Positions 1 through 64,000 of a stretch of DNA of 64,000 bases are shown here, one piece after another (within the stretch, counting starts at the first letter, position 1; the number at the start of each line of letters is the position of its first letter). The notes under the pieces were generated by a model. That model was not told where the DNA came from, did not search any database, and worked only from the letters and a program-made list of their open reading frames with translations. The translations under genes were made by a program, and so were the position numbers. The stretch is taken from IMG/VR virus record IMGVR_UViG_3300023184_004198, positions 148,615 through 212,614 of that record, one strand, 5' to 3'.

Positions 1-20
1 AGAAGGACACTGAGTGGCAA

Positions 21-206
21 GTGGCCACCACGTTTGATCAGTTCCTGGAACAATGCGACAACTGTGGTGCTGAATACTACTACATCATGAAAGATGGCGT
101 TTGGTATTGCGGTGACACTTACGAGTCTAGCCCGTTAAGCAAAAAGTTAACAGTTTTGGCTGAAGCTTTGGAACAGTTTGCAGACGCTGAAGAGGTTGAC
201 CAATAA
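21..206 (+). CDS. Hypothetical phage protein, probably the 3' part of a gene starting before the window
   Basis: ORF track; no clear RBS; acidic C-terminus. Confidence 0.5.
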   Translation: MATTFDQFLEQCDNCGAEYYYIMKDGVWYCGDTYESSPLSKKLTVLAEALEQFADAEEVDQ

Positions 207-224
207 TTGCCAAAATGCTATAAT
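196..224 (+). promoter_or_regulatory. Sigma70-type early promoter
   Basis: TTGACC-N17-TATAAT with extended TG; AAGGAG RBS downstream. Confidence 0.8.
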
Positions 225-254
225 ATGAACATATTGTAACAAAAGGAGCCCACA

Positions 255-479
255 ATGCAAGACACAAAAGAAATCTATTACGGCATGTTTTCAGATGCAG
301 GCAACCAGGCTGTGCATGCTATCGTTGAACAGGCTCGTGAGAGCAAAATGGCTTGGCTCGAAGTGTACCAAGAACTGTGTCGTCTTGCTGATGTCAAGGC
401 ATTTGGTGAAGCCACTGACACCATGGTGCGTGAGATTGTTTATGACGCCCTGGGTTTCAATTCTGATTTTTACGTTTAA
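255..479 (+). CDS. Hypothetical early protein
   Basis: AAGGAG RBS, 74 aa. Confidence 0.75.
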   Translation: MQDTKEIYYGMFSDAGNQAVHAIVEQARESKMAWLEVYQELCRLADVKAFGEATDTMVREIVYDALGFNSDFYV

Positions 480-489
480 GGAGATCACA

Positions 490-675
490 ATGCGTGAAGA
501 ATATTTTTGGCTTGCACTGTTGATAGTTGTTGTTGTTGCAGGTCCGCTGTTGAGTATTTGGGCCTTGAACACCTTGTTCCCAGTGTTGGCTATTCCCTAC
601 ACCATGGAAACTTGGGCCGCAATGGCCTTGGTTGGTGGCGTGTTTCAAGGTTTGAGAATTGGTAAGAAAGACTAA
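490..675 (+). CDS. Small membrane protein (2 TM)
   Basis: AAGGAG RBS before ATG 490; MREEYFWLALLIVVVVAG... hydrophobic. Confidence 0.7.
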   Translation: MREEYFWLALLIVVVVAGPLLSIWALNTLFPVLAIPYTMETWAAMALVGGVFQGLRIGKKD

Positions 676-676
676 T

Positions 677-1444
677 ATGTTTGTAGATGTTTCTAACATG
701 ACAGCCCGCGAAATACAACGCCTGGGCCACGAGGACGATGAAGGTCCTGTGCAACGCCGGTGGACTTCACGTACCACTGCCGGTAGTGGGCATCGCGGCT
801 ACAGTATCAGCGATGTGTGGGGTGCGGCATGCCATGCGCAACGCATCAACGGTGCCTACATCAAACAAGATGAATGGGAACTGCCTTCAGAGTCGGCCAC
901 TGCTGTGCAACTCAAACGCAAGAGCAATCGCAACATCATGATGGAAGCACTGGAAAATCCTTTCATGATCACAGATGAAGATCGAGTGGCAGGTGCGGAG
1001 TGCCTAAAGTTCTTGCAAAATGACTTAACTTTCCGCGCACTGCAAAACCGGCTCACAGACTTTGACCGCGGTGTGATCAAGATCACTGCTTGGTCAGACC
1101 AATTCTTTCCGCAGGCACACAAACTGGAATTGGCCACAGTGGCTTGTTTGCCCAACAGTCACCAACGTGCCCTGAAACGCATTGAAGAACAGGACAGACT
1201 CAATCAAACTGCTGGCTATATTGGCGCCATTAGTGACAAAGTCACAGTCACAGTGGACATTGTTCGTTGTGTTTTCAGTCAAAAGTGGAACACCTACTAC
1301 GCCACTGGTATCACCAGCAACAACGAAACAGTGTTCTTTTCCATCCGTGAACCACTAAACACCGGCACACTGCTGACCGTCCGTGGTACTGTGAAAGCAC
1401 ACAGGGACGGACAGACTCAACTCAACCGTGTAGCAGTGGTATGA
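677..1444 (+). CDS. Hypothetical protein with C-terminal OB-fold-like domain
   Basis: C-terminus VTVTVDIVR...LTVRGTVKAH...TQLNRV resembles an OB-fold nucleic-acid-binding domain. Confidence 0.6.
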   Translation: MFVDVSNMTAREIQRLGHEDDEGPVQRRWTSRTTAGSGHRGYSISDVWGAACHAQRINGAYIKQDEWELPSESATAVQLKRKSNRNIMMEALENPFMITDEDRVAGAECLKFLQNDLTFRALQNRLTDFDRGVIKITAWSDQFFPQAHKLELATVACLPNSHQRALKRIEEQDRLNQTAGYIGAISDKVTVTVDIVRCVFSQKWNTYYATGITSNNETVFFSIREPLNTGTLLTVRGTVKAHRDGQTQLNRVAVV

Positions 1445-1575
1445 GGGCTGTGCTGATTGCGTTTGTGTTAACCGGATGCAGTGTGTTTCACGATGCCCGT
1501 GATGAGCTCCGAAAAGACATCATAGGCGTTCAGGCAGAATTTGCTAGACTTTACAACAAGGAGAACTCGCAATGA
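1441..1575 (+). CDS. Small lipoprotein (44 aa, not in ORF track)
   Basis: MRAVLIAFVLTGC: lipobox LTGC; ATGA overlap with upstream stop. Confidence 0.6.
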   Translation: MRAVLIAFVLTGCSVFHDARDELRKDIIGVQAEFARLYNKENSQ

Positions 1576-1700
1576 GAGGATACTTAATTGGTTTTGTATT
1601 GGGCTTGGTTGTGGCGTCAGTGGGTTTTTCGGGCATTGCTCGAATTGCCGACCGCGGTGTCCAAACCATCCAAACACAGAGCCGAGAATTGGCCCAGTAA
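1572..1700 (+). CDS. Small membrane protein (42 aa, not in ORF track)
   Basis: MRGYLIGFVLGLVVASVGF...; AAGGAG RBS, ATGA coupling. Confidence 0.6.
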   Translation: MRGYLIGFVLGLVVASVGFSGIARIADRGVQTIQTQSRELAQ

Positions 1701-1736
1701 AACGGGCAACCAGAACCAAAATTATGCAAAAAGTAG

Positions 1737-1765
1737 TTGACCAATATATCATCTTTTGCTATAAT
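1737..1765 (+). promoter_or_regulatory. Sigma70-type early promoter
   Basis: TTGACC-N17-TATAAT with extended TG. Confidence 0.8.
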
Positions 1766-1833
1766 AATGGTATGTTGTGCAGTAGTGCAACATTTTTTAA
1801 ACGTGATAGGCAACTTTTTTGAAAGGCAACACC

Positions 1834-2187
1834 ATGTCAAATGACAAAACTTTTACCGTAGCAGGTACTGCAACTAACAAAGATGGCACCGTCAAGGTCC
1901 GCTTTGCAAACGACCTTGTGGCTCGTATCAAGATCCTGAACAAGGCAGGTTGTAGCAACATCAACTTGATCGAATTGCCCCGTGCAATGACCAAGTTGGA
2001 AGCTCTGCAACACCTGCAGGCACAAGGCATCACCGGTGGTGATGAAGGCTATGCTGTGGCCAATAAATTGGCTGAAAAGAGCAAGGTCGCTAAGAAAGGC
2101 GAAGTCAAGGTCTCTGCAAAGAGTGCCAAGGCCAAGAGTGCTCCTGCAACTGTTAAGTCAGATGCAGTTGAAAGCACCAACGCCTAA
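1834..2187 (+). CDS. Hypothetical protein with Lys/Ala-rich tail
   Basis: MSNDKTFTVAGT...VKVRFAND; GAAAGG RBS. Confidence 0.75.
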   Translation: MSNDKTFTVAGTATNKDGTVKVRFANDLVARIKILNKAGCSNINLIELPRAMTKLEALQHLQAQGITGGDEGYAVANKLAEKSKVAKKGEVKVSAKSAKAKSAPATVKSDAVESTNA

Positions 2188-2203
2188 TCTACTAGGCTCC
2201 CAC

Positions 2204-2229
2204 AGCGCCGTTTAATACGGCGCTTTTTA
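2204..2229 (+). terminator. Rho-independent terminator
   Basis: AGCGCCGT-TTAAT-ACGGCGCT followed by a T run. Confidence 0.85.
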
Positions 2230-2257
2230 TTGGCCGCACAAAAGAGATAATTACTGT

Positions 2258-2518
2258 ATGCACGATTTTGAAGATGACCCCATTTACGAATATGCAAAAA
2301 CTGTGATGTTTCAAATCATGACAGTGCTGTACATGAACGGTCGCCGGGAAGCACATGTGGGTGCCATAATGCGCCTGTTGGGCGTGGATGAAGACCACGC
2401 CCGCCTGCACGATGATGAGCGCATAGAGTTGGATGAAAATTTTGCCAGGATGGCGGCAGAATTAAATATGCATGAGCTTGTGTCTGCTCAAATCCCCCTA
2501 GGAACCACAATCCATTAA
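2258..2518 (+). CDS. Hypothetical protein
   Basis: 86-aa ORF coupled to next gene. Confidence 0.7.
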   Translation: MHDFEDDPIYEYAKTVMFQIMTVLYMNGRREAHVGAIMRLLGVDEDHARLHDDERIELDENFARMAAELNMHELVSAQIPLGTTIH

Positions 2519-2763
2519 TGTCCATACCCACGTACCGTGCAGTTGAACCGCTGTACATTGTAATGTTACGCAACACCCAAGCAGAACCCATGTTCAAGAC
2601 TTGGATACGTAAAAATCAAATCGAGCATGCCACGGTCGCCGGCAACAAGATGATGCTTCACCACCAGCAGGCATTTGATCGATTTCTTGTGACTTGGACC
2701 CATGAGTGGAATATGATCACTGTATGGGATACGTGGAACCGCAGACACATCTACGTTGACTAG
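2518..2763 (+). CDS. Hypothetical protein
   Basis: TAATG coupling, 81 aa. Confidence 0.7.
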   Translation: MSIPTYRAVEPLYIVMLRNTQAEPMFKTWIRKNQIEHATVAGNKMMLHHQQAFDRFLVTWTHEWNMITVWDTWNRRHIYVD

Positions 2764-2791
2764 GCTGGAGTGCCAAAATCAATGATTTTTC

Positions 2792-2820
2792 TTGACATGC
2801 TCACACAAGGCATGTATAAT
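2792..2820 (+). promoter_or_regulatory. Perfect consensus sigma70 promoter
   Basis: TTGACA-N17-TATAAT. Confidence 0.9.
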
Positions 2821-2845
2821 TACTATTCACAACAAAGGAGTCTCG

Positions 2846-3037
2846 ATGACTAATCATGAACAAATCGTAGCCGCTTACGAAACATACATTGCGGAAAATG
2901 AAAAATTCACAGCCAAGGGTGTCAAAGCCGCGGCTGCCCGTGCCAGAAAAGCCTTGCAAGAAATGAGCAAAGGCATCAAAGAACGTCGCAAGGAAATCAC
3001 AGCGGAGAAGGAAGCTCTTGCGGCAGCACCCAAGTAA
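2846..3037 (+). CDS. Histone H1-like (Hc1 family) basic protein
   Basis: KF.AKGVKAAAARARKALQEMSKGIKERRK matches the Hc1-like pattern; AAGGAG RBS. Confidence 0.7.
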   Translation: MTNHEQIVAAYETYIAENEKFTAKGVKAAAARARKALQEMSKGIKERRKEITAEKEALAAAPK

Positions 3038-3186
3038 CGCCCAGCCTGAGATGCATGAACTACATTCATGGCCAGTGCATCTCACTGCCGACCTCAGGCA
3101 GAAACTGTTGGATGACAAACTGCGTCGAGCCCAGCATTACTGGCAGGCGCAACAAAAATCCGCAGTGCCAAAAATCGCAAATTCCC

Positions 3187-3675
3187 ATGTCAATATCAGC
3201 AACACCAATTCCCACGCTAACATTAGATGAAGTTAATGAGTTGACCACTAGTATAACCAGTGGTATAGGAACCGACACTATCACCTACAGTCCAATCTGG
3301 AGCACAACAGGCACAGTGGTACCAGGTTATGGTGCTGCCATTGGTAATGGTGGAACTGGATACACCTACACAACCAATACAACCGGTCCTTGGATTGCCA
3401 CTGGTAGTAGCCCTGGTACTTTAAGTGTCGAACAAAGCGGTACCATTGATCTGCGAGGCGAAAACCCTGACATCAAGATCAACGGCAAAAGCATGGTGGC
3501 CTGGATGGAAAAGGTAGAGGAACGACTAAACATCCTCACACCTAATCCTGAGCTGGAAAAAGAATGGGACGATTTGCGCAGACTGGGTGAACGCTATAGA
3601 GCATTGGAAAAGAAGTGTAAGGAAAAAGCCCAGATGTGGGAAGCCTTGAAAAAAGTACAACCTAAACAACCATGA
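3187..3675 (+). CDS. Hypothetical protein (Thr/Gly-rich N-terminus, coiled-coil C-terminus)
   Basis: ORF 3055..3675; start chosen at MSISATP. Confidence 0.65.
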   Translation: MSISATPIPTLTLDEVNELTTSITSGIGTDTITYSPIWSTTGTVVPGYGAAIGNGGTGYTYTTNTTGPWIATGSSPGTLSVEQSGTIDLRGENPDIKINGKSMVAWMEKVEERLNILTPNPELEKEWDDLRRLGERYRALEKKCKEKAQMWEALKKVQPKQP

Positions 3676-4460
3676 TACCCAAGCAAATGACACCCAAACA
3701 ACGCATCAAACACATCTCCAAATGGATCCGAGACTATGCCCGCAAGGCCAAGGTAGATACTTTGGTAGTAGGCATTTCGGGCGGTATTGATTCATCAGTT
3801 GTCAGTGCCTTGTGTGCAGAAACTGGCCTAAAAACTGTTGTGGTACAAATGCCTATTCGGCAGAATCGCAAATTGGACAATCTAAGTTCAGCACAAGCAG
3901 GCTGGCTGTTGGAGCACTATCCCAACAACGTCACGCACATGAGCATGGATCTAACTCCAGTGTTCACTGCATTTGAGAAAAAAGTTTCTCCTTTTGGAGA
4001 CAGTGAATTAGCGTTTGCTAATAGCAGAGCCAGATTGCGCATGATGACCCTGTATCAAATTGCACAAAGTCATGGTGGTATTGTGGTGGGCACAGGCAAC
4101 CGAGTGGAAGACTTTGGCGTGGGATTCTTTACCAAGTATGGTGATGGCGGTGTGGATATTTCCCCCATTGGCGACTGCATGAAAACTGAAGTGTGGGACC
4201 TGGGCCGCGAACTGGGCCTGCTGAAAGAAATCATTGATGCACCACCCACAGACGGCTTGTGGGCTGATGGTCGCAACGACGAAGATCAGTTAGGCATGAC
4301 TTATCCTGAACTGGAAAAGGCCATGTTGCAAGACACTTACTCAGGCATTCGCGAGTATGCCACTGCGCCAGAAAAGAAGTTACTCAAACGTTATCGTGAG
4401 ATACGTGCAAGAAATCTGCACAAGATGACACCTATTCCTGTTTGCACAATACCTCATTAA
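3672..4460 (+). CDS. nadE: NH3-dependent NAD+ synthetase
   Basis: GISGGIDSS PP-loop, N.RARLRM, GTGN, GFFTKYGDG, PT.GLW...DEDQLG. Confidence 0.95.
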   Translation: MIPKQMTPKQRIKHISKWIRDYARKAKVDTLVVGISGGIDSSVVSALCAETGLKTVVVQMPIRQNRKLDNLSSAQAGWLLEHYPNNVTHMSMDLTPVFTAFEKKVSPFGDSELAFANSRARLRMMTLYQIAQSHGGIVVGTGNRVEDFGVGFFTKYGDGGVDISPIGDCMKTEVWDLGRELGLLKEIIDAPPTDGLWADGRNDEDQLGMTYPELEKAMLQDTYSGIREYATAPEKKLLKRYREIRARNLHKMTPIPVCTIPH

Positions 4461-4537
4461 CTACAATGTTAATGACAAAAACACACCATTTTGACAGTTT
4501 TTTGACCGGCCTAGTGCCAAATAAAATAAGTAAAAGT

Positions 4538-4845
4538 GGTGGTAGAACAACACATTGCAATCAAATAGGATCTTCTACTGCTGATTGGTATCTTGTCCAA
4601 TTGAAAAAAACAAGTACCCGTAGCACTGGCAGAGGTTTGTCCAAGCCAACATCAGTGTTCGAAAGAGACTCTCGGAAAGTCTCTTCGTTGACAACTAGAA
4701 TTGGACAGGGTCATTTCTCAGGACGCGACCTTGTCCCAAACGAGTATGCCAAGGAGGCCCGAGGTCTATCTATGCTCATCTCAATCCCTAATCTGTCAAC
4801 GTGATTTACTCGGGTAACCGCGTACGGCCACGTATTGGCTTCTAA
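4538..4845 (+). ncRNA. Putative highly structured non-coding RNA / 5' leader of unknown family
   Basis: At least 7 complementary helices in a ~395-nt intergenic gap of an otherwise gene-dense genome (see findings). Confidence 0.55.
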
Positions 4846-4855
4846 AGGAAATCTA

Positions 4856-5431
4856 ATGAAATTGAATGTTAATCGACCCAATGCTCTAGCAACTTGGGCA
4901 GGTAGAATTATCAAAACTGTGGCTCTGTTTGCAGTGGCATTTACAGTATGGTCAGTGTGTCAATCACGCATGGAAGACCTAAGACAGAATCAAAACAATT
5001 GGGACCAGTCACATGTGAGTGCCGCAGAACGACTGCGCCAGTTGAACTGCTTGACCCAAAACATCTACTGGGAGGCAGCCTCAGAACCATTTGAGGGCAA
5101 AGTAGCAGTGGCGCAGGTCACGTTAAATAGAGTGGAATCAGGTAGATTTGCACCCACAGTATGCGGTGTGGTTTACCAGAAGAATGTGTTTTACGAAAAG
5201 GTAGTTTGCCAATTCAGCTGGTTGTGTGAGAGCACACACAAAACACGCCCAGTTTATCAGCCCATGTGGCAAGAGAGCGAACTAGTGGCCAAGAAAGTGT
5301 TGTTGGAAAACTTCCGATTGCCCAGCATGAAAAATGCGTTATACTATCACGCTGACTACGTAAACCCCAACTGGCGCAAGCCAAAAATTGACCAAATTGG
5401 TCGTCACATCTTTTATGGAGAACGTTCATGA
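4856..5431 (+). CDS. Cell wall hydrolase, SleB/Hydrolase_2 family, with N-terminal TM anchor
   Basis: CLTQNIYWEA..EP.EGKVAVAQVTLNRV, CQFSW, YYHADYVNPNW, IGRHIFY. Confidence 0.9.
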   Translation: MKLNVNRPNALATWAGRIIKTVALFAVAFTVWSVCQSRMEDLRQNQNNWDQSHVSAAERLRQLNCLTQNIYWEAASEPFEGKVAVAQVTLNRVESGRFAPTVCGVVYQKNVFYEKVVCQFSWLCESTHKTRPVYQPMWQESELVAKKVLLENFRLPSMKNALYYHADYVNPNWRKPKIDQIGRHIFYGERS

Positions 5432-5739
5432 ACAACTGGCCCTTTAATCTGCAAACTATCCGTGATTTTTTGAACAACCATTTGCACAAAATTTCGGCAG
5501 ACACCCTGGGCTGGTTGGCAGCCATTGTGTTGCATTGTGCCACTGTGCCTACATTGCTGGCACTAATGACTGGACTTTCAGATCGAGTGCCCAGTTTGGA
5601 TGTGGTGGCATTTCTTTGGGCAGGACTGGTCATGCTGTTCCTGCGAGCCATTGTGTTAAAAGACACCCTAAACATCATCACAATTGGGGTGGGTTTTATA
5701 GTGCAAGCCGGGCTCATGGCCTTGATCCTGTTTAGGTAA
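5428..5739 (+). CDS. 3-TM membrane protein
   Basis: Three hydrophobic segments; coupled to the hydrolase gene. Confidence 0.7.
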   Translation: MNNWPFNLQTIRDFLNNHLHKISADTLGWLAAIVLHCATVPTLLALMTGLSDRVPSLDVVAFLWAGLVMLFLRAIVLKDTLNIITIGVGFIVQAGLMALILFR

Positions 5740-5752
5740 TACTTCAGTAGTA

Positions 5753-5781
5753 TTGACCGGAAATTGCGATCATGCTATAAT
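5753..5781 (+). promoter_or_regulatory. Sigma70-type promoter
   Basis: TTGACC-N17-TATAAT with extended TG. Confidence 0.8.
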
Positions 5782-5812
5782 ACAGCATGATTAGCAACTC
5801 TGGAGTACTGCA

Positions 5813-6205
5813 ATGACTATGCATCTTGAAGGTCCGTGGCTCAGCATGAGCGGTAAAAAGCGCGGCAAGGTCAAGTTCCGCAATGCCGAAGAGGCCCGGC
5901 GTGCCCGCGAACTAGAACAGTCGTGGCGAGAACTGCTGAAACGCCAAGGCGTTGAAGCAGAAGAAAAGAAACGTGCTAGAGCCATGAAGGCACCTGCACT
6001 GGATTACAAACTGAGTGCCCCTCCTGGGCGTACAACCAGCACACACATTCCCAGCCGCGACACAGGTGGCAACGCTACACTGGCCGCACCCAAGGTTTAC
6101 ACAGGCACCAAGGTCAAGGGCATTGCCACCATGCACAAGTCAAATGCTGTGCCAGTGTTCTCGGACGAGGAGGCAGTGGAGATTTCCAGGATGCGCCGTG
6201 GCTAA
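5813..6205 (+). CDS. Basic phage protein of unknown function
   Basis: YTG...GIATMHKSNAVPV motif recalled from T4-like phage hypotheticals; GGAG RBS. Confidence 0.75.
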   Translation: MTMHLEGPWLSMSGKKRGKVKFRNAEEARRARELEQSWRELLKRQGVEAEEKKRARAMKAPALDYKLSAPPGRTTSTHIPSRDTGGNATLAAPKVYTGTKVKGIATMHKSNAVPVFSDEEAVEISRMRRG

Positions 6206-6479
6206 TACTTACTACGGGGTCGCTGGTGCTGTTGTATGGAAACTACAATGGCAACACGTATCGGGTTCCTTGGAACGAAACTGGTATCATCAACCCCGAC
6301 TCATACGTGAAAGTGAACAGGTGTGGTGTCAAGGCCCACGTGGTGGCGTCAAGTTGGTCAAAGACAGCAGTGAATCACTTCCCTGGAATGTATGGGCACC
6401 GTATCTGCGGCAGGATTCAGAAAAAATGAAACAGTTTGCCTGGATCAAACTACGAGCACGGGCGTTGAAGCAATCATGA
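6198..6479 (+). CDS. Hypothetical protein (GTG start assumed)
   Basis: 3' part of ORF 6015..6479 fills the gap between coupled genes. Confidence 0.5.
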   Translation: MANTYYGVAGAVVWKLQWQHVSGSLERNWYHQPRLIRESEQVWCQGPRGGVKLVKDSSESLPWNVWAPYLRQDSEKMKQFAWIKLRARALKQS

Positions 6480-6718
6480 TGCTACTGGGACATGGCACAG
6501 TGTATGGCGCACAGTATTATACTGTGGCTCCGCCCATGGCAGGTGTGTCATGGAGTGATATGGAAGAATGGTGTACGGAAACTTTTGGGTCCAGCACTGG
6601 CAGTATTTGGTTCAAGGCCAATATACAGGCACCTAATGAACGTTGGTATCAAAACAACAGCAAGTTTTGGTTCCGTGATGAAGCAGATAGAACTTGGTTC
6701 TTGTTGAGGTGGTCATGA
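6476..6718 (+). CDS. Small hypothetical protein (WC...F...A.WF.LRW type)
   Basis: ATGA coupling. Confidence 0.65.
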   Translation: MMLLGHGTVYGAQYYTVAPPMAGVSWSDMEEWCTETFGSSTGSIWFKANIQAPNERWYQNNSKFWFRDEADRTWFLLRWS

Positions 6719-6954
6719 AACGATATCACAGTGAAGGTGGCACACAAAATCCTGACTTCCTGTATCAGGTTCGAGTGCGCGATTTCACCACAGAAATGTA
6801 TGACTGGTGTGAGGCCTATGATGATCAAGGCGAAACATTTTGTAGATTTCATGTGAAATGGAATCTGTATGACGATCACAATGAATATGATCGTGTGACA
6901 TTTGAGCAGGAAGCACCGGCCATAATGTTTGCACTGAGATTTGGCAAGGCATGA
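6715..6954 (+). CDS. Small hypothetical protein, likely paralog of the upstream gene
   Basis: MYDWCE...VTFEQEAPAIMFALRF; GAGGT RBS. Confidence 0.65.
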   Translation: MKRYHSEGGTQNPDFLYQVRVRDFTTEMYDWCEAYDDQGETFCRFHVKWNLYDDHNEYDRVTFEQEAPAIMFALRFGKA

Positions 6955-7397
6955 AAAAGAAACGTTTATTAACCTATAGAGGAGAACCTATGTTTGAAGA
7001 ACCATTGAGCTGGGAACAGCAAGAAGTGTTTAGGTTGTTGAAAGCACAACCGGGCACCACTTACCAAGAAGCCGATGAAACAGGCCGGCACGTTTTTAGA
7101 GACTGGATGCGCGGCCTGCTGAATGTGGCAGAAATCACAGTGACGTTTGTCAAAGCAGATGGCACACTGCGTGACATGCGATGCACCCTGGACCAGGATC
7201 GTATTCCGCCCCAGCCACCACGTGCAGCCAAGCCTGCTAAGGAAGCACCAGTAGATGGTATTGTGCGTGAGAGCAAAGAAGTCACCAAGCCCGAAGAAAA
7301 CCACACCCAAAAAGTGTTTGATTTAGACGCAGGTGCTTGGCGCAGTTTTCGTTATGATCGGCTCAAAAAGGTCAGTGCCAGCATGAGTTTTGAATAA
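6951..7397 (+). CDS. WYL_2-like SH3 beta-barrel protein
   Basis: VTFVKADGTLRDMRCTL...VFDL....WRSFR. Confidence 0.7.
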   Translation: MKKKRLLTYRGEPMFEEPLSWEQQEVFRLLKAQPGTTYQEADETGRHVFRDWMRGLLNVAEITVTFVKADGTLRDMRCTLDQDRIPPQPPRAAKPAKEAPVDGIVRESKEVTKPEENHTQKVFDLDAGAWRSFRYDRLKKVSASMSFE

Positions 7398-7423
7398 GTA
7401 ATAGTATCACTTTAAGGAAACGC

Positions 7424-8419
7424 ATGGCCGCAGAATTAACTATCAAATATGTTGTAGACTCTATTGAAGGCAATTCATTGAGTACCACTGTCACTGGACC
7501 GGAACATGGTTGGGTAGAATATTGCAATCAACGAGGACAACTTGTTTATGCTGATGCGGTCAGTGAAGAGTTTTATAAAAAATGCCACCAACAAGTCATT
7601 GAACTCATTACCAAACATGCCATAGAAGATAACAAAAAAAATCTTGGATTTATAAATCACATAAGCAACATACTAGTCAATGATGATTTTGTATTTCCCA
7701 TGTTCGGATCAGTGCCCAACGGCGGCAGTGAACTTGAAATTACCACGGGGGTTACAAGATTAATTGCCAGCATAATGAATGGTCGTACCGCTCGAGAATT
7801 AAAGACTGTGGCATTTACACCTAAAGGACAATCAGCAACGCAATTAGAAAATTTAAAACCTTTGACCAGTACTGCTAATTTTGAAAAAATATACAATCTT
7901 GCAGATATTGATTACGAAATCAGCATGTCGGACTCCCCAGCTGGCGATATGAGTGAGTTTCGATTTGATCGAAGTGTGCTGAAATATTCAATCTATGACA
8001 AAAAAGATCAGGCACTGCCACATACTCAAATAGGAGCAAACGTTTCAAATTTTTGGAGTAGACATATTAAAAAAGATAAAATTCAATTGAACATAAGATG
8101 TACTCCTGAAGTAGAAAAATTAATTCAACCCAGTAAAATTTTTAACTGGAATGTAGTGCATGAAAAACACGAAGAATGGCAATGGAGTTATGGAAGAATT
8201 TTGGGTGCATATCGAAAAACAGAAGTACCTTTGTCCTTTGATGAGTCTCAAATTCATCTCTGGTTGTACGATGTGTCTGAACCTGTGTACTTGGAATTGT
8301 TATTGCCTTGGGTCACTGGACAATATACTTGTTGCCATACCAAAAATAAAAAAGCATTGTTTTTTGACACTTCCAGTGATGTGACCAGTATGCAAATTGT
8401 TGGAGACTGGGTCAAATAA
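7424..8419 (+). CDS. Hypothetical protein (AT-rich)
   Basis: 331-aa ORF, AAGGA RBS. Confidence 0.75.
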
Positions 8420-8637
8420 TGGCCAAGGAAGAAACAATTAATATGGAAGGCAAGGTGCAAGAAATTCTACCCAATGCCATGTTTAGAGTATTGCTGGATG
8501 ATGTCAACACAGAAGTTATAGGATACTTGTCGGGAAAAATGCGCACTCATAATATCAAGGTGTTGCTGGGTGATAGGGTTGCCATGGAATTTAGTCCTTA
8601 CGATTTGACACGTGGGCGTATTACAAGAAGAAGATGA
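8419..8637 (+). CDS. infA: Translation initiation factor IF-1
   Basis: [19 protein letters not shown]...[23 protein letters not shown]. Confidence 0.95.
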
Positions 8638-9254
8638 TAACAGAGTACAGTGCAAAGAAACCCAATATACGAGGATTGATTTTATTAGATTGTTGGGAAC
8701 CGGAAGTTCGCGATCATTTTTATAAAGACAAGTATTATGTAAATCTCATTGAAAAACTCAAAGATAAAAATTTTGAGTACATAGTTCACAGCGCCCATGG
8801 ATTACAAATAGATTTAAATGATACTGTCATGTCCAACACCTTCAAAGTTTGCGACTACTCTGACAATCATTCAATCATGCGTAGTTTGTTGGAACACGCA
8901 GGGGATCTTAGAACATCAAATTTGTTGGAAAAATATCTTCTCAAGCAAAATGGAGCTTCAATTAACATCATAAACATCCACGACTTTGTTTGGTTCTCTA
9001 AGGATTATTTGTTAAACCGGATAAAAAACTGGTTGATTGTAGGACATACCTGGCAGATGTGTACGCATGACCATGCACTTGGGTTGCCTCGACTGGCCAA
9101 CTTATCAAAAACATATAATTTAAATTTTTATGCTACTGATTACAGTTTTTGCACTATGACCGAGCAAACAGCAGGATTAAAAGAGTTTGAACAAGACAGT
9201 CTGAATTGGTGTTTGATTGAAGATTTTGGATATCAATTACTGCCGCAGGACTAA
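8634..9254 (+). CDS. Hypothetical protein, weak isochorismatase-like fold
   Basis: GLILLDCW near N-terminus; LIVG..W..C.H. Confidence 0.55.
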
Positions 9255-9270
9255 CTAGATAAATATCTAC

Positions 9271-9819
9271 ATGGAACTGAGAGATCACATTAACCTAGTA
9301 GAGGCCAGTACTAGACCGGCCAAGTTGGAAACCACTCCCTTGCCTTATGGTCCCAAAGACTTGGCACCGGTGATGAGTGCTGACACAATTAATTATCATT
9401 TTGAACACTTGGCCAAGGGCTATGCAAAACGTTATAATGCTGGAGAAGGCAATGCAGATTTCAATCGTGCTGGCAGTTTTTTACACAATAAGTTTTTCCC
9501 TCAGCTTCGCGCTCCCAAAGGTGCCAACAGACCCCGTGGTGCTGTACTTGCCTTGATTGAAGAGCATTTCAAAACCTACGAAGACTTCAAAGAGGCTGTT
9601 AAAGAAAAGGCCATGAAGATACAGGGTTCAGGTTGGGTGTATTTGAGCACTGGTGGTGAAATCAAAACCATTGCCAACCATGCTGTGCGCACAGATATCT
9701 GTGTGCTCATTGACTGGTGGGAACACGCCTGGGCATTGGATTATCAAAGCGACAAAGAACGCTATCTAGATAACATCTGGAAAATAATAGATTGGGACGT
9801 CTGTAACGAACGTCTGTAA
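9271..9819 (+). CDS. sod: Fe/Mn superoxide dismutase with an extra N-terminal leader
   Basis: PLPY...LAP.MS..T..YH, FN..G..LH, QGSGW.YL, DWWEHA; all four metal-ligand positions present. Confidence 0.9.
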   Translation: MELRDHINLVEASTRPAKLETTPLPYGPKDLAPVMSADTINYHFEHLAKGYAKRYNAGEGNADFNRAGSFLHNKFFPQLRAPKGANRPRGAVLALIEEHFKTYEDFKEAVKEKAMKIQGSGWVYLSTGGEIKTIANHAVRTDICVLIDWWEHAWALDYQSDKERYLDNIWKIIDWDVCNERL

Positions 9820-9828
9820 GGAGTCGGC

Positions 9829-10092
9829 ATGTGGCAACTACTGTGGGTACTACTGCCCGTTGTGGCACATGCGGACATGAATGATTGTGTGAGAGAACCC
9901 AACCAGGATAAAAAGAATTATTGTATGGCTACTTACAGCGGGAGTGCCGCTTTTTGCGATCGAATACGAGGCTACGAATATCGAACACAATGCATGCGAA
10001 TGGTCATTGCCAAGCAACGAGAAGTCGCATATCAAACACCCAAACCACCCACAAAGGAAAAAAAGAATGAACCTGCAACCAGCGGCCATTAG
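9829..10092 (+). CDS. Small secreted Cys-containing protein
   Basis: Signal peptide ending AHA; four Cys; AAGGAG RBS. Confidence 0.7.
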
Positions 10093-10387
10093 CAAACTAA
10101 AAGAACTTGTTGCTGAAGAAGGCAACCCTGAACTAAAACTACGAGTATTTGTACAAGGTGGAGGATGTTCAGGATTCAGTTATGGTTTTACATTTGATGA
10201 AGCTCGAAACGAAGATGATTTTGATTTCTCTTACGACACTGTGCAAGTTGTTGTAGATGCCATGAGCATGCAGTATCTACAAGGATCAGAGATTGATTAC
10301 AAAGAAGATATGATGGGCGCCAGCTTTGTGATCAACAATCCGCAAGCAGTCAGCACTTGCGGATGTGGATCAAGTTTTAGCATTTAA
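10067..10387 (+). CDS. erpA: Iron-sulfur cluster insertion protein, ErpA/IscA (HesB) family
   Basis: [17 protein letters not shown]...[13 protein letters not shown]. Confidence 0.9.
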
Positions 10388-13161
10388 ACTGTTTCACCAT
10401 TTTCGCGGATGAACTCAGTGTCTCCGCCTACAATATCAAACACACGCATCCAGAAGCGTTCCACTGGTCGGAATATCCAACCCCAGCGGTTTTCGCCGTA
10501 ATAGTATTTGCCATAGCATACCAAGGGATCTGCAAAAGTCTTTGTGACCAAGAACTTGAACACACGTGACTCACGCATGAGTGGCACCAGTACTTCTGCC
10601 AGTCGGTAGTAGCCTCTGCGGTTTCGACCAGTCATCTTCTCATCACGGTATCTGCGTACCACTGAATCCATGGTGCCATCACCGTAGCGAGCTTCAAGCA
10701 TGATGAAGCAGCAACCACCACCACCACCGCCGCCGCCACCTGCACTGCAACCACTGCCGGCTGAACTGCTGCAACTGCCTGCACTGCCGTCGCCACCAAA
10801 TCCTGTTTGTCCCTTGTTATGAACCACAAGGTTGTTGGCTATGTAAGTGTTGTTGCCATCTAGTTTGAAATTATAGATTACTTGTTGTTGATCTTGATCG
10901 CTGTATTCTTCAATTGAGTCGATTACAACCCCCACGCCGTCTTCAGTTTCGACTACATCGCCCACGGCATATTTGCCCACGGTCATTTTATACTTGGCGT
11001 AGGTCATTACAGGGTCAAAAGATCGCCAACCATGGCCACGTATCCATACTGGGTGATCGCTGGTCATAAATGGTGTGCTGCCGTTGAATGCCATCATGGT
11101 GGCACCGGTTTCGCCCAAAGTGGGTCGCAAAAACTCCAGCACGGTGTTGTGTGCGCCATCCATACCCAGCACAACTTCCCCTAGCGCAACATCTTCGATA
11201 TTTTTGCGTGAACCGTCGGCCATGGTAATTTGTGTACCAGCCACAAAGCAACAACAAATACGAACAGTGTCATACACTTTTGGTGGGGGAGGAGGCAACG
11301 CTCTCAAATCCGGGGGTCTAGATACTCTGGCCCAATCATCTGATTGAGATATAAAATAGGGCACAAAAGTTCCAACCACCGGTTCCCATACCCCAGCTTC
11401 GTTTACATACATGCCGTCAATTTGTTTCCACTCGCCATCTACATTAACAAAAATAGTTTTAACTTCTTGCCAACCGCCGGCAGTTCTCACTCTAGGACCA
11501 AAACTGTTGAATATGAACACAGCGCCACCGTTGCCACCTTGCACCGAACCTGGCAGTCCACCTTGTCCTACTCCGGGCAACAGGTTATGATATGGACCAG
11601 TAAAAGCCACACCCGCACCATTGGGACTTAATGCTGTGCCAGTGGCAATTGGATTTAGATAACTTACTCCTACACCACCGGCTTGTCCGTAAGCATCACC
11701 TTCGCTACTGTAACCATTTTTTCCAGCGCCGCCAGGACCGCCAGGACCGCCTGCCCCTCCACCGCCACCATCTTTGTAGAAATCGCCTTGATTTTGGCCA
11801 ACTTGTCCATTGGAAATTCCAGCGGCAGTCTGTCCACGTGGTCCTGGTGCATTGGATTCAGAAATACCAGTATCACTGTTGCCAGCACCACCGCCACCAG
11901 CGCCACCTACTGCAACTGCTATCAATGTTTCATTTGGTGTTTGTGGATTTAGTACCAATGTGGTACAACCGCCAGACCCACCACCACCACCTGAACTGCC
12001 CACAGGACCTGCCAGTCCACCAGTGGCGCCTGACCAACTTTTACTAATGACAATGGCCACACCTGCACTTGGCAAAGCTGTTTGACTAAATGAAGCAAAG
12101 AATGAAATTGTGTGATAGCCTTGACTTACTGTAACATTTGTAGTGTATGCTGTGCTGTATGAATCAGAACCCGGTGTGGTATACACCACAACACCATCAA
12201 TGCTGAGTGTGGCTGTGTTGGCAGCAGCCATCTCAACTTGATAAGACCCAGTGTAAGGAAAATACACATTGGCATAGGTTCTAGCGCATGAACTGGCTTT
12301 GAAATTTTGTTCCCACATACCAAAGTCCAACATCAAATTGCTGTAAATATTGTCAGGCTCTGTGTCAGGATTTGGCACGTATAAAGGCGGACTGGCTACA
12401 GCACTTCTAGTATCAAATACATTTCTCACCAAACCATATCCACCCAACCCTGCATTGCCAGTTGTGGCTATGGTAAGTCCTACTCCAAATACGCCGTATG
12501 TGGCTCCAACATTGGCATTGGCAAGAATACGTATGGTATGATTACCCGGAGTTATAGTGCGTACAAATTGCACACCGCCTGACTCTTGTGTCTTCCAACT
12601 GTCAACACCGGATTCCAACAATACTTCGCCGTCAAGAAAAACTGTGGCTTGGTAATACGCTGCTAATCTAAAAACATAAGTGATAGAAAAAGGAAAAAAT
12701 ACAGTAAATGATTGATCAAAGTTTAAAGTATTGGCTAAACTGGTGGTACTGCCATCCAATGCTGTGCCAGTGTTCCACACACCAGTGTCATTCAAAAATT
12801 TTGACCAGCGAGCAACCGTGGTAGCACTGGCACGAGGCAGTGCTGTGGTTCTTCCAATAGGAACAGCGGTGCGTGTGTTAAAAATACTGTCTTCGTAAGA
12901 ATTGGCTATGCTACTGTTTCGGCCACTGCCACCAGCAGCGCCCACTGCAATCTCAATCACATCACCAGGATTAACAGTAAACGACGCTGATACATATCCA
13001 CCACCAGAGCCTGAGCCACCTTGACGACTCCCGTCGCTGCCGCCGGAACCTCCGCCTGCACCCCAGAGATAAGCCTGTACAGTTTGTGAATATCCGGCAG
13101 CAGGCAAAGTCAGGGTTTGCCGAGCGTTGATCATGCTCAAAGGTCTAATTAGTGTGGTCAT
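10384..13161 (-). CDS. Gly-rich tail fibre/adhesin with Hint domain and CFI-box-like C-terminus
   Basis: WGAGGG Gly-rich domain, PA14-like segments, CFVAGT...VHN Hint, CCFI...RRYRD...YY tail. Confidence 0.8.
10816..11250 (-). other. Hint (bacterial intein-like) autoprocessing domain, ~145 aa
   Basis: Block [14 protein letters not shown], block B TSDHP, blocks [21 protein letters not shown]; the +1 residue is K. Confidence 0.85.
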
Positions 13162-13164
13162 TGT

Positions 13165-14562
13165 TTACGCTACAATTTGATACCAAATATCTCCAGTGAC
13201 ACCAGCAATGTTGGGTCCTGTGGTTCCAATGTAACGTGTGCCGTATCCGTTACTGGTGGTGGCGATAGTAATAGTTCGATCGGCACTGAGATCGCCACCA
13301 CCAGTCAAACCACCTGTGCCTGTAATTGTTCTAGTGTTGGGTGGCACGCCAAGATTGGTTCTTGCCACTGCGGCAGTTGCACCACCGGTACCACCATCTG
13401 CCACAGCCAGTGGAGTGATACCACTTACAGCACCGCCAGTTATGACAACAGCATTGGCATTTTGCACTGCCATGGTGCCCACTGTTGTGATAGCACCTGT
13501 GGCTAGTCCAAGATTGGTTCTTGCATCAGCAGCATTGCTGGCGCCAGTGCCGCCATCTGCTACAGCCAGGTCTGTAATGCCTGAAATACTTCCGCCCAAA
13601 ATAGACACAGCAGTTCTATCTTGTGTGGACATCGTGCCCAGGCCGAGGTTGGTTCTTGCGCCGGCTGCGGTACTAGCACCTGTACCGCCATCTGCTACAG
13701 CCAGATCTGCAATACCTACAATGAACCCACCAGTGATAGCAACCACAGTGGAGTCTTGGAATGCCATGGTGCCTAGAGTGTTTATGTTGTTGATTACAAA
13801 CTCAGTACTGGCAATTTGTGTGGTGCTGGTTCCATTGGCAGCAGTGGGCGCTCTAGGTATTCCAGTAAAAACAGGACTGACTTTTTCATTTTGCACAAAA
13901 CTAGTTGTGGCAATTTGTGTGGTGTTAGTGCCATATGCCGCAGTGGGTGCAGTGGGTACACCGTTGAATGCTGGACTGTTGGACACAAACGCTGTGGTAG
14001 CAATTTGTGTGGTGTTGGTTCCTGCCACAGCAGTGGGTGCTGTGGGTGTGCCAGTAAATGCAGGTGAAACTTTTTCTCCTTGTACAAATGCTGTGGTAGC
14101 AATTTGTGTTGTTCCGGTTCCTGCTGTGGCTGTGGGTGCAGTAGGTGTGCCCGAAAATGCAGGAGATACTTTGTTGTTTTGTACAAATGCTGTAGTAGCA
14201 AGTTGTGTAGTACTGGTGCTGGTGCTGGCTGTGGGTGCAGTGGGTGTGCCTGAGAATGCAGGACTAATTTTTTGTAATTGCACATAATCTTGACTGGCCA
14301 GCGCAACCCAAACATTTGCTGTGCTGTAAGCACTGATGATATCATTGCCGGAATCATACCAAAGTTGACCCAAAATAGGCTGGGTAGGTGCAGTACCGTT
14401 GGCAAAATTTTCCAACAAATATACATAGTTTTCGTTTTGATAATCCCCGTAGTTGGTAACAGCACGACCCACTAGGGCAAGATCTGTGGCAGTGGTGTTA
14501 ACTGTGCCGTCTCCTACAACTGCTACAATTTGTCCACGAGTGTTATTGATGATATATGACAT
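13165..14562 (-). CDS. Tail fibre protein with internal repeats
   Basis: Five SPAFxGTPTAPTA...TTQIATTAFV repeats, three LAVADGGTGA..ARTNLG repeats, GDIWYQ end. Confidence 0.85.
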   Translation of the reverse strand: MSYIINNTRGQIVAVVGDGTVNTTATDLALVGRAVTNYGDYQNENYVYLLENFANGTAPTQPILGQLWYDSGNDIISAYSTANVWVALASQDYVQLQKISPAFSGTPTAPTASTSTSTTQLATTAFVQNNKVSPAFSGTPTAPTATAGTGTTQIATTAFVQGEKVSPAFTGTPTAPTAVAGTNTTQIATTAFVSNSPAFNGVPTAPTAAYGTNTTQIATTSFVQNEKVSPVFTGIPRAPTAANGTSTTQIASTEFVINNINTLGTMAFQDSTVVAITGGFIVGIADLAVADGGTGASTAAGARTNLGLGTMSTQDRTAVSILGGSISGITDLAVADGGTGASNAADARTNLGLATGAITTVGTMAVQNANAVVITGGAVSGITPLAVADGGTGGATAAVARTNLGVPPNTRTITGTGGLTGGGDLSADRTITIATTSNGYGTRYIGTTGPNIAGVTGDIWYQIVA

Positions 14563-14630
14563 TGACCGCTCCGATTGTCAGTATTTAGCGGCACGCAAAG
14601 TTTTGGTAAATACTCAACTGGAACACAAAC

Positions 14631-16820
14631 ATGGCACAAGAAATTATCAACATCGGAGCAGTGGCCAACGACGGCGCTGGAGATCCTTTACGCACTGCGT
14701 TTACCAAAACCAACAACAACTTCAGTCAGTTGTTTGCAGCAGGTGGCGTGTCAGGTATTTCAAACGGCACTAGTAATATCAACATATTAAACAGTGGTGC
14801 TATATTGATGAGCCCACAAGGCGTGGCCAATGTGATCACTGTCACTGCAACTGGCGCTACTGTTACAGGAACACTGATTGGAAACACCACAATCAGTGCC
14901 GTGGGCAACGTTTTAGCAGGTCAGTTTTTCATTGGCAATGGATCACAACTTACTGGTGTTGTGTCTGTGGCTGCTGCGGCTCTGATTACCGGAAACACAT
15001 TGAGTTCTAACGTTGTAACCAGCAGTTTGACCACAGTGGGCACATTGGGTACGCTCAGTGTCACTGGTAATATTCGCGGTGGCAATATCAATACTCCTGG
15101 TGCAGTAGTTGCATCAGGTGATGTTTCTGGCACAAATGTCAATGCAGGCAGCAATGTTAACGCTTCAGGCAATGTCACTGGTGGAAATGTAATAGTTGTA
15201 GCAGATGTATCAGCAGGTGGTGTTGTCAGTGCTGTGGGCAATGTCAGTGGCGCATATTTCATTGGCAATGGATCACAACTATCAGGTATTTCTGTAAGCT
15301 CTAATGCAGCATTATTGACTTATACCACATTGAGTAGTAATGTTACAGACAGTAGTCTGCGACAACTTGGTACATTGAATTATTTAAATGTTGGAAATGC
15401 ATTAGGTGGCAATGGTGCCATCAACTCCAACAGTATTTCTGCTGGAACAACCATTGTGGCCACCGGCAACATCACTGGTGGTAACATCAACACTGGAGGC
15501 ATAGTCACCGCCACAGGGAATATTAATTCAGGTGCAATTATTTCTGCATTTGGCAACATTGCCACAGCAGCCAATATCTCAGGAGGCAATTTAAATATTG
15601 CTACTCAAATTTTCAGTGCTGGAGACATCAACGCTGTTGGTAATATTACAGGCGGTAATGTCAACACCGGTGGCGAATTGTTTGCTGCTGGCAATGTTTA
15701 TGGCGCCAATATTCAAGGTGGTGCCAATGTATTTGCTACATTGCACACAGGAACCACAGTGTCAATGACTGGTAATATACGTGGTGGTAACCTGATCACA
15801 GCCGGTTTGGCCAATGTAGCAGGACGAGTAGAAGCTGGCAACATTTTAACTTATGGTACAGTTACTGCTATTGGCAACGTCACAGCACCAAACTTCATAG
15901 GCAATGTTGTTGGTAATATCACTGGTACATTGTCTGCACCAGGATCCAATACACAAGTGGTGTTTAACGATTCTGGTACAGCCAATGCCAATGCAAGTTT
16001 AACATTCAACAAGACCACTGGAGCACTCACAGCCAATGGTACTATAACAGGCGGCAATATTAACACAGCAGGCACACTCAGTGTTGGTGGTAGCACCATT
16101 ATTGCTGGCAACTTGACAGTGAGTGGCACAACTGAATATACCAACGTTTCCACTTTGGCCATACAAGATCCTATCATCAGCATAGGTCGTGGTGCCAACA
16201 ATGCTGCGCTGTTGAGCAGTGACGGCAAAGATCGCGGCGAACAATTGTATTATTTTAGTTCTGCTGAGCGATCGGCGTTTATTGGTTATCAAGCCAGCTC
16301 AGGCAAATTGATAGCAGCAGTACAAACTACCATTACCAACGAAGTTGTAACAGTCAACAGTTATGGAACCATTGTGGTTGGCACAGTAGAAGGCACAGCA
16401 CTCAATGTCACCGGCAATGTACAAGGTGGCAATGTGATATCCAATGCTCTGGTGCAAGGTGCAAGCCTCAGCGTTACTGGTAACACCGCCACAGTCACAA
16501 GTGCCAATTATCAAATTGGCTACAGAGACTTGCCGCAGATTACCACATTCAGCACTTTGGTTGCAGATGCCGGTGGCAAACATTACTACGGTTCGGGCAC
16601 TATTACTATCCCTGCCAGTGGTACACTGAATTTTGCTGTGGGCACTGCTATCTTGATTATTGCTAGTAACAGCACTACCATTGCTAATGCCGCTGGTGTC
16701 ACACTGATTCAAGCCGGCACTGGATCCACAGGATCAAGAACTTTGGCACAATACGGTGAGGCCAGCTTGGTCAAAGTGGCCACAGATACCTGGTACATAT
16801 CAGGCGTAGGAATAAGTTAA
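14631..16820 (+). CDS. Tail fibre / baseplate-attached fibre
   Basis: N-terminal INIG..ANDG.GDPLR.AF.K.N.NF (T4 gp9/gp10-like); many GN(I/V)xGGN repeats. Confidence 0.8.
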   Translation: MAQEIINIGAVANDGAGDPLRTAFTKTNNNFSQLFAAGGVSGISNGTSNINILNSGAILMSPQGVANVITVTATGATVTGTLIGNTTISAVGNVLAGQFFIGNGSQLTGVVSVAAAALITGNTLSSNVVTSSLTTVGTLGTLSVTGNIRGGNINTPGAVVASGDVSGTNVNAGSNVNASGNVTGGNVIVVADVSAGGVVSAVGNVSGAYFIGNGSQLSGISVSSNAALLTYTTLSSNVTDSSLRQLGTLNYLNVGNALGGNGAINSNSISAGTTIVATGNITGGNINTGGIVTATGNINSGAIISAFGNIATAANISGGNLNIATQIFSAGDINAVGNITGGNVNTGGELFAAGNVYGANIQGGANVFATLHTGTTVSMTGNIRGGNLITAGLANVAGRVEAGNILTYGTVTAIGNVTAPNFIGNVVGNITGTLSAPGSNTQVVFNDSGTANANASLTFNKTTGALTANGTITGGNINTAGTLSVGGSTIIAGNLTVSGTTEYTNVSTLAIQDPIISIGRGANNAALLSSDGKDRGEQLYYFSSAERSAFIGYQASSGKLIAAVQTTITNEVVTVNSYGTIVVGTVEGTALNVTGNVQGGNVISNALVQGASLSVTGNTATVTSANYQIGYRDLPQITTFSTLVADAGGKHYYGSGTITIPASGTLNFAVGTAILIIASNSTTIANAAGVTLIQAGTGSTGSRTLAQYGEASLVKVATDTWYISGVGIS

Positions 16821-17359
16821 TGACTGGCATAATGACCGCTATCTCAGGATCAGTTGCTGGGAGAGTTTACGCCAGTGGCCTGTATCGAAGAACATATTCT
16901 GGATATTTCGCGGACAATGTAAACTATTTTGATGGTGCCTCACCCACTGCCTCGGCAGTGGACACATCACCTGTTGCTGTGCCAGGAACAATCCCCGCCG
17001 CAACCAGTTATCAATGGCTGGGCTACTGGTTGTCCACAGCAGACACACTGGTTGGTGGCACTAATACATTTTTTGGAATCACCTCAGATGATGCCAGTTA
17101 CATGTGGGTTGGCAATACTGCAATCACAGGATATACCACAGGCAATGCCTTGATCAACAACGGTGGCCTTCATTCACCGGCTAGCATTTATGCTGCATAC
17201 CCAATGACTGCAGGAGTGTATTATCCCATTAGAATACAATATGGCAATAGTGGCAGCGGTGGCGCATTTGAATTTGTTGTGTACAGCAATTCTCTAGGGC
17301 TCTATACCACCACAATGACCAGTAATATCTTTTATAATTTGGTGCTAAATGGCTTCTAA
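16820..17359 (+). CDS. PA14/GLEYA-like carbohydrate-binding virion protein
   Basis: SDDASY.W.G...NNGG.H...AG.YYPIRIQYGN. Confidence 0.75.
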   Translation: MTGIMTAISGSVAGRVYASGLYRRTYSGYFADNVNYFDGASPTASAVDTSPVAVPGTIPAATSYQWLGYWLSTADTLVGGTNTFFGITSDDASYMWVGNTAITGYTTGNALINNGGLHSPASIYAAYPMTAGVYYPIRIQYGNSGSGGAFEFVVYSNSLGLYTTTMTSNIFYNLVLNGF

Positions 17360-17394
17360 CGTCACAATAAATATGTCAAAGGCTTAATAACAAC

Positions 17395-20300
17395 ATGGCA
17401 CAACCTGTTTGGATCACCCCCGCTGGAAGCCTAGGCATCATACCTGAAGGCATATTTTATCAAAACAGCATGCGGGCCTACGATCCTGATCCTGCACCAG
17501 GCACAGATCTGTATTATCGAGTCATATCAGGTACCTTGCCAGCCGGAATTCAATGCAGTGTCACTGGTTTAATTGCCGGCGTACCTCAGGCTGTGGCCAG
17601 TTTGCAAGGTGTACCACAACCAGTTAATCGCAACGAAACCAGCAAATTTACTCTGCGTGCCTACACTGAAAATGAAGCCACTGGGCAAATTTTGCGCATT
17701 GCGGATCGTACATTTACTCTCACAGTCAGTGGCAATGACATACCTGAATTTACCACGCCTATTGGATCATTCACCGCTAGTAATACTGCACAGTTTGTGG
17801 GTGCAATTTCCGGCACAGAACTCACTGTAAGTTCTATTACATCAGGCACATTGAGCAATGGCATGGTTTTGCGCGGAACCAATATTGTTCCTGGAACAAC
17901 CATTGTTGACACAGGAACAGCCAATGGCGGCACAGGCAAATACACTGTAAATATCAGTCAAACCAATTTAGGTACAACAATCACCGGCTGGATAGGCACC
18001 TATTACGACGGAGACCTTGTTGATCTAACATTTGGGTATACCAGTTTGGATCCCGACGAAACTATCACAGTCAGGCTGGTGTCAGGTGAATTACCATTGG
18101 GGCTGACACTCAGTACTTCAGGGCGTTTGTATGGATACATAGAACCTGCTGCCAATGTAAACAAAACTCCAGGTTACGACGAAACACAAATTGACACAGT
18201 GCCTTATGACTTTGTAGTGTCTGCTATCAACAAAAATTATCAATTCACACTAGAAGTCACTGATGGGAAAAGCAGTAGTCTAAGAACATTTACAATTTAT
18301 GTTTACAACAAAAGTGATCTCACAGCAGACAATTCAATAGTAACAGGGGACAACACATTTGTCACAACTGATCAAATTGTGGATCGAAATCCATTCTTGG
18401 TCAATGCTGAGCCCAGTTATCTTGGTCGTGTGCGTTCTGACAACTATTTTGCCTATCAATTCAGGGCCAATGACTACGACACTGTGGATCTCACATATTC
18501 AATTGAAGTCAATCAAGGTGAGGGTCTTCCACCAGGATTAACACTGGATCCCACAACTGGTTGGTACTACGGATACATTCCAGATCAGGGACTGTTGGAA
18601 GTTACCTACAGTTTCAACATCACGGTAAGTCAAACTGACAATCCCACAATTACCAGTCAGCCATATCCTTTTACCTTGACCATTGTGGGCATTACCGACA
18701 GTGAATGTACTTGGATAACAGATTCAGATCTTGGTGTACTGGAAAATGGTGCCACAAGTTTGCTCAAAGTTGAAGCCATCAATCGTGGCAACAAACCACT
18801 GAGTTACAGATTAAAGAGTGGTGCATTCAATGAGTTACCACAGGGACTGACATTGTTGCCATCGGGAGAAATTGCCGGACGAGCAACATTCAACACGTTT
18901 TCAGTGGACTTGGGATTTACCACATTTGATAAATCACAAAGCAACATCACCGGTATTAGTGAAACCACGTTTGACAGCTCATACACGTTTACTGTAAACG
19001 CTTATGCTGAGGATCCCAGCCAAGATGTTTACAATGTGGCCAGTGTCACTGTGACCAATGGTGGTTCAGGCTACAGCGGCATCAATTTACCTACATTGGA
19101 ATTTTCAGCACCAATTGGTGCTGATGCAGAGCGAGCACAAGGAACGGCAGTGGTTTCAGGAGGTCAAATAGTTGCGGTTAATGTGACCAATCAAGGTGCT
19201 GGTTACTACAGTCAACCCACACTGACAGTGACTCAAGGATTTGGTGGATCAGGTGCTGTGCTTACGCCGGTGATACAACCCTATGGCGCCAGAGATGCTA
19301 TCTCAGTGTTCAAAACTTTCACTATCAGAGTATTCAGAGCTTACAACTATCCATATCAAAACTTGTATGTGGTGGCCATGCCGCCTGTAAATGACCGTGT
19401 ACTGTTGGATCAACTGCTGACTAATCAAGAAATTTTTGTACCTGAATACATTTATCGCCCAGACGATGCCAACTTTGGTGTCAGTACCGCGGTAAAATAC
19501 GAGCATGCATATGGATTAGCACCTGAAACAATCGACACTTACGTGGCTAGTTTGTATCTGAATCATTATTGGAAGAATTTGATCTTAGGATCAATTGAAA
19601 CAGCCCAGGCATTGGATGCCAATGGCAACGTGGTGTATGAAGTTGTTTACAGTAAAATTGTTGATGACCTTGTAAATTCAGCCGGAGAAAGTGTGAGCAA
19701 AATTGTAAATTTGCCATATTCCATAACTGATCCTGCAGATGGCAGCACAGAAATCACACAGGTGTATCCCAACAGTCTTGTGAACATGCGAGATCAAGTT
19801 ATTGACGTTGTGGGACAAATCAGCACAAAACTACCACTGTGGATGACTTCAAAACAAACCAATGGTCGTGTGTTGGGCTTTACCCCTGCTTGGGTGATAT
19901 GTTATGCCAATCCTGGGCGATCAAAACAGATTGCTTATTATATTTCTGAATATTTTGCTCAACAATTAAACAGTGTAGATTTCAAAGTTGATAGGTATGT
20001 GCTAGACCGTACATTGAGCAAAAATTGGAATACCGAAACACAACAATGGACTCCCACAGGAAGTCTTACCACATTTGACTACTATAATACCACTGGATAT
20101 GTTGACATTGGTCTAGTGGAATGTGCTACCAATCTAGCCTATGACGACATCAATTACAGAACCCTGGACGAAATAAATGCCTTGGGCGGCATAGATGGAC
20201 TGACCTGGATCGATGATGGTGGTGTAGCACCATTTGGCACCAAGGTAGTAATCAGAGATGGTACACGAATTATTTTTGTCAAACAAGAAGGATATTTCAA

Positions 20301-21225
20301 TTATAGCACACCAGACGATGCTTGGCAACAATACACTTCTTTGTATGATGAAACTTCATTTGACCCTGTGTTGATAAATGATGCTGTGGGCAGTTTTGAT
20401 AGTGCTTACACCATTCCCGGCGGATATCAAGTGCAATGTTCTGCCACTGTTGCTGCCACAGATCGAATCACTTGTTCAGATACCACAGACATGACTGTGG
20501 GGGACATTATTTGGTTCACTGGTTCAACATTTGGTGGAGTCGTAGGATTTGGCACCAACAATCAAATTTATTGTGTGTATGACAAACCCAATGCCACTCA
20601 ATTCCGTATTGCAGAAATTGATGGCACTTTTCGAGCATCAATTTCAGGAACCACACTTGTTGTGAGCACTGTGCTCACTGGTGTTTTACAAGTTGGTGAC
20701 GTTTTATTAGGAAGCGGAATTGCGGCTGGCACCCAGATCACTGCTTTTGCTAATGGCAGTGGGGGGACAGGAACATACACTGTTAGCATAAGTCAAACTG
20801 TGGCTCTTTCTACTGTGACTGCTACTGCCAGTCCGCCTTTGCAACTGACCACTGCCACAGGAGATATGACCGCTAGTTGGGGCAATTACCGCATGGACAT
20901 TTATAAGATTTCTATACAACCTGCCACAGCAACTGATCCAGCAATTGTTACGTTGAATCCATTACAACAAGTTGCACCCAATGACTTTGTCACAGTCACG
21001 CAAGGTACAACGTACGGTACAGCACAGTTGTACAGACCCACTGCACCAGGATCTGGGCTGAACTTAATAAATTGGCAGTCACTGATCACTGTGATCACTG
21101 TGATTGGCAATGAAACCACATTTGATGAAGCCAGTATGCAGTTCATTGAGCCTGTGGATATGTACGATACTAGCGATGCACTAGATAAATATCTGGTATT
21201 TCCCAAACAGAATATTTTGGTATAA
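17395..21225 (+). CDS. Large virion structural protein with putative Ig-like domains
   Basis: Repeated SG.LP.GL.L...G.I.G motifs; V.VTNGGSGY motif; 1276 aa. Confidence 0.8.
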
Positions 21226-21237
21226 CAAGGATAACCA

Positions 21238-22740
21238 ATGTCAAGTAATATTAACCCAAACAACATTGACGGCACATACCCCATTGCTGGTCAAGACAAT
21301 AACTCACAAGGTTTTCGTGACAATTTCACGCAGACCAAAGTTAACTTTCAGTATGCAGCCGATGAAATCAATGACTTGCAGGCCAAGGGTATTTTCAAAG
21401 CAGCACTTACTGGTACCACACTTGACAACAACATGAATGATGCGCTGTTGTATGCTGCCTTGATTCAAGATTTTGCCGCGGTAAAAATTGCACCCAGTCC
21501 GATTTCAGGCACATTAACATTGAATTATGCATCAGCACACTATCAAAGTTATACCACTGCCTCAGCAGGCAGTGTAACTCTGGCATTTTCTAACTTTCCA
21601 CCGTCGGGTACATATGGTTACATGAAATTGCAATTTACTGTGACCAATGTGAGTTACACATTGACCTTGCCTGCCGCAGTGAGTTTGGGTATCACAGGTG
21701 TGCAAGGTATTAGTCCTGGCACAGCAGGTATTCCCAATACCATTACATTTGGAACTACTGGTGTATATGAATTTGGTTTTGGCAGTTATGATGGTGGTAG
21801 CACCATAACCGTGTTTGACTTGAATCGTCCGTTGACATCCTTAGGAGGTGGTGCAGTCACTGTAGGTAGCCTAACTGCCAGTAGTTTTGTCAGCGCAACA
21901 GGCAATGTGATTGGTGGCAACATCAACTCAGCAGGTCTAGCATCAATCACTGGCAATGTGATTGGTGGCAACATCAACTCAGCAGGTCTAGCATCAATCA
22001 CTGGCAACATTCAAGGTGGCAATCTTCGCACAGTTGGCTTGGTCAGTGCCACAGGCAATGTCACAGGTGGCAACATTAATGGATTTGTCAGACCCTCCGT
22101 AGGCACTGCAACAGTTCCTGCATTGTCATTTACCACAGGCCTCAATATGACCACTCCTACAGCAGGTGCTGTAGAGTATGACGGTGTTACATTCTATGGT
22201 ACTCCCAATGCCAGCAATCGCGGTGTTTTAAACACATCGCACTTCATGGTCCTGGCCAGCGATTACATTGGCAGCGATACAAGTTCTGCACAAAAAGTTT
22301 TTAACCTAGGCACAGGATCAGCAGGTGCAATCACACTGCCTGCCAGCACCGCTTATTTCATGGAAGCAGTGTACTACATCACACGAGGAGTGGGATCAAA
22401 TTCACACACATTGAGCACACTGTTTGCACTGAGTTCAGCATTGACCGGTATTACATACACTGCCGATACTACTAGTACCACTGGTAATACCCTGGGTGCT
22501 GTGAGTAGAATATATGGTACAGCGGCCACAGCAGTGGCAGTCACTGGTGCCAGTACCAGTACAACTGAAAACATCACTGTGGTAATTCGTGGCATTGTTC
22601 GTACCAATGCATCTACAACCTTTACACCACAAGTGCAATACAGTTCGGCACCAGGTGGCGCTCCCACATTCTTGACCAACAGTTATATTCGATTGACACC
22701 AATCGGTAGCGGTGCTGTGACTTATGTGGGCAACTGGTAA
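21238..22740 (+). CDS. Virion structural/fibre protein
   Basis: YP.AGQDN.SQGFRDNF N-terminus; GNV.GGN repeats. Confidence 0.75.
   Translation: MSSNINPNNIDGTYPIAGQDNNSQGFRDNFTQTKVNFQYAADEINDLQAKGIFKAALTGTTLDNNMNDALLYAALIQDFAAVKIAPSPISGTLTLNYASAHYQSYTTASAGSVTLAFSNFPPSGTYGYMKLQFTVTNVSYTLTLPAAVSLGITGVQGISPGTAGIPNTITFGTTGVYEFGFGSYDGGSTITVFDLNRPLTSLGGGAVTVGSLTASSFVSATGNVIGGNINSAGLASITGNVIGGNINSAGLASITGNIQGGNLRTVGLVSATGNVTGGNINGFVRPSVGTATVPALSFTTGLNMTTPTAGAVEYDGVTFYGTPNASNRGVLNTSHFMVLASDYIGSDTSSAQKVFNLGTGSAGAITLPASTAYFMEAVYYITRGVGSNSHTLSTLFALSSALTGITYTADTTSTTGNTLGAVSRIYGTAATAVAVTGASTSTTENITVVIRGIVRTNASTTFTPQVQYSSAPGGAPTFLTNSYIRLTPIGSGAVTYVGNW
21901..22007 (+). repeat. Perfect 51-bp in-frame tandem duplication
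   Basis: GGCAATGTGATTGGTGGCAACATCAACTCAGCAGGTCTAGCATCAATCACT twice. Confidence 0.95.
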
Positions 22741-22750
22741 TCCAAACGCC

Positions 22751-22780
22751 TTGACTTTCATCAGCGGTCTGCTGTATAAT
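22751..22780 (+). promoter_or_regulatory. Sigma70-type promoter, probably giving a leaderless transcript
   Basis: TTGACT-N18-TATAAT; ATG 5 nt downstream. Confidence 0.7.
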
Positions 22781-22785
22781 ATACT

Positions 22786-23022
22786 ATGGAACATCCGCTG
22801 ATAGGCCCACTTGATGAATTAACGCTGGAAGAACTCGGCGCCAAAGTCAACGAACTGGGTAAAAAATTGGGCATTGCTGCCCGCACTGGAAATGGCCATT
22901 TGTGTAATCAAATACGCATGGCCATGGAAAACTATCAAAACATGTATCAAACCCGGTTGCAAGAGAGTTATAAAAAAGCTCAAGGTGACTCAAACTTCGA
23001 CGACAAAATAAACATCCAATGA
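22786..23022 (+). CDS. Hypothetical protein
   Basis: 78 aa, helical. Confidence 0.7.
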   Translation: MEHPLIGPLDELTLEELGAKVNELGKKLGIAARTGNGHLCNQIRMAMENYQNMYQTRLQESYKKAQGDSNFDDKINIQ

Positions 23023-23621
23023 ACGTTAGACTACAATACGACCTAGATTTCCTGGCAGGAATCTACTACGACGACCGATTGCAATTAAACAGTTACTCAG
23101 TGAGCATGAGTTTGTTGACCAAAACCATGGATGCTGCCAACACTAACATTGCCATGGATCGACTGAAAATGTTCATGCACGGTGAATTGGCCAATACTGT
23201 GTTCGTTAACCAAGCACACAGAGAACGTGCTGAAATGTTGCAGATCATGGGTGTGAATGTGACCACATTGCCCGAAGAACCAGTAGACCAGATTGTGGGC
23301 ATGATGCTATACTACAAGCTCAATGCCATCATGGAAGGACGCATGAGTGTGACCAGATTGGATCTCATGAGTGCATTAGGCGATTCAGTTTGGTATCAAC
23401 ATGACGCTGATGAAGACTCACCAGGTCCATTCAGAGCCGAAGGCTGGTGGCATGAACCCACTGTGCAACATGACACTGTGGCTCAGGGAGATGCTGGAGA
23501 CAACGTGGTCAAAGTCATACCCAATGCCTGGATTGAATACGGCTTGACCTGGCCCGAAAACACACCTGAACCCACTGCCAACACTGTGGTATTTGCCAAT
23601 TTCTCAAAAAATGAAGACTAA
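23019..23621 (+). CDS. Hypothetical protein, possibly a degenerate T-fold
   Basis: 200 aa, coupled on both sides. Confidence 0.7.
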   Translation: MNVRLQYDLDFLAGIYYDDRLQLNSYSVSMSLLTKTMDAANTNIAMDRLKMFMHGELANTVFVNQAHRERAEMLQIMGVNVTTLPEEPVDQIVGMMLYYKLNAIMEGRMSVTRLDLMSALGDSVWYQHDADEDSPGPFRAEGWWHEPTVQHDTVAQGDAGDNVVKVIPNAWIEYGLTWPENTPEPTANTVVFANFSKNED

Positions 23622-24123
23622 TCAATACGGCGAAATTATATATAACGAAAGTGATCTTGTGAACATGATCATGAGTGGCGCTACTATAGATGGCTTGAAA
23701 GGCATGCTGGTTGAGTCAGGCGTGAATTTAGAAACAGCGTCAGCATATTTAGAGCAGGTGCCGGAACTAATTGAATACTCATTTACAGACATGACTGTGG
23801 AAGAGTTTGATGTAATGAAACAGAACTCCTGGCACATGCCTGAAGAGTACAAACAGTTGGACATTGCCGAATATGTGTTGAGCCTGTGCGACTCAGATGC
23901 TCGACTGCAACGCTGTGGTCAAGAACTGTTGTTGTTTCAAGAACGCAACTTGTTTGATTTGTTGCGTTATCTCAAATATCTTGTGGATACGTTGACAGCC
24001 AACCACATGATTTGGGGAGTAGGACGTGGGTCCAGTGTGGCCAGTTACGTGTTGTACTTGTTGGGTGTGCATAGAATTGACAGTATGTTCTATGATTTAG
24101 ATCCCACAGAGTTCTTGCGTTAA
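23611..24123 (+). CDS. DNA polymerase III alpha (DnaE)-like fragment
   Basis: WGVGRGSSVASYVLYLLGV.RID...Y.L....FL; ends before the catalytic PDxDxD. Confidence 0.8.
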   Translation: MKTNQYGEIIYNESDLVNMIMSGATIDGLKGMLVESGVNLETASAYLEQVPELIEYSFTDMTVEEFDVMKQNSWHMPEEYKQLDIAEYVLSLCDSDARLQRCGQELLLFQERNLFDLLRYLKYLVDTLTANHMIWGVGRGSSVASYVLYLLGVHRIDSMFYDLDPTEFLR

Positions 24124-24144
24124 ATAGAGTTTTAGGAGAAAGAC

Positions 24145-24372
24145 ATGACCAAAGAAGTATACAAAAGTGCTCGTGGCAAACCTGTGGACATGGGAGCATT
24201 GCGTTTAAAAAATGAAAAAGAACGTGCAGTAGGCAATATGAAAGTGAATGCTCGTGGTGACGCTGTGGATGAAGGCAATCACCCAGTTCAAAGCCGACCA
24301 CAACAGGTGCATAAACAATATCAACAACAGATTCAAGCAAAAACTTCTTCACACAAATGGGATTTAGATTAA
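24145..24372 (+). CDS. Hypothetical protein
   Basis: AGGAG RBS; YKSARGK.VDM...AVGNMKVNARGD. Confidence 0.7.
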   Translation: MTKEVYKSARGKPVDMGALRLKNEKERAVGNMKVNARGDAVDEGNHPVQSRPQQVHKQYQQQIQAKTSSHKWDLD

Positions 24373-24749
24373 TGAAAGCAGCATACAGCGCACATAGAGT
24401 TAGCAAGTTACAAGCATTAAATGATTCAGTGTTAGTAGAAGATATGGTATTTGATGAACGCCTTTCAAATGGCGGTATTGTGCTGTTAAACGACAATGGC
24501 AAGAGTTCAGGTATTCGTCCACGCTGGGGGCGAGTGTATGCCATTGGTCCTGAGCAGCAAGATGTGCGGGTAGGTGAGTGGATTTGTGTGGCACACGGAC
24601 GTTGGACACGTGGCCTGGACATTGAAGATGACAAAGGCAAACGTACCATTCGCAAAATTGACCCCAAAGATATCTTGATGTCAGCAGATGAAAAACCATC
24701 AGATGTCACATTCTCTGATGCTATTCACGTTGAACGCAAAGAACGATGA
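24372..24749 (+). CDS. groES: GroES-like co-chaperonin
   Basis: L.AL.D.VLV...GGIVL...G.V.AIGP....V.VG. Confidence 0.8.
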   Translation: MKAAYSAHRVSKLQALNDSVLVEDMVFDERLSNGGIVLLNDNGKSSGIRPRWGRVYAIGPEQQDVRVGEWICVAHGRWTRGLDIEDDKGKRTIRKIDPKDILMSADEKPSDVTFSDAIHVERKER

Positions 24750-24979
24750 AAATTGACTGGAACGTTGACCAAGTGATTGGTGAATGTCAAAAAATGTATT
24801 ACGGGGCAACGGATCCATATGTCACAGGTTGGAACAATTGGCCTTGCAAACAAGACTTGTATCGTGTAAAATTTGCTGTGGACGAAATGTTAAAAAACAC
24901 CAGTACGTTCACTGGTGAAGAAAAGTGGTTGTTGGAACAAGAACAACAACAGATGTGGAAAATACTAAAATCAAGGTAA
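24746..24979 (+). CDS. Hypothetical protein
   Basis: 77 aa, coupled. Confidence 0.65.
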   Translation: MKIDWNVDQVIGECQKMYYGATDPYVTGWNNWPCKQDLYRVKFAVDEMLKNTSTFTGEEKWLLEQEQQQMWKILKSR

Positions 24980-24982
24980 AAC

Positions 24983-25906
24983 ATGAAACAGTTATGGACA
25001 GAAAAATATCGGCCCAACACTTTGGCGGATTATGTTTTTCGTGACCAAGCACAGCGAGAGCAGGTAGAGGGTTGGGTCAAATCTGGCGCTATCCCACACT
25101 TGCTGTTCTCTGGATCACCAGGTGTGGGCAAGACCACCTTGGCCAAGATCCTGATACATGAACTAGGCATTGATCCGTTTGATGTCATGGAAATCAATGC
25201 GTCAAGAGAAAACAACATTGATACTATTCGTGCCAAGATCACAGGCTTTGTGCAGACCATGCCGTTTGGTGATTTTAAAATTGTGTTGTTGGACGAAGCA
25301 GATTACATCACTCCCAACGGCCAAGCAGCCTTGCGTGGTGTAATGGAAACCTACTCCAGCACTGCCAGATTCATACTCACTTGCAATTATCCCAATCGTG
25401 TTATCCCGGCCTTGCACAGCAGATGTCAAGGATTCCACATTGAGAAAGTGGATGTCACAGAATTCACTGCTAGAATGGCCACCATCTTGGTAACAGAGAG
25501 TGTGGAGTTTGACCTGGATACCTTGGACAGTTATGTCAAGGCCACATATCCAGACCTGCGCAAGTGTATCAACTTGTGCCAAATGAACACAGTGGATGGC
25601 AGGTTGTCAGCCCCTCATGGGGACGAAGGTGGCGCAACATCTGACTATTTGTTGGCGGCTGTGGACATGTTCAAACGTGGCAAAATACGTGAAGCCAGAA
25701 CATTGTTGTGCCAAAATGTGCGCAGTGAGGACATGGAAGCCCTGTTCCGCTGGATGTACGACAACTTGGACTTGTGGGGCACAACACCCGAACGCCAGGA
25801 CCAAGCCATTATAATCATACGCAACAGTGCGGCCAATAACAGCCTTGTGGCGGATCACGAAATCAACTTGAGCGCAACCATTGTAGAACTGTGCAACATT
25901 CAATGA
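24983..25906 (+). CDS. Sliding-clamp loader AAA+ subunit (RFC small / T4 gp44-like)
   Basis: WTEKYRP, GSPGVGKTT, EINAS, LDEAD, SRC motif. Confidence 0.93.
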   Translation: MKQLWTEKYRPNTLADYVFRDQAQREQVEGWVKSGAIPHLLFSGSPGVGKTTLAKILIHELGIDPFDVMEINASRENNIDTIRAKITGFVQTMPFGDFKIVLLDEADYITPNGQAALRGVMETYSSTARFILTCNYPNRVIPALHSRCQGFHIEKVDVTEFTARMATILVTESVEFDLDTLDSYVKATYPDLRKCINLCQMNTVDGRLSAPHGDEGGATSDYLLAAVDMFKRGKIREARTLLCQNVRSEDMEALFRWMYDNLDLWGTTPERQDQAIIIIRNSAANNSLVADHEINLSATIVELCNIQ

Positions 25907-26193
25907 GATACTTACTTTTAACCTATTACAAAAAACCCGACGGCAAGATTGACGAAGTCATGGCCGTGGCCAAAAACTTGAAAAAACGCGACATTGCAAC
26001 TTGCAACGTCATACTTGACTTTAAAAAATTAGAAGTGATCAAAGCCAGTATGTCGGGCACAGATGTACCAAAAGATTTTGACCGCATTGCAGGGTATTAC
26101 CATCAACACTATGCTGCCACCATAGAGCGATTGTTCAACGAGAATGGCTACGAAGTTGAAGTCAACAAACCCCAACAAGATGCGGCTGGATGA
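25903..26193 (+). CDS. Hypothetical protein
   Basis: ATGA coupling, MRYLLLTYY. Confidence 0.7.
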   Translation: MRYLLLTYYKKPDGKIDEVMAVAKNLKKRDIATCNVILDFKKLEVIKASMSGTDVPKDFDRIAGYYHQHYAATIERLFNENGYEVEVNKPQQDAAG

Positions 26194-27118
26194 TTTAGAT
26201 GGTTTACACATTGAACTGACCAATCTGTGTACGTTGAAATGTCCAGGTTGCCTGAGAACACAGTTGATTAAAAAATGGCCTCGCCATTGGAAAAATTACA
26301 GTTTAGATTTGGATGTTGTTGCAAAATTCTTAGACGTTGATTTGCAGGGCAAAACCATTACCTTGTGTGGCAACACAGGCGATTCTATATATCATCCCAA
26401 GTTTCATGACTTTGTGGCATATTTTAAAAATCGCGGTGCCCAGCTTCGAGTGTTTACCAATGGTAGTTATCGCAATCAGTCTTGGTGGGACACCACTGTT
26501 TCTTATTTGGACAGCGCAGATACAGTGATTTTTAGCGTGGATGGTCTGCCAGAAAATTTTACACAATATCGAATCAATGCAGATTGGCAATCAATTTTGA
26601 TTGGCATGCAGGCTTGTATACAAGCATCTTGCAAAACTGTGTGGAAATACATTCCGTTCAATTTCAATGAAAATGACATTGCTGCCGCAGAACAACTCAG
26701 TCAAAACATGGGCTTTGATGTTTTTAAAATTGAACAAAGCAGCAGATTTGACGAACGCAATGGAGTAGATTATCAGTTGATGTCTTTCATGCCCAGCGGC
26801 AATCAACACATAGATGCAAGATATCAACATCAAGCAGAATGGAAAAACTCAAGGCTCACAATCCAGATTGATCCTGTTTGCAATGATCAAAGAAGTCATT
26901 ACATTTCGGCCAACGGGTTTTACAGTCCCTGTTGTTTTGTATCTGACTATGCATTTTATTACAAGACAGAATTTGGTAAAAACAAAAAAATGTACAACAT
27001 TGCAGACCGTACACTCACCGGGTTGTTTCAACAAACAGAATTCAATGAGTTTTACAATAATTTACACGATCACGCAGTTTGTCAATTTAGTTGTCCCGCT
27101 ACACAGGAAAGAAAATGA
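26180..27118 (+). CDS. Radical SAM protein with Twitch/SPASM-like C-terminus
   Basis: CTLKCPGC, TNG, SVDG, C...G..SPCC...C...C. Confidence 0.88.
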   Translation: MRLDDLDGLHIELTNLCTLKCPGCLRTQLIKKWPRHWKNYSLDLDVVAKFLDVDLQGKTITLCGNTGDSIYHPKFHDFVAYFKNRGAQLRVFTNGSYRNQSWWDTTVSYLDSADTVIFSVDGLPENFTQYRINADWQSILIGMQACIQASCKTVWKYIPFNFNENDIAAAEQLSQNMGFDVFKIEQSSRFDERNGVDYQLMSFMPSGNQHIDARYQHQAEWKNSRLTIQIDPVCNDQRSHYISANGFYSPCCFVSDYAFYYKTEFGKNKKMYNIADRTLTGLFQQTEFNEFYNNLHDHAVCQFSCPATQERK

Positions 27119-27696
27119 AAAAGAAATTAATATTAGTTGATGCAGATGGTGTATTGTTAGACTGGGAGTTTGCGTTCTCAGTGTGGATGGAAGAACACGG
27201 GTTTGCCAAACAGGAAGGACATCAGTTTGAATACGATATTGGTGTTCGCTACGGCATTGATCGAGAGCAGAGTTTCAAACTGATCAAAATGTTCAACGAG
27301 TCGGCTGCAATTGGATTTTTGCCACCGCTGCGTGATGCCATGTACTATGTGAAACGCCTGCACGAAGAGCATGGCTATGTGTTTCACTGCATCACCAGTT
27401 TGAGTACAGACGTCAATGCTGGTAGATTGAGAGAAATGAACCTGCGTAAGTTGTTTGGCAAGACTGCATTTACAGGTGTCACATGTTTGGCCACTGGTGC
27501 AGATAAACACTCGGCACTGGAGCCTTATACCAATTCGGGTCTGTGGTGGATTGAAGACAAGCCCGAAAATGCTGACCTAGGCTATGATCTGGGTTTGCAG
27601 AGCATATTAATGGAACACGGGCACAACATGAATCATGAGTGCCCGTATCCTGTGGTTAAAAATTGGCGGGAAATCTACGCAATAATCACCTCCTAA
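27115..27696 (+). CDS. HAD-superfamily phosphatase (5'-nucleotidase-like, T4 30.2-like)
   Basis: DADGVLLD motif I; WIEDK motif. Confidence 0.8.
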   Translation: MKKKLILVDADGVLLDWEFAFSVWMEEHGFAKQEGHQFEYDIGVRYGIDREQSFKLIKMFNESAAIGFLPPLRDAMYYVKRLHEEHGYVFHCITSLSTDVNAGRLREMNLRKLFGKTAFTGVTCLATGADKHSALEPYTNSGLWWIEDKPENADLGYDLGLQSILMEHGHNMNHECPYPVVKNWREIYAIITS

Positions 27697-28427
27697 GCGG
27701 CGTAGAGTTTCAACACTGACCCAATGATGCTGTGGCGTTGCACGTCACGAGTTTGCATTTCGCACACAGCAATTCCCGCCACTGGTGTTTGACCCAGTTT
27801 AGCGCATAGATCGTACAAGCCATTGTCCCCTCTAGCACGATCGGCTTGTTCCACATCTCCTGTAATCACTATCTTAGAGTTCTGTCCAATGCGTGTCATC
27901 AGCATTTTTACTTGTGCTGGTGTGGCATTTTGCATTTCGTCTGCGATGATCCACGAATTTTTGAAGGTTCGGCCTCTCATGTATGCCAGAGGAGATATTT
28001 CCAGAACTTGATCTTCAATCATGGCCACGATGTCTTGTGGCCTATAGTATTCACGCATGACATCCAATAAGGGACGAGTCCAAGGTTCCATTTTGGCAAC
28101 TAAATTGCCGGGCAAAAAGCCATGGCTTTCGCCCTCTACACCCACTGCGGGTCTTGTCAGCACTATTCGATCGCATACTCCTTCTCTTAGATTTTTAACA
28201 GCAGCCAGCATCGCCAGGTACGTTTTACCTGTTCCAGCGGGACCTGCTGTGACGACAATGTGTTGATCAGGGTCCTGTAGTGCCATGACCAGGCGCTCTT
28301 GATTTCGTGTTCGAGGGATCAAGTCTATGCGGCGAGGTTGTGCCCGCGGCGCTTGGTTAAAGTTAATGGTGTTTTCTACTGCCTGATTCATACGTTTTTG
28401 TGCTTTTGTTGCTCGTTGTCTACTCAA
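27693..28427 (-). CDS. phoH: PhoH family ATPase
   Basis: GPAGTGKT, RPAV, GFLPG, YMRGRTF, DEMQN, TRIG, GD..Q.D; TTG start with AGGAG RBS. Confidence 0.95.
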   Translation of the reverse strand: MSRQRATKAQKRMNQAVENTINFNQAPRAQPRRIDLIPRTRNQERLVMALQDPDQHIVVTAGPAGTGKTYLAMLAAVKNLREGVCDRIVLTRPAVGVEGESHGFLPGNLVAKMEPWTRPLLDVMREYYRPQDIVAMIEDQVLEISPLAYMRGRTFKNSWIIADEMQNATPAQVKMLMTRIGQNSKIVITGDVEQADRARGDNGLYDLCAKLGQTPVAGIAVCEMQTRDVQRHSIIGSVLKLYAA

Positions 28428-28593
28428 GTGTGATTCTCCTAAGCCCTGTAGGGCCAGGTATTTACGGTCAGCATTTTGATGATAACGGAGTGGTATTCTT
28501 TAATTCTTGGTCACTAAATACTGACCAGGCCGCAAAAAGCACACAGGCCTAAGTCTATTGTGCGCTCACAACAACTTTGGTAAATAATGCATT

Positions 28594-29205
28594 ATGCAAA
28601 CAAAGAACATACACGGCACCAACGACAAAGAACTGTTCAAGAATCACGAAGATTATTGGCAGGTCGCTGACAACATTCGTGACATTTACATGAGCGATGG
28701 CAGTCTGACCACGCTGTTGGACTTTGAACGTGTGTTGGACGAGATGGATATTTACGCATTTCGTAACTGGGAAATTGGCGAATTAGTTGCTGGCCCAGAC
28801 ATTGGCAAATACACAGTGGGTGTGACATTTATGTGGCCAGAAAAAATGATGCCTGACCCACGCGGCGGCAAAAGGCTGCTGCCATTTGATTGCAAAGTCA
28901 CATACAAAAAACAAAAGATCAAAATCCCCATCAAAATTGATGATCCATCGGATTACATTCCTGGCACCAAGAAAGCCAAGATTGTTGAGAAGCCTGTGTG
29001 GCTGGTGGAGATTGTCATGCCCAAGCGCCTCATGAGCGAGATCCGTACAGGCTCAATTGAGATGGAAGATCAAGAAATTGACTTGGATGAACTAGACGCA
29101 GCCTACGAGCAGGATCTAGACAAAGAAGACACACAAAGTGATGCAAAGGCACAAAATGCACAACAAAACTTACAACAAGACCTCCAACCCGTCCCGGCTG
29201 CTTGA
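28594..29205 (+). CDS. Hypothetical late protein
   Basis: 203 aa, TAAATA motif upstream. Confidence 0.75.
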   Translation: MQTKNIHGTNDKELFKNHEDYWQVADNIRDIYMSDGSLTTLLDFERVLDEMDIYAFRNWEIGELVAGPDIGKYTVGVTFMWPEKMMPDPRGGKRLLPFDCKVTYKKQKIKIPIKIDDPSDYIPGTKKAKIVEKPVWLVEIVMPKRLMSEIRTGSIEMEDQEIDLDELDAAYEQDLDKEDTQSDAKAQNAQQNLQQDLQPVPAA

Positions 29206-29725
29206 AGGGTTGCAATATCGTGACCTAGAAGGCATGATGAAGCCTACCATTCATGTGGATGAATTTAGTGGCAAAATGGGCGATGATGAGGATATCATTG
29301 TGTTGAGTTTCTTTGTGCGTGACAAACAAGCAGCCAAAGACCTAGTGGCCTGGTTTGAAAAAGGCTATGATTTTGTACTGGATGCTGACCGCAGCCCAGG
29401 TGAAATCAAACCCAGCCGCTATTTGGTGTATGTGGAAATGCGTCGCCGCAGTGCTGCACCACAGTATGTGGCCGAATTGATTAATGATTTAACTACACTC
29501 ACAGAACATGAACCTGAAGATTGGATAATGCGATATAATAATCAAACACAGCCTTGGAGTGAAGAAGCATTTGCAAGCACTGTGCCGCTGACTCCAGATG
29601 AGTATCGTAGAACACACGAATCAGATTTGAATGAGTGGCGCACTGCCGCTGGGTTGCCTGTAAAACAGATTCACGAAACCCGGCCTGACATGCGGGCACT
29701 ACAGGCTGCTGCTGGACTTATCTAA
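29156..29725 (+). CDS. Hypothetical protein
   Basis: ~190 aa; exact start uncertain. Confidence 0.7.
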   Translation: MHNKTYNKTSNPSRLLEGLQYRDLEGMMKPTIHVDEFSGKMGDDEDIIVLSFFVRDKQAAKDLVAWFEKGYDFVLDADRSPGEIKPSRYLVYVEMRRRSAAPQYVAELINDLTTLTEHEPEDWIMRYNNQTQPWSEEAFASTVPLTPDEYRRTHESDLNEWRTAAGLPVKQIHETRPDMRALQAAAGLI

Positions 29726-30233
29726 TCCATTCACAGTAGATTCTATTGTTGCTGTCCTGCTGTAAATCAGCAACACGGAATCCAAACTGGTCAGCATATT
29801 GATGCAACCGTTCAGGAGTCCAGTCAAAAAAATCAATAGACTTGCATTGTTCATTGCCGTGGTCTTGACGTCCAGGATTGCAACGCCAGTATATTCTAGC
29901 ATGCGGAGTCAGCAATTGAACCACATGATCAATTTGCTTTAATATTGTTTCCTCACTACCAAAATTGATACTGCCCAGGCAAAATGCCACATTAAATTGT
30001 ATATTGCTTTCAAACTCTTCAATGGTGCATTTGTAGTCAGCCTGATCAAACGCAGGATCTATGCCGGTTAGATTGGCAATGCGTCCTCGAAACGGATTGG
30101 TGCCGCAGCCTACATCCAGCACTGATTCGCCTAGTTTTATTTTTTGGAGAAGTGCCCATCCAGAATATTCATATTGATCAATGTTTGAGTGCCAATGAGT
30201 GCTGAAATATTTGTCTAAGGTGTGTTGGTCCAT
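29718..30233 (-). CDS. Class I SAM-dependent methyltransferase
   Basis: VLDVGCG, GIDP; start set at MDQHTL to avoid overlap with the divergent gene. Confidence 0.8.
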   Translation of the reverse strand: MDQHTLDKYFSTHWHSNIDQYEYSGWALLQKIKLGESVLDVGCGTNPFRGRIANLTGIDPAFDQADYKCTIEEFESNIQFNVAFCLGSINFGSEETILKQIDHVVQLLTPHARIYWRCNPGRQDHGNEQCKSIDFFDWTPERLHQYADQFGFRVADLQQDSNNRIYCEWIR

Positions 30234-30249
30234 ATAATTAATTATACAC

Positions 30250-30825
30250 ATGCTTCCCAACAGAATATTTCTAACAGGCGTGCCCGGCTCACGCTGGTCA
30301 GGTATTGCACAAACACTAGAAACCATTCCAGGTTTTAATACCACAGACCGCACACCAGCACGTACATACAGTCATCATAGTTACACAGGACACCAAGGTG
30401 CTTACTTTGGTCCAGGTATGGAACTGGAATGTAGATTAAATGACCAGTATATTGATGCGGCCTGGACTGAGCCTGGTGGCACACGATTGATTAAAAGTCA
30501 TGACTGGGCATATGTGTTGCCTCAAGTACAACATTATTTTCCCAAAGACTGGATCATGTTGGTGTATCGTCCAGACATGGCGTCATATGCATGGTGGCAC
30601 GAAGCAGGCGGGTTTCAAATCAAATACCCTTGCTATAATGCTTACCAGGACAGTACAGGCATGTTGGCAGCCATAACAAGACAGAATCAGTGCATACTTG
30701 AATATGCACACAGTCGTAATGCCACTTGGCATCACTTTACACCTGAATGGGTTGAAAGTACATTTGGACATAAGGTTGAAATTAAGAAGACTTTTCCAGA
30801 TATTTTAGTAACGGTGCTCAAATGA
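30250..30825 (+). CDS. Sulfotransferase-like P-loop protein
   Basis: IFLTGVPGSRWS resembles the 5'-PSB loop; IKSH; LVYR.D. Confidence 0.55.
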   Translation: MLPNRIFLTGVPGSRWSGIAQTLETIPGFNTTDRTPARTYSHHSYTGHQGAYFGPGMELECRLNDQYIDAAWTEPGGTRLIKSHDWAYVLPQVQHYFPKDWIMLVYRPDMASYAWWHEAGGFQIKYPCYNAYQDSTGMLAAITRQNQCILEYAHSRNATWHHFTPEWVESTFGHKVEIKKTFPDILVTVLK

Positions 30826-31052
30826 GAGATCATGTTTGGTATATCAAATACGCCAGTGCCATAACCATATTATGTGCAATGGTGTTACACGTTTTGGGCA
30901 TCACGCCCTGGAACAGTTTTGTGCAAATGATCGGAGCCGCTGGCTGGATCTATGTGGGCTATCGCTGGAATGAGCGAGCTCTGATGTTGAATTTCTTGCC
31001 CCAGTTCTTCATTATTATCCCGGGGCTGGTGTACATGTATTTTTTGCGATGA
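30822..31052 (+). CDS. Small 3-TM membrane protein
   Basis: Hydrophobic, coupled. Confidence 0.7.
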   Translation: MRDHVWYIKYASAITILCAMVLHVLGITPWNSFVQMIGAAGWIYVGYRWNERALMLNFLPQFFIIIPGLVYMYFLR

Positions 31053-31450
31053 AACGCATACTGATCATGGGTTTGAGTGGTACAGGCAAGACCACACTGG
31101 CTAAGTCACTGCAAACCAAATTGAACTCTGTACATTTTAATGCAGATCAAGTTAGAGGTATGTTCAATGACTGGGACTTCAGTGCAGAAGGACGCATACG
31201 TCAAAGTCAACGCATGCGAGATCTTGCTGATGCAGCCCAGGCTGACTATGTGATTGCTGATTTTATTGCACCATTGAATCGCATGCGAGTAATATTTGAC
31301 GCTGATTTTACCATATGGATGGACACTGTACAGCGCAGTCGGTTTGCAGACACTGACCAAATGTTTGTACCTCCTACTAGTTGGGAATATGACATGAGGA
31401 TCACCTCATTTGACTACAATATAGATAATATCTTAAAGGAACTACCATGA
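31049..31450 (+). CDS. Adenylylsulfate (APS) kinase-like P-loop kinase
   Basis: GLSGTGKTT, NAD.VR, DFS.EGR..Q, IADFIAP...R. Confidence 0.75.
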   Translation: MKRILIMGLSGTGKTTLAKSLQTKLNSVHFNADQVRGMFNDWDFSAEGRIRQSQRMRDLADAAQADYVIADFIAPLNRMRVIFDADFTIWMDTVQRSRFADTDQMFVPPTSWEYDMRITSFDYNIDNILKELP

Positions 31451-32412
31451 AACGATTACTCTTACTGTTATTAATGATTCCCATGATGGCCCTGGCCTGG
31501 GAACCCAGCCGCCCAGTTACTGTGGTGATAGGCAATGCACCTGGTGCAGGCAATGAACTAGCATTTAGAAAACTGTCACAGATCATCAATCGCACCAACA
31601 AAAAAATTACGTTTGTTGTTGAAAACCGTGCAGGCGCAGACAGCGTGATTGCAATGAATCACATGATGCAAGTATTGCCAGATGGGCATACCATTGCTGC
31701 TTTTAATCACATGAGCCAATATGTTACCCAGGACATTTGGCAGCGCGACATCAAAAAGTATGACTACAACACATTTGAGGATGTGCTTACCATAGGCAAA
31801 AGTCCCTTAGTGCTTGTTGCTATTTCCACCAGCGCAGTCAACACTCCAGATGAATTTGCTACACTGTTGCGTACCACACAACAACCCGTGTTTGTGGCTG
31901 TGGGGTCAGGCGCACATAGAATCACATTTGAGTATTTGATGCTGAAGACCGGGGGCAATAAAAACTTGGTTCGGCACATTGCTTTTAATGGGCCGGCACA
32001 GGCATTGCAAAGTGTTGCTAGTAGTGCAGGTGGCACAGAGTTTGGTATCATGCCCTTGACTGTGGCCCGTCCCTTGATCGAAGCAGGCCGGGTCAAAGCC
32101 ATTGGCATCACTGGTGATCGAAAAATAGCGCAAATGCCAAATATCCCACTATTACGAAAGATCGCCCCGGGCATCAACATATTTGCTGCCTGGAACATTG
32201 TGTTGCCGCCACGCACTGATCGTGTGATTGTGGACTATTATGCGGATTTATTTGCTCGGGCTATAAATACTACAGAATACCAAGAATGGATGGATCAAAA
32301 CTTGGTATTTGTGGAAAGCCGAGAGTTAGATCCAGATGGTTTACGGCAACATGCCCAAGAACTACGCCGAACATTCCTACCCCTAGCAAACCAAATCAAC
32401 CCCACCGAATAA
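31447..32412 (+). CDS. Bug/TctC tripartite tricarboxylate transporter substrate-binding protein
   Basis: Signal peptide, P.RPV.V.....PG.G, VVENRAGA, PDG.T, AGRVKAI.ITG..R....P.IP. Confidence 0.85.
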   Translation: MKRLLLLLLMIPMMALAWEPSRPVTVVIGNAPGAGNELAFRKLSQIINRTNKKITFVVENRAGADSVIAMNHMMQVLPDGHTIAAFNHMSQYVTQDIWQRDIKKYDYNTFEDVLTIGKSPLVLVAISTSAVNTPDEFATLLRTTQQPVFVAVGSGAHRITFEYLMLKTGGNKNLVRHIAFNGPAQALQSVASSAGGTEFGIMPLTVARPLIEAGRVKAIGITGDRKIAQMPNIPLLRKIAPGINIFAAWNIVLPPRTDRVIVDYYADLFARAINTTEYQEWMDQNLVFVESRELDPDGLRQHAQELRRTFLPLANQINPTE

Positions 32413-32451
32413 CATAAATATTCGTGTATCGATACACTTAAGGAGAATTCC

Positions 32452-33147
32452 ATGGATGCAAAACAATTTGTTAAAAAACTAGTTGAGGACAATCAAGCAT
32501 TGTTCAAGGCCAGCCAGTATAACGTTAAAGAATACTTCGACAGCAAACCTGCTCAAGAAGAATTAGTCGAGCACTTTGTTGGCCGCATGGTCAACGAGCG
32601 CATGAACATGGTGGAAATTGCCAATGCAGTTGCTGCCATGCCTGCTGACACCCCAACAGAAGAACTAGAACTGTTGACACGTCAGGCACAAGACGAAGCC
32701 CGTCACTTCCGCATGGTCAAAGAAGTCATTGAGCACATGACTGGTCAGCCGCTAGACGTAGCCGCTGCCATCGCTGCTGAGGCTGCCAAACCCACTGCCA
32801 AAGGTGCTGGCTTGTTGGCCAAGTACGAAGCAGAAACTGATCCTGTTGCCCTGGCAGCATATCAGTTGGTTGCTGAAGGCCGCGCTGAGGCTGTATGGAA
32901 CCAAATGGCTGACTGCATTGAAGACGAGTTCATCTCTACTAGTTACGCCAAGATTGCCAAAGACGAAGGTTTCCACGCCAACATTGGTGGTTGGAAACTG
33001 GAAAAATTGGTTCAAGACGAAGCCACACAACAACGTGTTGAAGTGTTGGTCGCTAAAATGCGCCGGGACTTGTATGACATTTCATGCCGGAACACCACTG
33101 CTGCTGCGGCAGGCAAGCAACTAGTGGCCGAAGCCTACGGTTGGTAA
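32452..33147 (+). CDS. Ferritin-like diiron-carboxylate protein
   Basis: E...DEARH...E...DEGFH (two ExxH motifs); AAGGAG RBS. Confidence 0.8.
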   Translation: MDAKQFVKKLVEDNQALFKASQYNVKEYFDSKPAQEELVEHFVGRMVNERMNMVEIANAVAAMPADTPTEELELLTRQAQDEARHFRMVKEVIEHMTGQPLDVAAAIAAEAAKPTAKGAGLLAKYEAETDPVALAAYQLVAEGRAEAVWNQMADCIEDEFISTSYAKIAKDEGFHANIGGWKLEKLVQDEATQQRVEVLVAKMRRDLYDISCRNTTAAAAGKQLVAEAYGW

Positions 33148-33680
33148 TGAAGATAGGACTCACACAACGAGTCCTGTTTCACCAAGATCGGGCGTATGAT
33201 TCCTTGGAGCACTCGTGGTACGAGTTTTTGCAAGGACATACGCTCATTCCAATTGCAAACAGACTTCCTGTAAACATCACAGATCTAGACGCACTAATCA
33301 TCACAGGTGGCGATGATCATGTCATACGCAACCAAGTAGAACATGAACTAGCAGATTGGATGTTTTTGCTCAATCTTCCTGTGTTAGGTATTTGTCATGG
33401 ATGCCAATTCCTAACACAGAAACTGGGTGGCACAGTTGTGCCCGTTGACGATCACATGGACAGTTATCATGAAGTTGATTATCACGGTGAATCGCACCTG
33501 GTCAACAGTTATCATTCTCTGCGTATAGAACACCCACCCCCAGGCGCCACAGTGCTGGCACGTGACCCCGATGGCTATGTAGAATCCTGGATCCAGGGAC
33601 GCACCGCTGGCATCATGTGGCATCCTGAGCGCATGTCACAACCTTGGATACCCCAAGAAATACAAAACTTACTAAATTGA
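33147..33680 (+). CDS. Class I glutamine amidotransferase (PuuD/peptidase C26-like)
   Basis: LIITGGDD, LGICHG, VNSYH, WHPE. Confidence 0.88.
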   Translation: MKIGLTQRVLFHQDRAYDSLEHSWYEFLQGHTLIPIANRLPVNITDLDALIITGGDDHVIRNQVEHELADWMFLLNLPVLGICHGCQFLTQKLGGTVVPVDDHMDSYHEVDYHGESHLVNSYHSLRIEHPPPGATVLARDPDGYVESWIQGRTAGIMWHPERMSQPWIPQEIQNLLN

Positions 33681-34678
33681 ATCGACTGGTTTATTATCCC
33701 ACAGGCAGTTACGGTACATTTATGCAGTGGCTGTGCAATACTCCCAATATTTCTTCAGCAGAAGATTTACCATTCCATGTTGATGGCAACAGTCATCAAT
33801 ATGTGCTGAGTGATCAATTCAAATTATTAGTGTCAGATCAAGACACTGAAGAATTTGTTTTGACTAAAAATTCTACTGTGGTATCCTGTATTCCTCCAGT
33901 AGACCACAACAGCAAACTTTACAACAAACATGAACAACAAGATTTTTATTACCAGACCACTTTACAACACATAGAATATTTTGATAAACGATTGGTAAAA
34001 ATATTGGTACTTTATCCAACTGAAACTAGTAAAATATGGTGGTGGCATAACAACTGCAAAAAAGTATTTTACACCGAAGAAATGTTTGATAGAAAAATCA
34101 AACATGCTCATCCTGATATCCCTTGGTTGACCACAATAGATCCTGTACAACGTGCTAGGGTGCAAATGAATTATTATCAAAGTCGTGCATGGTATCAAAC
34201 ATTGTTAGAAAATTTTAACTGCGTAAATGCACATCAACTCAGGCCTGGGCAACTGCGCACAGTGATGGCGCAAGCAATACATTACGAAACATTTGACAGT
34301 TTGAGTCATTGGGCGCAATTGCCCCCACAATTGCCCAATGTTAAATTTGTGTCTTTAGATCAACTACGAGATTGCACAAAGCAAACAGTACAAAACATAT
34401 TTGAATATTTCAAAGTGCAATCTAATTTGCCATTGGATTTTGTTTTGGATCAGTGGACTATGCGACAAACAACTCGCAATAGAGACGTCGAACACAGTAA
34501 AATTATAAACTGCATAGTTAACAATCAAACCTGTGATTGGAGCAATTTGAATTTTGATTTGTTTGACGAAGTGTACCTTTATTATGCATTAAAATATCAA
34601 CACAATATCTTATTAGACACAGACAGCATAGATTGTTTGCCAACCAACTCACAGGATCTACTGCGCCTGGCCCGCTAA
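33677..34678 (+). CDS. Hypothetical protein, possible sulfotransferase-like fold (AT-rich)
   Basis: Y.TGSYGTF..W N-terminal loop; TTG start. Confidence 0.55.
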   Translation: MNRLVYYPTGSYGTFMQWLCNTPNISSAEDLPFHVDGNSHQYVLSDQFKLLVSDQDTEEFVLTKNSTVVSCIPPVDHNSKLYNKHEQQDFYYQTTLQHIEYFDKRLVKILVLYPTETSKIWWWHNNCKKVFYTEEMFDRKIKHAHPDIPWLTTIDPVQRARVQMNYYQSRAWYQTLLENFNCVNAHQLRPGQLRTVMAQAIHYETFDSLSHWAQLPPQLPNVKFVSLDQLRDCTKQTVQNIFEYFKVQSNLPLDFVLDQWTMRQTTRNRDVEHSKIINCIVNNQTCDWSNLNFDLFDEVYLYYALKYQHNILLDTDSIDCLPTNSQDLLRLAR

Positions 34679-34686
34679 ATAATCAC

Positions 34687-35145
34687 ATGTGGATTTTACA
34701 CTTCTTACCGGACACACTCATACTTTGGATCTGCAACACGGTGTTGTTGGCAGGCATCTTGCTGACTGTGACAGCATTTTTTATCAAACGCATACCTGTC
34801 ATAAACCAATACCGGATACCCGCACAAGTTCTGGGCATCGCACTGCTGGTGATAGGCGTATACTGGCGCGGTGGCTATGCTATCGAAATGGAATGGCGAG
34901 AACGTGTGGCCGAAGTAGAAGCCAAGGTAGCGGCTGCTGAAGCACAGAGCCGAGAAGCCAACACAAAAATTGTAACCAAAGTTGTTACAAAAACACAGGT
35001 TATACGAACTCGTGGCGAAACTATCACCAAATACATTGACCGGGAAATTGTACAGTATGATACAAAGTTTGCCCCAGGTGGCCAGTGTGAAATACCACAA
35101 GAATTTATCAAAGCACACAACAGTGCAGCAGAGGCACCCAAATGA
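34687..35145 (+). CDS. Rz-like inner-membrane spanin
   Basis: TM segments, coiled coil, IVTKVV...TKYIDRE...C.IP..F...HN.AA. Confidence 0.65.
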   Translation: MWILHFLPDTLILWICNTVLLAGILLTVTAFFIKRIPVINQYRIPAQVLGIALLVIGVYWRGGYAIEMEWRERVAEVEAKVAAAEAQSREANTKIVTKVVTKTQVIRTRGETITKYIDREIVQYDTKFAPGGQCEIPQEFIKAHNSAAEAPK

Positions 35146-35678
35146 AAATTAACGACATTATTACAGAAGCCAAATCGGCACATCCACGACAGGCTGCAAA
35201 AGCCATAGCCATGAGAAATGCGGGCATAAAACCCAAGCACATGGGCGAGAGTGCAGAGTTGGCTGAAGAGTTTGATCTCATTGAATCAATCATTGAACGC
35301 CTGGCCGAACACAACGGTGTGGATTCTGAAGTGATCTGGGAAGATTTAGAAACACTGTCAGAAGATGAACTGTATGTGTTTGCTGTGACATCAGAGCCCA
35401 TCATGGAAAGTGAAGCCTGGCAAAAAGCCAACAACCGTGACAAAACAGATGGCATGAGTCGCAAAGCAGTGAAAACTTATCGCAGAGAACATCCAGGCAG
35501 TAAACTACAAACAGCAGTTACTACCAAGCCTAGTAAACTCAAGCGTGGTAGCAAGGCCAGCAAGCGTAGATCAAGTTATTGCAGTCGCAGTCGTGGACAG
35601 ATGAAGATGCACAGCATTTCGTGTTCCAAGACTCCAGACAAAGCAATATGCAAAGCACGTCGTCGTTGGAACTGCTGA
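35142..35678 (+). CDS. Leader-bearing putative internal head protein with basic Cys C-terminal domain
   Basis: MKINDIITE leader, acidic middle, RRSSYCSRS...KARRRWNC end. Confidence 0.7.
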   Translation: MKINDIITEAKSAHPRQAAKAIAMRNAGIKPKHMGESAELAEEFDLIESIIERLAEHNGVDSEVIWEDLETLSEDELYVFAVTSEPIMESEAWQKANNRDKTDGMSRKAVKTYRREHPGSKLQTAVTTKPSKLKRGSKASKRRSSYCSRSRGQMKMHSISCSKTPDKAICKARRRWNC

Positions 35679-35938
35679 TGCGAGTACTACTGTTATCATT
35701 GCTACTCACCGGTTGCAGTACTGTGGTACCTGTCACTGCCAAGTTTCCTGAAGCACCGGGTAACATAGCAATGACCCCTTGTCCACAACTGCAAAAATTA
35801 GCAGAAGATGCCAAGTTAAGTGACATCACAAAAACTGTCACAGTAAACTATGGCACGTATTATGAATGTGCTGTGAAAACAGATGCCTGGATTGAGTGGT
35901 ATCAAAAACAACAACAAATATTCAACAACATAAAATAA
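35678..35938 (+). CDS. Rz1-like outer-membrane spanin lipoprotein
   Basis: MRVLLLSLLLTGC lipobox; P..P....PCP.L..L...NY..Y.EC. Confidence 0.7.
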   Translation: MRVLLLSLLLTGCSTVVPVTAKFPEAPGNIAMTPCPQLQKLAEDAKLSDITKTVTVNYGTYYECAVKTDAWIEWYQKQQQIFNNIK

Positions 35939-35948
35939 GGAGCCACAA

Positions 35949-36563
35949 ATGGAACTAACAATCGGTCAACTAAAACAAATGGTGCCCGGCATACCCTATG
36001 CTGAACACTGGTATGAAGCATTAGACCAATTATTACCCGACTATGAGATCAACACACCCGAACGCATTGCTGCCTTTATAGCACAGTGCGCACATGAGTC
36101 AGGCGGATTCCGGTTCATCAAAGAAAACTTGAACTACAAAGCAGAAAGTCTGCGTAAAATTTTTAGCAAGTATTTTCCCACAGATGAACTAGCACAGGCC
36201 TATGCTAAAAAGCCTGAAATGATTGCCAACAGAGTTTACGCTAATCGCATGGGCAACGGTGACGAGCACTCCGGTGACGGGTATCGCTACTGCGGACGTG
36301 GGCTGATCCAACTTACTGGCAAAAGCAATTACGAAAACTTTGCTGCCAGTTTGGAAATTTCCCCAGAAGAAGCCGCAGAGTACCTGGGCACATTTGAAGG
36401 TGCCGCACAAAGTGCCTGCTGGTTCTGGGAAAGCAACAACTTGAATGTGGAAGCCGACGCCGGCGACATCAAGAAAATGACCAAGAAGATCAATGGTGGT
36501 TACATTGGTTTGGAAGATCGTATCAAGCACTACGAACACGCATTACACATCATGGGAGCATAA
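35949..36563 (+). CDS. Glycoside hydrolase family 19 endolysin
   Basis: AAFIAQCAHESGGF...ENLNY, NRMGNG, GRGLIQLTG..NY, TK.INGG..GL.DR. Confidence 0.92.
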   Translation: MELTIGQLKQMVPGIPYAEHWYEALDQLLPDYEINTPERIAAFIAQCAHESGGFRFIKENLNYKAESLRKIFSKYFPTDELAQAYAKKPEMIANRVYANRMGNGDEHSGDGYRYCGRGLIQLTGKSNYENFAASLEISPEEAAEYLGTFEGAAQSACWFWESNNLNVEADAGDIKKMTKKINGGYIGLEDRIKHYEHALHIMGA

Positions 36564-36564
36564 C

Positions 36565-37278
36565 ATGCCAATACAAATTGGCGGCGGCATTAGTATAGGT
36601 GGTGGGATTACTATAGATCAGGGATTTGCACCAAGTGTGACCTTGTCGTATGATTTAGATGCTGCCAACTATTCAGCAGTGCCCACAAACGGTTCATTGG
36701 ATGCCACAGGTACCTATGCTATCACTGTGGCCAATGCTGGTGCTAGTATTTCTTGGCAGGCTGACAATGGTGGATTATTTAGAAAAAGCAACGCTACAGG
36801 CACAGATGTAATCTACGGTGGACCCAACTGGGTTACTGGGCAAAGTTATTCAGTATTCATGGCCTACAGACGCATAGCCACATCCAGTGGACGACTGCTG
36901 AACACACAAAGCGAAGCATCAAAAGACTGGCTCATGGGATTGTACAACGGCAACCCCAACACATTCTATCCCAACTTCTCAGTGAACTTGCCTGCCACTG
37001 GTGCTGACCTTGTGTGGCGCTTTGGCTGGGCCACATGGAATACCTCTACCAGCACAGGACAGATATGGGGCGCCACTAATACTTTGCCCACAAATTACTT
37101 GTTCACAGGTACCAATGGTGCTGGCGGCGGCTTCAATCAACTGCGAATGTTCAGCAGATCCGCAGGCAGCGAAGTGCAAACCGCTGACATAGGCTTTGTC
37201 AAAGCCTACAGTGGTATACTGACATTGGCAGACATACAAGGTCTATACAATCAATACCGAACAAGATTTGGATACTAA
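36565..37278 (+). CDS. LamG/concanavalin-like virion protein
   Basis: LDAANY N-terminus; ...Y...LT..DI..LYN..R.RFG C-terminus. Confidence 0.7.
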   Translation: MPIQIGGGISIGGGITIDQGFAPSVTLSYDLDAANYSAVPTNGSLDATGTYAITVANAGASISWQADNGGLFRKSNATGTDVIYGGPNWVTGQSYSVFMAYRRIATSSGRLLNTQSEASKDWLMGLYNGNPNTFYPNFSVNLPATGADLVWRFGWATWNTSTSTGQIWGATNTLPTNYLFTGTNGAGGGFNQLRMFSRSAGSEVQTADIGFVKAYSGILTLADIQGLYNQYRTRFGY

Positions 37279-37289
37279 AGGAGAATACC

Positions 37290-37835
37290 ATGGCTGAAGA
37301 GCAAACACAACCCAAACCACTGTCACGTAGCGAACGTGAAGCAGCAATCAAAGACAAAGCAGGCCTAGTGATTGTGATCATGGCCCTGTTCATGGCTGTG
37401 ACCACTTACTTTAGCAACAGTTACTCAGGTGCTGTGTTAAAGAACATGCTCAAGGCCACAGACACCTATGCTTTCTATCAGAGCAAAAGTATCAAGCAAA
37501 GCATTGCCGAAGGACAGTTAGAACAAACTCAAAATCCTCAGCGTCGAGCAGAACTCGAAGCCAAAATTGCACGTTACGAAAGTGACCCTGCCAAGGGCGA
37601 AGGCAAACGTGAACTGTTGCAAAAGGCACAGGCCTATGAAGCAGCACGTGATGAAGCCACCCGACACTCGCCATGGTTGACATTTGCGTCCCTGGCATTT
37701 CAACTGGCCATTGTGCTGTTGAGTGCCAGCATTTTGAGTGTGAACAACACCATGTACAGAATAAGTGAAGTTGTGGCTGTGATTGGCACAGTGCTGTTGA
37801 GCCAGGGTATCTGGCTGTGGATTCCGTTCATCTAA
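37290..37835 (+). CDS. DUF4337-like membrane protein
   Basis: A.D.YAFYQSKSIKQ, RYE, FQLAIVL.SAS; 3 TM. Confidence 0.7.
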   Translation: MAEEQTQPKPLSRSEREAAIKDKAGLVIVIMALFMAVTTYFSNSYSGAVLKNMLKATDTYAFYQSKSIKQSIAEGQLEQTQNPQRRAELEAKIARYESDPAKGEGKRELLQKAQAYEAARDEATRHSPWLTFASLAFQLAIVLLSASILSVNNTMYRISEVVAVIGTVLLSQGIWLWIPFI

Positions 37836-37892
37836 CACGCACTTAATCTAGCACAAGATCCGTTAAATACTCATAGCCACCATCGAAGTGGC

Positions 37893-38726
37893 ATGAGTTA
37901 TAATAAGATGGATCCACTAACACTATTTGCATTAGCCAACGGTGCAGTTCAGGCTGTGAAAAAAGGATGTCAACTGTACAAGGACATCAAATCCGCTGCG
38001 GGCGATGTAAAAGGCGTACTTAAAGATCTTGACAATCAGTTTCACAAAAAGTACGATGGCAAGCCTGTGCCTGACGCTGCTGTCAAACAACTCAACGAAG
38101 AAAAAGCCCGGGTCAAAGACCTAAACAAACGCAGTGAAGAAAGCACCAATATCTACACAGAGATTGGAGATGCCTTGGGACAGTACTACGACAACTATTT
38201 CAAATGTTTAGCAGTGCTGGAAGATGAAGAAAAACGTAGCAAAACTGAAGTATACAGTGGTGGTGACAGTCTGGCCAAACGTGCGTTGAAACGTGTGTTG
38301 ATGAAAAAGCAACTGGAACAAATGGGCACTGAACTGCGTGAACTCATGATTTATCAAAGCCCACCTGAACTGGGTGCGCTGTTCACTGAAGTAGAGGCCA
38401 TGACCAAAGAACTAGGCAAAGAACAACGAGTTCTCATGGCACGTGAACTAGAAAAAGCACATCGTCGCCGGCAACGCATGGCCAAGTATCAATTTGAATT
38501 TGCATTAGGCATTGCTATTCTTGTGTTGATTCTCATCATGGGCGGATTTTTCATGTGGGTAGCCTATGATGCGCAACGTCGTTGGGGTAACCCCACTCAA
38601 TACCGAGACACCTTGGCTGCGGTACAAAAACAAGAATGGTTTGAGCAACAGAAAAAACTCAAAGACTACGAACAATTTTTAGAACAACGTCGGCGTGAGG
38701 CGGAACAAAATGAATCCAGTCGCTAA
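37893..38726 (+). CDS. Coiled-coil membrane-anchored protein
   Basis: MDPLTLFA.AN.A...VK.G; C-terminal TM; start 37893 or 37908. Confidence 0.75.
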   Translation: MSYNKMDPLTLFALANGAVQAVKKGCQLYKDIKSAAGDVKGVLKDLDNQFHKKYDGKPVPDAAVKQLNEEKARVKDLNKRSEESTNIYTEIGDALGQYYDNYFKCLAVLEDEEKRSKTEVYSGGDSLAKRALKRVLMKKQLEQMGTELRELMIYQSPPELGALFTEVEAMTKELGKEQRVLMARELEKAHRRRQRMAKYQFEFALGIAILVLILIMGGFFMWVAYDAQRRWGNPTQYRDTLAAVQKQEWFEQQKKLKDYEQFLEQRRREAEQNESSR

Positions 38727-39045
38727 AACTCTGTTGTTGGTCATGGGCACAATACTTGCTGTGTTTGCAATACCTGCTGTATTAATCATATTTCATGAGT
38801 ACTTGAATGCGTTTTTTGCCATTGTGCTGGTGCTGGCCTGTTTTGTGTTGTTTGCCTATTACACCTATCAAGAGTTCTTGCCAGAGTTTCAGCGAGCACA
38901 ATTAGAAGAAGAGCAAATTGTAGCCGGCTTTGACGGTGACCCTGAAAAAATACGTTTTTACCGGGGATTCAAAAAACACTTTGATGGTGATTTAAACTTA
39001 GATGAGTTAAAGCAGTGGTTAATTGATCATCCAAGAAAATATTAA
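38710..39045 (+). CDS. 2-TM membrane protein
   Basis: Hydrophobic N-terminal half. Confidence 0.65.
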   Translation: MNPVAKTLLLVMGTILAVFAIPAVLIIFHEYLNAFFAIVLVLACFVLFAYYTYQEFLPEFQRAQLEEEQIVAGFDGDPEKIRFYRGFKKHFDGDLNLDELKQWLIDHPRKY

Positions 39046-39182
39046 TGTCGGGTGTATACCCATACAAAGGTCAAAGTCACTGCGCCGGCCACAATAAAAA
39101 TCAAACCCACGGTCAGCATGAATGACCATACAGCAACATTTTCTAAGTATTTTATAAGACGATCAACAAAGGATTTACGCAT
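39042..39182 (-). CDS. Small single-TM protein (46 aa, not in ORF track)
   Basis: MRKSFVDRLIKYLENVAVWSFMLTVGLIFIVAGAVTLTFVWVYTRH; TAAATA-N5-ATG upstream. Confidence 0.6.
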   Translation of the reverse strand: MRKSFVDRLIKYLENVAVWSFMLTVGLIFIVAGAVTLTFVWVYTRH

Positions 39183-39267
39183 TTTATTATTTAAATACAA
39201 GTTGTTTAAAGAATACACAGCAGTTATCTGTATGCAAAAACCATAAATATTCTAAAAGGAGCCTGAC

Positions 39268-39702
39268 ATGGCAGAAGAACAAAAACCAGAAAAGAAAGAC
39301 GAAGACTGGATGCAGAAAAAATGGCGTCCAGCCATGGGATGGATGTACATGTTGGTATGTACCCTGGACATGGCAGTATTCCCTGTGCTGTGGTCAGTGT
39401 TGCAGATGTTTCAACACACTACCATCACTCAATGGCAACCACTGACCTTGCAAGGCGCAGGACTATTCCACTTGGCCATGGGTGCTGTGCTAGGTATTGC
39501 TGCCTTTGGTCGCACACAAGAAAAGATTGCAGGCGCTGCAGTCAATCCTGCCCCCACAGCATCTGGTGTACCACTACCAGCACCTGCTCCGGTGGTAGCA
39601 TCAGCACCTCCACCTGCTCCACCAGTGGACACACCCCCAGCAGTTACCACAGGCTTTGGCGGAAAGAAAGCGCCACCTGAACCTGCTTTCCCAGAAATCT
39701 AA
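39268..39702 (+). CDS. Holin (3TM / GTA-release holin-like)
   Basis: W...WRPAMGW.Y...MGAVLGI.A.GRT.EK; in the lysis region. Confidence 0.7.
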   Translation: MAEEQKPEKKDEDWMQKKWRPAMGWMYMLVCTLDMAVFPVLWSVLQMFQHTTITQWQPLTLQGAGLFHLAMGAVLGIAAFGRTQEKIAGAAVNPAPTASGVPLPAPAPVVASAPPPAPPVDTPPAVTTGFGGKKAPPEPAFPEI

Positions 39703-39714
39703 AAGGAAAACATC

Positions 39715-39939
39715 ATGCAAAATCGTTTATATTCAATATTACCCATCCTAGTTGGCATTGGCCTGTTGTTCCTGGCTAACCTTGCTCACGCCGAAGCACA
39801 AATCAAAGAAGTATGTAAAGATAAATTAGACAAAACTGGCAAGGTCGTAATGGATAAATCAGGCAAACCCAAACAAGACTGTAAAAAAATCAAAGTACAC
39901 AAGAAACTTGAAGGCACCAAAGTACCTGAAAAGAAATAA
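39715..39939 (+). CDS. Small secreted Lys-rich protein
   Basis: Signal peptide ending AHA; two Cys. Confidence 0.7.
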   Translation: MQNRLYSILPILVGIGLLFLANLAHAEAQIKEVCKDKLDKTGKVVMDKSGKPKQDCKKIKVHKKLEGTKVPEKK

Positions 39940-39968
39940 TTGACCTCCACACCAGGGTCCTGTATAAT
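39940..39968 (+). promoter_or_regulatory. Sigma70-type promoter for dnaJ
   Basis: TTGACC-N17-TATAAT. Confidence 0.8.
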
Positions 39969-39989
39969 TAAACATACAGGACCTTTCTT
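39954..39989 (+). terminator. Hairpin/terminator overlapping the dnaJ promoter and RBS
   Basis: AGGGTCCTGTAT-N8-ATACAGGACCTT then TCTT. Confidence 0.6.
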
Positions 39990-40775
39990 ATGACCGACTA
40001 CTACGCCACACTGGGCGTCTCTCGAACTGCCACTGCTGACGAAATTAAACGAGCCTTTCGTCGGCTGGCCAGTCAACATCATCCCGATAAAGGTGGCGAC
40101 ACACAGAAGTTTCAGGCCATACAAGCAGCCTACGCTGTGTTAGGCGAAGAGCAGAAACGTGCTGAGTATGACAATCCCAGACCACAGTTTTCGGGATTCA
40201 ACGGCGGTGTAAACATCAATGATATTTTTAACATGTTTGGACAAGGTGGCTTTCCAAGTGGGGGATTTGCACAACAACATCCCAGACGCAGTCATGTAAG
40301 AATGACACTTTGGATTACTTTGTTGGATGTAGCCACTGGTGGTCGACGCACCGTGAGTCTAGGCACACAAGCCGGAGTCAGTGCAGTAGAAATTGACATA
40401 CCCTTGGGCATTAACGACGGCGACAATGTGCAATATGAAGGAATTGGACCTGGTGGCTCAGATCTTGTGGTGCAATTCAAAATAAATCCTGATCGCAAAT
40501 GGCAGAGAGATGGGTTGAACTTGATACAAGAAGTTCGAATTGATATCTGGAATCTAATTCTAGGCGGCGAACTTACCATTGACACTTTAACTGGAAAAAC
40601 ACTCAGCACTCGTGTGCCAGAACGCACACAGCCCGGTACTGTATTACGACTCAAAGCACAAGGCTTGCGGGATCGAGCAGGGCATATAGGAGACATTTTG
40701 ATTCGAATACAGACTTTTTTGCCTGATCAAATTGCACCCGAAATCATTGATGCCATCCAAAAGCACCAAGAATAA
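39990..40775 (+). CDS. DnaJ-class chaperone (CbpA-like, no zinc finger)
   Basis: DYY..LGV...[17 protein letters not shown]-domain, G/F region, C-terminal domain. Confidence 0.92.
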
Positions 40776-40795
40776 ATATTTTGGCACAGCCCAGG

Positions 40796-40824
40796 TTGCA
40801 CCAAATATGAAAATAGCATATAAT
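40796..40824 (+). promoter_or_regulatory. Sigma70-type promoter for clpA
   Basis: TTGCAC-N17-TATAAT. Confidence 0.65.
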
Positions 40825-40851
40825 AACCCATAGGACAACTCAAGGACCCAC

Positions 40852-43107
40852 ATGCAAAATAATCCCGAAATTGAACATATTGTTGAACAAGCAGTGAAAA
40901 TTGCGCGAGACAAACATCATGAATATGTGATCACCGAACACTTGTTGTTGAGCCTGATCAGGCATACACCTTTTCGTAAAACACTGGATCGTTTTGGTGT
41001 AGAAATTACACAAATGGATCAAGAAATTGAGGCCTATCTTGATGGATTGAAACACTTGGTCAAGACTGATGCAGATTTGCAACCACGCAAAACACAGACA
41101 CTAGAACGACTGTTCAATCGTGCCAATGTGCAGGTTATGTTCACTGGTCGTAGAACACTAACAACTTTGGACCTGTACTTGAGCATCATGGCCGAAACCA
41201 ACAGCCATGCACACTACTTCTTGCTGAAATATGGTGTGAAGAAAACTGAATTTGCTGATTTCTACAGCAAAAATTACACAGCCGCCGAAACAGCCCGGAT
41301 GAATACCAATCAGGCCAACGACATTTTGAACGAGTACTGCACCAATTTAACAGCACAGGCACAAGCAGATCAGTTGGAACCACTTATTGGTCGCCAAACC
41401 GAACTGCACGAAATGATCACAGTAATGGCACGACGTTTCAAAGCCAACGTGCTCATGGTGGGTGATCCTGGTGTGGGCAAGACCTGCATTGTGGACGGCC
41501 TTGCACAGGAAATTGTTGCTGGCCGTGTGCCCAAATTCATTCAGGACCACGAAGTATGGGGTTTGGAAATTGGTAGTCTGTTGGCAGGATCAAAGTATCG
41601 TGGTGAATTTGAAGAAAAATTCAAGGCTGTGATTGCTGCCTTGGAAACCAAGAAAAAATGTATCCTGTTTATTGACGAAGCACACACTATGAAAGGTGCT
41701 GGTTCAGGTTCACAAAGCAGTCTAGACTTTGCCAACATGTTGAAACCTGCAATCACCAAAGGCCACTTGAAAGTAATTGCTAGTACAACCTGGGAAGAAT
41801 ACTACGAATCATTTGAAAAGGATCGCGCACTCATGCGTAGATTCTACAGACTCAGCATTGACGAACCCGATCAGGACACCACAGAAAAGATTTTGATTGG
41901 GTTAAGCCCCAGATTGGAAAAATTTCATGACGTCATGATTGACACAGATGCTATCATGGCCTCTGTTGAACTGGCCAATCGATACATTCATGATCGTAAG
42001 AATCCTGACAAAGCCATTGATTTGTTGGATGCGTCATGTGCTAGAGAGCGTGTAAAGGATGCGGGCACAGTCACAGTCACCAAAGAAATGATTCAAGCAC
42101 AAGTAAGCCGTGTGGCAGGTGTACCTGTGGATCGCTTACAGAATGAACGCAGTGCAAAGATTGTGGATCTCGAAAGCAATATCAAGCAGAAGTTGTATGG
42201 ACAAGACTCAGCAGTGGATTCAGTGCTGGAACGTGTGTACATCAACTTTGCTGGTATTGGCAATGCCCGGCGTCCTATTAGCAGTTTCCTGTTCCTAGGC
42301 CCCACAGGTACAGGCAAAACTGAGTTAGCCAAACTGCTCGGCGAACACTTGGAAATGAAACTGTTGCGTTATGACATGAGTGAGTATCAGGAAAAACACA
42401 CAGTGTCAAGCCTGATTGGTGCGCCTCCTGGCTATGTGGGCTTTGAAGATGGCAACGTGGGCGGCGGCAAGTTAATTTCAGACATCAGCAAGAATCCCTA
42501 TGCTATTATCTTGTTTGACGAGATTGAAAAAGCACACAGTGATGTCACCAACATCTTGTTGCAGATGCTGGACGAGGGGCACATTACTAGTGCAAATGGC
42601 AAAAGAGTTGATGTGAAAAACTGTATCATTATTATGACATCAAACTTGGGTGCTCAAGCCAATGACACCAACAACATTGGTTTTGGATCATTGGAGAAGT
42701 CAGGAGAAGAAGACCGTGCAATGAAAGACTTCTTCCGTCCTGAACTGCGCAATCGCATTGACAAGATTTGCAAGTTCAACAAACTGAACACCTTGGCCAT
42801 CAAGAAGATTGTGGTCAAGTTCGTGGACGAACTCAAAGCCAGTATGACACACAAAAACATCAGACTGGTGCTGACTGAACCGGTGATTGACTACTTGGCT
42901 GACAAAGGCTACGACTCCAAGATGGGCGCACGTCCACTGAGTCGTAAGATTGATGAACTGATTCGTGTGCCACTGAGTAAGAAGATCCTGTTTGATCGAC
43001 TGGAAAATTGCACCATCACTGCTGTGATGACTGAAGATACAGTAGAGTTCAACATTGAGCAAGATGCTGTGACCATTGTGAACTCTGAGGGGATTATTAT
43101 TGTATAA
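40852..43107 (+). CDS. clpA: ATP-dependent Clp protease ATP-binding subunit, ClpA-like
   Basis: N-domain EHLLL; GDPGVGKT and GPTGTGKT Walker A; GAPPGYVG; IGF loop; no ClpB middle domain. Confidence 0.9.
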   Translation: MQNNPEIEHIVEQAVKIARDKHHEYVITEHLLLSLIRHTPFRKTLDRFGVEITQMDQEIEAYLDGLKHLVKTDADLQPRKTQTLERLFNRANVQVMFTGRRTLTTLDLYLSIMAETNSHAHYFLLKYGVKKTEFADFYSKNYTAAETARMNTNQANDILNEYCTNLTAQAQADQLEPLIGRQTELHEMITVMARRFKANVLMVGDPGVGKTCIVDGLAQEIVAGRVPKFIQDHEVWGLEIGSLLAGSKYRGEFEEKFKAVIAALETKKKCILFIDEAHTMKGAGSGSQSSLDFANMLKPAITKGHLKVIASTTWEEYYESFEKDRALMRRFYRLSIDEPDQDTTEKILIGLSPRLEKFHDVMIDTDAIMASVELANRYIHDRKNPDKAIDLLDASCARERVKDAGTVTVTKEMIQAQVSRVAGVPVDRLQNERSAKIVDLESNIKQKLYGQDSAVDSVLERVYINFAGIGNARRPISSFLFLGPTGTGKTELAKLLGEHLEMKLLRYDMSEYQEKHTVSSLIGAPPGYVGFEDGNVGGGKLISDISKNPYAIILFDEIEKAHSDVTNILLQMLDEGHITSANGKRVDVKNCIIIMTSNLGAQANDTNNIGFGSLEKSGEEDRAMKDFFRPELRNRIDKICKFNKLNTLAIKKIVVKFVDELKASMTHKNIRLVLTEPVIDYLADKGYDSKMGARPLSRKIDELIRVPLSKKILFDRLENCTITAVMTEDTVEFNIEQDAVTIVNSEGIIIV

Positions 43108-43798
43108 AGTTGAAAAAGACGATCGTAGCAGTCTGTACTATAACCAGTACGAATATTGTGTGACCCTCAACATCTCAGATGCTAGTTGCTTACGCGATCT
43201 GCAGCCTGTGAGATTTGAGGCATCCATTCGCAATGCCAAGTACTGGGCCGAAATGGACCGTGGTGGCGCCTATCAAAATCGTGGCCGAGATGTTTGGGAA
43301 GGTACAGCCAAAGAACTTGCCTTGCGTGAAACTCGCGATATCTTGTTGGAACAAGCCGGCACATACAAAGCAGTGATCAGTTTCAATGTGTTGAGCCTGT
43401 ACACCAACAATCGCCGGTTGGCTGATCAGTTTGTCGAACTGGACAATCCCGGTGTTCGACTACATCTAGTGCGTCAAGCCATGATCACCAAACCCTCAGG
43501 TGTCGTACAGTTGCAAGAATCCAAACACGGTTACAGAACTTATCTGCGAGAACGCAAATACAGTCTGGATCAACGAAACTTGTTGCTGGATTTTTTGCGA
43601 GCACGTGAGGGAACCCTGCGTCCCTGCGGTGCATTGATGGCGTGGTTAGAGGCTCGACCCAAGTACTATATGGCCAATCTCAACTACAGCCGAAGCCACT
43701 ACTTTGTGGACCATGATCACCCCAACGAAGGCACCATGATCAGCCTGGTGATGCCGGGCATTGTAAGAAAGACTCTGCCCATTGAAACGACTAAATAA
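43100..43798 (+). CDS. Hypothetical protein
   Basis: 232 aa, TTG start with GAGGGG RBS. Confidence 0.7.
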   Translation: MYKVEKDDRSSLYYNQYEYCVTLNISDASCLRDLQPVRFEASIRNAKYWAEMDRGGAYQNRGRDVWEGTAKELALRETRDILLEQAGTYKAVISFNVLSLYTNNRRLADQFVELDNPGVRLHLVRQAMITKPSGVVQLQESKHGYRTYLRERKYSLDQRNLLLDFLRAREGTLRPCGALMAWLEARPKYYMANLNYSRSHYFVDHDHPNEGTMISLVMPGIVRKTLPIETTK

Positions 43799-43804
43799 TA
43801 TACT

Positions 43805-43969
43805 ATGGCTAAAATACACGAAGAAGTAGTTGTGATCAAACTCTCAAAATTGGTCAAAGATACCGATGCTGGCAGCGAAATTGCTACCACAGACATCGTT
43901 GCTGCCTTGCAATCAGTGGCTGAAGAGCTGGTAGGTGCAGGTGTTGTTGTAGAAGCGGACAAAGCCTAA
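43805..43969 (+). CDS. Small hypothetical protein (54 aa, not in ORF track)
   Basis: MAKIHEEVVVIKLSKLVKD...; TAAATA-N7-ATG; TAATG coupling to next gene. Confidence 0.7.
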   Translation: MAKIHEEVVVIKLSKLVKDTDAGSEIATTDIVAALQSVAEELVGAGVVVEADKA

Positions 43970-44331
43970 TGACCACAAAGACCATTCTTGCGACCACTGA
44001 GTATGGTGTGCCTTCGGGCAACTATGATGGGTCAAGTCAAGACTGGTCAAGTGATCCTGTCACTGCTGCCAACTACTATCGCGGACGCGGTGGCGTGCAG
44101 ACTATTACGTTCTCAGTCACAGATTTTGAAGGCGACATGTACCTTGATGCTTGTTTGGACGAAAATCCTGCTGAAGCCAATTGGTTTAACACATACATTT
44201 ATGGCGACGGAAGTACCATCCCACTCACTGACTATCATCCTGCTACCATCACTGGCAACTTTACATGGATGCGAGTGCGTGTTGAAGGGTTTTCAGGCGG
44301 CACTATCAACTCAGTTACTATCACTTACTAA
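43969..44331 (+). CDS. Hypothetical beta-rich (virion) protein
   Basis: 120 aa; GNFTWMRV. Confidence 0.7.
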   Translation: MTTKTILATTEYGVPSGNYDGSSQDWSSDPVTAANYYRGRGGVQTITFSVTDFEGDMYLDACLDENPAEANWFNTYIYGDGSTIPLTDYHPATITGNFTWMRVRVEGFSGGTINSVTITY

Positions 44332-44349
44332 ACTCAATTTGAGGTAAAA

Positions 44350-44784
44350 TTGGAAACTATAAACATATCATTTGATATAGATACATCAGACTCTGAATGT
44401 CCATTGGGTGTGGAAATTTTACTAGACAACATTGTGCTGTTAAAAATTGATCATGTTCAAGAAAAAATCAAATTTTCACACGCTATAAACGACGATGACG
44501 GTGAACATAAACTGAGTGTGATTATTTGTGGGAAAACGCACGAGCACACCAAAATTGACGAATTAGGTAACATTGTCAAAGACGCCACATTGCAGTTATC
44601 AAATGTTGTCATTGATGATATTGATGTAAATCAATTGTTTTTAGACAAGTGCGTGTATACACATGATTTCAATGGTACACAGTCTGAAATCGCAGACACA
44701 TTTCATGGTGTTGCAGGCTGTAATGGTACAATCAGTTTTGAATTTTCCACTCCCATTTACCTATGGTTGCTGGAAAACATGTGA
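44350..44784 (+). CDS. Hypothetical protein
   Basis: GAGG RBS, TTG start; F.TPIYLWLLEN end. Confidence 0.7.
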   Translation: METINISFDIDTSDSECPLGVEILLDNIVLLKIDHVQEKIKFSHAINDDDGEHKLSVIICGKTHEHTKIDELGNIVKDATLQLSNVVIDDIDVNQLFLDKCVYTHDFNGTQSEIADTFHGVAGCNGTISFEFSTPIYLWLLENM

Positions 44785-44799
44785 CGCTAAATACAGTTT

Positions 44800-46128
44800 A
44801 TGACAACTGTAGTAATCATGCCCGGTGGGTTTCACCCTTTTCATGCAGGACATTTGGCCCTGTATCAATCAGCGCAACGAGCCTTCCCTGGCGCCGACGT
44901 GTATGTTGCTGCCACTGATGATACCAGCACACGCCCGTTTCCCTTTCAAGTCAAAGAAAAACTAGCACAGTTGGCCGGGGTTGACCGTGGCAGATTCATG
45001 CGTGTCAAAAGCCCATTCCAGGCTGCAGAAATCACAGCACCATACAATCCCCAAAAAGATCAGTTGATATTTGTTCGCAGTGAAAAAGACGCAGACAAAC
45101 CACCACGAGCCGGTGGAGTTAAAAAGAACAGCGAGCCATCATACTTGCAACCATTGCTGGGTGCAAAAAAACTAGAACCATTTGCAAAACATGCTTACAT
45201 GGCCTACTTGCCCACAGTGGAGTTTGGTCCAGGTATGACTTCGGCCACAGAGATACGTGCTGCTTGGCCTAAATTGGATGAGCGTAGAAAAACTGCATTG
45301 GTAATGAGCTTGTATCCAAAAACACAGGCCAATCCTAAATTGGCCGCTAATGTGGTCAAAATGTTAGACAACGCTATTGGCACAGAAGTTGCTGAAAATC
45401 AAGGCTGGGCAGCCACTTACGAGTCGGACGGCATCACTGCTGGTACCGGCGTGACTGGTGGCATGCACGCCACATATCAAGATAGATACAACCAACCTGT
45501 GGACGAAGCCAAGTTGCATTTTACTGATCCCACAATCCGAGTCAACTTGTACTATGTTCCGCCAAAACTACAGCATCAAGGCAAAGTGCAGAATGTAGCT
45601 CACAATATTCCTTACTCAACTGTGCAACCATTGATTGATAGACTGATGCAAAAATATCCCAACATGCATCCTGAATATCTAGTTGTGGGACCAACAGACA
45701 AAAATCAGTATGGTCAACGACTAAAAGAACAAGAGCAGTTGTCTGGAACAATTAAAGCAATACCCAAAGACGACTCAGAATATGATTGGGACTATTACTA
45801 CAAAGATCAACAGATTCAACCGGGCACAGACATACATTCAAAGATAAAAGATTTGCACATGAGTCAAAAATATCCTGAGTATAATGCTCTGAAATCAGCA
45901 TTTGAAAAACCTTATACCTCAGGCAAAGTAATACCGCCTGAACAGTGGCCAGAAAATCAACCATCGCAGGATCGTGTTGTGCCAAACTTTTCGGATGTTG
46001 GAGGCCCTGATTATACCATTCCCAAGCAGTTTATTAAAGATCCAGAAGGTAAACCCATCAGGCTCAAAGACTTTTTACCGCATGATCCAGACATGAACGA
46101 AGACTACATTGAAGAATGTCGGTCGTAA
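44800..46128 (+). CDS. HIGH-motif nucleotidyl/cytidyltransferase-like protein with accessory C-terminal modules
   Basis: PGGFHPFHAGH; SATEIR; C-terminal modules separated by xxE linkers. Confidence 0.75.
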   Translation: MTTVVIMPGGFHPFHAGHLALYQSAQRAFPGADVYVAATDDTSTRPFPFQVKEKLAQLAGVDRGRFMRVKSPFQAAEITAPYNPQKDQLIFVRSEKDADKPPRAGGVKKNSEPSYLQPLLGAKKLEPFAKHAYMAYLPTVEFGPGMTSATEIRAAWPKLDERRKTALVMSLYPKTQANPKLAANVVKMLDNAIGTEVAENQGWAATYESDGITAGTGVTGGMHATYQDRYNQPVDEAKLHFTDPTIRVNLYYVPPKLQHQGKVQNVAHNIPYSTVQPLIDRLMQKYPNMHPEYLVVGPTDKNQYGQRLKEQEQLSGTIKAIPKDDSEYDWDYYYKDQQIQPGTDIHSKIKDLHMSQKYPEYNALKSAFEKPYTSGKVIPPEQWPENQPSQDRVVPNFSDVGGPDYTIPKQFIKDPEGKPIRLKDFLPHDPDMNEDYIEECRS

Positions 46129-46186
46129 AAAATAACACCCGCTGTTATAATCTTTAAATACTAACATAATTTTTAACGGAGAACCC

Positions 46187-47125
46187 ATGTCAGACCAAGC
46201 ACCGGTGACTACCACGCCACCAACCGATCCTGCCCAAACCAATCAGCAAAACATTCAAGTAAACATTGACTATTTGCGTACCACACGAGTGCATATTTGT
46301 ATGCCTTGTTATGGTGGACAACTAACAGAACAAACTTTTATGAGTTTTGTGAAATGGGCCAACCTATGTCGTCAACTCAACATTGACTGGACAGTGGAAA
46401 CCATGACCAATGAAAGTCTGATCAGCCGAGCACGTAATACACTTACCGCTAAATTTTTATACACCAAAGAGTCAACACATTTGATGTTTATTGACGCTGA
46501 CATTGGTTGGGAACCTTGGCACCTGTTGGTCATGCTGGATGCACAAAAAGATGTAATCGGCGGATTGTACCCTATGAAGAGCTTGCCGGTCAAATGGTGT
46601 GTGAATGGCATTCCTGGACAAGTGGAAGAGCCTGGTGCTAACTTGATCGAAGTTACCAAAACCGGCACAGGTTTCTTGTTGATCAAGCGTGATGTGTTTG
46701 AAAAGTTAAATGCACACCCTGCCACCAAGCCGTTCAACAACGACATTGGCTTGCCTGTGGAACTCAACCCTTATATGAAAACCTACTTTGACACTGCTGT
46801 GCGTGAGAACCGCTACTACAGTGAAGATTGGACTTTCTGCGAAAACTGGCGCGACATTGGTGGACAAGTATGGGTGGACAAACGTATCCTGTTGCGTCAC
46901 GTGGGCACTTACACATTTGACTATGCCACACACGAACAACTGTACAAGGACCTTAAACAGATGTTTGAACCCAGTGCAGTAACAGTTACACCTGTGTCAC
47001 AGCCAGAACAAATCACTGGCAAACCTGCTGAAGGACACGATCTAGCCAAAGAACCGCCGCCTGTGCCTGAACCCACAGTGATGGCATCCAGCAAAAAGAG
47101 CAAGAAACCAGCAACTGTTGAGTAA
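46187..47125 (+). CDS. GT-A (GT2-like) glycosyltransferase
   Basis: PCYGG, ESLISRARN, FIDADI, GTGFLLIKR, SEDW.FC, L.HVG. Confidence 0.8.
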   Translation: MSDQAPVTTTPPTDPAQTNQQNIQVNIDYLRTTRVHICMPCYGGQLTEQTFMSFVKWANLCRQLNIDWTVETMTNESLISRARNTLTAKFLYTKESTHLMFIDADIGWEPWHLLVMLDAQKDVIGGLYPMKSLPVKWCVNGIPGQVEEPGANLIEVTKTGTGFLLIKRDVFEKLNAHPATKPFNNDIGLPVELNPYMKTYFDTAVRENRYYSEDWTFCENWRDIGGQVWVDKRILLRHVGTYTFDYATHEQLYKDLKQMFEPSAVTVTPVSQPEQITGKPAEGHDLAKEPPPVPEPTVMASSKKSKKPATVE

Positions 47126-47142
47126 CGGTAAATATAGTTCGT

Positions 47143-50100
47143 ATGAACATCAACGAACTAGACTCCTATAATCTTGCAGACGCAGTAAAATTTCACCGCC
47201 GTCTCAATCCCAGAATCTGGGGGCGAGACGAGCACTTGCTGCCTGAAGTGCGTGAAAAATTACTGGCCATTGCTGCGGATTTTCAAGAATTCCTGGGCGT
47301 GGATGATCTCAACGTTCAAGACATCACTATATCAGGCTCAAATGCAGCCTATTCATATACAAAAAATTCAGACATTGACCTGCATCTTGTGGTTGAGATG
47401 CCTGATGATCCTGTGTATCAGGAACTGTTCAACGCTAAAAAATATCAATACAACGACGAGCACAATATAAAGATTGGTGGTGCGGATGTAGAGTTATATG
47501 TACAGCCTAGTGATCAAGCACATCACAGCCAAGGCATTTATTCAATTCAAGACAACCAATGGTTGCAGGTACCTCAACGCAAACGTGCTCAAATAGATGA
47601 TGCGTGTGTGCGTGACAAGGTTGCAGACCTGGATGCCAGAATTCACGCTGCCGTCAAAAGCAAAAATATCGACGCTGTGACCACATTGTGGAACAAGATC
47701 AAAACCATGCGTCAAGCGGGACTCGAACAACATGGTGAGTTTGGCTGTGAAAACATTGCTTTCAAAATGTTGCGCAACAGCGGCTGCATTGGTGCGTTGA
47801 AAGATGCTAAAACAGCACTGCAAGATCGTGAACTCAGTCTGCATGAAGAGCCACGAAAGAGATTTCGTTATGGGTATGGTTCGACAATGGTTGAAGCATC
47901 TACTCCTGATGGAGTCAGTCCTACCACTCAAATGTTTTTGAATGAAGATGACGAGATTGAAACCAAAGTACGTGACTTCATCCAACATGTGACCACAGAA
48001 CTGGGTATTGACCCCATGCCAGAAATTCACTTGCACACTGATCCCGAATGGAGTGTACACAATCACAGTTTTGGTCGTTACGACCCTGACAGTCATACTT
48101 TGAATGTCAGCATGCCCAACCGCCACATCCTGGATGTGTTGCGTACAGTGGCACATGAACTGGTGCATTGCAGTCAAAACCAACAACATGGGCACTTGCC
48201 CGACGATGCAGGTGAAACTGGCAGTCGCTGGGAAAATGATGCCAATGCTCGTGCAGGTATCATCATGCGCGACTGGGCCAACGCACACCCAGAAGATTTT
48301 GAACAAGCACCCTTGGCAGAAAATGCTTCGGGCTATATTCCCAAGAACAAACGAGAAGCAGCCCGGCCACAGTATGCCATGGCACTGAGTGTGGATATCA
48401 AACCTGGGCAGGTGGGCAAAGAAGCCAACAAGTTGGCATTGAAAACTGGACGCAATGGTGAGCCAGGCTTGCTACAACCTGATGCACAAAACTTGTTGCG
48501 TGAGTTTGCAGAATTCGCAGAAGAACAAGAAAACTTGTTTGAAATAACCATGAGCCCCTCAAGTCTGCGCAAATTGAGTGCGCAAACTGGTGCCTTGGCC
48601 GGCATGGAATTTGAAATGTGTGTGCCCAACGTCGAAGGCAACGACGACGGTGATCAAGAACCTGACTATGACTATGATGAACGCTGCCGTAGCATTGAAG
48701 ATGCTGTGCAATTTTTCTATGATGGTGATTGGAACGGTCGTAGAGACGTAGAACGCATGCGTGAAAGAATGCAGAGTGATTTCAGTGATTGGCTGATGGA
48801 CAAGGTCTATCAAGACTGGGAACGCCATGGCGAGGAATATCTGGAAGAATGGGTGCCCAACAACGTGGACGAATCTGAGTGGAATCCTGAAGGCCTGGAA
48901 GGTGAGGCTCGTCAAGAAGCACTAGAAGAATACATCGCTGCTATGCATGCCGATGCCGGCAGCAGTGGTGATGCGTTTGATGAGTACAGAGAAGAAAATC
49001 AAGAGTCATATGACGAAAGTGACTGGTTGGATGACGAAGACCTAGACCGCATGAGTAGTATTGAAAATGCCTACTCAATGAACTGGCCGCACTGGACCAA
49101 CCCCGGCCGTGGCGAAACCAGCATTGAAGATATTGCTGACAGTTTTAGAGACGCAGTGGGCCGCCCAATACTAGCCAGCACCAGTTATCACAGCAGCCGA
49201 GTTGAACGACCCAGCACCAAAAACTTGGAATACATTGTAGAACCTGACAGCAGTATTGATGTTGATGACAACGACGATCGAGGCCTGGAGTTTGTAAGCC
49301 CGCCCTTGCCTATAGAAGAACTGCTGAGTGATTTGAACAAGGTCAAAGCCTGGGCTGATCGTACTGGTTGTTATACCAACGATTCAACCGGCCTGCATAT
49401 CAACGTGTCAGTACCTGGCTGGTCCGGCGACCTCAGTCAATTGGACTATGTAAAACTGGCCCTGTTGCTGGGCGATGAGCATGTGTTGGAATCTTTTGGA
49501 CGTGCTGGCAATACCTATTGCAAGTCAGCCATGGGCAAGATACAAAAAGCAGTGAAACAAAATCCTGACAAGGCAGAAGAACTGTTGGAACGCATGCGAC
49601 AGGGCATGGATCAACTGGCCAGCAAGGCCATACACTCAGGCGTCACAGACAAATACACATCAATCAACCCCAAAAATGGCTACATTGAATTCCGTTCACC
49701 CGGGGGCGATTGGTTGAATGATAACTTCAAAGAAATCGACAACACCCTGCGTAGATTCACAGTGGCCCTGAGTGCAGCCGTGGATCCTAAAGCGTATCGC
49801 CAAGAATATCTAAAGAAACTGTACAAATTGTTGGATGTTCACAGTGAAAAAGATCCCTTATCATACTTTGCAAAATTTGCCGCAGGCGAGTTGCCCAAGG
49901 CAGCACTGAAAAGTTTTGTGCGTCAAGCACAGTTAGAACGTGGTGTCAAGCGTGGCAAAGAAACAGGCCCAATGTGGTGGCGGGTGTACAAAGAAGGCAA
50001 AAATGCTGCCAACGGTGCCGTAATCGAAGTTGTGGCTTCTAGCCGAGAAGAAGCATTAGACAAAGCCGCCGAAGAATGGGGTGTGTTTAGCAACGAATAC

Positions 50101-52059
50101 CGACGTGCCATGTATGCCGAACCTGTACGTCCTTATGACGGAGTTGATACCAGCAGAGAGTATGAATTTTACGACCGACGGTCTGGTGCAGTGGTAGCCA
50201 CATTCCGTGCCAGTGATGATGATGCAGCCATAGCAAAACTGGATCAGTTCCGCGCAGCCCAAGTGCGAACACAGGGAATAACAGTGCCTCAAGCCAATGA
50301 GATATACGGTGTTCGTTCATCAGGAGTGGTCACTGCGCCGCCCAGAGATAGACCATCCACTGCTCCTATTCCAGGAAGCACCTTGGATCTACAACGTCAA
50401 CGACTGGCACAGGCACAATCGGGCGGCAACTGGGGTATTCTAATCACATCAAATGGTCGATTTGTTCGCATGTCTGGCACAGGTGATCCAACTGATAGAG
50501 CCCTGCGCAGATTTCCAAGTCGTGAGGCTGCTGAAGAATTTCTAGCACAAACTCGTGCAGAAAATCCCAACATGAGAACTGACATTGAGATTCGTGAGAT
50601 TCCTGCAGATTATCAATCACCCGGCCAACCTGCAGCAGCAATTCCCACCATTGACATTGATGTTGAACCTGCACCAGCACCACAGCCAGCGGGCATGGGA
50701 CAATGGAACGGACAATGGCGGGTCTTGGTTGGCGGTCAAGAAGTATACCGTTTTGGTGGTGTGGGCAACAGTCAAGCAGACGCCAATAGAATAGCAGCCG
50801 CTTGGTTGCGTGACAACGGACAAGGTGTATCTGGCGAAGGCTTTGAAGTATATCCGGTGATGAACGAAAGTTTGACTGAATCCAATCAACTGCAATTAAA
50901 AGATTTTGTGGTTACAATAAGTCCACATGCCCTGAGCCAAGCATATAACAAGGGTGTGGATGTTGACATTGTAGATGACATTTTGCGCAACATCAGTACA
51001 GTCAAAGATCGTATCATGAGCCTAGAACCTGGCAGAGCCCTGATCCTTCACAACGGACAAGGTACTGGCTTAGGCGTTCGTCGACAACAAGGCAACCGAT
51101 TGACCTTGGCCACAGTGTTTCCCACCAGTCCAGGATTTACTAAAGGCAAACATCCAACTTTTCGAGTTGAAGCAAACACTGTAGATGAAGGTGTAACGTC
51201 TGCCATGGATGCTGACCAAGTATTACACTATGTAAAAAAAACACATGGCGCCGACAAATTCAACATTGAATACAGCATAACTGATCATCCCCAGTGGGAA
51301 TTAAAAAATATTCCGTTGTCACAGTTGCACTTGGATCCTGATGGTGAACAACAGGATCCTTACAATAGAACCAACTGGGTTGACTACGATGTTGTGCGTG
51401 ATTTGATACCTAAGATCAAAAGCGTTCTGAAAAATACACCTATTGTGGTAGACGCCGACGGTTGGATCATTGACGGAAATCATCGTGCCATGGCAGCACT
51501 AGATGCAGGATTAACAAGTGTGCCTGCACTTGTACCTGTTATAGTTAAAGAAGATCTGACAGAAGCCAAAACAACCCGAGAAGATTTTGAGGGTATGACC
51601 ATTGAGATGATTAAAAATGGTCATGTATTAGTGATCAATGCGATTGATGATTGGGGCAATAATATCCTGGGTTCTGTTGCTTTCAATATTGGTGATGACA
51701 ATGATTTAGATCCACAAGACTTAAAGGTCGATGAAAGATATCAAGGTCAAGGTATTGCTCGAGTCATGTATGATTATGCAAAAAGCAAGGGCTACGAGAT
51801 TCATCGTAGTTATGACCAAACTGATGCCGGTCGAGGCTTTTGGGACAAGCATCGCGGAGCGGATGTGCGTGTATGGGAAAACTTTGCGGATGGCAAGAAT
51901 CCCGGACGCAAGGGTTTGAGCAAGCGTGTAGGAGTCAACACCAAAGCGTCAGTGAGTGATTTACGTAAGACTGCTAAAAATTCATCAGGTGAGAAACAAC
52001 GCATGGCCCACTGGCTGGCCAACATGAAAGCCGGCAGAGCCAAGGCCAAGAAGAAATGA
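47143..52059 (+). CDS. 1638-aa polyvalent protein: Pol-beta NTase, zincin peptidase, amidoligase, ParB-like, GNAT and basic modules
   Basis: GSNA.Y...SDIDLH; AHELVH; GMEFE...LEFVSPPL...TGLHIN...IEFRS; IDGNHRA; YQGQGIARVMY. Confidence 0.85.
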   Translation: MNINELDSYNLADAVKFHRRLNPRIWGRDEHLLPEVREKLLAIAADFQEFLGVDDLNVQDITISGSNAAYSYTKNSDIDLHLVVEMPDDPVYQELFNAKKYQYNDEHNIKIGGADVELYVQPSDQAHHSQGIYSIQDNQWLQVPQRKRAQIDDACVRDKVADLDARIHAAVKSKNIDAVTTLWNKIKTMRQAGLEQHGEFGCENIAFKMLRNSGCIGALKDAKTALQDRELSLHEEPRKRFRYGYGSTMVEASTPDGVSPTTQMFLNEDDEIETKVRDFIQHVTTELGIDPMPEIHLHTDPEWSVHNHSFGRYDPDSHTLNVSMPNRHILDVLRTVAHELVHCSQNQQHGHLPDDAGETGSRWENDANARAGIIMRDWANAHPEDFEQAPLAENASGYIPKNKREAARPQYAMALSVDIKPGQVGKEANKLALKTGRNGEPGLLQPDAQNLLREFAEFAEEQENLFEITMSPSSLRKLSAQTGALAGMEFEMCVPNVEGNDDGDQEPDYDYDERCRSIEDAVQFFYDGDWNGRRDVERMRERMQSDFSDWLMDKVYQDWERHGEEYLEEWVPNNVDESEWNPEGLEGEARQEALEEYIAAMHADAGSSGDAFDEYREENQESYDESDWLDDEDLDRMSSIENAYSMNWPHWTNPGRGETSIEDIADSFRDAVGRPILASTSYHSSRVERPSTKNLEYIVEPDSSIDVDDNDDRGLEFVSPPLPIEELLSDLNKVKAWADRTGCYTNDSTGLHINVSVPGWSGDLSQLDYVKLALLLGDEHVLESFGRAGNTYCKSAMGKIQKAVKQNPDKAEELLERMRQGMDQLASKAIHSGVTDKYTSINPKNGYIEFRSPGGDWLNDNFKEIDNTLRRFTVALSAAVDPKAYRQEYLKKLYKLLDVHSEKDPLSYFAKFAAGELPKAALKSFVRQAQLERGVKRGKETGPMWWRVYKEGKNAANGAVIEVVASSREEALDKAAEEWGVFSNEYRRAMYAEPVRPYDGVDTSREYEFYDRRSGAVVATFRASDDDAAIAKLDQFRAAQVRTQGITVPQANEIYGVRSSGVVTAPPRDRPSTAPIPGSTLDLQRQRLAQAQSGGNWGILITSNGRFVRMSGTGDPTDRALRRFPSREAAEEFLAQTRAENPNMRTDIEIREIPADYQSPGQPAAAIPTIDIDVEPAPAPQPAGMGQWNGQWRVLVGGQEVYRFGGVGNSQADANRIAAAWLRDNGQGVSGEGFEVYPVMNESLTESNQLQLKDFVVTISPHALSQAYNKGVDVDIVDDILRNISTVKDRIMSLEPGRALILHNGQGTGLGVRRQQGNRLTLATVFPTSPGFTKGKHPTFRVEANTVDEGVTSAMDADQVLHYVKKTHGADKFNIEYSITDHPQWELKNIPLSQLHLDPDGEQQDPYNRTNWVDYDVVRDLIPKIKSVLKNTPIVVDADGWIIDGNHRAMAALDAGLTSVPALVPVIVKEDLTEAKTTREDFEGMTIEMIKNGHVLVINAIDDWGNNILGSVAFNIGDDNDLDPQDLKVDERYQGQGIARVMYDYAKSKGYEIHRSYDQTDAGRGFWDKHRGADVRVWENFADGKNPGRKGLSKRVGVNTKASVSDLRKTAKNSSGEKQRMAHWLANMKAGRAKAKKK

Positions 52060-52592
52060 AGATGTTAAAAAAATTTCCGCAGTTGGCTACATCTGCTATG
52101 TTGTTTGCTCCCTCGTTGGATGAGCATTACAAAATATTTGCTACGTTTTTCAATGACAAAGATACAGTATTGGATGTAGGGTATGGTGATGGCAGTTTTG
52201 CTAGATACATAGGTGCAGTTGGAGTAGACGAAAATACTGATCTCAGCACAATCAATTTGCAACAATTCGATACATTATTATTTTCTGAATCAATAGGGTA
52301 TTTGAGTTATTATGAATTTTTAACATACTTCAATCAAGTTCAACCTAAAAAAATAGTGATCAAAGATTTTTTGTGTACCCAACCCGTTGCTGTTCCATAT
52401 TTTAATTACAACTTTGAATTTTTTCATTCAACAATTTTGCCTTTTTTATTGAAACAAGGATATCACGCAAATGTTTCGATGTTTGATCCACACGTTGGCC
52501 GTTGGATCTCGTTGTTAGAACAATGCGGACTAGAATTTGTACCTGCACTGGACATTAAAAATATAATTGCAGTGTTTGAAAGATCATTATGA
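52056..52592 (+). CDS. SAM-dependent methyltransferase (AT-rich)
   Basis: VLDVGYGDG; FSESIGY; IKDF. Confidence 0.7.
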   Translation: MKMLKKFPQLATSAMLFAPSLDEHYKIFATFFNDKDTVLDVGYGDGSFARYIGAVGVDENTDLSTINLQQFDTLLFSESIGYLSYYEFLTYFNQVQPKKIVIKDFLCTQPVAVPYFNYNFEFFHSTILPFLLKQGYHANVSMFDPHVGRWISLLEQCGLEFVPALDIKNIIAVFERSL

Positions 52593-53017
52593 GAAACTAC
52601 ATCAACCTAATCGAAGCAGTACAACGGGGTTGTCCCTTGGCCACACATGACATTGATGAGAACTTGAAGAATCGTCAAACAGCCATAGATGAATATCACT
52701 ATGGTCCTGCCAATCCTGCCCGTGCTGAAGACTACTGGAAAAAGAGTGCCAAGATTTTTGGTGTCAGTGAGGCCACTGCAAAGACCATGCAATGTGGCAA
52801 CTGTGCGGCATTTGATGTCAGTGACAGCATGAGAGAATGTATTGCTGCGGGCATACGTGGTGATGCCACCGGAGTTGATGCCAACGCCAGCATCAACTTG
52901 GCTGACCTGGGCTACTGTAACTTTTTACACTTCAAGTGTGCAGGCACACGTAGTTGCAAGGCCTGGATCACTGGTGGGCCCATCACCGAAAAAGACAAAA
53001 ATAAAAGCGCGGACTGA
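52589..53017 (+). CDS. Cys-rich (HiPIP-like spacing) protein with leader
   Basis: MRNYINLIE leader; CGNC.AF...GYC.....C...RSC.AW. Confidence 0.65.
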   Translation: MRNYINLIEAVQRGCPLATHDIDENLKNRQTAIDEYHYGPANPARAEDYWKKSAKIFGVSEATAKTMQCGNCAAFDVSDSMRECIAAGIRGDATGVDANASINLADLGYCNFLHFKCAGTRSCKAWITGGPITEKDKNKSAD

Positions 53018-53020
53018 ACT

Positions 53021-53596
53021 GTGCAACAACATGAATTCACTGCTGAAGCCAGCCCGGACACATTGTCAGGTAGTTTTACTCCAGATCTTGTGAGCAGCAA
53101 GACTTGGTTGTGTAATCAACTCAAAAAACAACTGGGCGATACCAGTGCTGGCGACATCTATATCTTGGGCTCATGGTACGGCAACCTGGGCATATTTTTA
53201 CAGCAGGCCAACATTGACTTTGATCGCTTGATCATGGTAGAAACTCGTCCACGCTTGTTGGCCACAGCACGCCGACTGCTAGAACCACTATATCAAGCGG
53301 GGCAACTAAAGTTGGTGCTGGGTCGTGCTGAACAAATTGAGTATCCACGCAAAAACTTCACAGTGATCAACACCAGCGCCAACGACATGAGTCGTAGTTG
53401 GATAACTAGAGTACCCCTGGGCACTCTTACTGTGATACAATCACGTGACAATGTCAAAGACGTCAAGGTCATTACAGACACAGCAGCACAGTTTTATGCC
53501 AAGTTTCCCCTGGAAAACACTGTGTATTGGGGGCAACGCAGACTGCGTGATCCAGAAACACGCTACACACGCTTCATGAAGATTGGCTATAAATAA
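53021..53596 (+). CDS. Rossmann/methyltransferase-like protein with leader
   Basis: SK.WL, ILGSWYG, INTS, RFM.IG; GTG start. Confidence 0.65.
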   Translation: MQQHEFTAEASPDTLSGSFTPDLVSSKTWLCNQLKKQLGDTSAGDIYILGSWYGNLGIFLQQANIDFDRLIMVETRPRLLATARRLLEPLYQAGQLKLVLGRAEQIEYPRKNFTVINTSANDMSRSWITRVPLGTLTVIQSRDNVKDVKVITDTAAQFYAKFPLENTVYWGQRRLRDPETRYTRFMKIGYK

Positions 53597-53602
53597 ACAA
53601 TC

Positions 53603-53956
53603 ATGAAGTACAGAGAAATTCTTGAAGCCTGCTGGACTGGTTATCGCCAAGCAGGCATGAAAAACAAAGGTGGTCGCCAGGTGCCCAATTGTGTACCAGT
53701 GCATGAAGCTGAACTGGAAGAAAATCTCCGTGACTGGTTCAAAGAAAAATGGGTGCGTTTTGGGCCTGATGGCAAAATTCGCGGCGATTGTGCCAGAGGA
53801 TCAGAATCGGAGGGCAAGCCCAAGTGTTTGCCCCAGGCCAAAGCACATGCCTTGGGCAAAAAAGGTCGTGCAAGTGCAGCGGCTCGCAAGCGCAGAGAAG
53901 ATCCCAACCCCAACCGTACAGGAAAGGCCATCAACGTGGCCACTAAAAAGAAATGA
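53603..53956 (+). CDS. Leader-bearing protein made of two basic Cys micro-domains
   Basis: MKYREILE|ACW.GY...VPNCVP; LEE|NLRDWFKEKWV...C...KPKCLP. Confidence 0.75.
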   Translation: MKYREILEACWTGYRQAGMKNKGGRQVPNCVPVHEAELEENLRDWFKEKWVRFGPDGKIRGDCARGSESEGKPKCLPQAKAHALGKKGRASAAARKRREDPNPNRTGKAINVATKKK

Positions 53957-55464
53957 TCATAGACGAACTATTTGAAGCCCCACAACAGTGTCCCGAATGC
54001 GGTGGCATCAGTTTCTCAGACTTGATCTTGGCTGAAAAGAAAGACGCCTGCTACTACAAAGTCAAAGCGTCAGCCAAAGTATGGCCGTCGGCGTATGCGT
54101 CAGGACGCTTGGTACAGTGCCGCAAAAAAGGTGCTGCCAACTATGGCAACAAGTCGGAAGGTGTGGCGGAAGTATACAATGCAATTACTGGTGCATTACT
54201 AGCATACGATGAGCATGAAAAAAACAAGGGTGTGGCGGAAGGCTCCGGCAACGTTGGCAATGCTATTAAATCTTTATACCAAAAGATCTATGCTGCTGGC
54301 GACGATGAAATAGAATATTTCTACAACGACAGTCCCATTTTTGCACAATACTGGGACGAATACGAAGGTGATCTAAACTCAATCATTGCCGAAGTTGATC
54401 CCGGCGAATTACAAGTAATGCTAGACGAATTAGAATCCTATGCTCAACAGGCAGGGTTGGCGGAAGAACAAGAGTTAGACGAAAAGTGGAGCCAAAAATA
54501 CAAGAGTTCAATCAACTGTGCCAACCCCAAGGGCTTCTCACAAAAGGCACACTGTGCTGGTCGTAAGAAAAATGAATCAATAGCAGAAGCACCACTACCT
54601 GGACAACGTCGTGACCCATTGGATCTTCAACCGTTGGAAGGTGGGTCAGCCGGTGGAGGATCTCTTGGCAGCGGCATTGGCCCACGTCCTGTTGAGCCTT
54701 TGCCTAAGTGGACTCCAACACGAATACCCGGAGTTGATGTTCACACTGGTCCACCTCCTGTGGTAACAAAACCCCCAAACATCAATTCAAAAATAGATCC
54801 AGCTGCAGAAGTACCTGCTTATGTAAGACAAGGTAAACCAGATCCTGTTACTACACCTGTTGGCAAACCCAAAATTCAAATCAAGCCTGGCGAGACCATG
54901 GATCAGGCCATACAACGCACCCGGGCCGAACAAGAATTCAGCAATTTTCTCAAGGGCCAAGGCGGTCAGTCATTTGGCACTGCAGGTGGCGGGCGTGGAG
55001 GTCAAGGTGGGCCAACAGCCTCTCAAGCAACATCTGGCTCTGACCAAGTACCAACAATAAGACTTCCCGGTGGGAAATTAAGCGTGGATCCCGATCGTTT
55101 GTCTCCAAGTGGCAATTATAAAACACCGGCAACATCATCAGATCATGTCGGGGACAAAGAAGCCTATAATGCAGCCTTGAAGATACGAAAAGATCAGTGG
55201 AATCAACTGAAGACTGGCAAAGAAAAAGAAGGCGAGAAACGTCGAAGTGCATGGAAAAATCCCGAAACTGACGTAGACCTAGAAGAAACACGTAAAAAAC
55301 GTGAGCAGCCTGAAGCCAACTACGACGACGAATACGATGCCATGGTTGCTAGAGTTAAAAAATTAGCCGGATTGGGTCCCATGAAAACTGTGTATGATCC
55401 CAACAAGCGACAATATCGCAACATGCCCACAGCAGTACAACCCAAAGTACAGCCTAAAAAATGA
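53953..55464 (+). CDS. Leader-bearing modular polyprotein
   Basis: MIIDELFE; modules bounded by LAE, GVAE, GVAE, GLAE, LDE, IAE, LEE. Confidence 0.8.
   Translation: MIIDELFEAPQQCPECGGISFSDLILAEKKDACYYKVKASAKVWPSAYASGRLVQCRKKGAANYGNKSEGVAEVYNAITGALLAYDEHEKNKGVAEGSGNVGNAIKSLYQKIYAAGDDEIEYFYNDSPIFAQYWDEYEGDLNSIIAEVDPGELQVMLDELESYAQQAGLAEEQELDEKWSQKYKSSINCANPKGFSQKAHCAGRKKNESIAEAPLPGQRRDPLDLQPLEGGSAGGGSLGSGIGPRPVEPLPKWTPTRIPGVDVHTGPPPVVTKPPNINSKIDPAAEVPAYVRQGKPDPVTTPVGKPKIQIKPGETMDQAIQRTRAEQEFSNFLKGQGGQSFGTAGGGRGGQGGPTASQATSGSDQVPTIRLPGGKLSVDPDRLSPSGNYKTPATSSDHVGDKEAYNAALKIRKDQWNQLKTGKEKEGEKRRSAWKNPETDVDLEETRKKREQPEANYDDEYDAMVARVKKLAGLGPMKTVYDPNKRQYRNMPTAVQPKVQPKK
54160..54240 (+). repeat. Direct repeat GGTGTGGCGGAA(G) encoding GVAE
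   Basis: Copies at 54160-54171 and 54229-54240; variant GGGTTGGCGGAA at 54454-54465. Confidence 0.85.
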
Positions 55465-56285
55465 GAGCCCAAGAATTCATCAATGAGGCAACTGATATAA
55501 ATGCACCGCCACCTAATGTCAGGTGGAGCATGGATACAGACGTAGAAGATGGTAAACCAGTGCATGTAGCCACCTGGAAAGATCCCAAAGGCAACAATGT
55601 AAGAAGTTTTTTCAAACCAAATGATGAAGGTACATCTGCCAGGGTATTGTTTGATCGGCCAGACAAAGAAGGCAATCCTTCATACAGTAGAACTGGTCAA
55701 GGTAACGCACCACAAGTTTTTACTGGAGCATTAAGCAATACTAAAACTTTTTTAGATAATAATCCCAATATCCAATCAGTAAATTTTGACAGTCAGGCGC
55801 CTACCCGTAGTAGTCTCTATGCCAGGATGATCGACAAACACGCACCACAAGCAGGCTTGGTTGGCTCAGCAAATGTGAAAACACCTGCTTATGGCGAAGT
55901 AGAGTTTGCACTAAATCGCGCCACAAACGATCAACAACATCAGCCCATTTACAAGCAAGTACGTGATAGTATACCAGCGTTGCAGAAGGATTTTAGAAAT
56001 CCTCCTGGTACACGTTTAGGAGCACCTGTTCCGCAAACTGATTCCCCAACTGGTCCAAAAACTGGTCCGGGTGTTAGCCTAGAGAGACCGCCAGGCTATA
56101 AACAAAACACTGGTAGTTCTACCGCTGCTGCAACAAAATTACCACCGTCCGGAAAGGCTATTCCTCCCTCTGTGACGGGCCAACCGTTTACTCCTAGTTT
56201 TGCTGGTTCCCACAGCAACTCTCCTGGTGCCCAGGCCTTCCAGGACTATCAAGATTGGTTCAAACGGAAGATGCCCCGCATTTAA
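55461..56285 (+). CDS. Leader-bearing hypothetical protein
   Basis: MRAQEFINE; R.SLY.RM motif; Pro-rich tail. Confidence 0.75.
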   Translation: MRAQEFINEATDINAPPPNVRWSMDTDVEDGKPVHVATWKDPKGNNVRSFFKPNDEGTSARVLFDRPDKEGNPSYSRTGQGNAPQVFTGALSNTKTFLDNNPNIQSVNFDSQAPTRSSLYARMIDKHAPQAGLVGSANVKTPAYGEVEFALNRATNDQQHQPIYKQVRDSIPALQKDFRNPPGTRLGAPVPQTDSPTGPKTGPGVSLERPPGYKQNTGSSTAAATKLPPSGKAIPPSVTGQPFTPSFAGSHSNSPGAQAFQDYQDWFKRKMPRI

Positions 56286-56290
56286 TTAAT

Positions 56291-56932
56291 ATGAGAGCAC
56301 GAGAATTCATCAGAGAACTGGACGTAAATCCCATAGCAGGTCAAGAGTTTGATCGGTATGGCCGTCAAGATATTGCAGGACTCGATGCAAGTGAAAAACT
56401 AGGACCGGGTACGGCATCAGTGCAGGGAATTGCAAGGTCGTCTCCAGATTTTGATCCAACACATATTGACAGCAATATTTCTGCAAATTATAGATTGCCA
56501 TTGGGCAAAGGCGACGTTAGTGCTGGTGTTGTAAAAAATTACAATTCTCCTGACAACCAATACAATGTTCAAGGAAATCTTCCTGTGGCAGGTGGTAATT
56601 TCTCTGCTGGAGTTTCTGCTGCCAAAGGCCAACCCAACAATTTTAACTTGGGATATTCTCGTACAGTGGGCCCGGGGCAACTTGATCTTGGCGTCAACAA
56701 GCAAGCCCAAGGCGGACCAAGCAACGTGCAAGCCCGCTACACCATGCCTTTTGAAGAAGAATTAGATGAACAGCAACTGGACGAACTCAACTTCTTGGGA
56801 AGTGAATGCACCAAAGACTGTTCAGGACATCGTGCCGGATATGAGTGGTCAAAGCGCAAAGGTCTGCGCCAAGCCAATTCATGGTCGCCCAGTTTCAACA
56901 AAGGTGCTGGCCTGGCAGTAGCAGGAAAATAA
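56291..56932 (+). CDS. Leader-bearing protein with beta-hairpin repeat domain and Cys micro-domain
   Basis: MRAREFIRE; four amphipathic hairpins ending ARYTMPF; LDE|LNF...CTKDCSGH.AGY.W. Confidence 0.75.
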   Translation: MRAREFIRELDVNPIAGQEFDRYGRQDIAGLDASEKLGPGTASVQGIARSSPDFDPTHIDSNISANYRLPLGKGDVSAGVVKNYNSPDNQYNVQGNLPVAGGNFSAGVSAAKGQPNNFNLGYSRTVGPGQLDLGVNKQAQGGPSNVQARYTMPFEEELDEQQLDELNFLGSECTKDCSGHRAGYEWSKRKGLRQANSWSPSFNKGAGLAVAGK

Positions 56933-56964
56933 CACCCTAGCCATCAATTGCAAATACATAATGC

Positions 56965-57807
56965 ATGATTGATATTGTCACAGTTGTTTTTGAACCCGAA
57001 ATCCCCATTTTAAGAGCACAAGCACAAAGTATTGCACTAAACTGCCAACGCATTGGCATACGCAACATCTATGTGGTGTTGAATGATGTAGAAACCGTTG
57101 CGGCACAAATTGACCCATCCTGGTGGGGACCGCTAGCCAACGCAGTGTTGGTGATCCCACGCACAGCATTCTCTACACCTTTTGTGGCGAATGGCTGGGT
57201 TAGTCAGCAGGTACTAAAAATGTTGACCGCTGCAATGAGTTACAACACTTATTCAATGATCTTGGATGCCAAGACTATATTTGTGCGTGAACTAGATCCT
57301 GACACAGTAGTAGATGCCACAGGTCGAATACTCACCGGTCGGTGCCCTATATACCCTGTGTTTGAGCCCAGTAAAAAAATAGTAGAGCAGTTGTTTGAAG
57401 TTGAACTGCCAGAGCAACTGGGCCCAGGTGGAGTTCCGTTTATTGTACACAATGACACAGTACGAATGATGATTGCTGAAACCACCTTGCGCACACGCAC
57501 ATCATTTCCTGCGTGGTTCCAACAACAAGGTATGGTAACAGAATTTATCTTGTACGCAGGATTTGTAAAATTCTTGTGTGGTGATTTATCAGTGTTGTAT
57601 GATGAACAAAACAAACTTGGGCACGTGGTCAATGTCAGTCACGACGAAACTGATTCTTGGTTGATCAAAATCAGTCAAATGGCAAATAAAAAAGCCATCA
57701 CAGTGAGTGTGCATAGAGGTGCGTGGGCCAGACTCACCACGCAACAACGCCAAGAGTATCGCGACTTGCTGATACAACGTGGTATAGAAGCAGCAGGCGA
57801 CTTATGA
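56965..57807 (+). CDS. DUF6492-like putative glycosyltransferase
   Basis: GW.SQQ.LK, ILDAK.IF, TEF.LY. Confidence 0.65.
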   Translation: MIDIVTVVFEPEIPILRAQAQSIALNCQRIGIRNIYVVLNDVETVAAQIDPSWWGPLANAVLVIPRTAFSTPFVANGWVSQQVLKMLTAAMSYNTYSMILDAKTIFVRELDPDTVVDATGRILTGRCPIYPVFEPSKKIVEQLFEVELPEQLGPGGVPFIVHNDTVRMMIAETTLRTRTSFPAWFQQQGMVTEFILYAGFVKFLCGDLSVLYDEQNKLGHVVNVSHDETDSWLIKISQMANKKAITVSVHRGAWARLTTQQRQEYRDLLIQRGIEAAGDL

Positions 57808-58316
57808 AAGCACTTTGTTTGGTAGCACATCCTGATGACTGTGTGATATTTGCGTACAGTTACATCTACAATCATTCTGAGCATGACTGGACCATTGGGT
57901 ATCTGACCTACACCGCGGAAGAACCACGTGCTGCAGAACTTGCAGCCTTTTGGCAACGTCGTGGTATACCTTGTGTGTTTTTGGGATTTGAGGATCACTG
58001 GCATGACAATGAACTAAAACAATTTACTCGATGGACAGAAGAACGTGCTGAGCGAGCCTGTTGGGAATTGGCCCGGCAGTTTGACCTGGTGCTCACACAT
58101 GATGAGCATGGAGACTATGGACACATACATCATGCATTGGTACACCGTGCAGTACAATGGCATCCGTGCCTGGTAACATTTGCTCCGCCTGGACAAGGCA
58201 CAACATACACTGTGCCTAATACTGCATACAGCCTGGATGAGTTGCCACGGCACGCCAACATCATTGCTGGTTTTCACACTATACAACATCAAAATAGTTA
58301 CAAAGAACCCGTATGA
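57804..58316 (+). CDS. PIG-L family de-N-acetylase
   Basis: VAHPDD; LTHD..GDYGH.HH. Confidence 0.8.
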   Translation: MKALCLVAHPDDCVIFAYSYIYNHSEHDWTIGYLTYTAEEPRAAELAAFWQRRGIPCVFLGFEDHWHDNELKQFTRWTEERAERACWELARQFDLVLTHDEHGDYGHIHHALVHRAVQWHPCLVTFAPPGQGTTYTVPNTAYSLDELPRHANIIAGFHTIQHQNSYKEPV

Positions 58317-58984
58317 ACTTAGTAATTTGCGGCGACAGTTTTATGAGCGCTGATACTGGTCGCCCAGGCACACACTTCAGTGAACTTTTAACAACATATG
58401 GTCATTCAGTTATTAATTTAGCACGTGGAGGTATTAGCAATATTGGCATTGCATTTCAACTTGAAACAGCAGTAAACCTTAAGCCAGACATGGTTATATT
58501 TTCATCAACAGGGCCAGATAGAATTGATATTGTTGTAAAAAATAGAAAATTTAATCCTAAATTAGGATTGAAAAATTTTATATATCCTTATAAATCTGAT
58601 TCAAGCACAGGAAGCAAACATGTTGGAGGATTAGATTCATCAGTGCTGTCTGACGTGATTCCTGCGTTTTTATCTCCGCGACCCGACTTGCCTGTTGAAT
58701 TAAATGATCCTGATAGAATTGAATCAATTAAACAGTATCTGGCATTGTACCATGATGCTAGTTTTAAAAACGTTACAGATAATTGGATAATAGGATATTG
58801 GAAATATAAATTAATTGAAAAACAAATACCGTTTATATACCTGCATCATGGCAGCAAATTAGGAAAATTAATGTACGAATACGTAAAACAAAATCCAGAT
58901 AAAATAACGCAATCTGTATATCACACTGATGAACAGACACAAATTTTGATAGCATTAGAATTAAAAAATGAATTAGAAAGATAA
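58313..58984 (+). CDS. SGNH-hydrolase-like protein (AT-rich)
   Basis: GDSF, NLARGG.SN, C-terminal YH. Confidence 0.65.
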   Translation: MNLVICGDSFMSADTGRPGTHFSELLTTYGHSVINLARGGISNIGIAFQLETAVNLKPDMVIFSSTGPDRIDIVVKNRKFNPKLGLKNFIYPYKSDSSTGSKHVGGLDSSVLSDVIPAFLSPRPDLPVELNDPDRIESIKQYLALYHDASFKNVTDNWIIGYWKYKLIEKQIPFIYLHHGSKLGKLMYEYVKQNPDKITQSVYHTDEQTQILIALELKNELER

Positions 58985-58990
58985 CAAGTT

Positions 58991-59803
58991 ATGAAGAAAT
59001 TAATGATAGCAGGATGCAGCTTCAGTGCTGTGAGCAAAACGTTGCCAGGTACATCATGGAGTGAAGTGTTGGCCTCTAAACTTGGCGATTGGGAATTGAT
59101 CAATTTAGCACGTCAAGGCTGTAGCAATGGCGGCATTAGAATTCAAATAGAAGAAATACGCAAACAGCGTCCAGACTTTGCTGTGATAACTCCCACGTTT
59201 TGGGACAGAATGGAAATACCCGCCAAGTCAGTACCTTACGATTGGAATCAAAAACCCAGTTCAGGAGAGAATCCTCCACTAGAACAACACCTGCAGAACA
59301 GAGCCTTGGGCAATGGCTATCGCAGAGAAGATGGCATACGCAATGTCAACTATGGTCGAGAACCGTCAAACATGATCTGCGAAACTATCTTTACACTGGC
59401 AGAAAACTTTGATCATCCTTACAGAATGGGACGCATCACCCGACAATCACAAACAGGTGTGCGGCATTGGATTGACAGCATCTATGACAATGCTTGGAAA
59501 AAACAGTGTGATGAATGGATCATGCGAGATGGCATTACAATGATGTACCTGGATGGAATAAAATTTATTGTGTGTCCCAACTTGCTGTGGCCATTTGATC
59601 CTGACAATCAAACACAATGGCGTGATTCATTTCCAGCATTGATTCCTGATCACTATATCAATCTGGATCCTGCACAGTCACCGCAGGCCATATGTGGCAA
59701 TAATCCATTTAGTGGAGAAGATCCTGGCTATCACTCAAATCCAGTAGGACAAGAAATCATTGCAGAACATTTTTATCAAACGTGGAACGCTTACTTCAAG
59801 TGA
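58991..59803 (+). CDS. SGNH-hydrolase-like protein
   Basis: GCSFS, NLARQGCSN, D.GYH....GQ. Confidence 0.65.
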   Translation: MKKLMIAGCSFSAVSKTLPGTSWSEVLASKLGDWELINLARQGCSNGGIRIQIEEIRKQRPDFAVITPTFWDRMEIPAKSVPYDWNQKPSSGENPPLEQHLQNRALGNGYRREDGIRNVNYGREPSNMICETIFTLAENFDHPYRMGRITRQSQTGVRHWIDSIYDNAWKKQCDEWIMRDGITMMYLDGIKFIVCPNLLWPFDPDNQTQWRDSFPALIPDHYINLDPAQSPQAICGNNPFSGEDPGYHSNPVGQEIIAEHFYQTWNAYFK

Positions 59804-60876
59804 CTGATTACAAACTGCTGTAGTTCTTGAGTCTTTTCTTGTTCAAATTCATACAGTCTGTTGTGATTGTGATCCAGTTTAGGCCGTAGTTTTTGCAATA
59901 GTGCTGGCAAGTCTTGATTGCACAACCACTCAACTTGTTCAAATGCACCACTCCAACGACGTACATCATCTATCTCAGTGTCATACGTTTCGTCTATGAC
60001 ATCACCAAAGGTTTCAAATCCCCAGTCCCGGTATTGCTGTAAGAAGTTTTGTATGGCAAACACCACAAACAGTCTACGAGCTTGAAAACACTTGGCAGTT
60101 TTTTCAGCAGACAAAAAAATACGATCCTTGCCCAGGGTTTCACATACCACACTGAACCAAGAGCGATTGTAAATTTCCCAAGGCACTAGACCACTCACAG
60201 AGTTGTCCATGTCTTTTTTGACTTCCCACTCAGGATTTAAATGCGGACTCACATAGGGATATTGTAAAGTAGTGTTGTTGAATAACTTGGCCACACGTTC
60301 AGGCGTCGAATCAATCCAGTGTCCCACAAACAAGTCTCTGTAGGTCACAATACCACGATCCAGCAAGTCTGATTGTTGCATGTTCAACATCACAAAATCT
60401 CTGTGCTCACGCCTAGCACCCAGCAAACATTCAAATGCATAAGGACGTTGTAGTGGAAAATCTTCACGTGGTTGATTCCAACGCAGGAAATTGAAACTCC
60501 AGGCTGGTCTGTAAATTACTCGTGGATCAGCAGGTTCATCTAGCCACACACCTGCTGTGTGCAACAACCAGTTTTCTACACCTGTGGTTTCAATCCACGC
60601 AATGAGTTCTTTTTTACTGTGCCACTCAATGTCTGTGAACAACACTAAATCAAATTGGTGCAAGGGCAACTGCATGAATTGTTCATTGTATTCATGCTTG
60701 TTGGGCAGGCTGTAAAACACAGGCATCACTGCTATCTTATGAGGTTGTGTCAATGCAGTATCCATGTCCACAATCTGATCGTAACCAAAGCCCCATTCAG
60801 TGGCCTGATAGCCTGGAGAAAATACTTTAAGAGAGGCGTGCAAGTCGTTCACGTATCTTGTCCATGTAGTAATCAA
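59791..60876 (-). CDS. Putative GT-B glycosyltransferase
   Basis: FSVVCET...FLSAEKT.K....R.F...GFETF...IDE.YD; start may be GTG 60852. Confidence 0.6.
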   Translation of the reverse strand: MITTWTRYVNDLHASLKVFSPGYQATEWGFGYDQIVDMDTALTQPHKIAVMPVFYSLPNKHEYNEQFMQLPLHQFDLVLFTDIEWHSKKELIAWIETTGVENWLLHTAGVWLDEPADPRVIYRPAWSFNFLRWNQPREDFPLQRPYAFECLLGARREHRDFVMLNMQQSDLLDRGIVTYRDLFVGHWIDSTPERVAKLFNNTTLQYPYVSPHLNPEWEVKKDMDNSVSGLVPWEIYNRSWFSVVCETLGKDRIFLSAEKTAKCFQARRLFVVFAIQNFLQQYRDWGFETFGDVIDETYDTEIDDVRRWSGAFEQVEWLCNQDLPALLQKLRPKLDHNHNRLYEFEQEKTQELQQFVISHLK

Positions 60877-61711
60877 ATCGTACCACTTCTTGTTTGTCCC
60901 AGTCCATTTGCAAACTGAATCTTAGATCTGGCACAGCATCACACACAGCAGTGTGATAGTCAGGATCAAAGTCGCCAATGGCTTCCATGTTGTCGTAGTG
61001 ATATCTGCGTTGGAACTCCATGGTTATGGGTCTGCGACTCATGGTCCAGTTGCCAATGAATTCGTACTCTGAGAACCAGCGTATGAGTTCACCATTGCCC
61101 CAGGGTGGTACAGTTGGCTCAGGTGGACATGAATCAATCATGGCATCCAGCCATTTCTTTTGATGTCGCTCCTCTAAGAATTTTACTAAATCATTAAAGT
61201 CTTGTTTGAGCACAGGCACGTTTTCTGAAATAAAGCAGTGTGGAGTGAGTCGTTCAAAGCCCAGGCCGTTCTTGATACTTTCATAATAACCCCAACTGTG
61301 GCGTTCATTTTCCAACACTTGGAAATTCAACACACCATCTTTCATGGGCTCGTAAGGTTTAATCAGCAAACAATCACAGTCGTGCATGATCATCAAGTCA
61401 TAGTTGAGATAGTCTAGAAAAGCAAACTTGATGGCTTGTTGTCGCAACCAGTATGTTCTGTAGTCACCATCGAACACCCAGTTGTTGACTTCGGGATAGA
61501 TACGATATATTTCACTATCAGGTGCATAGTCTAGTTTGGAGGTATCAATGCCATACTTTTCAAACACTGGCCACAGTTCTTCTTTGGGCACCGGGCTGGC
61601 AATACAGGTGCGATCAATGCCAATGAGATTGTTGGCAAACTCAGGTTGAAGGCTCATGATGGCATGTGGCACACGATATCGTGCTAGGTATAAAATTCTT
61701 GCTGAAGTCAT
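60827..61711 (-). CDS. DUF6492-like putative glycosyltransferase
   Basis: WLRQQAIK, DCD, FSEYE..GNW; AAGGA RBS. Confidence 0.6.
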   Translation of the reverse strand: MTSARILYLARYRVPHAIMSLQPEFANNLIGIDRTCIASPVPKEELWPVFEKYGIDTSKLDYAPDSEIYRIYPEVNNWVFDGDYRTYWLRQQAIKFAFLDYLNYDLMIMHDCDCLLIKPYEPMKDGVLNFQVLENERHSWGYYESIKNGLGFERLTPHCFISENVPVLKQDFNDLVKFLEERHQKKWLDAMIDSCPPEPTVPPWGNGELIRWFSEYEFIGNWTMSRRPITMEFQRRYHYDNMEAIGDFDPDYHTAVCDAVPDLRFSLQMDWDKQEVVRFDYYMDKIRERLARLS

Positions 61712-61718
61712 ACGTTCC

Positions 61719-62708
61719 TTAGGTAATTGAGCAACTGTTGACACATTGATACAGCCTGCCGTCAGCAATGCTGCTTCTGGACCAGGTCTGTTCCACACGA
61801 TCAAACCACTCCAAGCAATGCGCCAAATCATATTTAAGTGCGTTGTTTTCTTGCACCAATTCTTTTGTCTGTGAATTGCCAGCATGATTCATAGTGTCAG
61901 GATAAAAACCCAGGTAACAACAAGGATATACTGAACCGTCAGCGGCTAGGTATATTTCCTTTTTGAGCTTGTGTTGACAACGTAGTTTTAACTCTGGTGT
62001 GTCTTTGTGCGACTGTACAGTGTGCGGATCAAACCATGTGATGTGACTTTGTAATAGGTCTTTTATGAGTGGCACATGTCCGCTGGGGTCTGTGCCAATC
62101 CTGTGACTGTATTCTCCTGACCTAGTGAACACTGGTCCAGAATCTCTGCCATCGTAGATGTTTTCAAACGCCGCAAATCCCATGTCCTGGGCCAGTTGTT
62201 GACATTGTTGTTCTTGATGCCTGTTATGATCAAACGGAACAAAACGCCATACTGCACGGCCACCTGCGCCAATAAACGCCTGTGCATTGGCTGTGACTCG
62301 GTTCCAATCAGTGTCTTGTCTGTACAAGGCATGAGTATCTGCCAGTCCATCCAAGGCAAATCCCACTGTAACTCCAGGCAAGGCCAGTCTGCGCCACCAG
62401 TCTTGATTGCGTAAACTACCATTGGTGTTGATGTTTATTTTGATACTGTGCGCAACAAGGTACTCGACTATTTCCACAGCGTCACGAGCACTTGCAAAGT
62501 CTCCCAGGTTGCCGTTGAAATTGGCATGTGTTAATTGTGAAATTACGGGACCGACAATGTGTTGAAATTGTGCCAAACTCAGTTCTACATCAGGGTAACC
62601 AGAGTTGTAGTCCATGCCACGATAGTTGCGCATGCACATAGGGCAGCGAGCATTGCACCGGGTAGTGAGTTCCACGTGCACCTGGCGTATTTGATCTAAC
62701 TTTAGCAT
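61719..62708 (-). CDS. Radical SAM protein with Twitch/SPASM-like C-terminus
   Basis: [27 protein letters not shown]; TATAAATA-N4-ATG. Confidence 0.88.
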
Positions 62709-62712
62709 GGGA

Positions 62713-62740
62713 TATTTATAGGCTGCTATTTTGCTAAATA
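62713..62740. promoter_or_regulatory. Divergent pair of late-type promoters
   Basis: TATAAATA on - (62713-62720) and TAAATA on + (62735-62740), each 4 nt from an ATG. Confidence 0.65.
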
Positions 62741-62744
62741 CAAT

Positions 62745-63050
62745 ATGCAAACACATTTTGTCCGAGTTGAATGCGATGTCACAGCCAAGGTACATGGTCA
62801 GCCACTGCGTTACCGAGCTTATGTAAACAATGAACTGTTTGTTGAACGCACCTGGATCTGGACTGACTGCTATTTGGAAGAGTCATTTCAAATCCAAGCC
62901 GGACCGGGAGTGTATCCCATACGATTTGAAACTGTGGACGAAGCCAATGGTCGCATCAAAGTGCGCAATCACAGAATTGTAACAGGCCCAGGCAGAATAA
63001 TAGAGTATCAAGGCGAACCAAGTTTGGAGATATCAGATGCAAGTACGTGA
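62745..63050 (+). CDS. Hypothetical protein
   Basis: YR.YVN.ELF.ERTWIW; 101 aa. Confidence 0.7.
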
Positions 63051-63255
63051 AATTGTAGAATCAGCGTCAGCAGGCGCCAGCAGTGCAGGCGGTATTGCAC
63101 CTGTGTCCATGCCCATGGGTACGTTATCAAGATCTGGCGGTTCCCTGCTGACAGGTAAATATACAACAGGTTCGGATCCAACACCGAATACACCTAAAGA
63201 ATACAAGAGGAATAATGATGCTCGCGGACAGTTTAAAAACTCTATTAGCAACTGA
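63037..63255 (+). CDS. Small leader-bearing protein
   Basis: MQVREIVE|SASAGASSAG; GGAG RBS. Confidence 0.6.
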   Translation: MQVREIVESASAGASSAGGIAPVSMPMGTLSRSGGSLLTGKYTTGSDPTPNTPKEYKRNNDARGQFKNSISN

Positions 63256-63661
63256 ATATGCTTTCAGTATCAAGGCCCAGTTGTTTCACTGGAATGTGGA
63301 AGGCCCTGATTTTGCACAACTGCACGAGTTTTTTGGCAACTTGTACGAAGAAGTCTACAACGGCAGCATAGATAAAACTGCCGAATACATTCGTGCCATG
63401 GGCGACTATGCACCAGGCAGTTTTGAACGCTTTGGTGAACTCAGTATCATACAGGGTCAAACAAAGATTCCACGTGCCCGACTCATGATTGAAGAATTGT
63501 TGGCCAACAATGGTCAATTGCTAGAACTACTCAACGAGAATTTTGCCATTGCTGAACAAGAAAATCAACAAGGCATTGCTAACTTTATTGCAGAACGCAT
63601 TGATGCACATCAGAAACATGCATGGATGCTGAGAAGTTTCTTGAAAGACCAACGAGCATGA
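63215..63661 (+). CDS. dps: Dps DNA-protection ferritin-like protein
   Basis: FHWNVEG..F..LH.FF...YEE....D..AE.IR; H.K.AWML. Confidence 0.92.
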   Translation: MMLADSLKTLLATEYAFSIKAQLFHWNVEGPDFAQLHEFFGNLYEEVYNGSIDKTAEYIRAMGDYAPGSFERFGELSIIQGQTKIPRARLMIEELLANNGQLLELLNENFAIAEQENQQGIANFIAERIDAHQKHAWMLRSFLKDQRA

Positions 63662-64000
63662 GCAACGACATCCGTGATATAATACGACGCCTGGACATGG
63701 TGGAGGGACGACTGAGCCCTGCTCAGCAAAAGGTACCACAACTGCCTGCGCTGTTCAAACCACACGGTATTCGAGCACTAGGCAGCAAAACAGATCCTGC
63801 TCATCCAATGGACGGATACATGGTTGGTGACTCAGTAGAGCCAAAGCGTACTGCTCTTGAAGAAGCCATGGCTGAGATTGAAGAAGACATGCTCAGCAAG
63901 GTCAAGAAAGACTTGACACACTATCTGGACCGACTAGAAAAGAAAGTGCGTGTTGATCGCGCATTAAAAGACAAGGCCTTGGATGCTGTGGAAAAACGTC
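63658..64000 (+). CDS. Partial leader-bearing hypothetical protein, runs off the window
   Basis: MSNDIRDIIRRLDMVE|GRL...; open to the end. Confidence 0.6.
   Translation, partial: MSNDIRDIIRRLDMVEGRLSPAQQKVPQLPALFKPHGIRALGSKTDPAHPMDGYMVGDSVEPKRTALEEAMAEIEEDMLSKVKKDLTHYLDRLEKKVRVDRALKDKALDAVEKR

What the first reader, a model, noticed from the sequence alone, without database searches (positions are those of the whole stretch)
56291..56760. Outer-membrane-barrel-like domain with a capsid-type leader instead of a signal peptide
Four Gly-turn amphipathic hairpins (LDASEKLGPGTASVQG; ISANYRLPLGKGDVSAGV; YNVQGNLPVAGGNFSAGV; FNLGYSRTVGPGQLDLGV) end in VQARYTMPF, resembling a beta-signal (Y-x-x-x-F), directly before an acidic EEELDE linker. 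There is no Sec signal. Cleavage would place the F near the C-terminus. It is a candidate ejected pore/channel or an attacin-like membrane-active protein.
Basis: inference. Interest (0 to 1): 0.6.

Follow-up and report, generated by a model that had tools for sequence, protein, structure and literature searches.

The report
Porin-like protein packed in phage head
A giant freshwater phage related to T4 encodes a small protein that carries T4's address tag for packing into the phage head; its body is confidently predicted to fold like about half of a bacterial outer-membrane pore, so it may be a membrane-active protein injected with the DNA, though this is untested.

Summary
Window 56291-56932 (+) encodes a 213-aa protein in three parts:
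- a 9-aa leader, MRAREFIRE, which shares its core with the T4 capsid-targeting sequence MKTYQEFIAE;
- a 145-aa Gly/Asn/Ala-rich beta domain;
- an acidic linker with two L-D-E sites, followed by a 47-aa C-terminal module.

With a 29-sequence alignment, AlphaFold2 gives a 10-strand antiparallel meander (pLDDT 89). In PDB and ESM Atlas searches almost every top match is a stretch of a membrane beta-barrel. One face of the sheet is hydrophobic, and this is conserved in relatives of 25-30% identity. The only Pfam families touched, all below cut-off, are Porin_4 and Usher. There is no Sec signal.

The phage is a T4-related jumbo myovirus from lakes. It has a Gp23 capsid protein, and sister genomes encode the gp21-type protease next to theirs.

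The C-terminal module sits on hundreds of unrelated cargo proteins and is always preceded by L/I-x-E. The beta domain is rare, is absent from sister genomes, and elsewhere lies inside large multi-domain phage proteins, some with lytic transglycosylase domains.

Best reading: an accessory, head-packaged, ejected protein with an amphipathic porin-like sheet. Membrane action is inferred. A closed barrel, oligomerisation and packaging were not shown.

The parts
56291..56932 (+). Whole gene, 213 aa (P0001) plus stop codon. Architecture: leader, beta domain, linker, C-terminal module.
   Evidence: Full-length homologues of 74-80% identity also start at MRAREFI.
56291..56317 (+). Residues 1-9, MRAREFIRE. 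A T4-type capsid-targeting propeptide that ends in I-R-E, which fits the L/I-x-E motif.
   Evidence: T4 IPII and IPIII start MKTYQEFIAE. gp21 cuts after L/I-x-E, and the CTS is the first 10 aa of IPIII (PMC9026906). Four genes of this genome share MRA[QR]EF[IV]xE. 129 of 179 distinct proteins with the C-terminal module start with such a leader.
56321..56752 (+). Residues 11-154. A 10-strand antiparallel amphipathic beta meander, porin-like, ending in R-Y-T-M-P-F.
   Evidence: AF2 pLDDT 89.2. VIA-align Z 8.8-11.9, with 49 of the top 50 matches being membrane barrels. ESM Atlas TM 0.72-0.81 to usher, porin and autotransporter barrels. Dyad alternation conserved. Family alignment A3. Porin_4 hit in 9 of 29 members and Usher in 2 of 29, all below cut-off.
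56753..56788 (+). Residues 155-166, acidic linker EEELDEQQLDEL with two L-D-E triplets. These are candidate prohead-protease sites.
   Evidence: Read. [L/I]-x-E stands at -5 to -3 before F-[LK]-G-S in 179 of 179 distinct module-bearing proteins, and x varies (D, R, N, A, S, Q). T4 Alt is cut at both ends.
56789..56929 (+). Residues 167-213. A conserved 47-aa C-terminal module (NFLGSECTKDCSGH...AVAGK) shared by many unrelated cargo proteins. Function unknown; proposed to be a second handle.
   Evidence: 687 proteins and 387 IMG/VR loci. 94-98% aa identity at 81-89% nucleotide identity, which indicates purifying selection. Summed contig depth is 10-17 times higher in lake metagenomes, from contigs that match only this part. 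It occurs once in this genome.
47143..56285 (+). Seven upstream same-strand genes with leader-like N-termini, forming a cargo island. They include a 1638-aa polyvalent protein (47143-52059), P0003 (53953-55464) and P0002 (55461-56285).
   Evidence: Their cargo domains recur in other phages fused to the C-terminal module.

Best explanation
The gene encodes an accessory internal-head (capsid-packaged, ejected) protein of a T4-related jumbo myovirus from lakes.

Proposed steps, all inferred from T4:
1. The 9-aa leader docks the protein onto the scaffolding core of the prohead.
2. The gp21-type prohead protease cuts after I-R-E9. It probably also cuts after L-D-E160 and/or L-D-E165, which would free a ~16-kDa beta domain from the conserved C-terminal module.
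3. The domain is stored with the DNA and leaves through the tail at infection.

The cargo itself is predicted here to be a single-layer, 10-strand amphipathic beta sheet. It has one conserved hydrophobic face and one polar face, and the curvature of about half of a 16-19-strand outer-membrane barrel. Such a sheet cannot stay alone in water. I therefore infer that it buries its hydrophobic face in a host envelope membrane, either as an oligomeric pore or as a lipid-binding sheet. It would act as a dispensable, host-specific effector, not as a core part of the DNA conduit.
For: Leader:
- P0001 shares the E-F-I-x-E core with the T4 IPII/IPIII propeptide (MKTYQEFIAE).
- T4 biology, from PMC9026906 and PMC3012670: the CTS is the first 10 residues; gp21 cuts after L/I-x-E; Alt is cut at both ends; the internal proteins are diverse and share only the CTS.

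Lineage:
- The genome has a Gp23 capsid protein (E 2e-97) at genome positions 216-1184, the start of the contig.
- It also has a sheath, tube, large terminase (TerL), a gp32-like protein and UvsX.
- Sister genomes share TerL at 75-83% identity and encode Peptidase_S77 (E ~1e-25) 1.4-1.9 kb upstream of their capsid gene. In this record that position lies off the contig end.

Modularity:
- 179 of 179 distinct proteins with the C-terminal module have L/I-x-E just before it, and 129 of 179 have the leader.
- The same beta domain occurs alone or fused to GNAT or DUF6934 cargo.

Fold:
- AF2 pLDDT 89.2.
- Top structural matches are nearly all membrane barrels: Z up to 11.9, and rmsd 3.0-3.4 A over 138-144 residues for CdiB, FhaC and OmpT.
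- ESM Atlas TM 0.72-0.81.
- Conserved alternation, 0 of 2000 shuffles.
- The only Pfam families touched are Porin_4 (9 of 29 members, best E 3.8e-5) and Usher (2 of 29).

Company the domain keeps:
- Distant relatives lie inside 500-1400-aa phage proteins that carry N-terminal SLT lytic transglycosylase domains, a virion-structural PHROG, or a weak tape-measure-like hit (P0141, P0146, P0135).
- One of these genes lies next to a terminase gene.
- The best viral structural match is a 'large polyvalent protein associated domain' protein.

Accessory status:
- The domain is absent from five sister genomes.
- It is found in only 10 protein clusters by word search.

Occurrence in nature:
- The gene is intact in independent lake metagenomes.
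- Two contigs of a freshwater metatranscriptome lie on the beta domain.
Against: - No virion proteomics exists. Packaging, cleavage and ejection are all inferred from T4.
- The protease gene is not on this 61%-complete record.
- The model is an open sheet, not a closed barrel. The best match to a designed 10-strand barrel is poor (TM ~0.5, rmsd ~8 A).
- The dimer prediction gave no verdict.
- Foldseek E-values are weak (1e-3 to 3e-2), and any long beta meander will match barrel segments.
- The second- and tenth-ranked VIA matches are lipovitellin, a lipid-binding sheet that is not a pore.
- Hydrophobic stripes of 3-5 residues per strand are on the short side for a bilayer.
- All Pfam hits are below the gathering score, and P0001 itself hits nothing.
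- T4 internal proteins are thought to enter the cytoplasm, where no machinery inserts beta-barrels.
Confidence: 0.45

Rival explanations
1. It is packaged in the head but is not membrane-active. The amphipathic sheet buries its hydrophobic face by self-association (a sandwich or fibril-like stack) or against another head protein or the capsid wall. It would then serve inside the head as filler, DNA-organising or inner-body-like material, or as a soluble decoy after ejection.
For: - The leader, protease and lineage evidence is the same as for the best explanation.
- The model is an open sheet and no closed barrel was obtained.
- The hydrophobic stripes are short.
- T4 internal proteins act in the cytoplasm or inside the head.
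Against: - The domain is absent from five sister genomes, so it is not a core head component.
- Every high-ranking structural match but one is a membrane barrel, and the exception binds lipid.
- The polar face has few basic residues, so DNA binding is unlikely.
- Relatives sit in proteins with lytic transglycosylase domains, which act on the envelope.
Confidence: 0.25
2. It is not packaged at all. The conserved N-terminus and C-terminal module would be recombination or translation cassettes of a family of cytoplasmic phage proteins, and the resemblance to the T4 CTS would be coincidental.
For: - No proteomic evidence exists.
- The leader is only 9 residues long.
- The protease gene is not on this record.
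- Modules are plainly shuffled between genes.
Against: - The leader shares E-F-I-x-E with the T4 CTS and ends in the protease motif.
- Module-bearing proteins keep L/I-x-E with a variable middle residue in 179 of 179 cases. That is the signature of a cleavage site, not of a DNA cassette.
- The module is conserved at the protein level through many synonymous changes.
- The lineage has the T4 gp21-gp23 head module.
Confidence: 0.12
3. It is a conventional phage-borne outer-membrane porin (a moron), exported by Sec and inserted by BAM into the outer membrane of the infected cell.
For: - Sub-threshold Porin_4 and Usher hits.
- Barrel-like fold matches.
- Porin-annotated proteins exist among uncultured phages.
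Against: - No signal peptide; the N-terminus is highly charged and matches the CTS.
- Only 10 strands, in an open sheet.
- Both kinds of turn are short, with no long extracellular loops.
- A conserved soluble C-terminal module follows the last strand, so F154 is not C-terminal in the primary product.
- In relatives the domain is embedded in the middle of large cytoplasmically made proteins.
Confidence: 0.03
4. It is an attacin-like Gly-rich antimicrobial protein that acts on the envelope from outside.
For: Gly-rich composition (13.5% Gly).
Against: - No Pfam hit to any attacin family at E up to 0.1, or up to 0.05 across the 29 family members.
- The protein has no secretion signal.
- The fold matches are to barrels.
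Confidence: 0.02

Closest known systems
T4 internal head proteins IPI, IPII and IPIII, and Alt (CTS-bearing, gp21-processed, ejected proteins)
   Same: - A short N-terminal propeptide with the core E-F-I-x-E that ends in L/I-x-E.
- The phage lineage has a Gp23 capsid and an S77 protease.
- The cargo is highly variable and dispensable, and only the targeting part is conserved.
- Possible cleavage at both ends, as in Alt.
   Different: - The leader is one residue shorter (MRAxEFIxE).
- The cargo is a predicted membrane-type beta sheet. It is not a small basic protein, a restriction inhibitor or an ADP-ribosyltransferase.
- It carries an extra, strongly conserved 47-aa C-terminal module that T4 proteins lack, to my knowledge.
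- No experimental evidence of packaging.
Polyvalent proteins of phages and conjugative elements (Iyer et al. 2017, PMC5512222)
   Same: - Relatives of the beta domain lie in 500-4000-aa multi-domain phage proteins alongside nucleotidyltransferase, deaminase, ParB, SLT and JAB-like domains.
- The best viral structural match is annotated 'large polyvalent protein associated domain'.
- A 1638-aa polyvalent protein lies 4 kb upstream.
   Different: - Here the domain is a stand-alone cargo between two conserved handles.
- That paper does not contain the words porin, outer membrane or beta-barrel, so this domain seems not to have been described there.
Gram-negative outer-membrane beta-barrels (porins/Porin_4, ushers, Omp85/TpsB such as FhaC, CdiB and TamA) and VDAC/Tom40
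   Same: - Long antiparallel meander strands with dyad hydrophobic/polar alternation, and conserved Tyr on the hydrophobic face.
- Structural superposition at rmsd 3.0-3.7 A over 137-144 residues.
- Sub-threshold Porin_4 and Usher profile hits.
- Last strand with alternating Y-x-M-x-F.
   Different: - No signal peptide.
- Only 10 strands, in an open sheet.
- No long loops.
- Scores lie below the Pfam cut-offs.
- The terminal Phe is followed by a linker and a further module.
- Encoded as phage head cargo.
Ejection proteins that build trans-envelope channels (T7 gp14/gp15/gp16, P22 gp7/gp16/gp20)
   Same: Head-internal proteins that leave with the DNA and act in the envelope. Some relatives of this domain carry an N-terminal lytic transglycosylase, as T7 gp16 does (from knowledge; SLT hits).
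   Different: - No sequence relation was found.
- Those proteins are essential and are not known to be beta-barrels (from knowledge).
- This domain is accessory.
- The phage has a contractile tail.

Membership tests
T4-type CTS-bearing internal head proteins | N-terminal ~10-residue propeptide resembling MKTYQEFIAE | tested here: met
   P0001 starts MRAREFIRE, against T4 IPII/IPIII MKTYQEFIAE. They share E-F-I-x-E.
T4-type CTS-bearing internal head proteins | Propeptide ends in the gp21 cleavage motif L/I-x-E | tested here: met
   I7-R8-E9. The motif is taken from PMC9026906.
T4-type CTS-bearing internal head proteins | The phage has a gp21-type prohead protease (Peptidase_S77) and a Gp23-type capsid | tested here: inconclusive
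   Gp23 is present in this genome (E 2e-97). S77 is absent from this 61%-complete record. S77 is present 1.4-1.9 kb upstream of the capsid gene in sister genomes that share TerL at 75-83% identity. Here the capsid gene sits at the contig start.
T4-type CTS-bearing internal head proteins | The protein is found processed in the virion and is ejected into the host | not testable with these tools
   The phage is uncultured and no proteome is available.
Gram-negative porin (Pfam Porin_4, PF13609) | Score at or above the Pfam gathering threshold (27 bits) | tested here: not met
   P0001 gives no hit. The homologues P0010 and P0011 score 18-20.5 bits. 9 of 29 family members hit at E <= 0.05, best 3.8e-5.
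Gram-negative porin / classical outer-membrane protein | Cleavable Sec signal peptide | tested here: not met
   The N-terminus has 11 charged residues in its first 30 and no hydrophobic core. It matches a CTS instead.
Gram-negative porin / classical outer-membrane protein | Closed barrel with an even number of strands (8-26) within one chain | tested here: not met
   10 strands that superpose on 10 strands of 12-24-strand barrels. The fit to a closed 10-strand barrel is poor (TM ~0.5, rmsd ~8 A).
Gram-negative porin / classical outer-membrane protein | Dyad-repeat amphipathic strands with a hydrophobic face | tested here: met
   (0 of 2000 shuffles).
Gram-negative porin / classical outer-membrane protein | C-terminal beta-signal with an aromatic residue at the very C-terminus | tested here: inconclusive
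   Y150-x-M152-x-F154 alternate as in a beta-signal and are conserved. However, F154 is followed by 59 more residues. It would lie 6-11 residues from the end only after the inferred cleavage. AF2 ends the last strand at T151.
Polyvalent proteins (Iyer et al. 2017) | Many unrelated effector domains in one large polypeptide of a phage or conjugative element | tested here: not met
   P0001 has a single cargo domain. Its relatives (P0124, P0125, P0129, P0141, P0146) and the neighbouring gene 47143-52059 do meet this feature.
Attacin | Match to the attacin Pfam domains | tested here: not met
   No hit at E <= 0.1 or at E <= 0.05 in 29 members.

The most novel reading that the evidence does not exclude
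A phage stores, inside its head, an unfolded 'half-barrel' subunit with no Sec signal. After ejection, the subunit assembles with copies of itself into a multi-chain beta-barrel pore in a host membrane, without Sec and perhaps without BAM. This would be a capsid-delivered beta-barrel pore-former, a class of ejected phage effector not described so far. The leader and the C-terminal module would form a general two-handle system for loading arbitrary cargo into jumbo-phage heads.
Probability: 0.2. Interest if true: 0.85.

Novelty: new variant of a known kind. Interest (0 to 1): 0.62.

Why it matters
Head-packaged, ejected proteins are the first phage molecules to meet the host, and those known so far are soluble enzymes or inhibitors.

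- A porin-like amphipathic sheet among them would extend that repertoire to direct membrane action.
- It would also give a natural example of a beta-barrel-type protein that reaches a membrane without a signal peptide.
- The leader plus the L-x-E-flanked C-terminal module, found on hundreds of different cargo proteins in lake phages, marks out a large, easily recognised catalogue of candidate injected effectors of uncultured jumbo phages.
- The pair could also serve as a packaging tag, as the T4 CTS does.

Tried and rejected
- Complex prediction with 2 copies of the domain: no verdict (score 0.05, controls not run). This is not evidence either way.
- Cultured-phage records: no DNA or protein match for the region, for P0001, or for two distant relatives.
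- PDB sequences with the family profile: nothing significant, best E 0.16.
- Pfam and PHROGs on P0001: no family.
- ESM Atlas feature search with the C-terminal module: only unnamed viral clusters, scores <= 0.81.
- The Peptidase_S77 search of this record was blank. The contig end explains this.
- Promoter and terminator scans were at chance level.
- The T4 late-promoter word TATAAATA occurs 3 times against 1.25 expected. One copy at 53588 lies 8 bp before a cargo gene. This is not significant.
- No tRNAs in the window.
- Literature searches found no description of a porin-like ejected or internal phage protein. This is absence from a partial library only.
- P0126 and P0133, the multi-stretch hits of the big search, were left out of the family. 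P0133 is an unrelated Ig-like repeat protein, and P0126 was not inspected.
- An ungapped comparison of the C-terminal module understates identity for copies with a 1-residue indel. Only the indel-free copies were used.

Full report
**The gene and the observation.**
Window 56291-56932 (+) is a 213-aa ORF, P0001. The ATG at 56291 is the likely start, because every full-length homologue begins MRAREFI. The N-terminus is highly charged, with 11 charged residues in the first 30 and no hydrophobic core, so there is no Sec signal.

**Architecture.**
A word search found 687 relatives. Nearly all match only the last ~55 residues, at about 90% identity, and carry quite different bodies: GNAT, nucleotidyltransferase, DUF6934 and others. 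The protein therefore has four parts:
- leader, residues 1-9;
- beta domain, residues 11-154;
- acidic linker, residues 155-166, with two L-D-E triplets;
- C-terminal module, residues 167-213.

The beta domain is rare. The word search found 10 protein clusters at 67-72% identity, in which the domain is either alone or fused in frame to GNAT or DUF6934 cargo.

An exhaustive profile search found 27 proteins at E <= 1e-3. Most of the 27 proteins are multi-domain phage proteins of 460-1400 aa in which the domain is internal. Examples:
- P0124: cytidylyltransferase, then the domain, then dCMP deaminase.
- P0141 and P0146: an N-terminal SLT lytic transglycosylase plus the domain.
- P0135: the domain plus a weak, sub-threshold tape-measure-like hit.
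- The P0146 gene lies directly after a terminase gene.

The alignment of 29 domains (A3) shows conserved A-N-Y..G-D, P-x-G-x-G, G-Y-S..V-G-P-G-x-L and Q-x-Q-Y-x-[MIV]-P-F-A-x-G-G at 24-36% identity among the 23 distant members.

**Fold.**
AF2 with nine close homologues gave a beta meander at pLDDT 76.5. With A3 it gave pLDDT 89.2 and pTM 0.69, all five models scoring 88.2-89.2, with ten antiparallel strands.
- Foldseek against the PDB returned almost only membrane barrels, with weak E-values (1e-3 to 3e-2) and TM 0.5-0.64.
- The Foldseek-independent search gave Z 8.8-11.9 over the whole model. 49 of the top 50 entries were outer-membrane, mitochondrial or chloroplast barrels, and one was lipovitellin.
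- The tightest fits were CdiB (rmsd 3.0 A over 144 residues), FhaC (3.3 A over 138), VDAC (3.2 A over 132) and TamA (3.3-3.8 A over 137).
- ESM Atlas models of usher, porin and autotransporter barrels align at TM 0.72-0.81.
- The fit to a closed designed 10-strand barrel is poor (TM ~0.5, rmsd ~8 A).

I read the model as an open sheet with the curvature of about half a mid-size barrel. I could not inspect coordinates.

**Amphipathicity.**
In strands 3-10 one set of alternate residues is hydrophobic (mean Kyte-Doolittle +1 to +2) and the other polar (-0.7 to -3.1). In the distant members alone, the hydrophobic positions are 87-100% hydrophobic and the intervening positions are mostly 0-20%. The alternation score is 1.24 against 0.56 +/- 0.13 in shuffles, and 0 of 2000 shuffles reach it. 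Three Tyr on the hydrophobic face (Y67, Y122, Y150) are invariant or nearly so.

When all 29 domains were scanned against Pfam, the only families touched were Porin_4 (9 members, best E 3.8e-5) and Usher (2 members). All hits were below the gathering score, and P0001 itself hit nothing. The profile finds nothing among PDB sequences.

Equally, a closed barrel is not shown.

**The leader and the phage.**
T4 IPII and IPIII begin MKTYQEFIAE. P0001 begins MRAREFIRE.

According to the review PMC9026906:
- the first 10 residues of IPIII are the capsid-targeting sequence;
- gp21 cuts after L/I-x-E;
- Alt is trimmed at both ends.

PMC3012670 states that T-even internal proteins are a diverse set that shares only the CTS.

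The window is the last 64 kb of a 212,614-bp IMG/VR record judged 61% complete. The genome encodes a Gp23 capsid protein (E 2e-97), a contractile sheath, a tube, the large terminase (TerL), a gp32-like SSB and UvsX. Sister records of 300-347 kb, one with terminal repeats and 100% complete, share TerL at 75-83% identity. They encode Peptidase_S77 (E ~1e-25) 1.4-1.9 kb upstream of their capsid gene. In this record the capsid gene sits at bases 216-1184, so the protease falls just off the contig. That explains the blank.

**The C-terminal module.**
It occurs once in this genome but at 387 loci in IMG/VR. Among 179 distinct module-bearing proteins:
- all 179 have [L/I]-x-E three residues before F-[LK]-G-S, with a variable middle residue (D, R, N, A, S, Q);
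- 129 start with the strict leader.

Indel-free copies are 94-98% identical in protein at 81-89% DNA identity, which indicates purifying selection on the peptide. In lake metagenomes the module region has 10-17 times the summed contig depth of the rest of the gene. The extra depth comes from contigs that match only the module and then diverge.

I infer a second handle set off by a protease site. Its partner is unknown.

**Context.**
Genes 47143-56932 form a same-strand run whose products all begin with leader-like N-termini. Their bodies recur in other phages fused to the module. The first gene is a 1638-aa polyvalent protein with nucleotidyltransferase, amidoligase, ParB-like and GNAT regions.

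The beta domain is missing from five sister genomes; the only hit is one marginal partial match. It is therefore accessory cargo, not a core head or conduit component.

The gene is intact in lake and freshwater metagenomes of several independent studies. Two contigs of a freshwater metatranscriptome lie on it, which is only a hint of expression.

**Interpretation.**
- Shown: the sequence features, the family, the predicted fold class, the conserved amphipathic pattern, the T4-type lineage, and the co-occurrence of leader, L-x-E and module.
- Inferred from T4: packaging by the leader, cleavage at E9 and at E160/E165, storage in the head and ejection.
- Inferred from the physics of a single-layer amphipathic sheet and from the company the domain keeps (SLT-bearing virion proteins): action at a host membrane, as an oligomeric pore or as a lipid-binding sheet.
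- Not supported: attacin likeness, and a classical Sec/BAM porin.
- The dimer test gave no verdict.

I found no description of such a cargo in the polyvalent-protein paper or in full-text searches. I rate it a new variant of a known kind: T4-type internal proteins and polyvalent cargo.

Noticed in passing
window 47143-56285: Seven same-strand genes upstream all start with CTS-like N-termini (MNINELDSY, MRNYINLIEA, QQHEFTAEA, MKYREILEA, MIIDELFEA, MRAQEFINE). Their bodies recur in other IMG/VR phages fused to the conserved C-terminal module. This looks like a cargo island of candidate ejected proteins. The first gene is a 1638-aa polyvalent protein (nucleotidyltransferase, Amidoligase_2, ParB-like, GNAT).
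   Followed up: partly
window 53953-55464 (P0003): Two small Cys/Lys-rich modules (YYKVKASAKVWPSAYASGRLVQCRKKG and KWSQKYKSSINCANPKGFSQKAHCAGRKK) recur in P0124 and in many short leader-plus-module proteins (for example L055, L069, L072, L085, L088). They have no Pfam family. PHROGs 727, 3477 and 38880 hit the first one.
   Followed up: partly
window 56789-56929 and 387 IMG/VR loci (L011-L090): The 47-aa C-terminal module (C-x3-C-x-G-H...) is under strong purifying selection and sits on hundreds of different cargo proteins of lake jumbo phages. It is always preceded by L/I-x-E. Its fold and its partner are unknown.
   Followed up: partly
window 40852-43107: A phage-encoded ClpA/ClpB-type double AAA+ unfoldase of 751 aa (Clp_N, AAA, AAA_lid_9, AAA_2, ClpB_D2-small; PHROG 4871, E 1e-236).
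   Followed up: no
window 10384-13161 (-): A 924-aa ORF with a Hint/intein-like segment at residues 637-736 and a partial match to a major-head-protein PHROG. It lies next to a tail-fibre gene (13165-14562).
   Followed up: no
genome C1:216-1184 (outside the window): The Gp23-type major capsid gene lies at the very start of the contig. In sister genomes the S77 prohead protease lies 1.4-1.9 kb upstream of it, so the protease is cut off here.
   Followed up: yes
genome C1:36763 and 37628 (outside the window; L002:17663-18031 and 18528-18911): Two more small genes (123 and 128 aa) start MRAQEFVTE and MRAREFITE, without the C-terminal module. They have no PHROG family.
   Followed up: partly
window 56965-59803 and 61719-62795; genome 39.5-55 kb: Downstream of the gene lie a DUF6492 protein, a PIG-L de-N-acetylase and two unassigned genes. 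Elsewhere there are at least five radical-SAM genes. Together these suggest sugar or base modification chemistry.
   Followed up: no
window 53588-53595: The T4 late-promoter word TATAAATA lies 8 bp before the start of cargo gene 53603. There are only 3 copies in the window against 1.25 expected, so this is not significant.
   Followed up: yes
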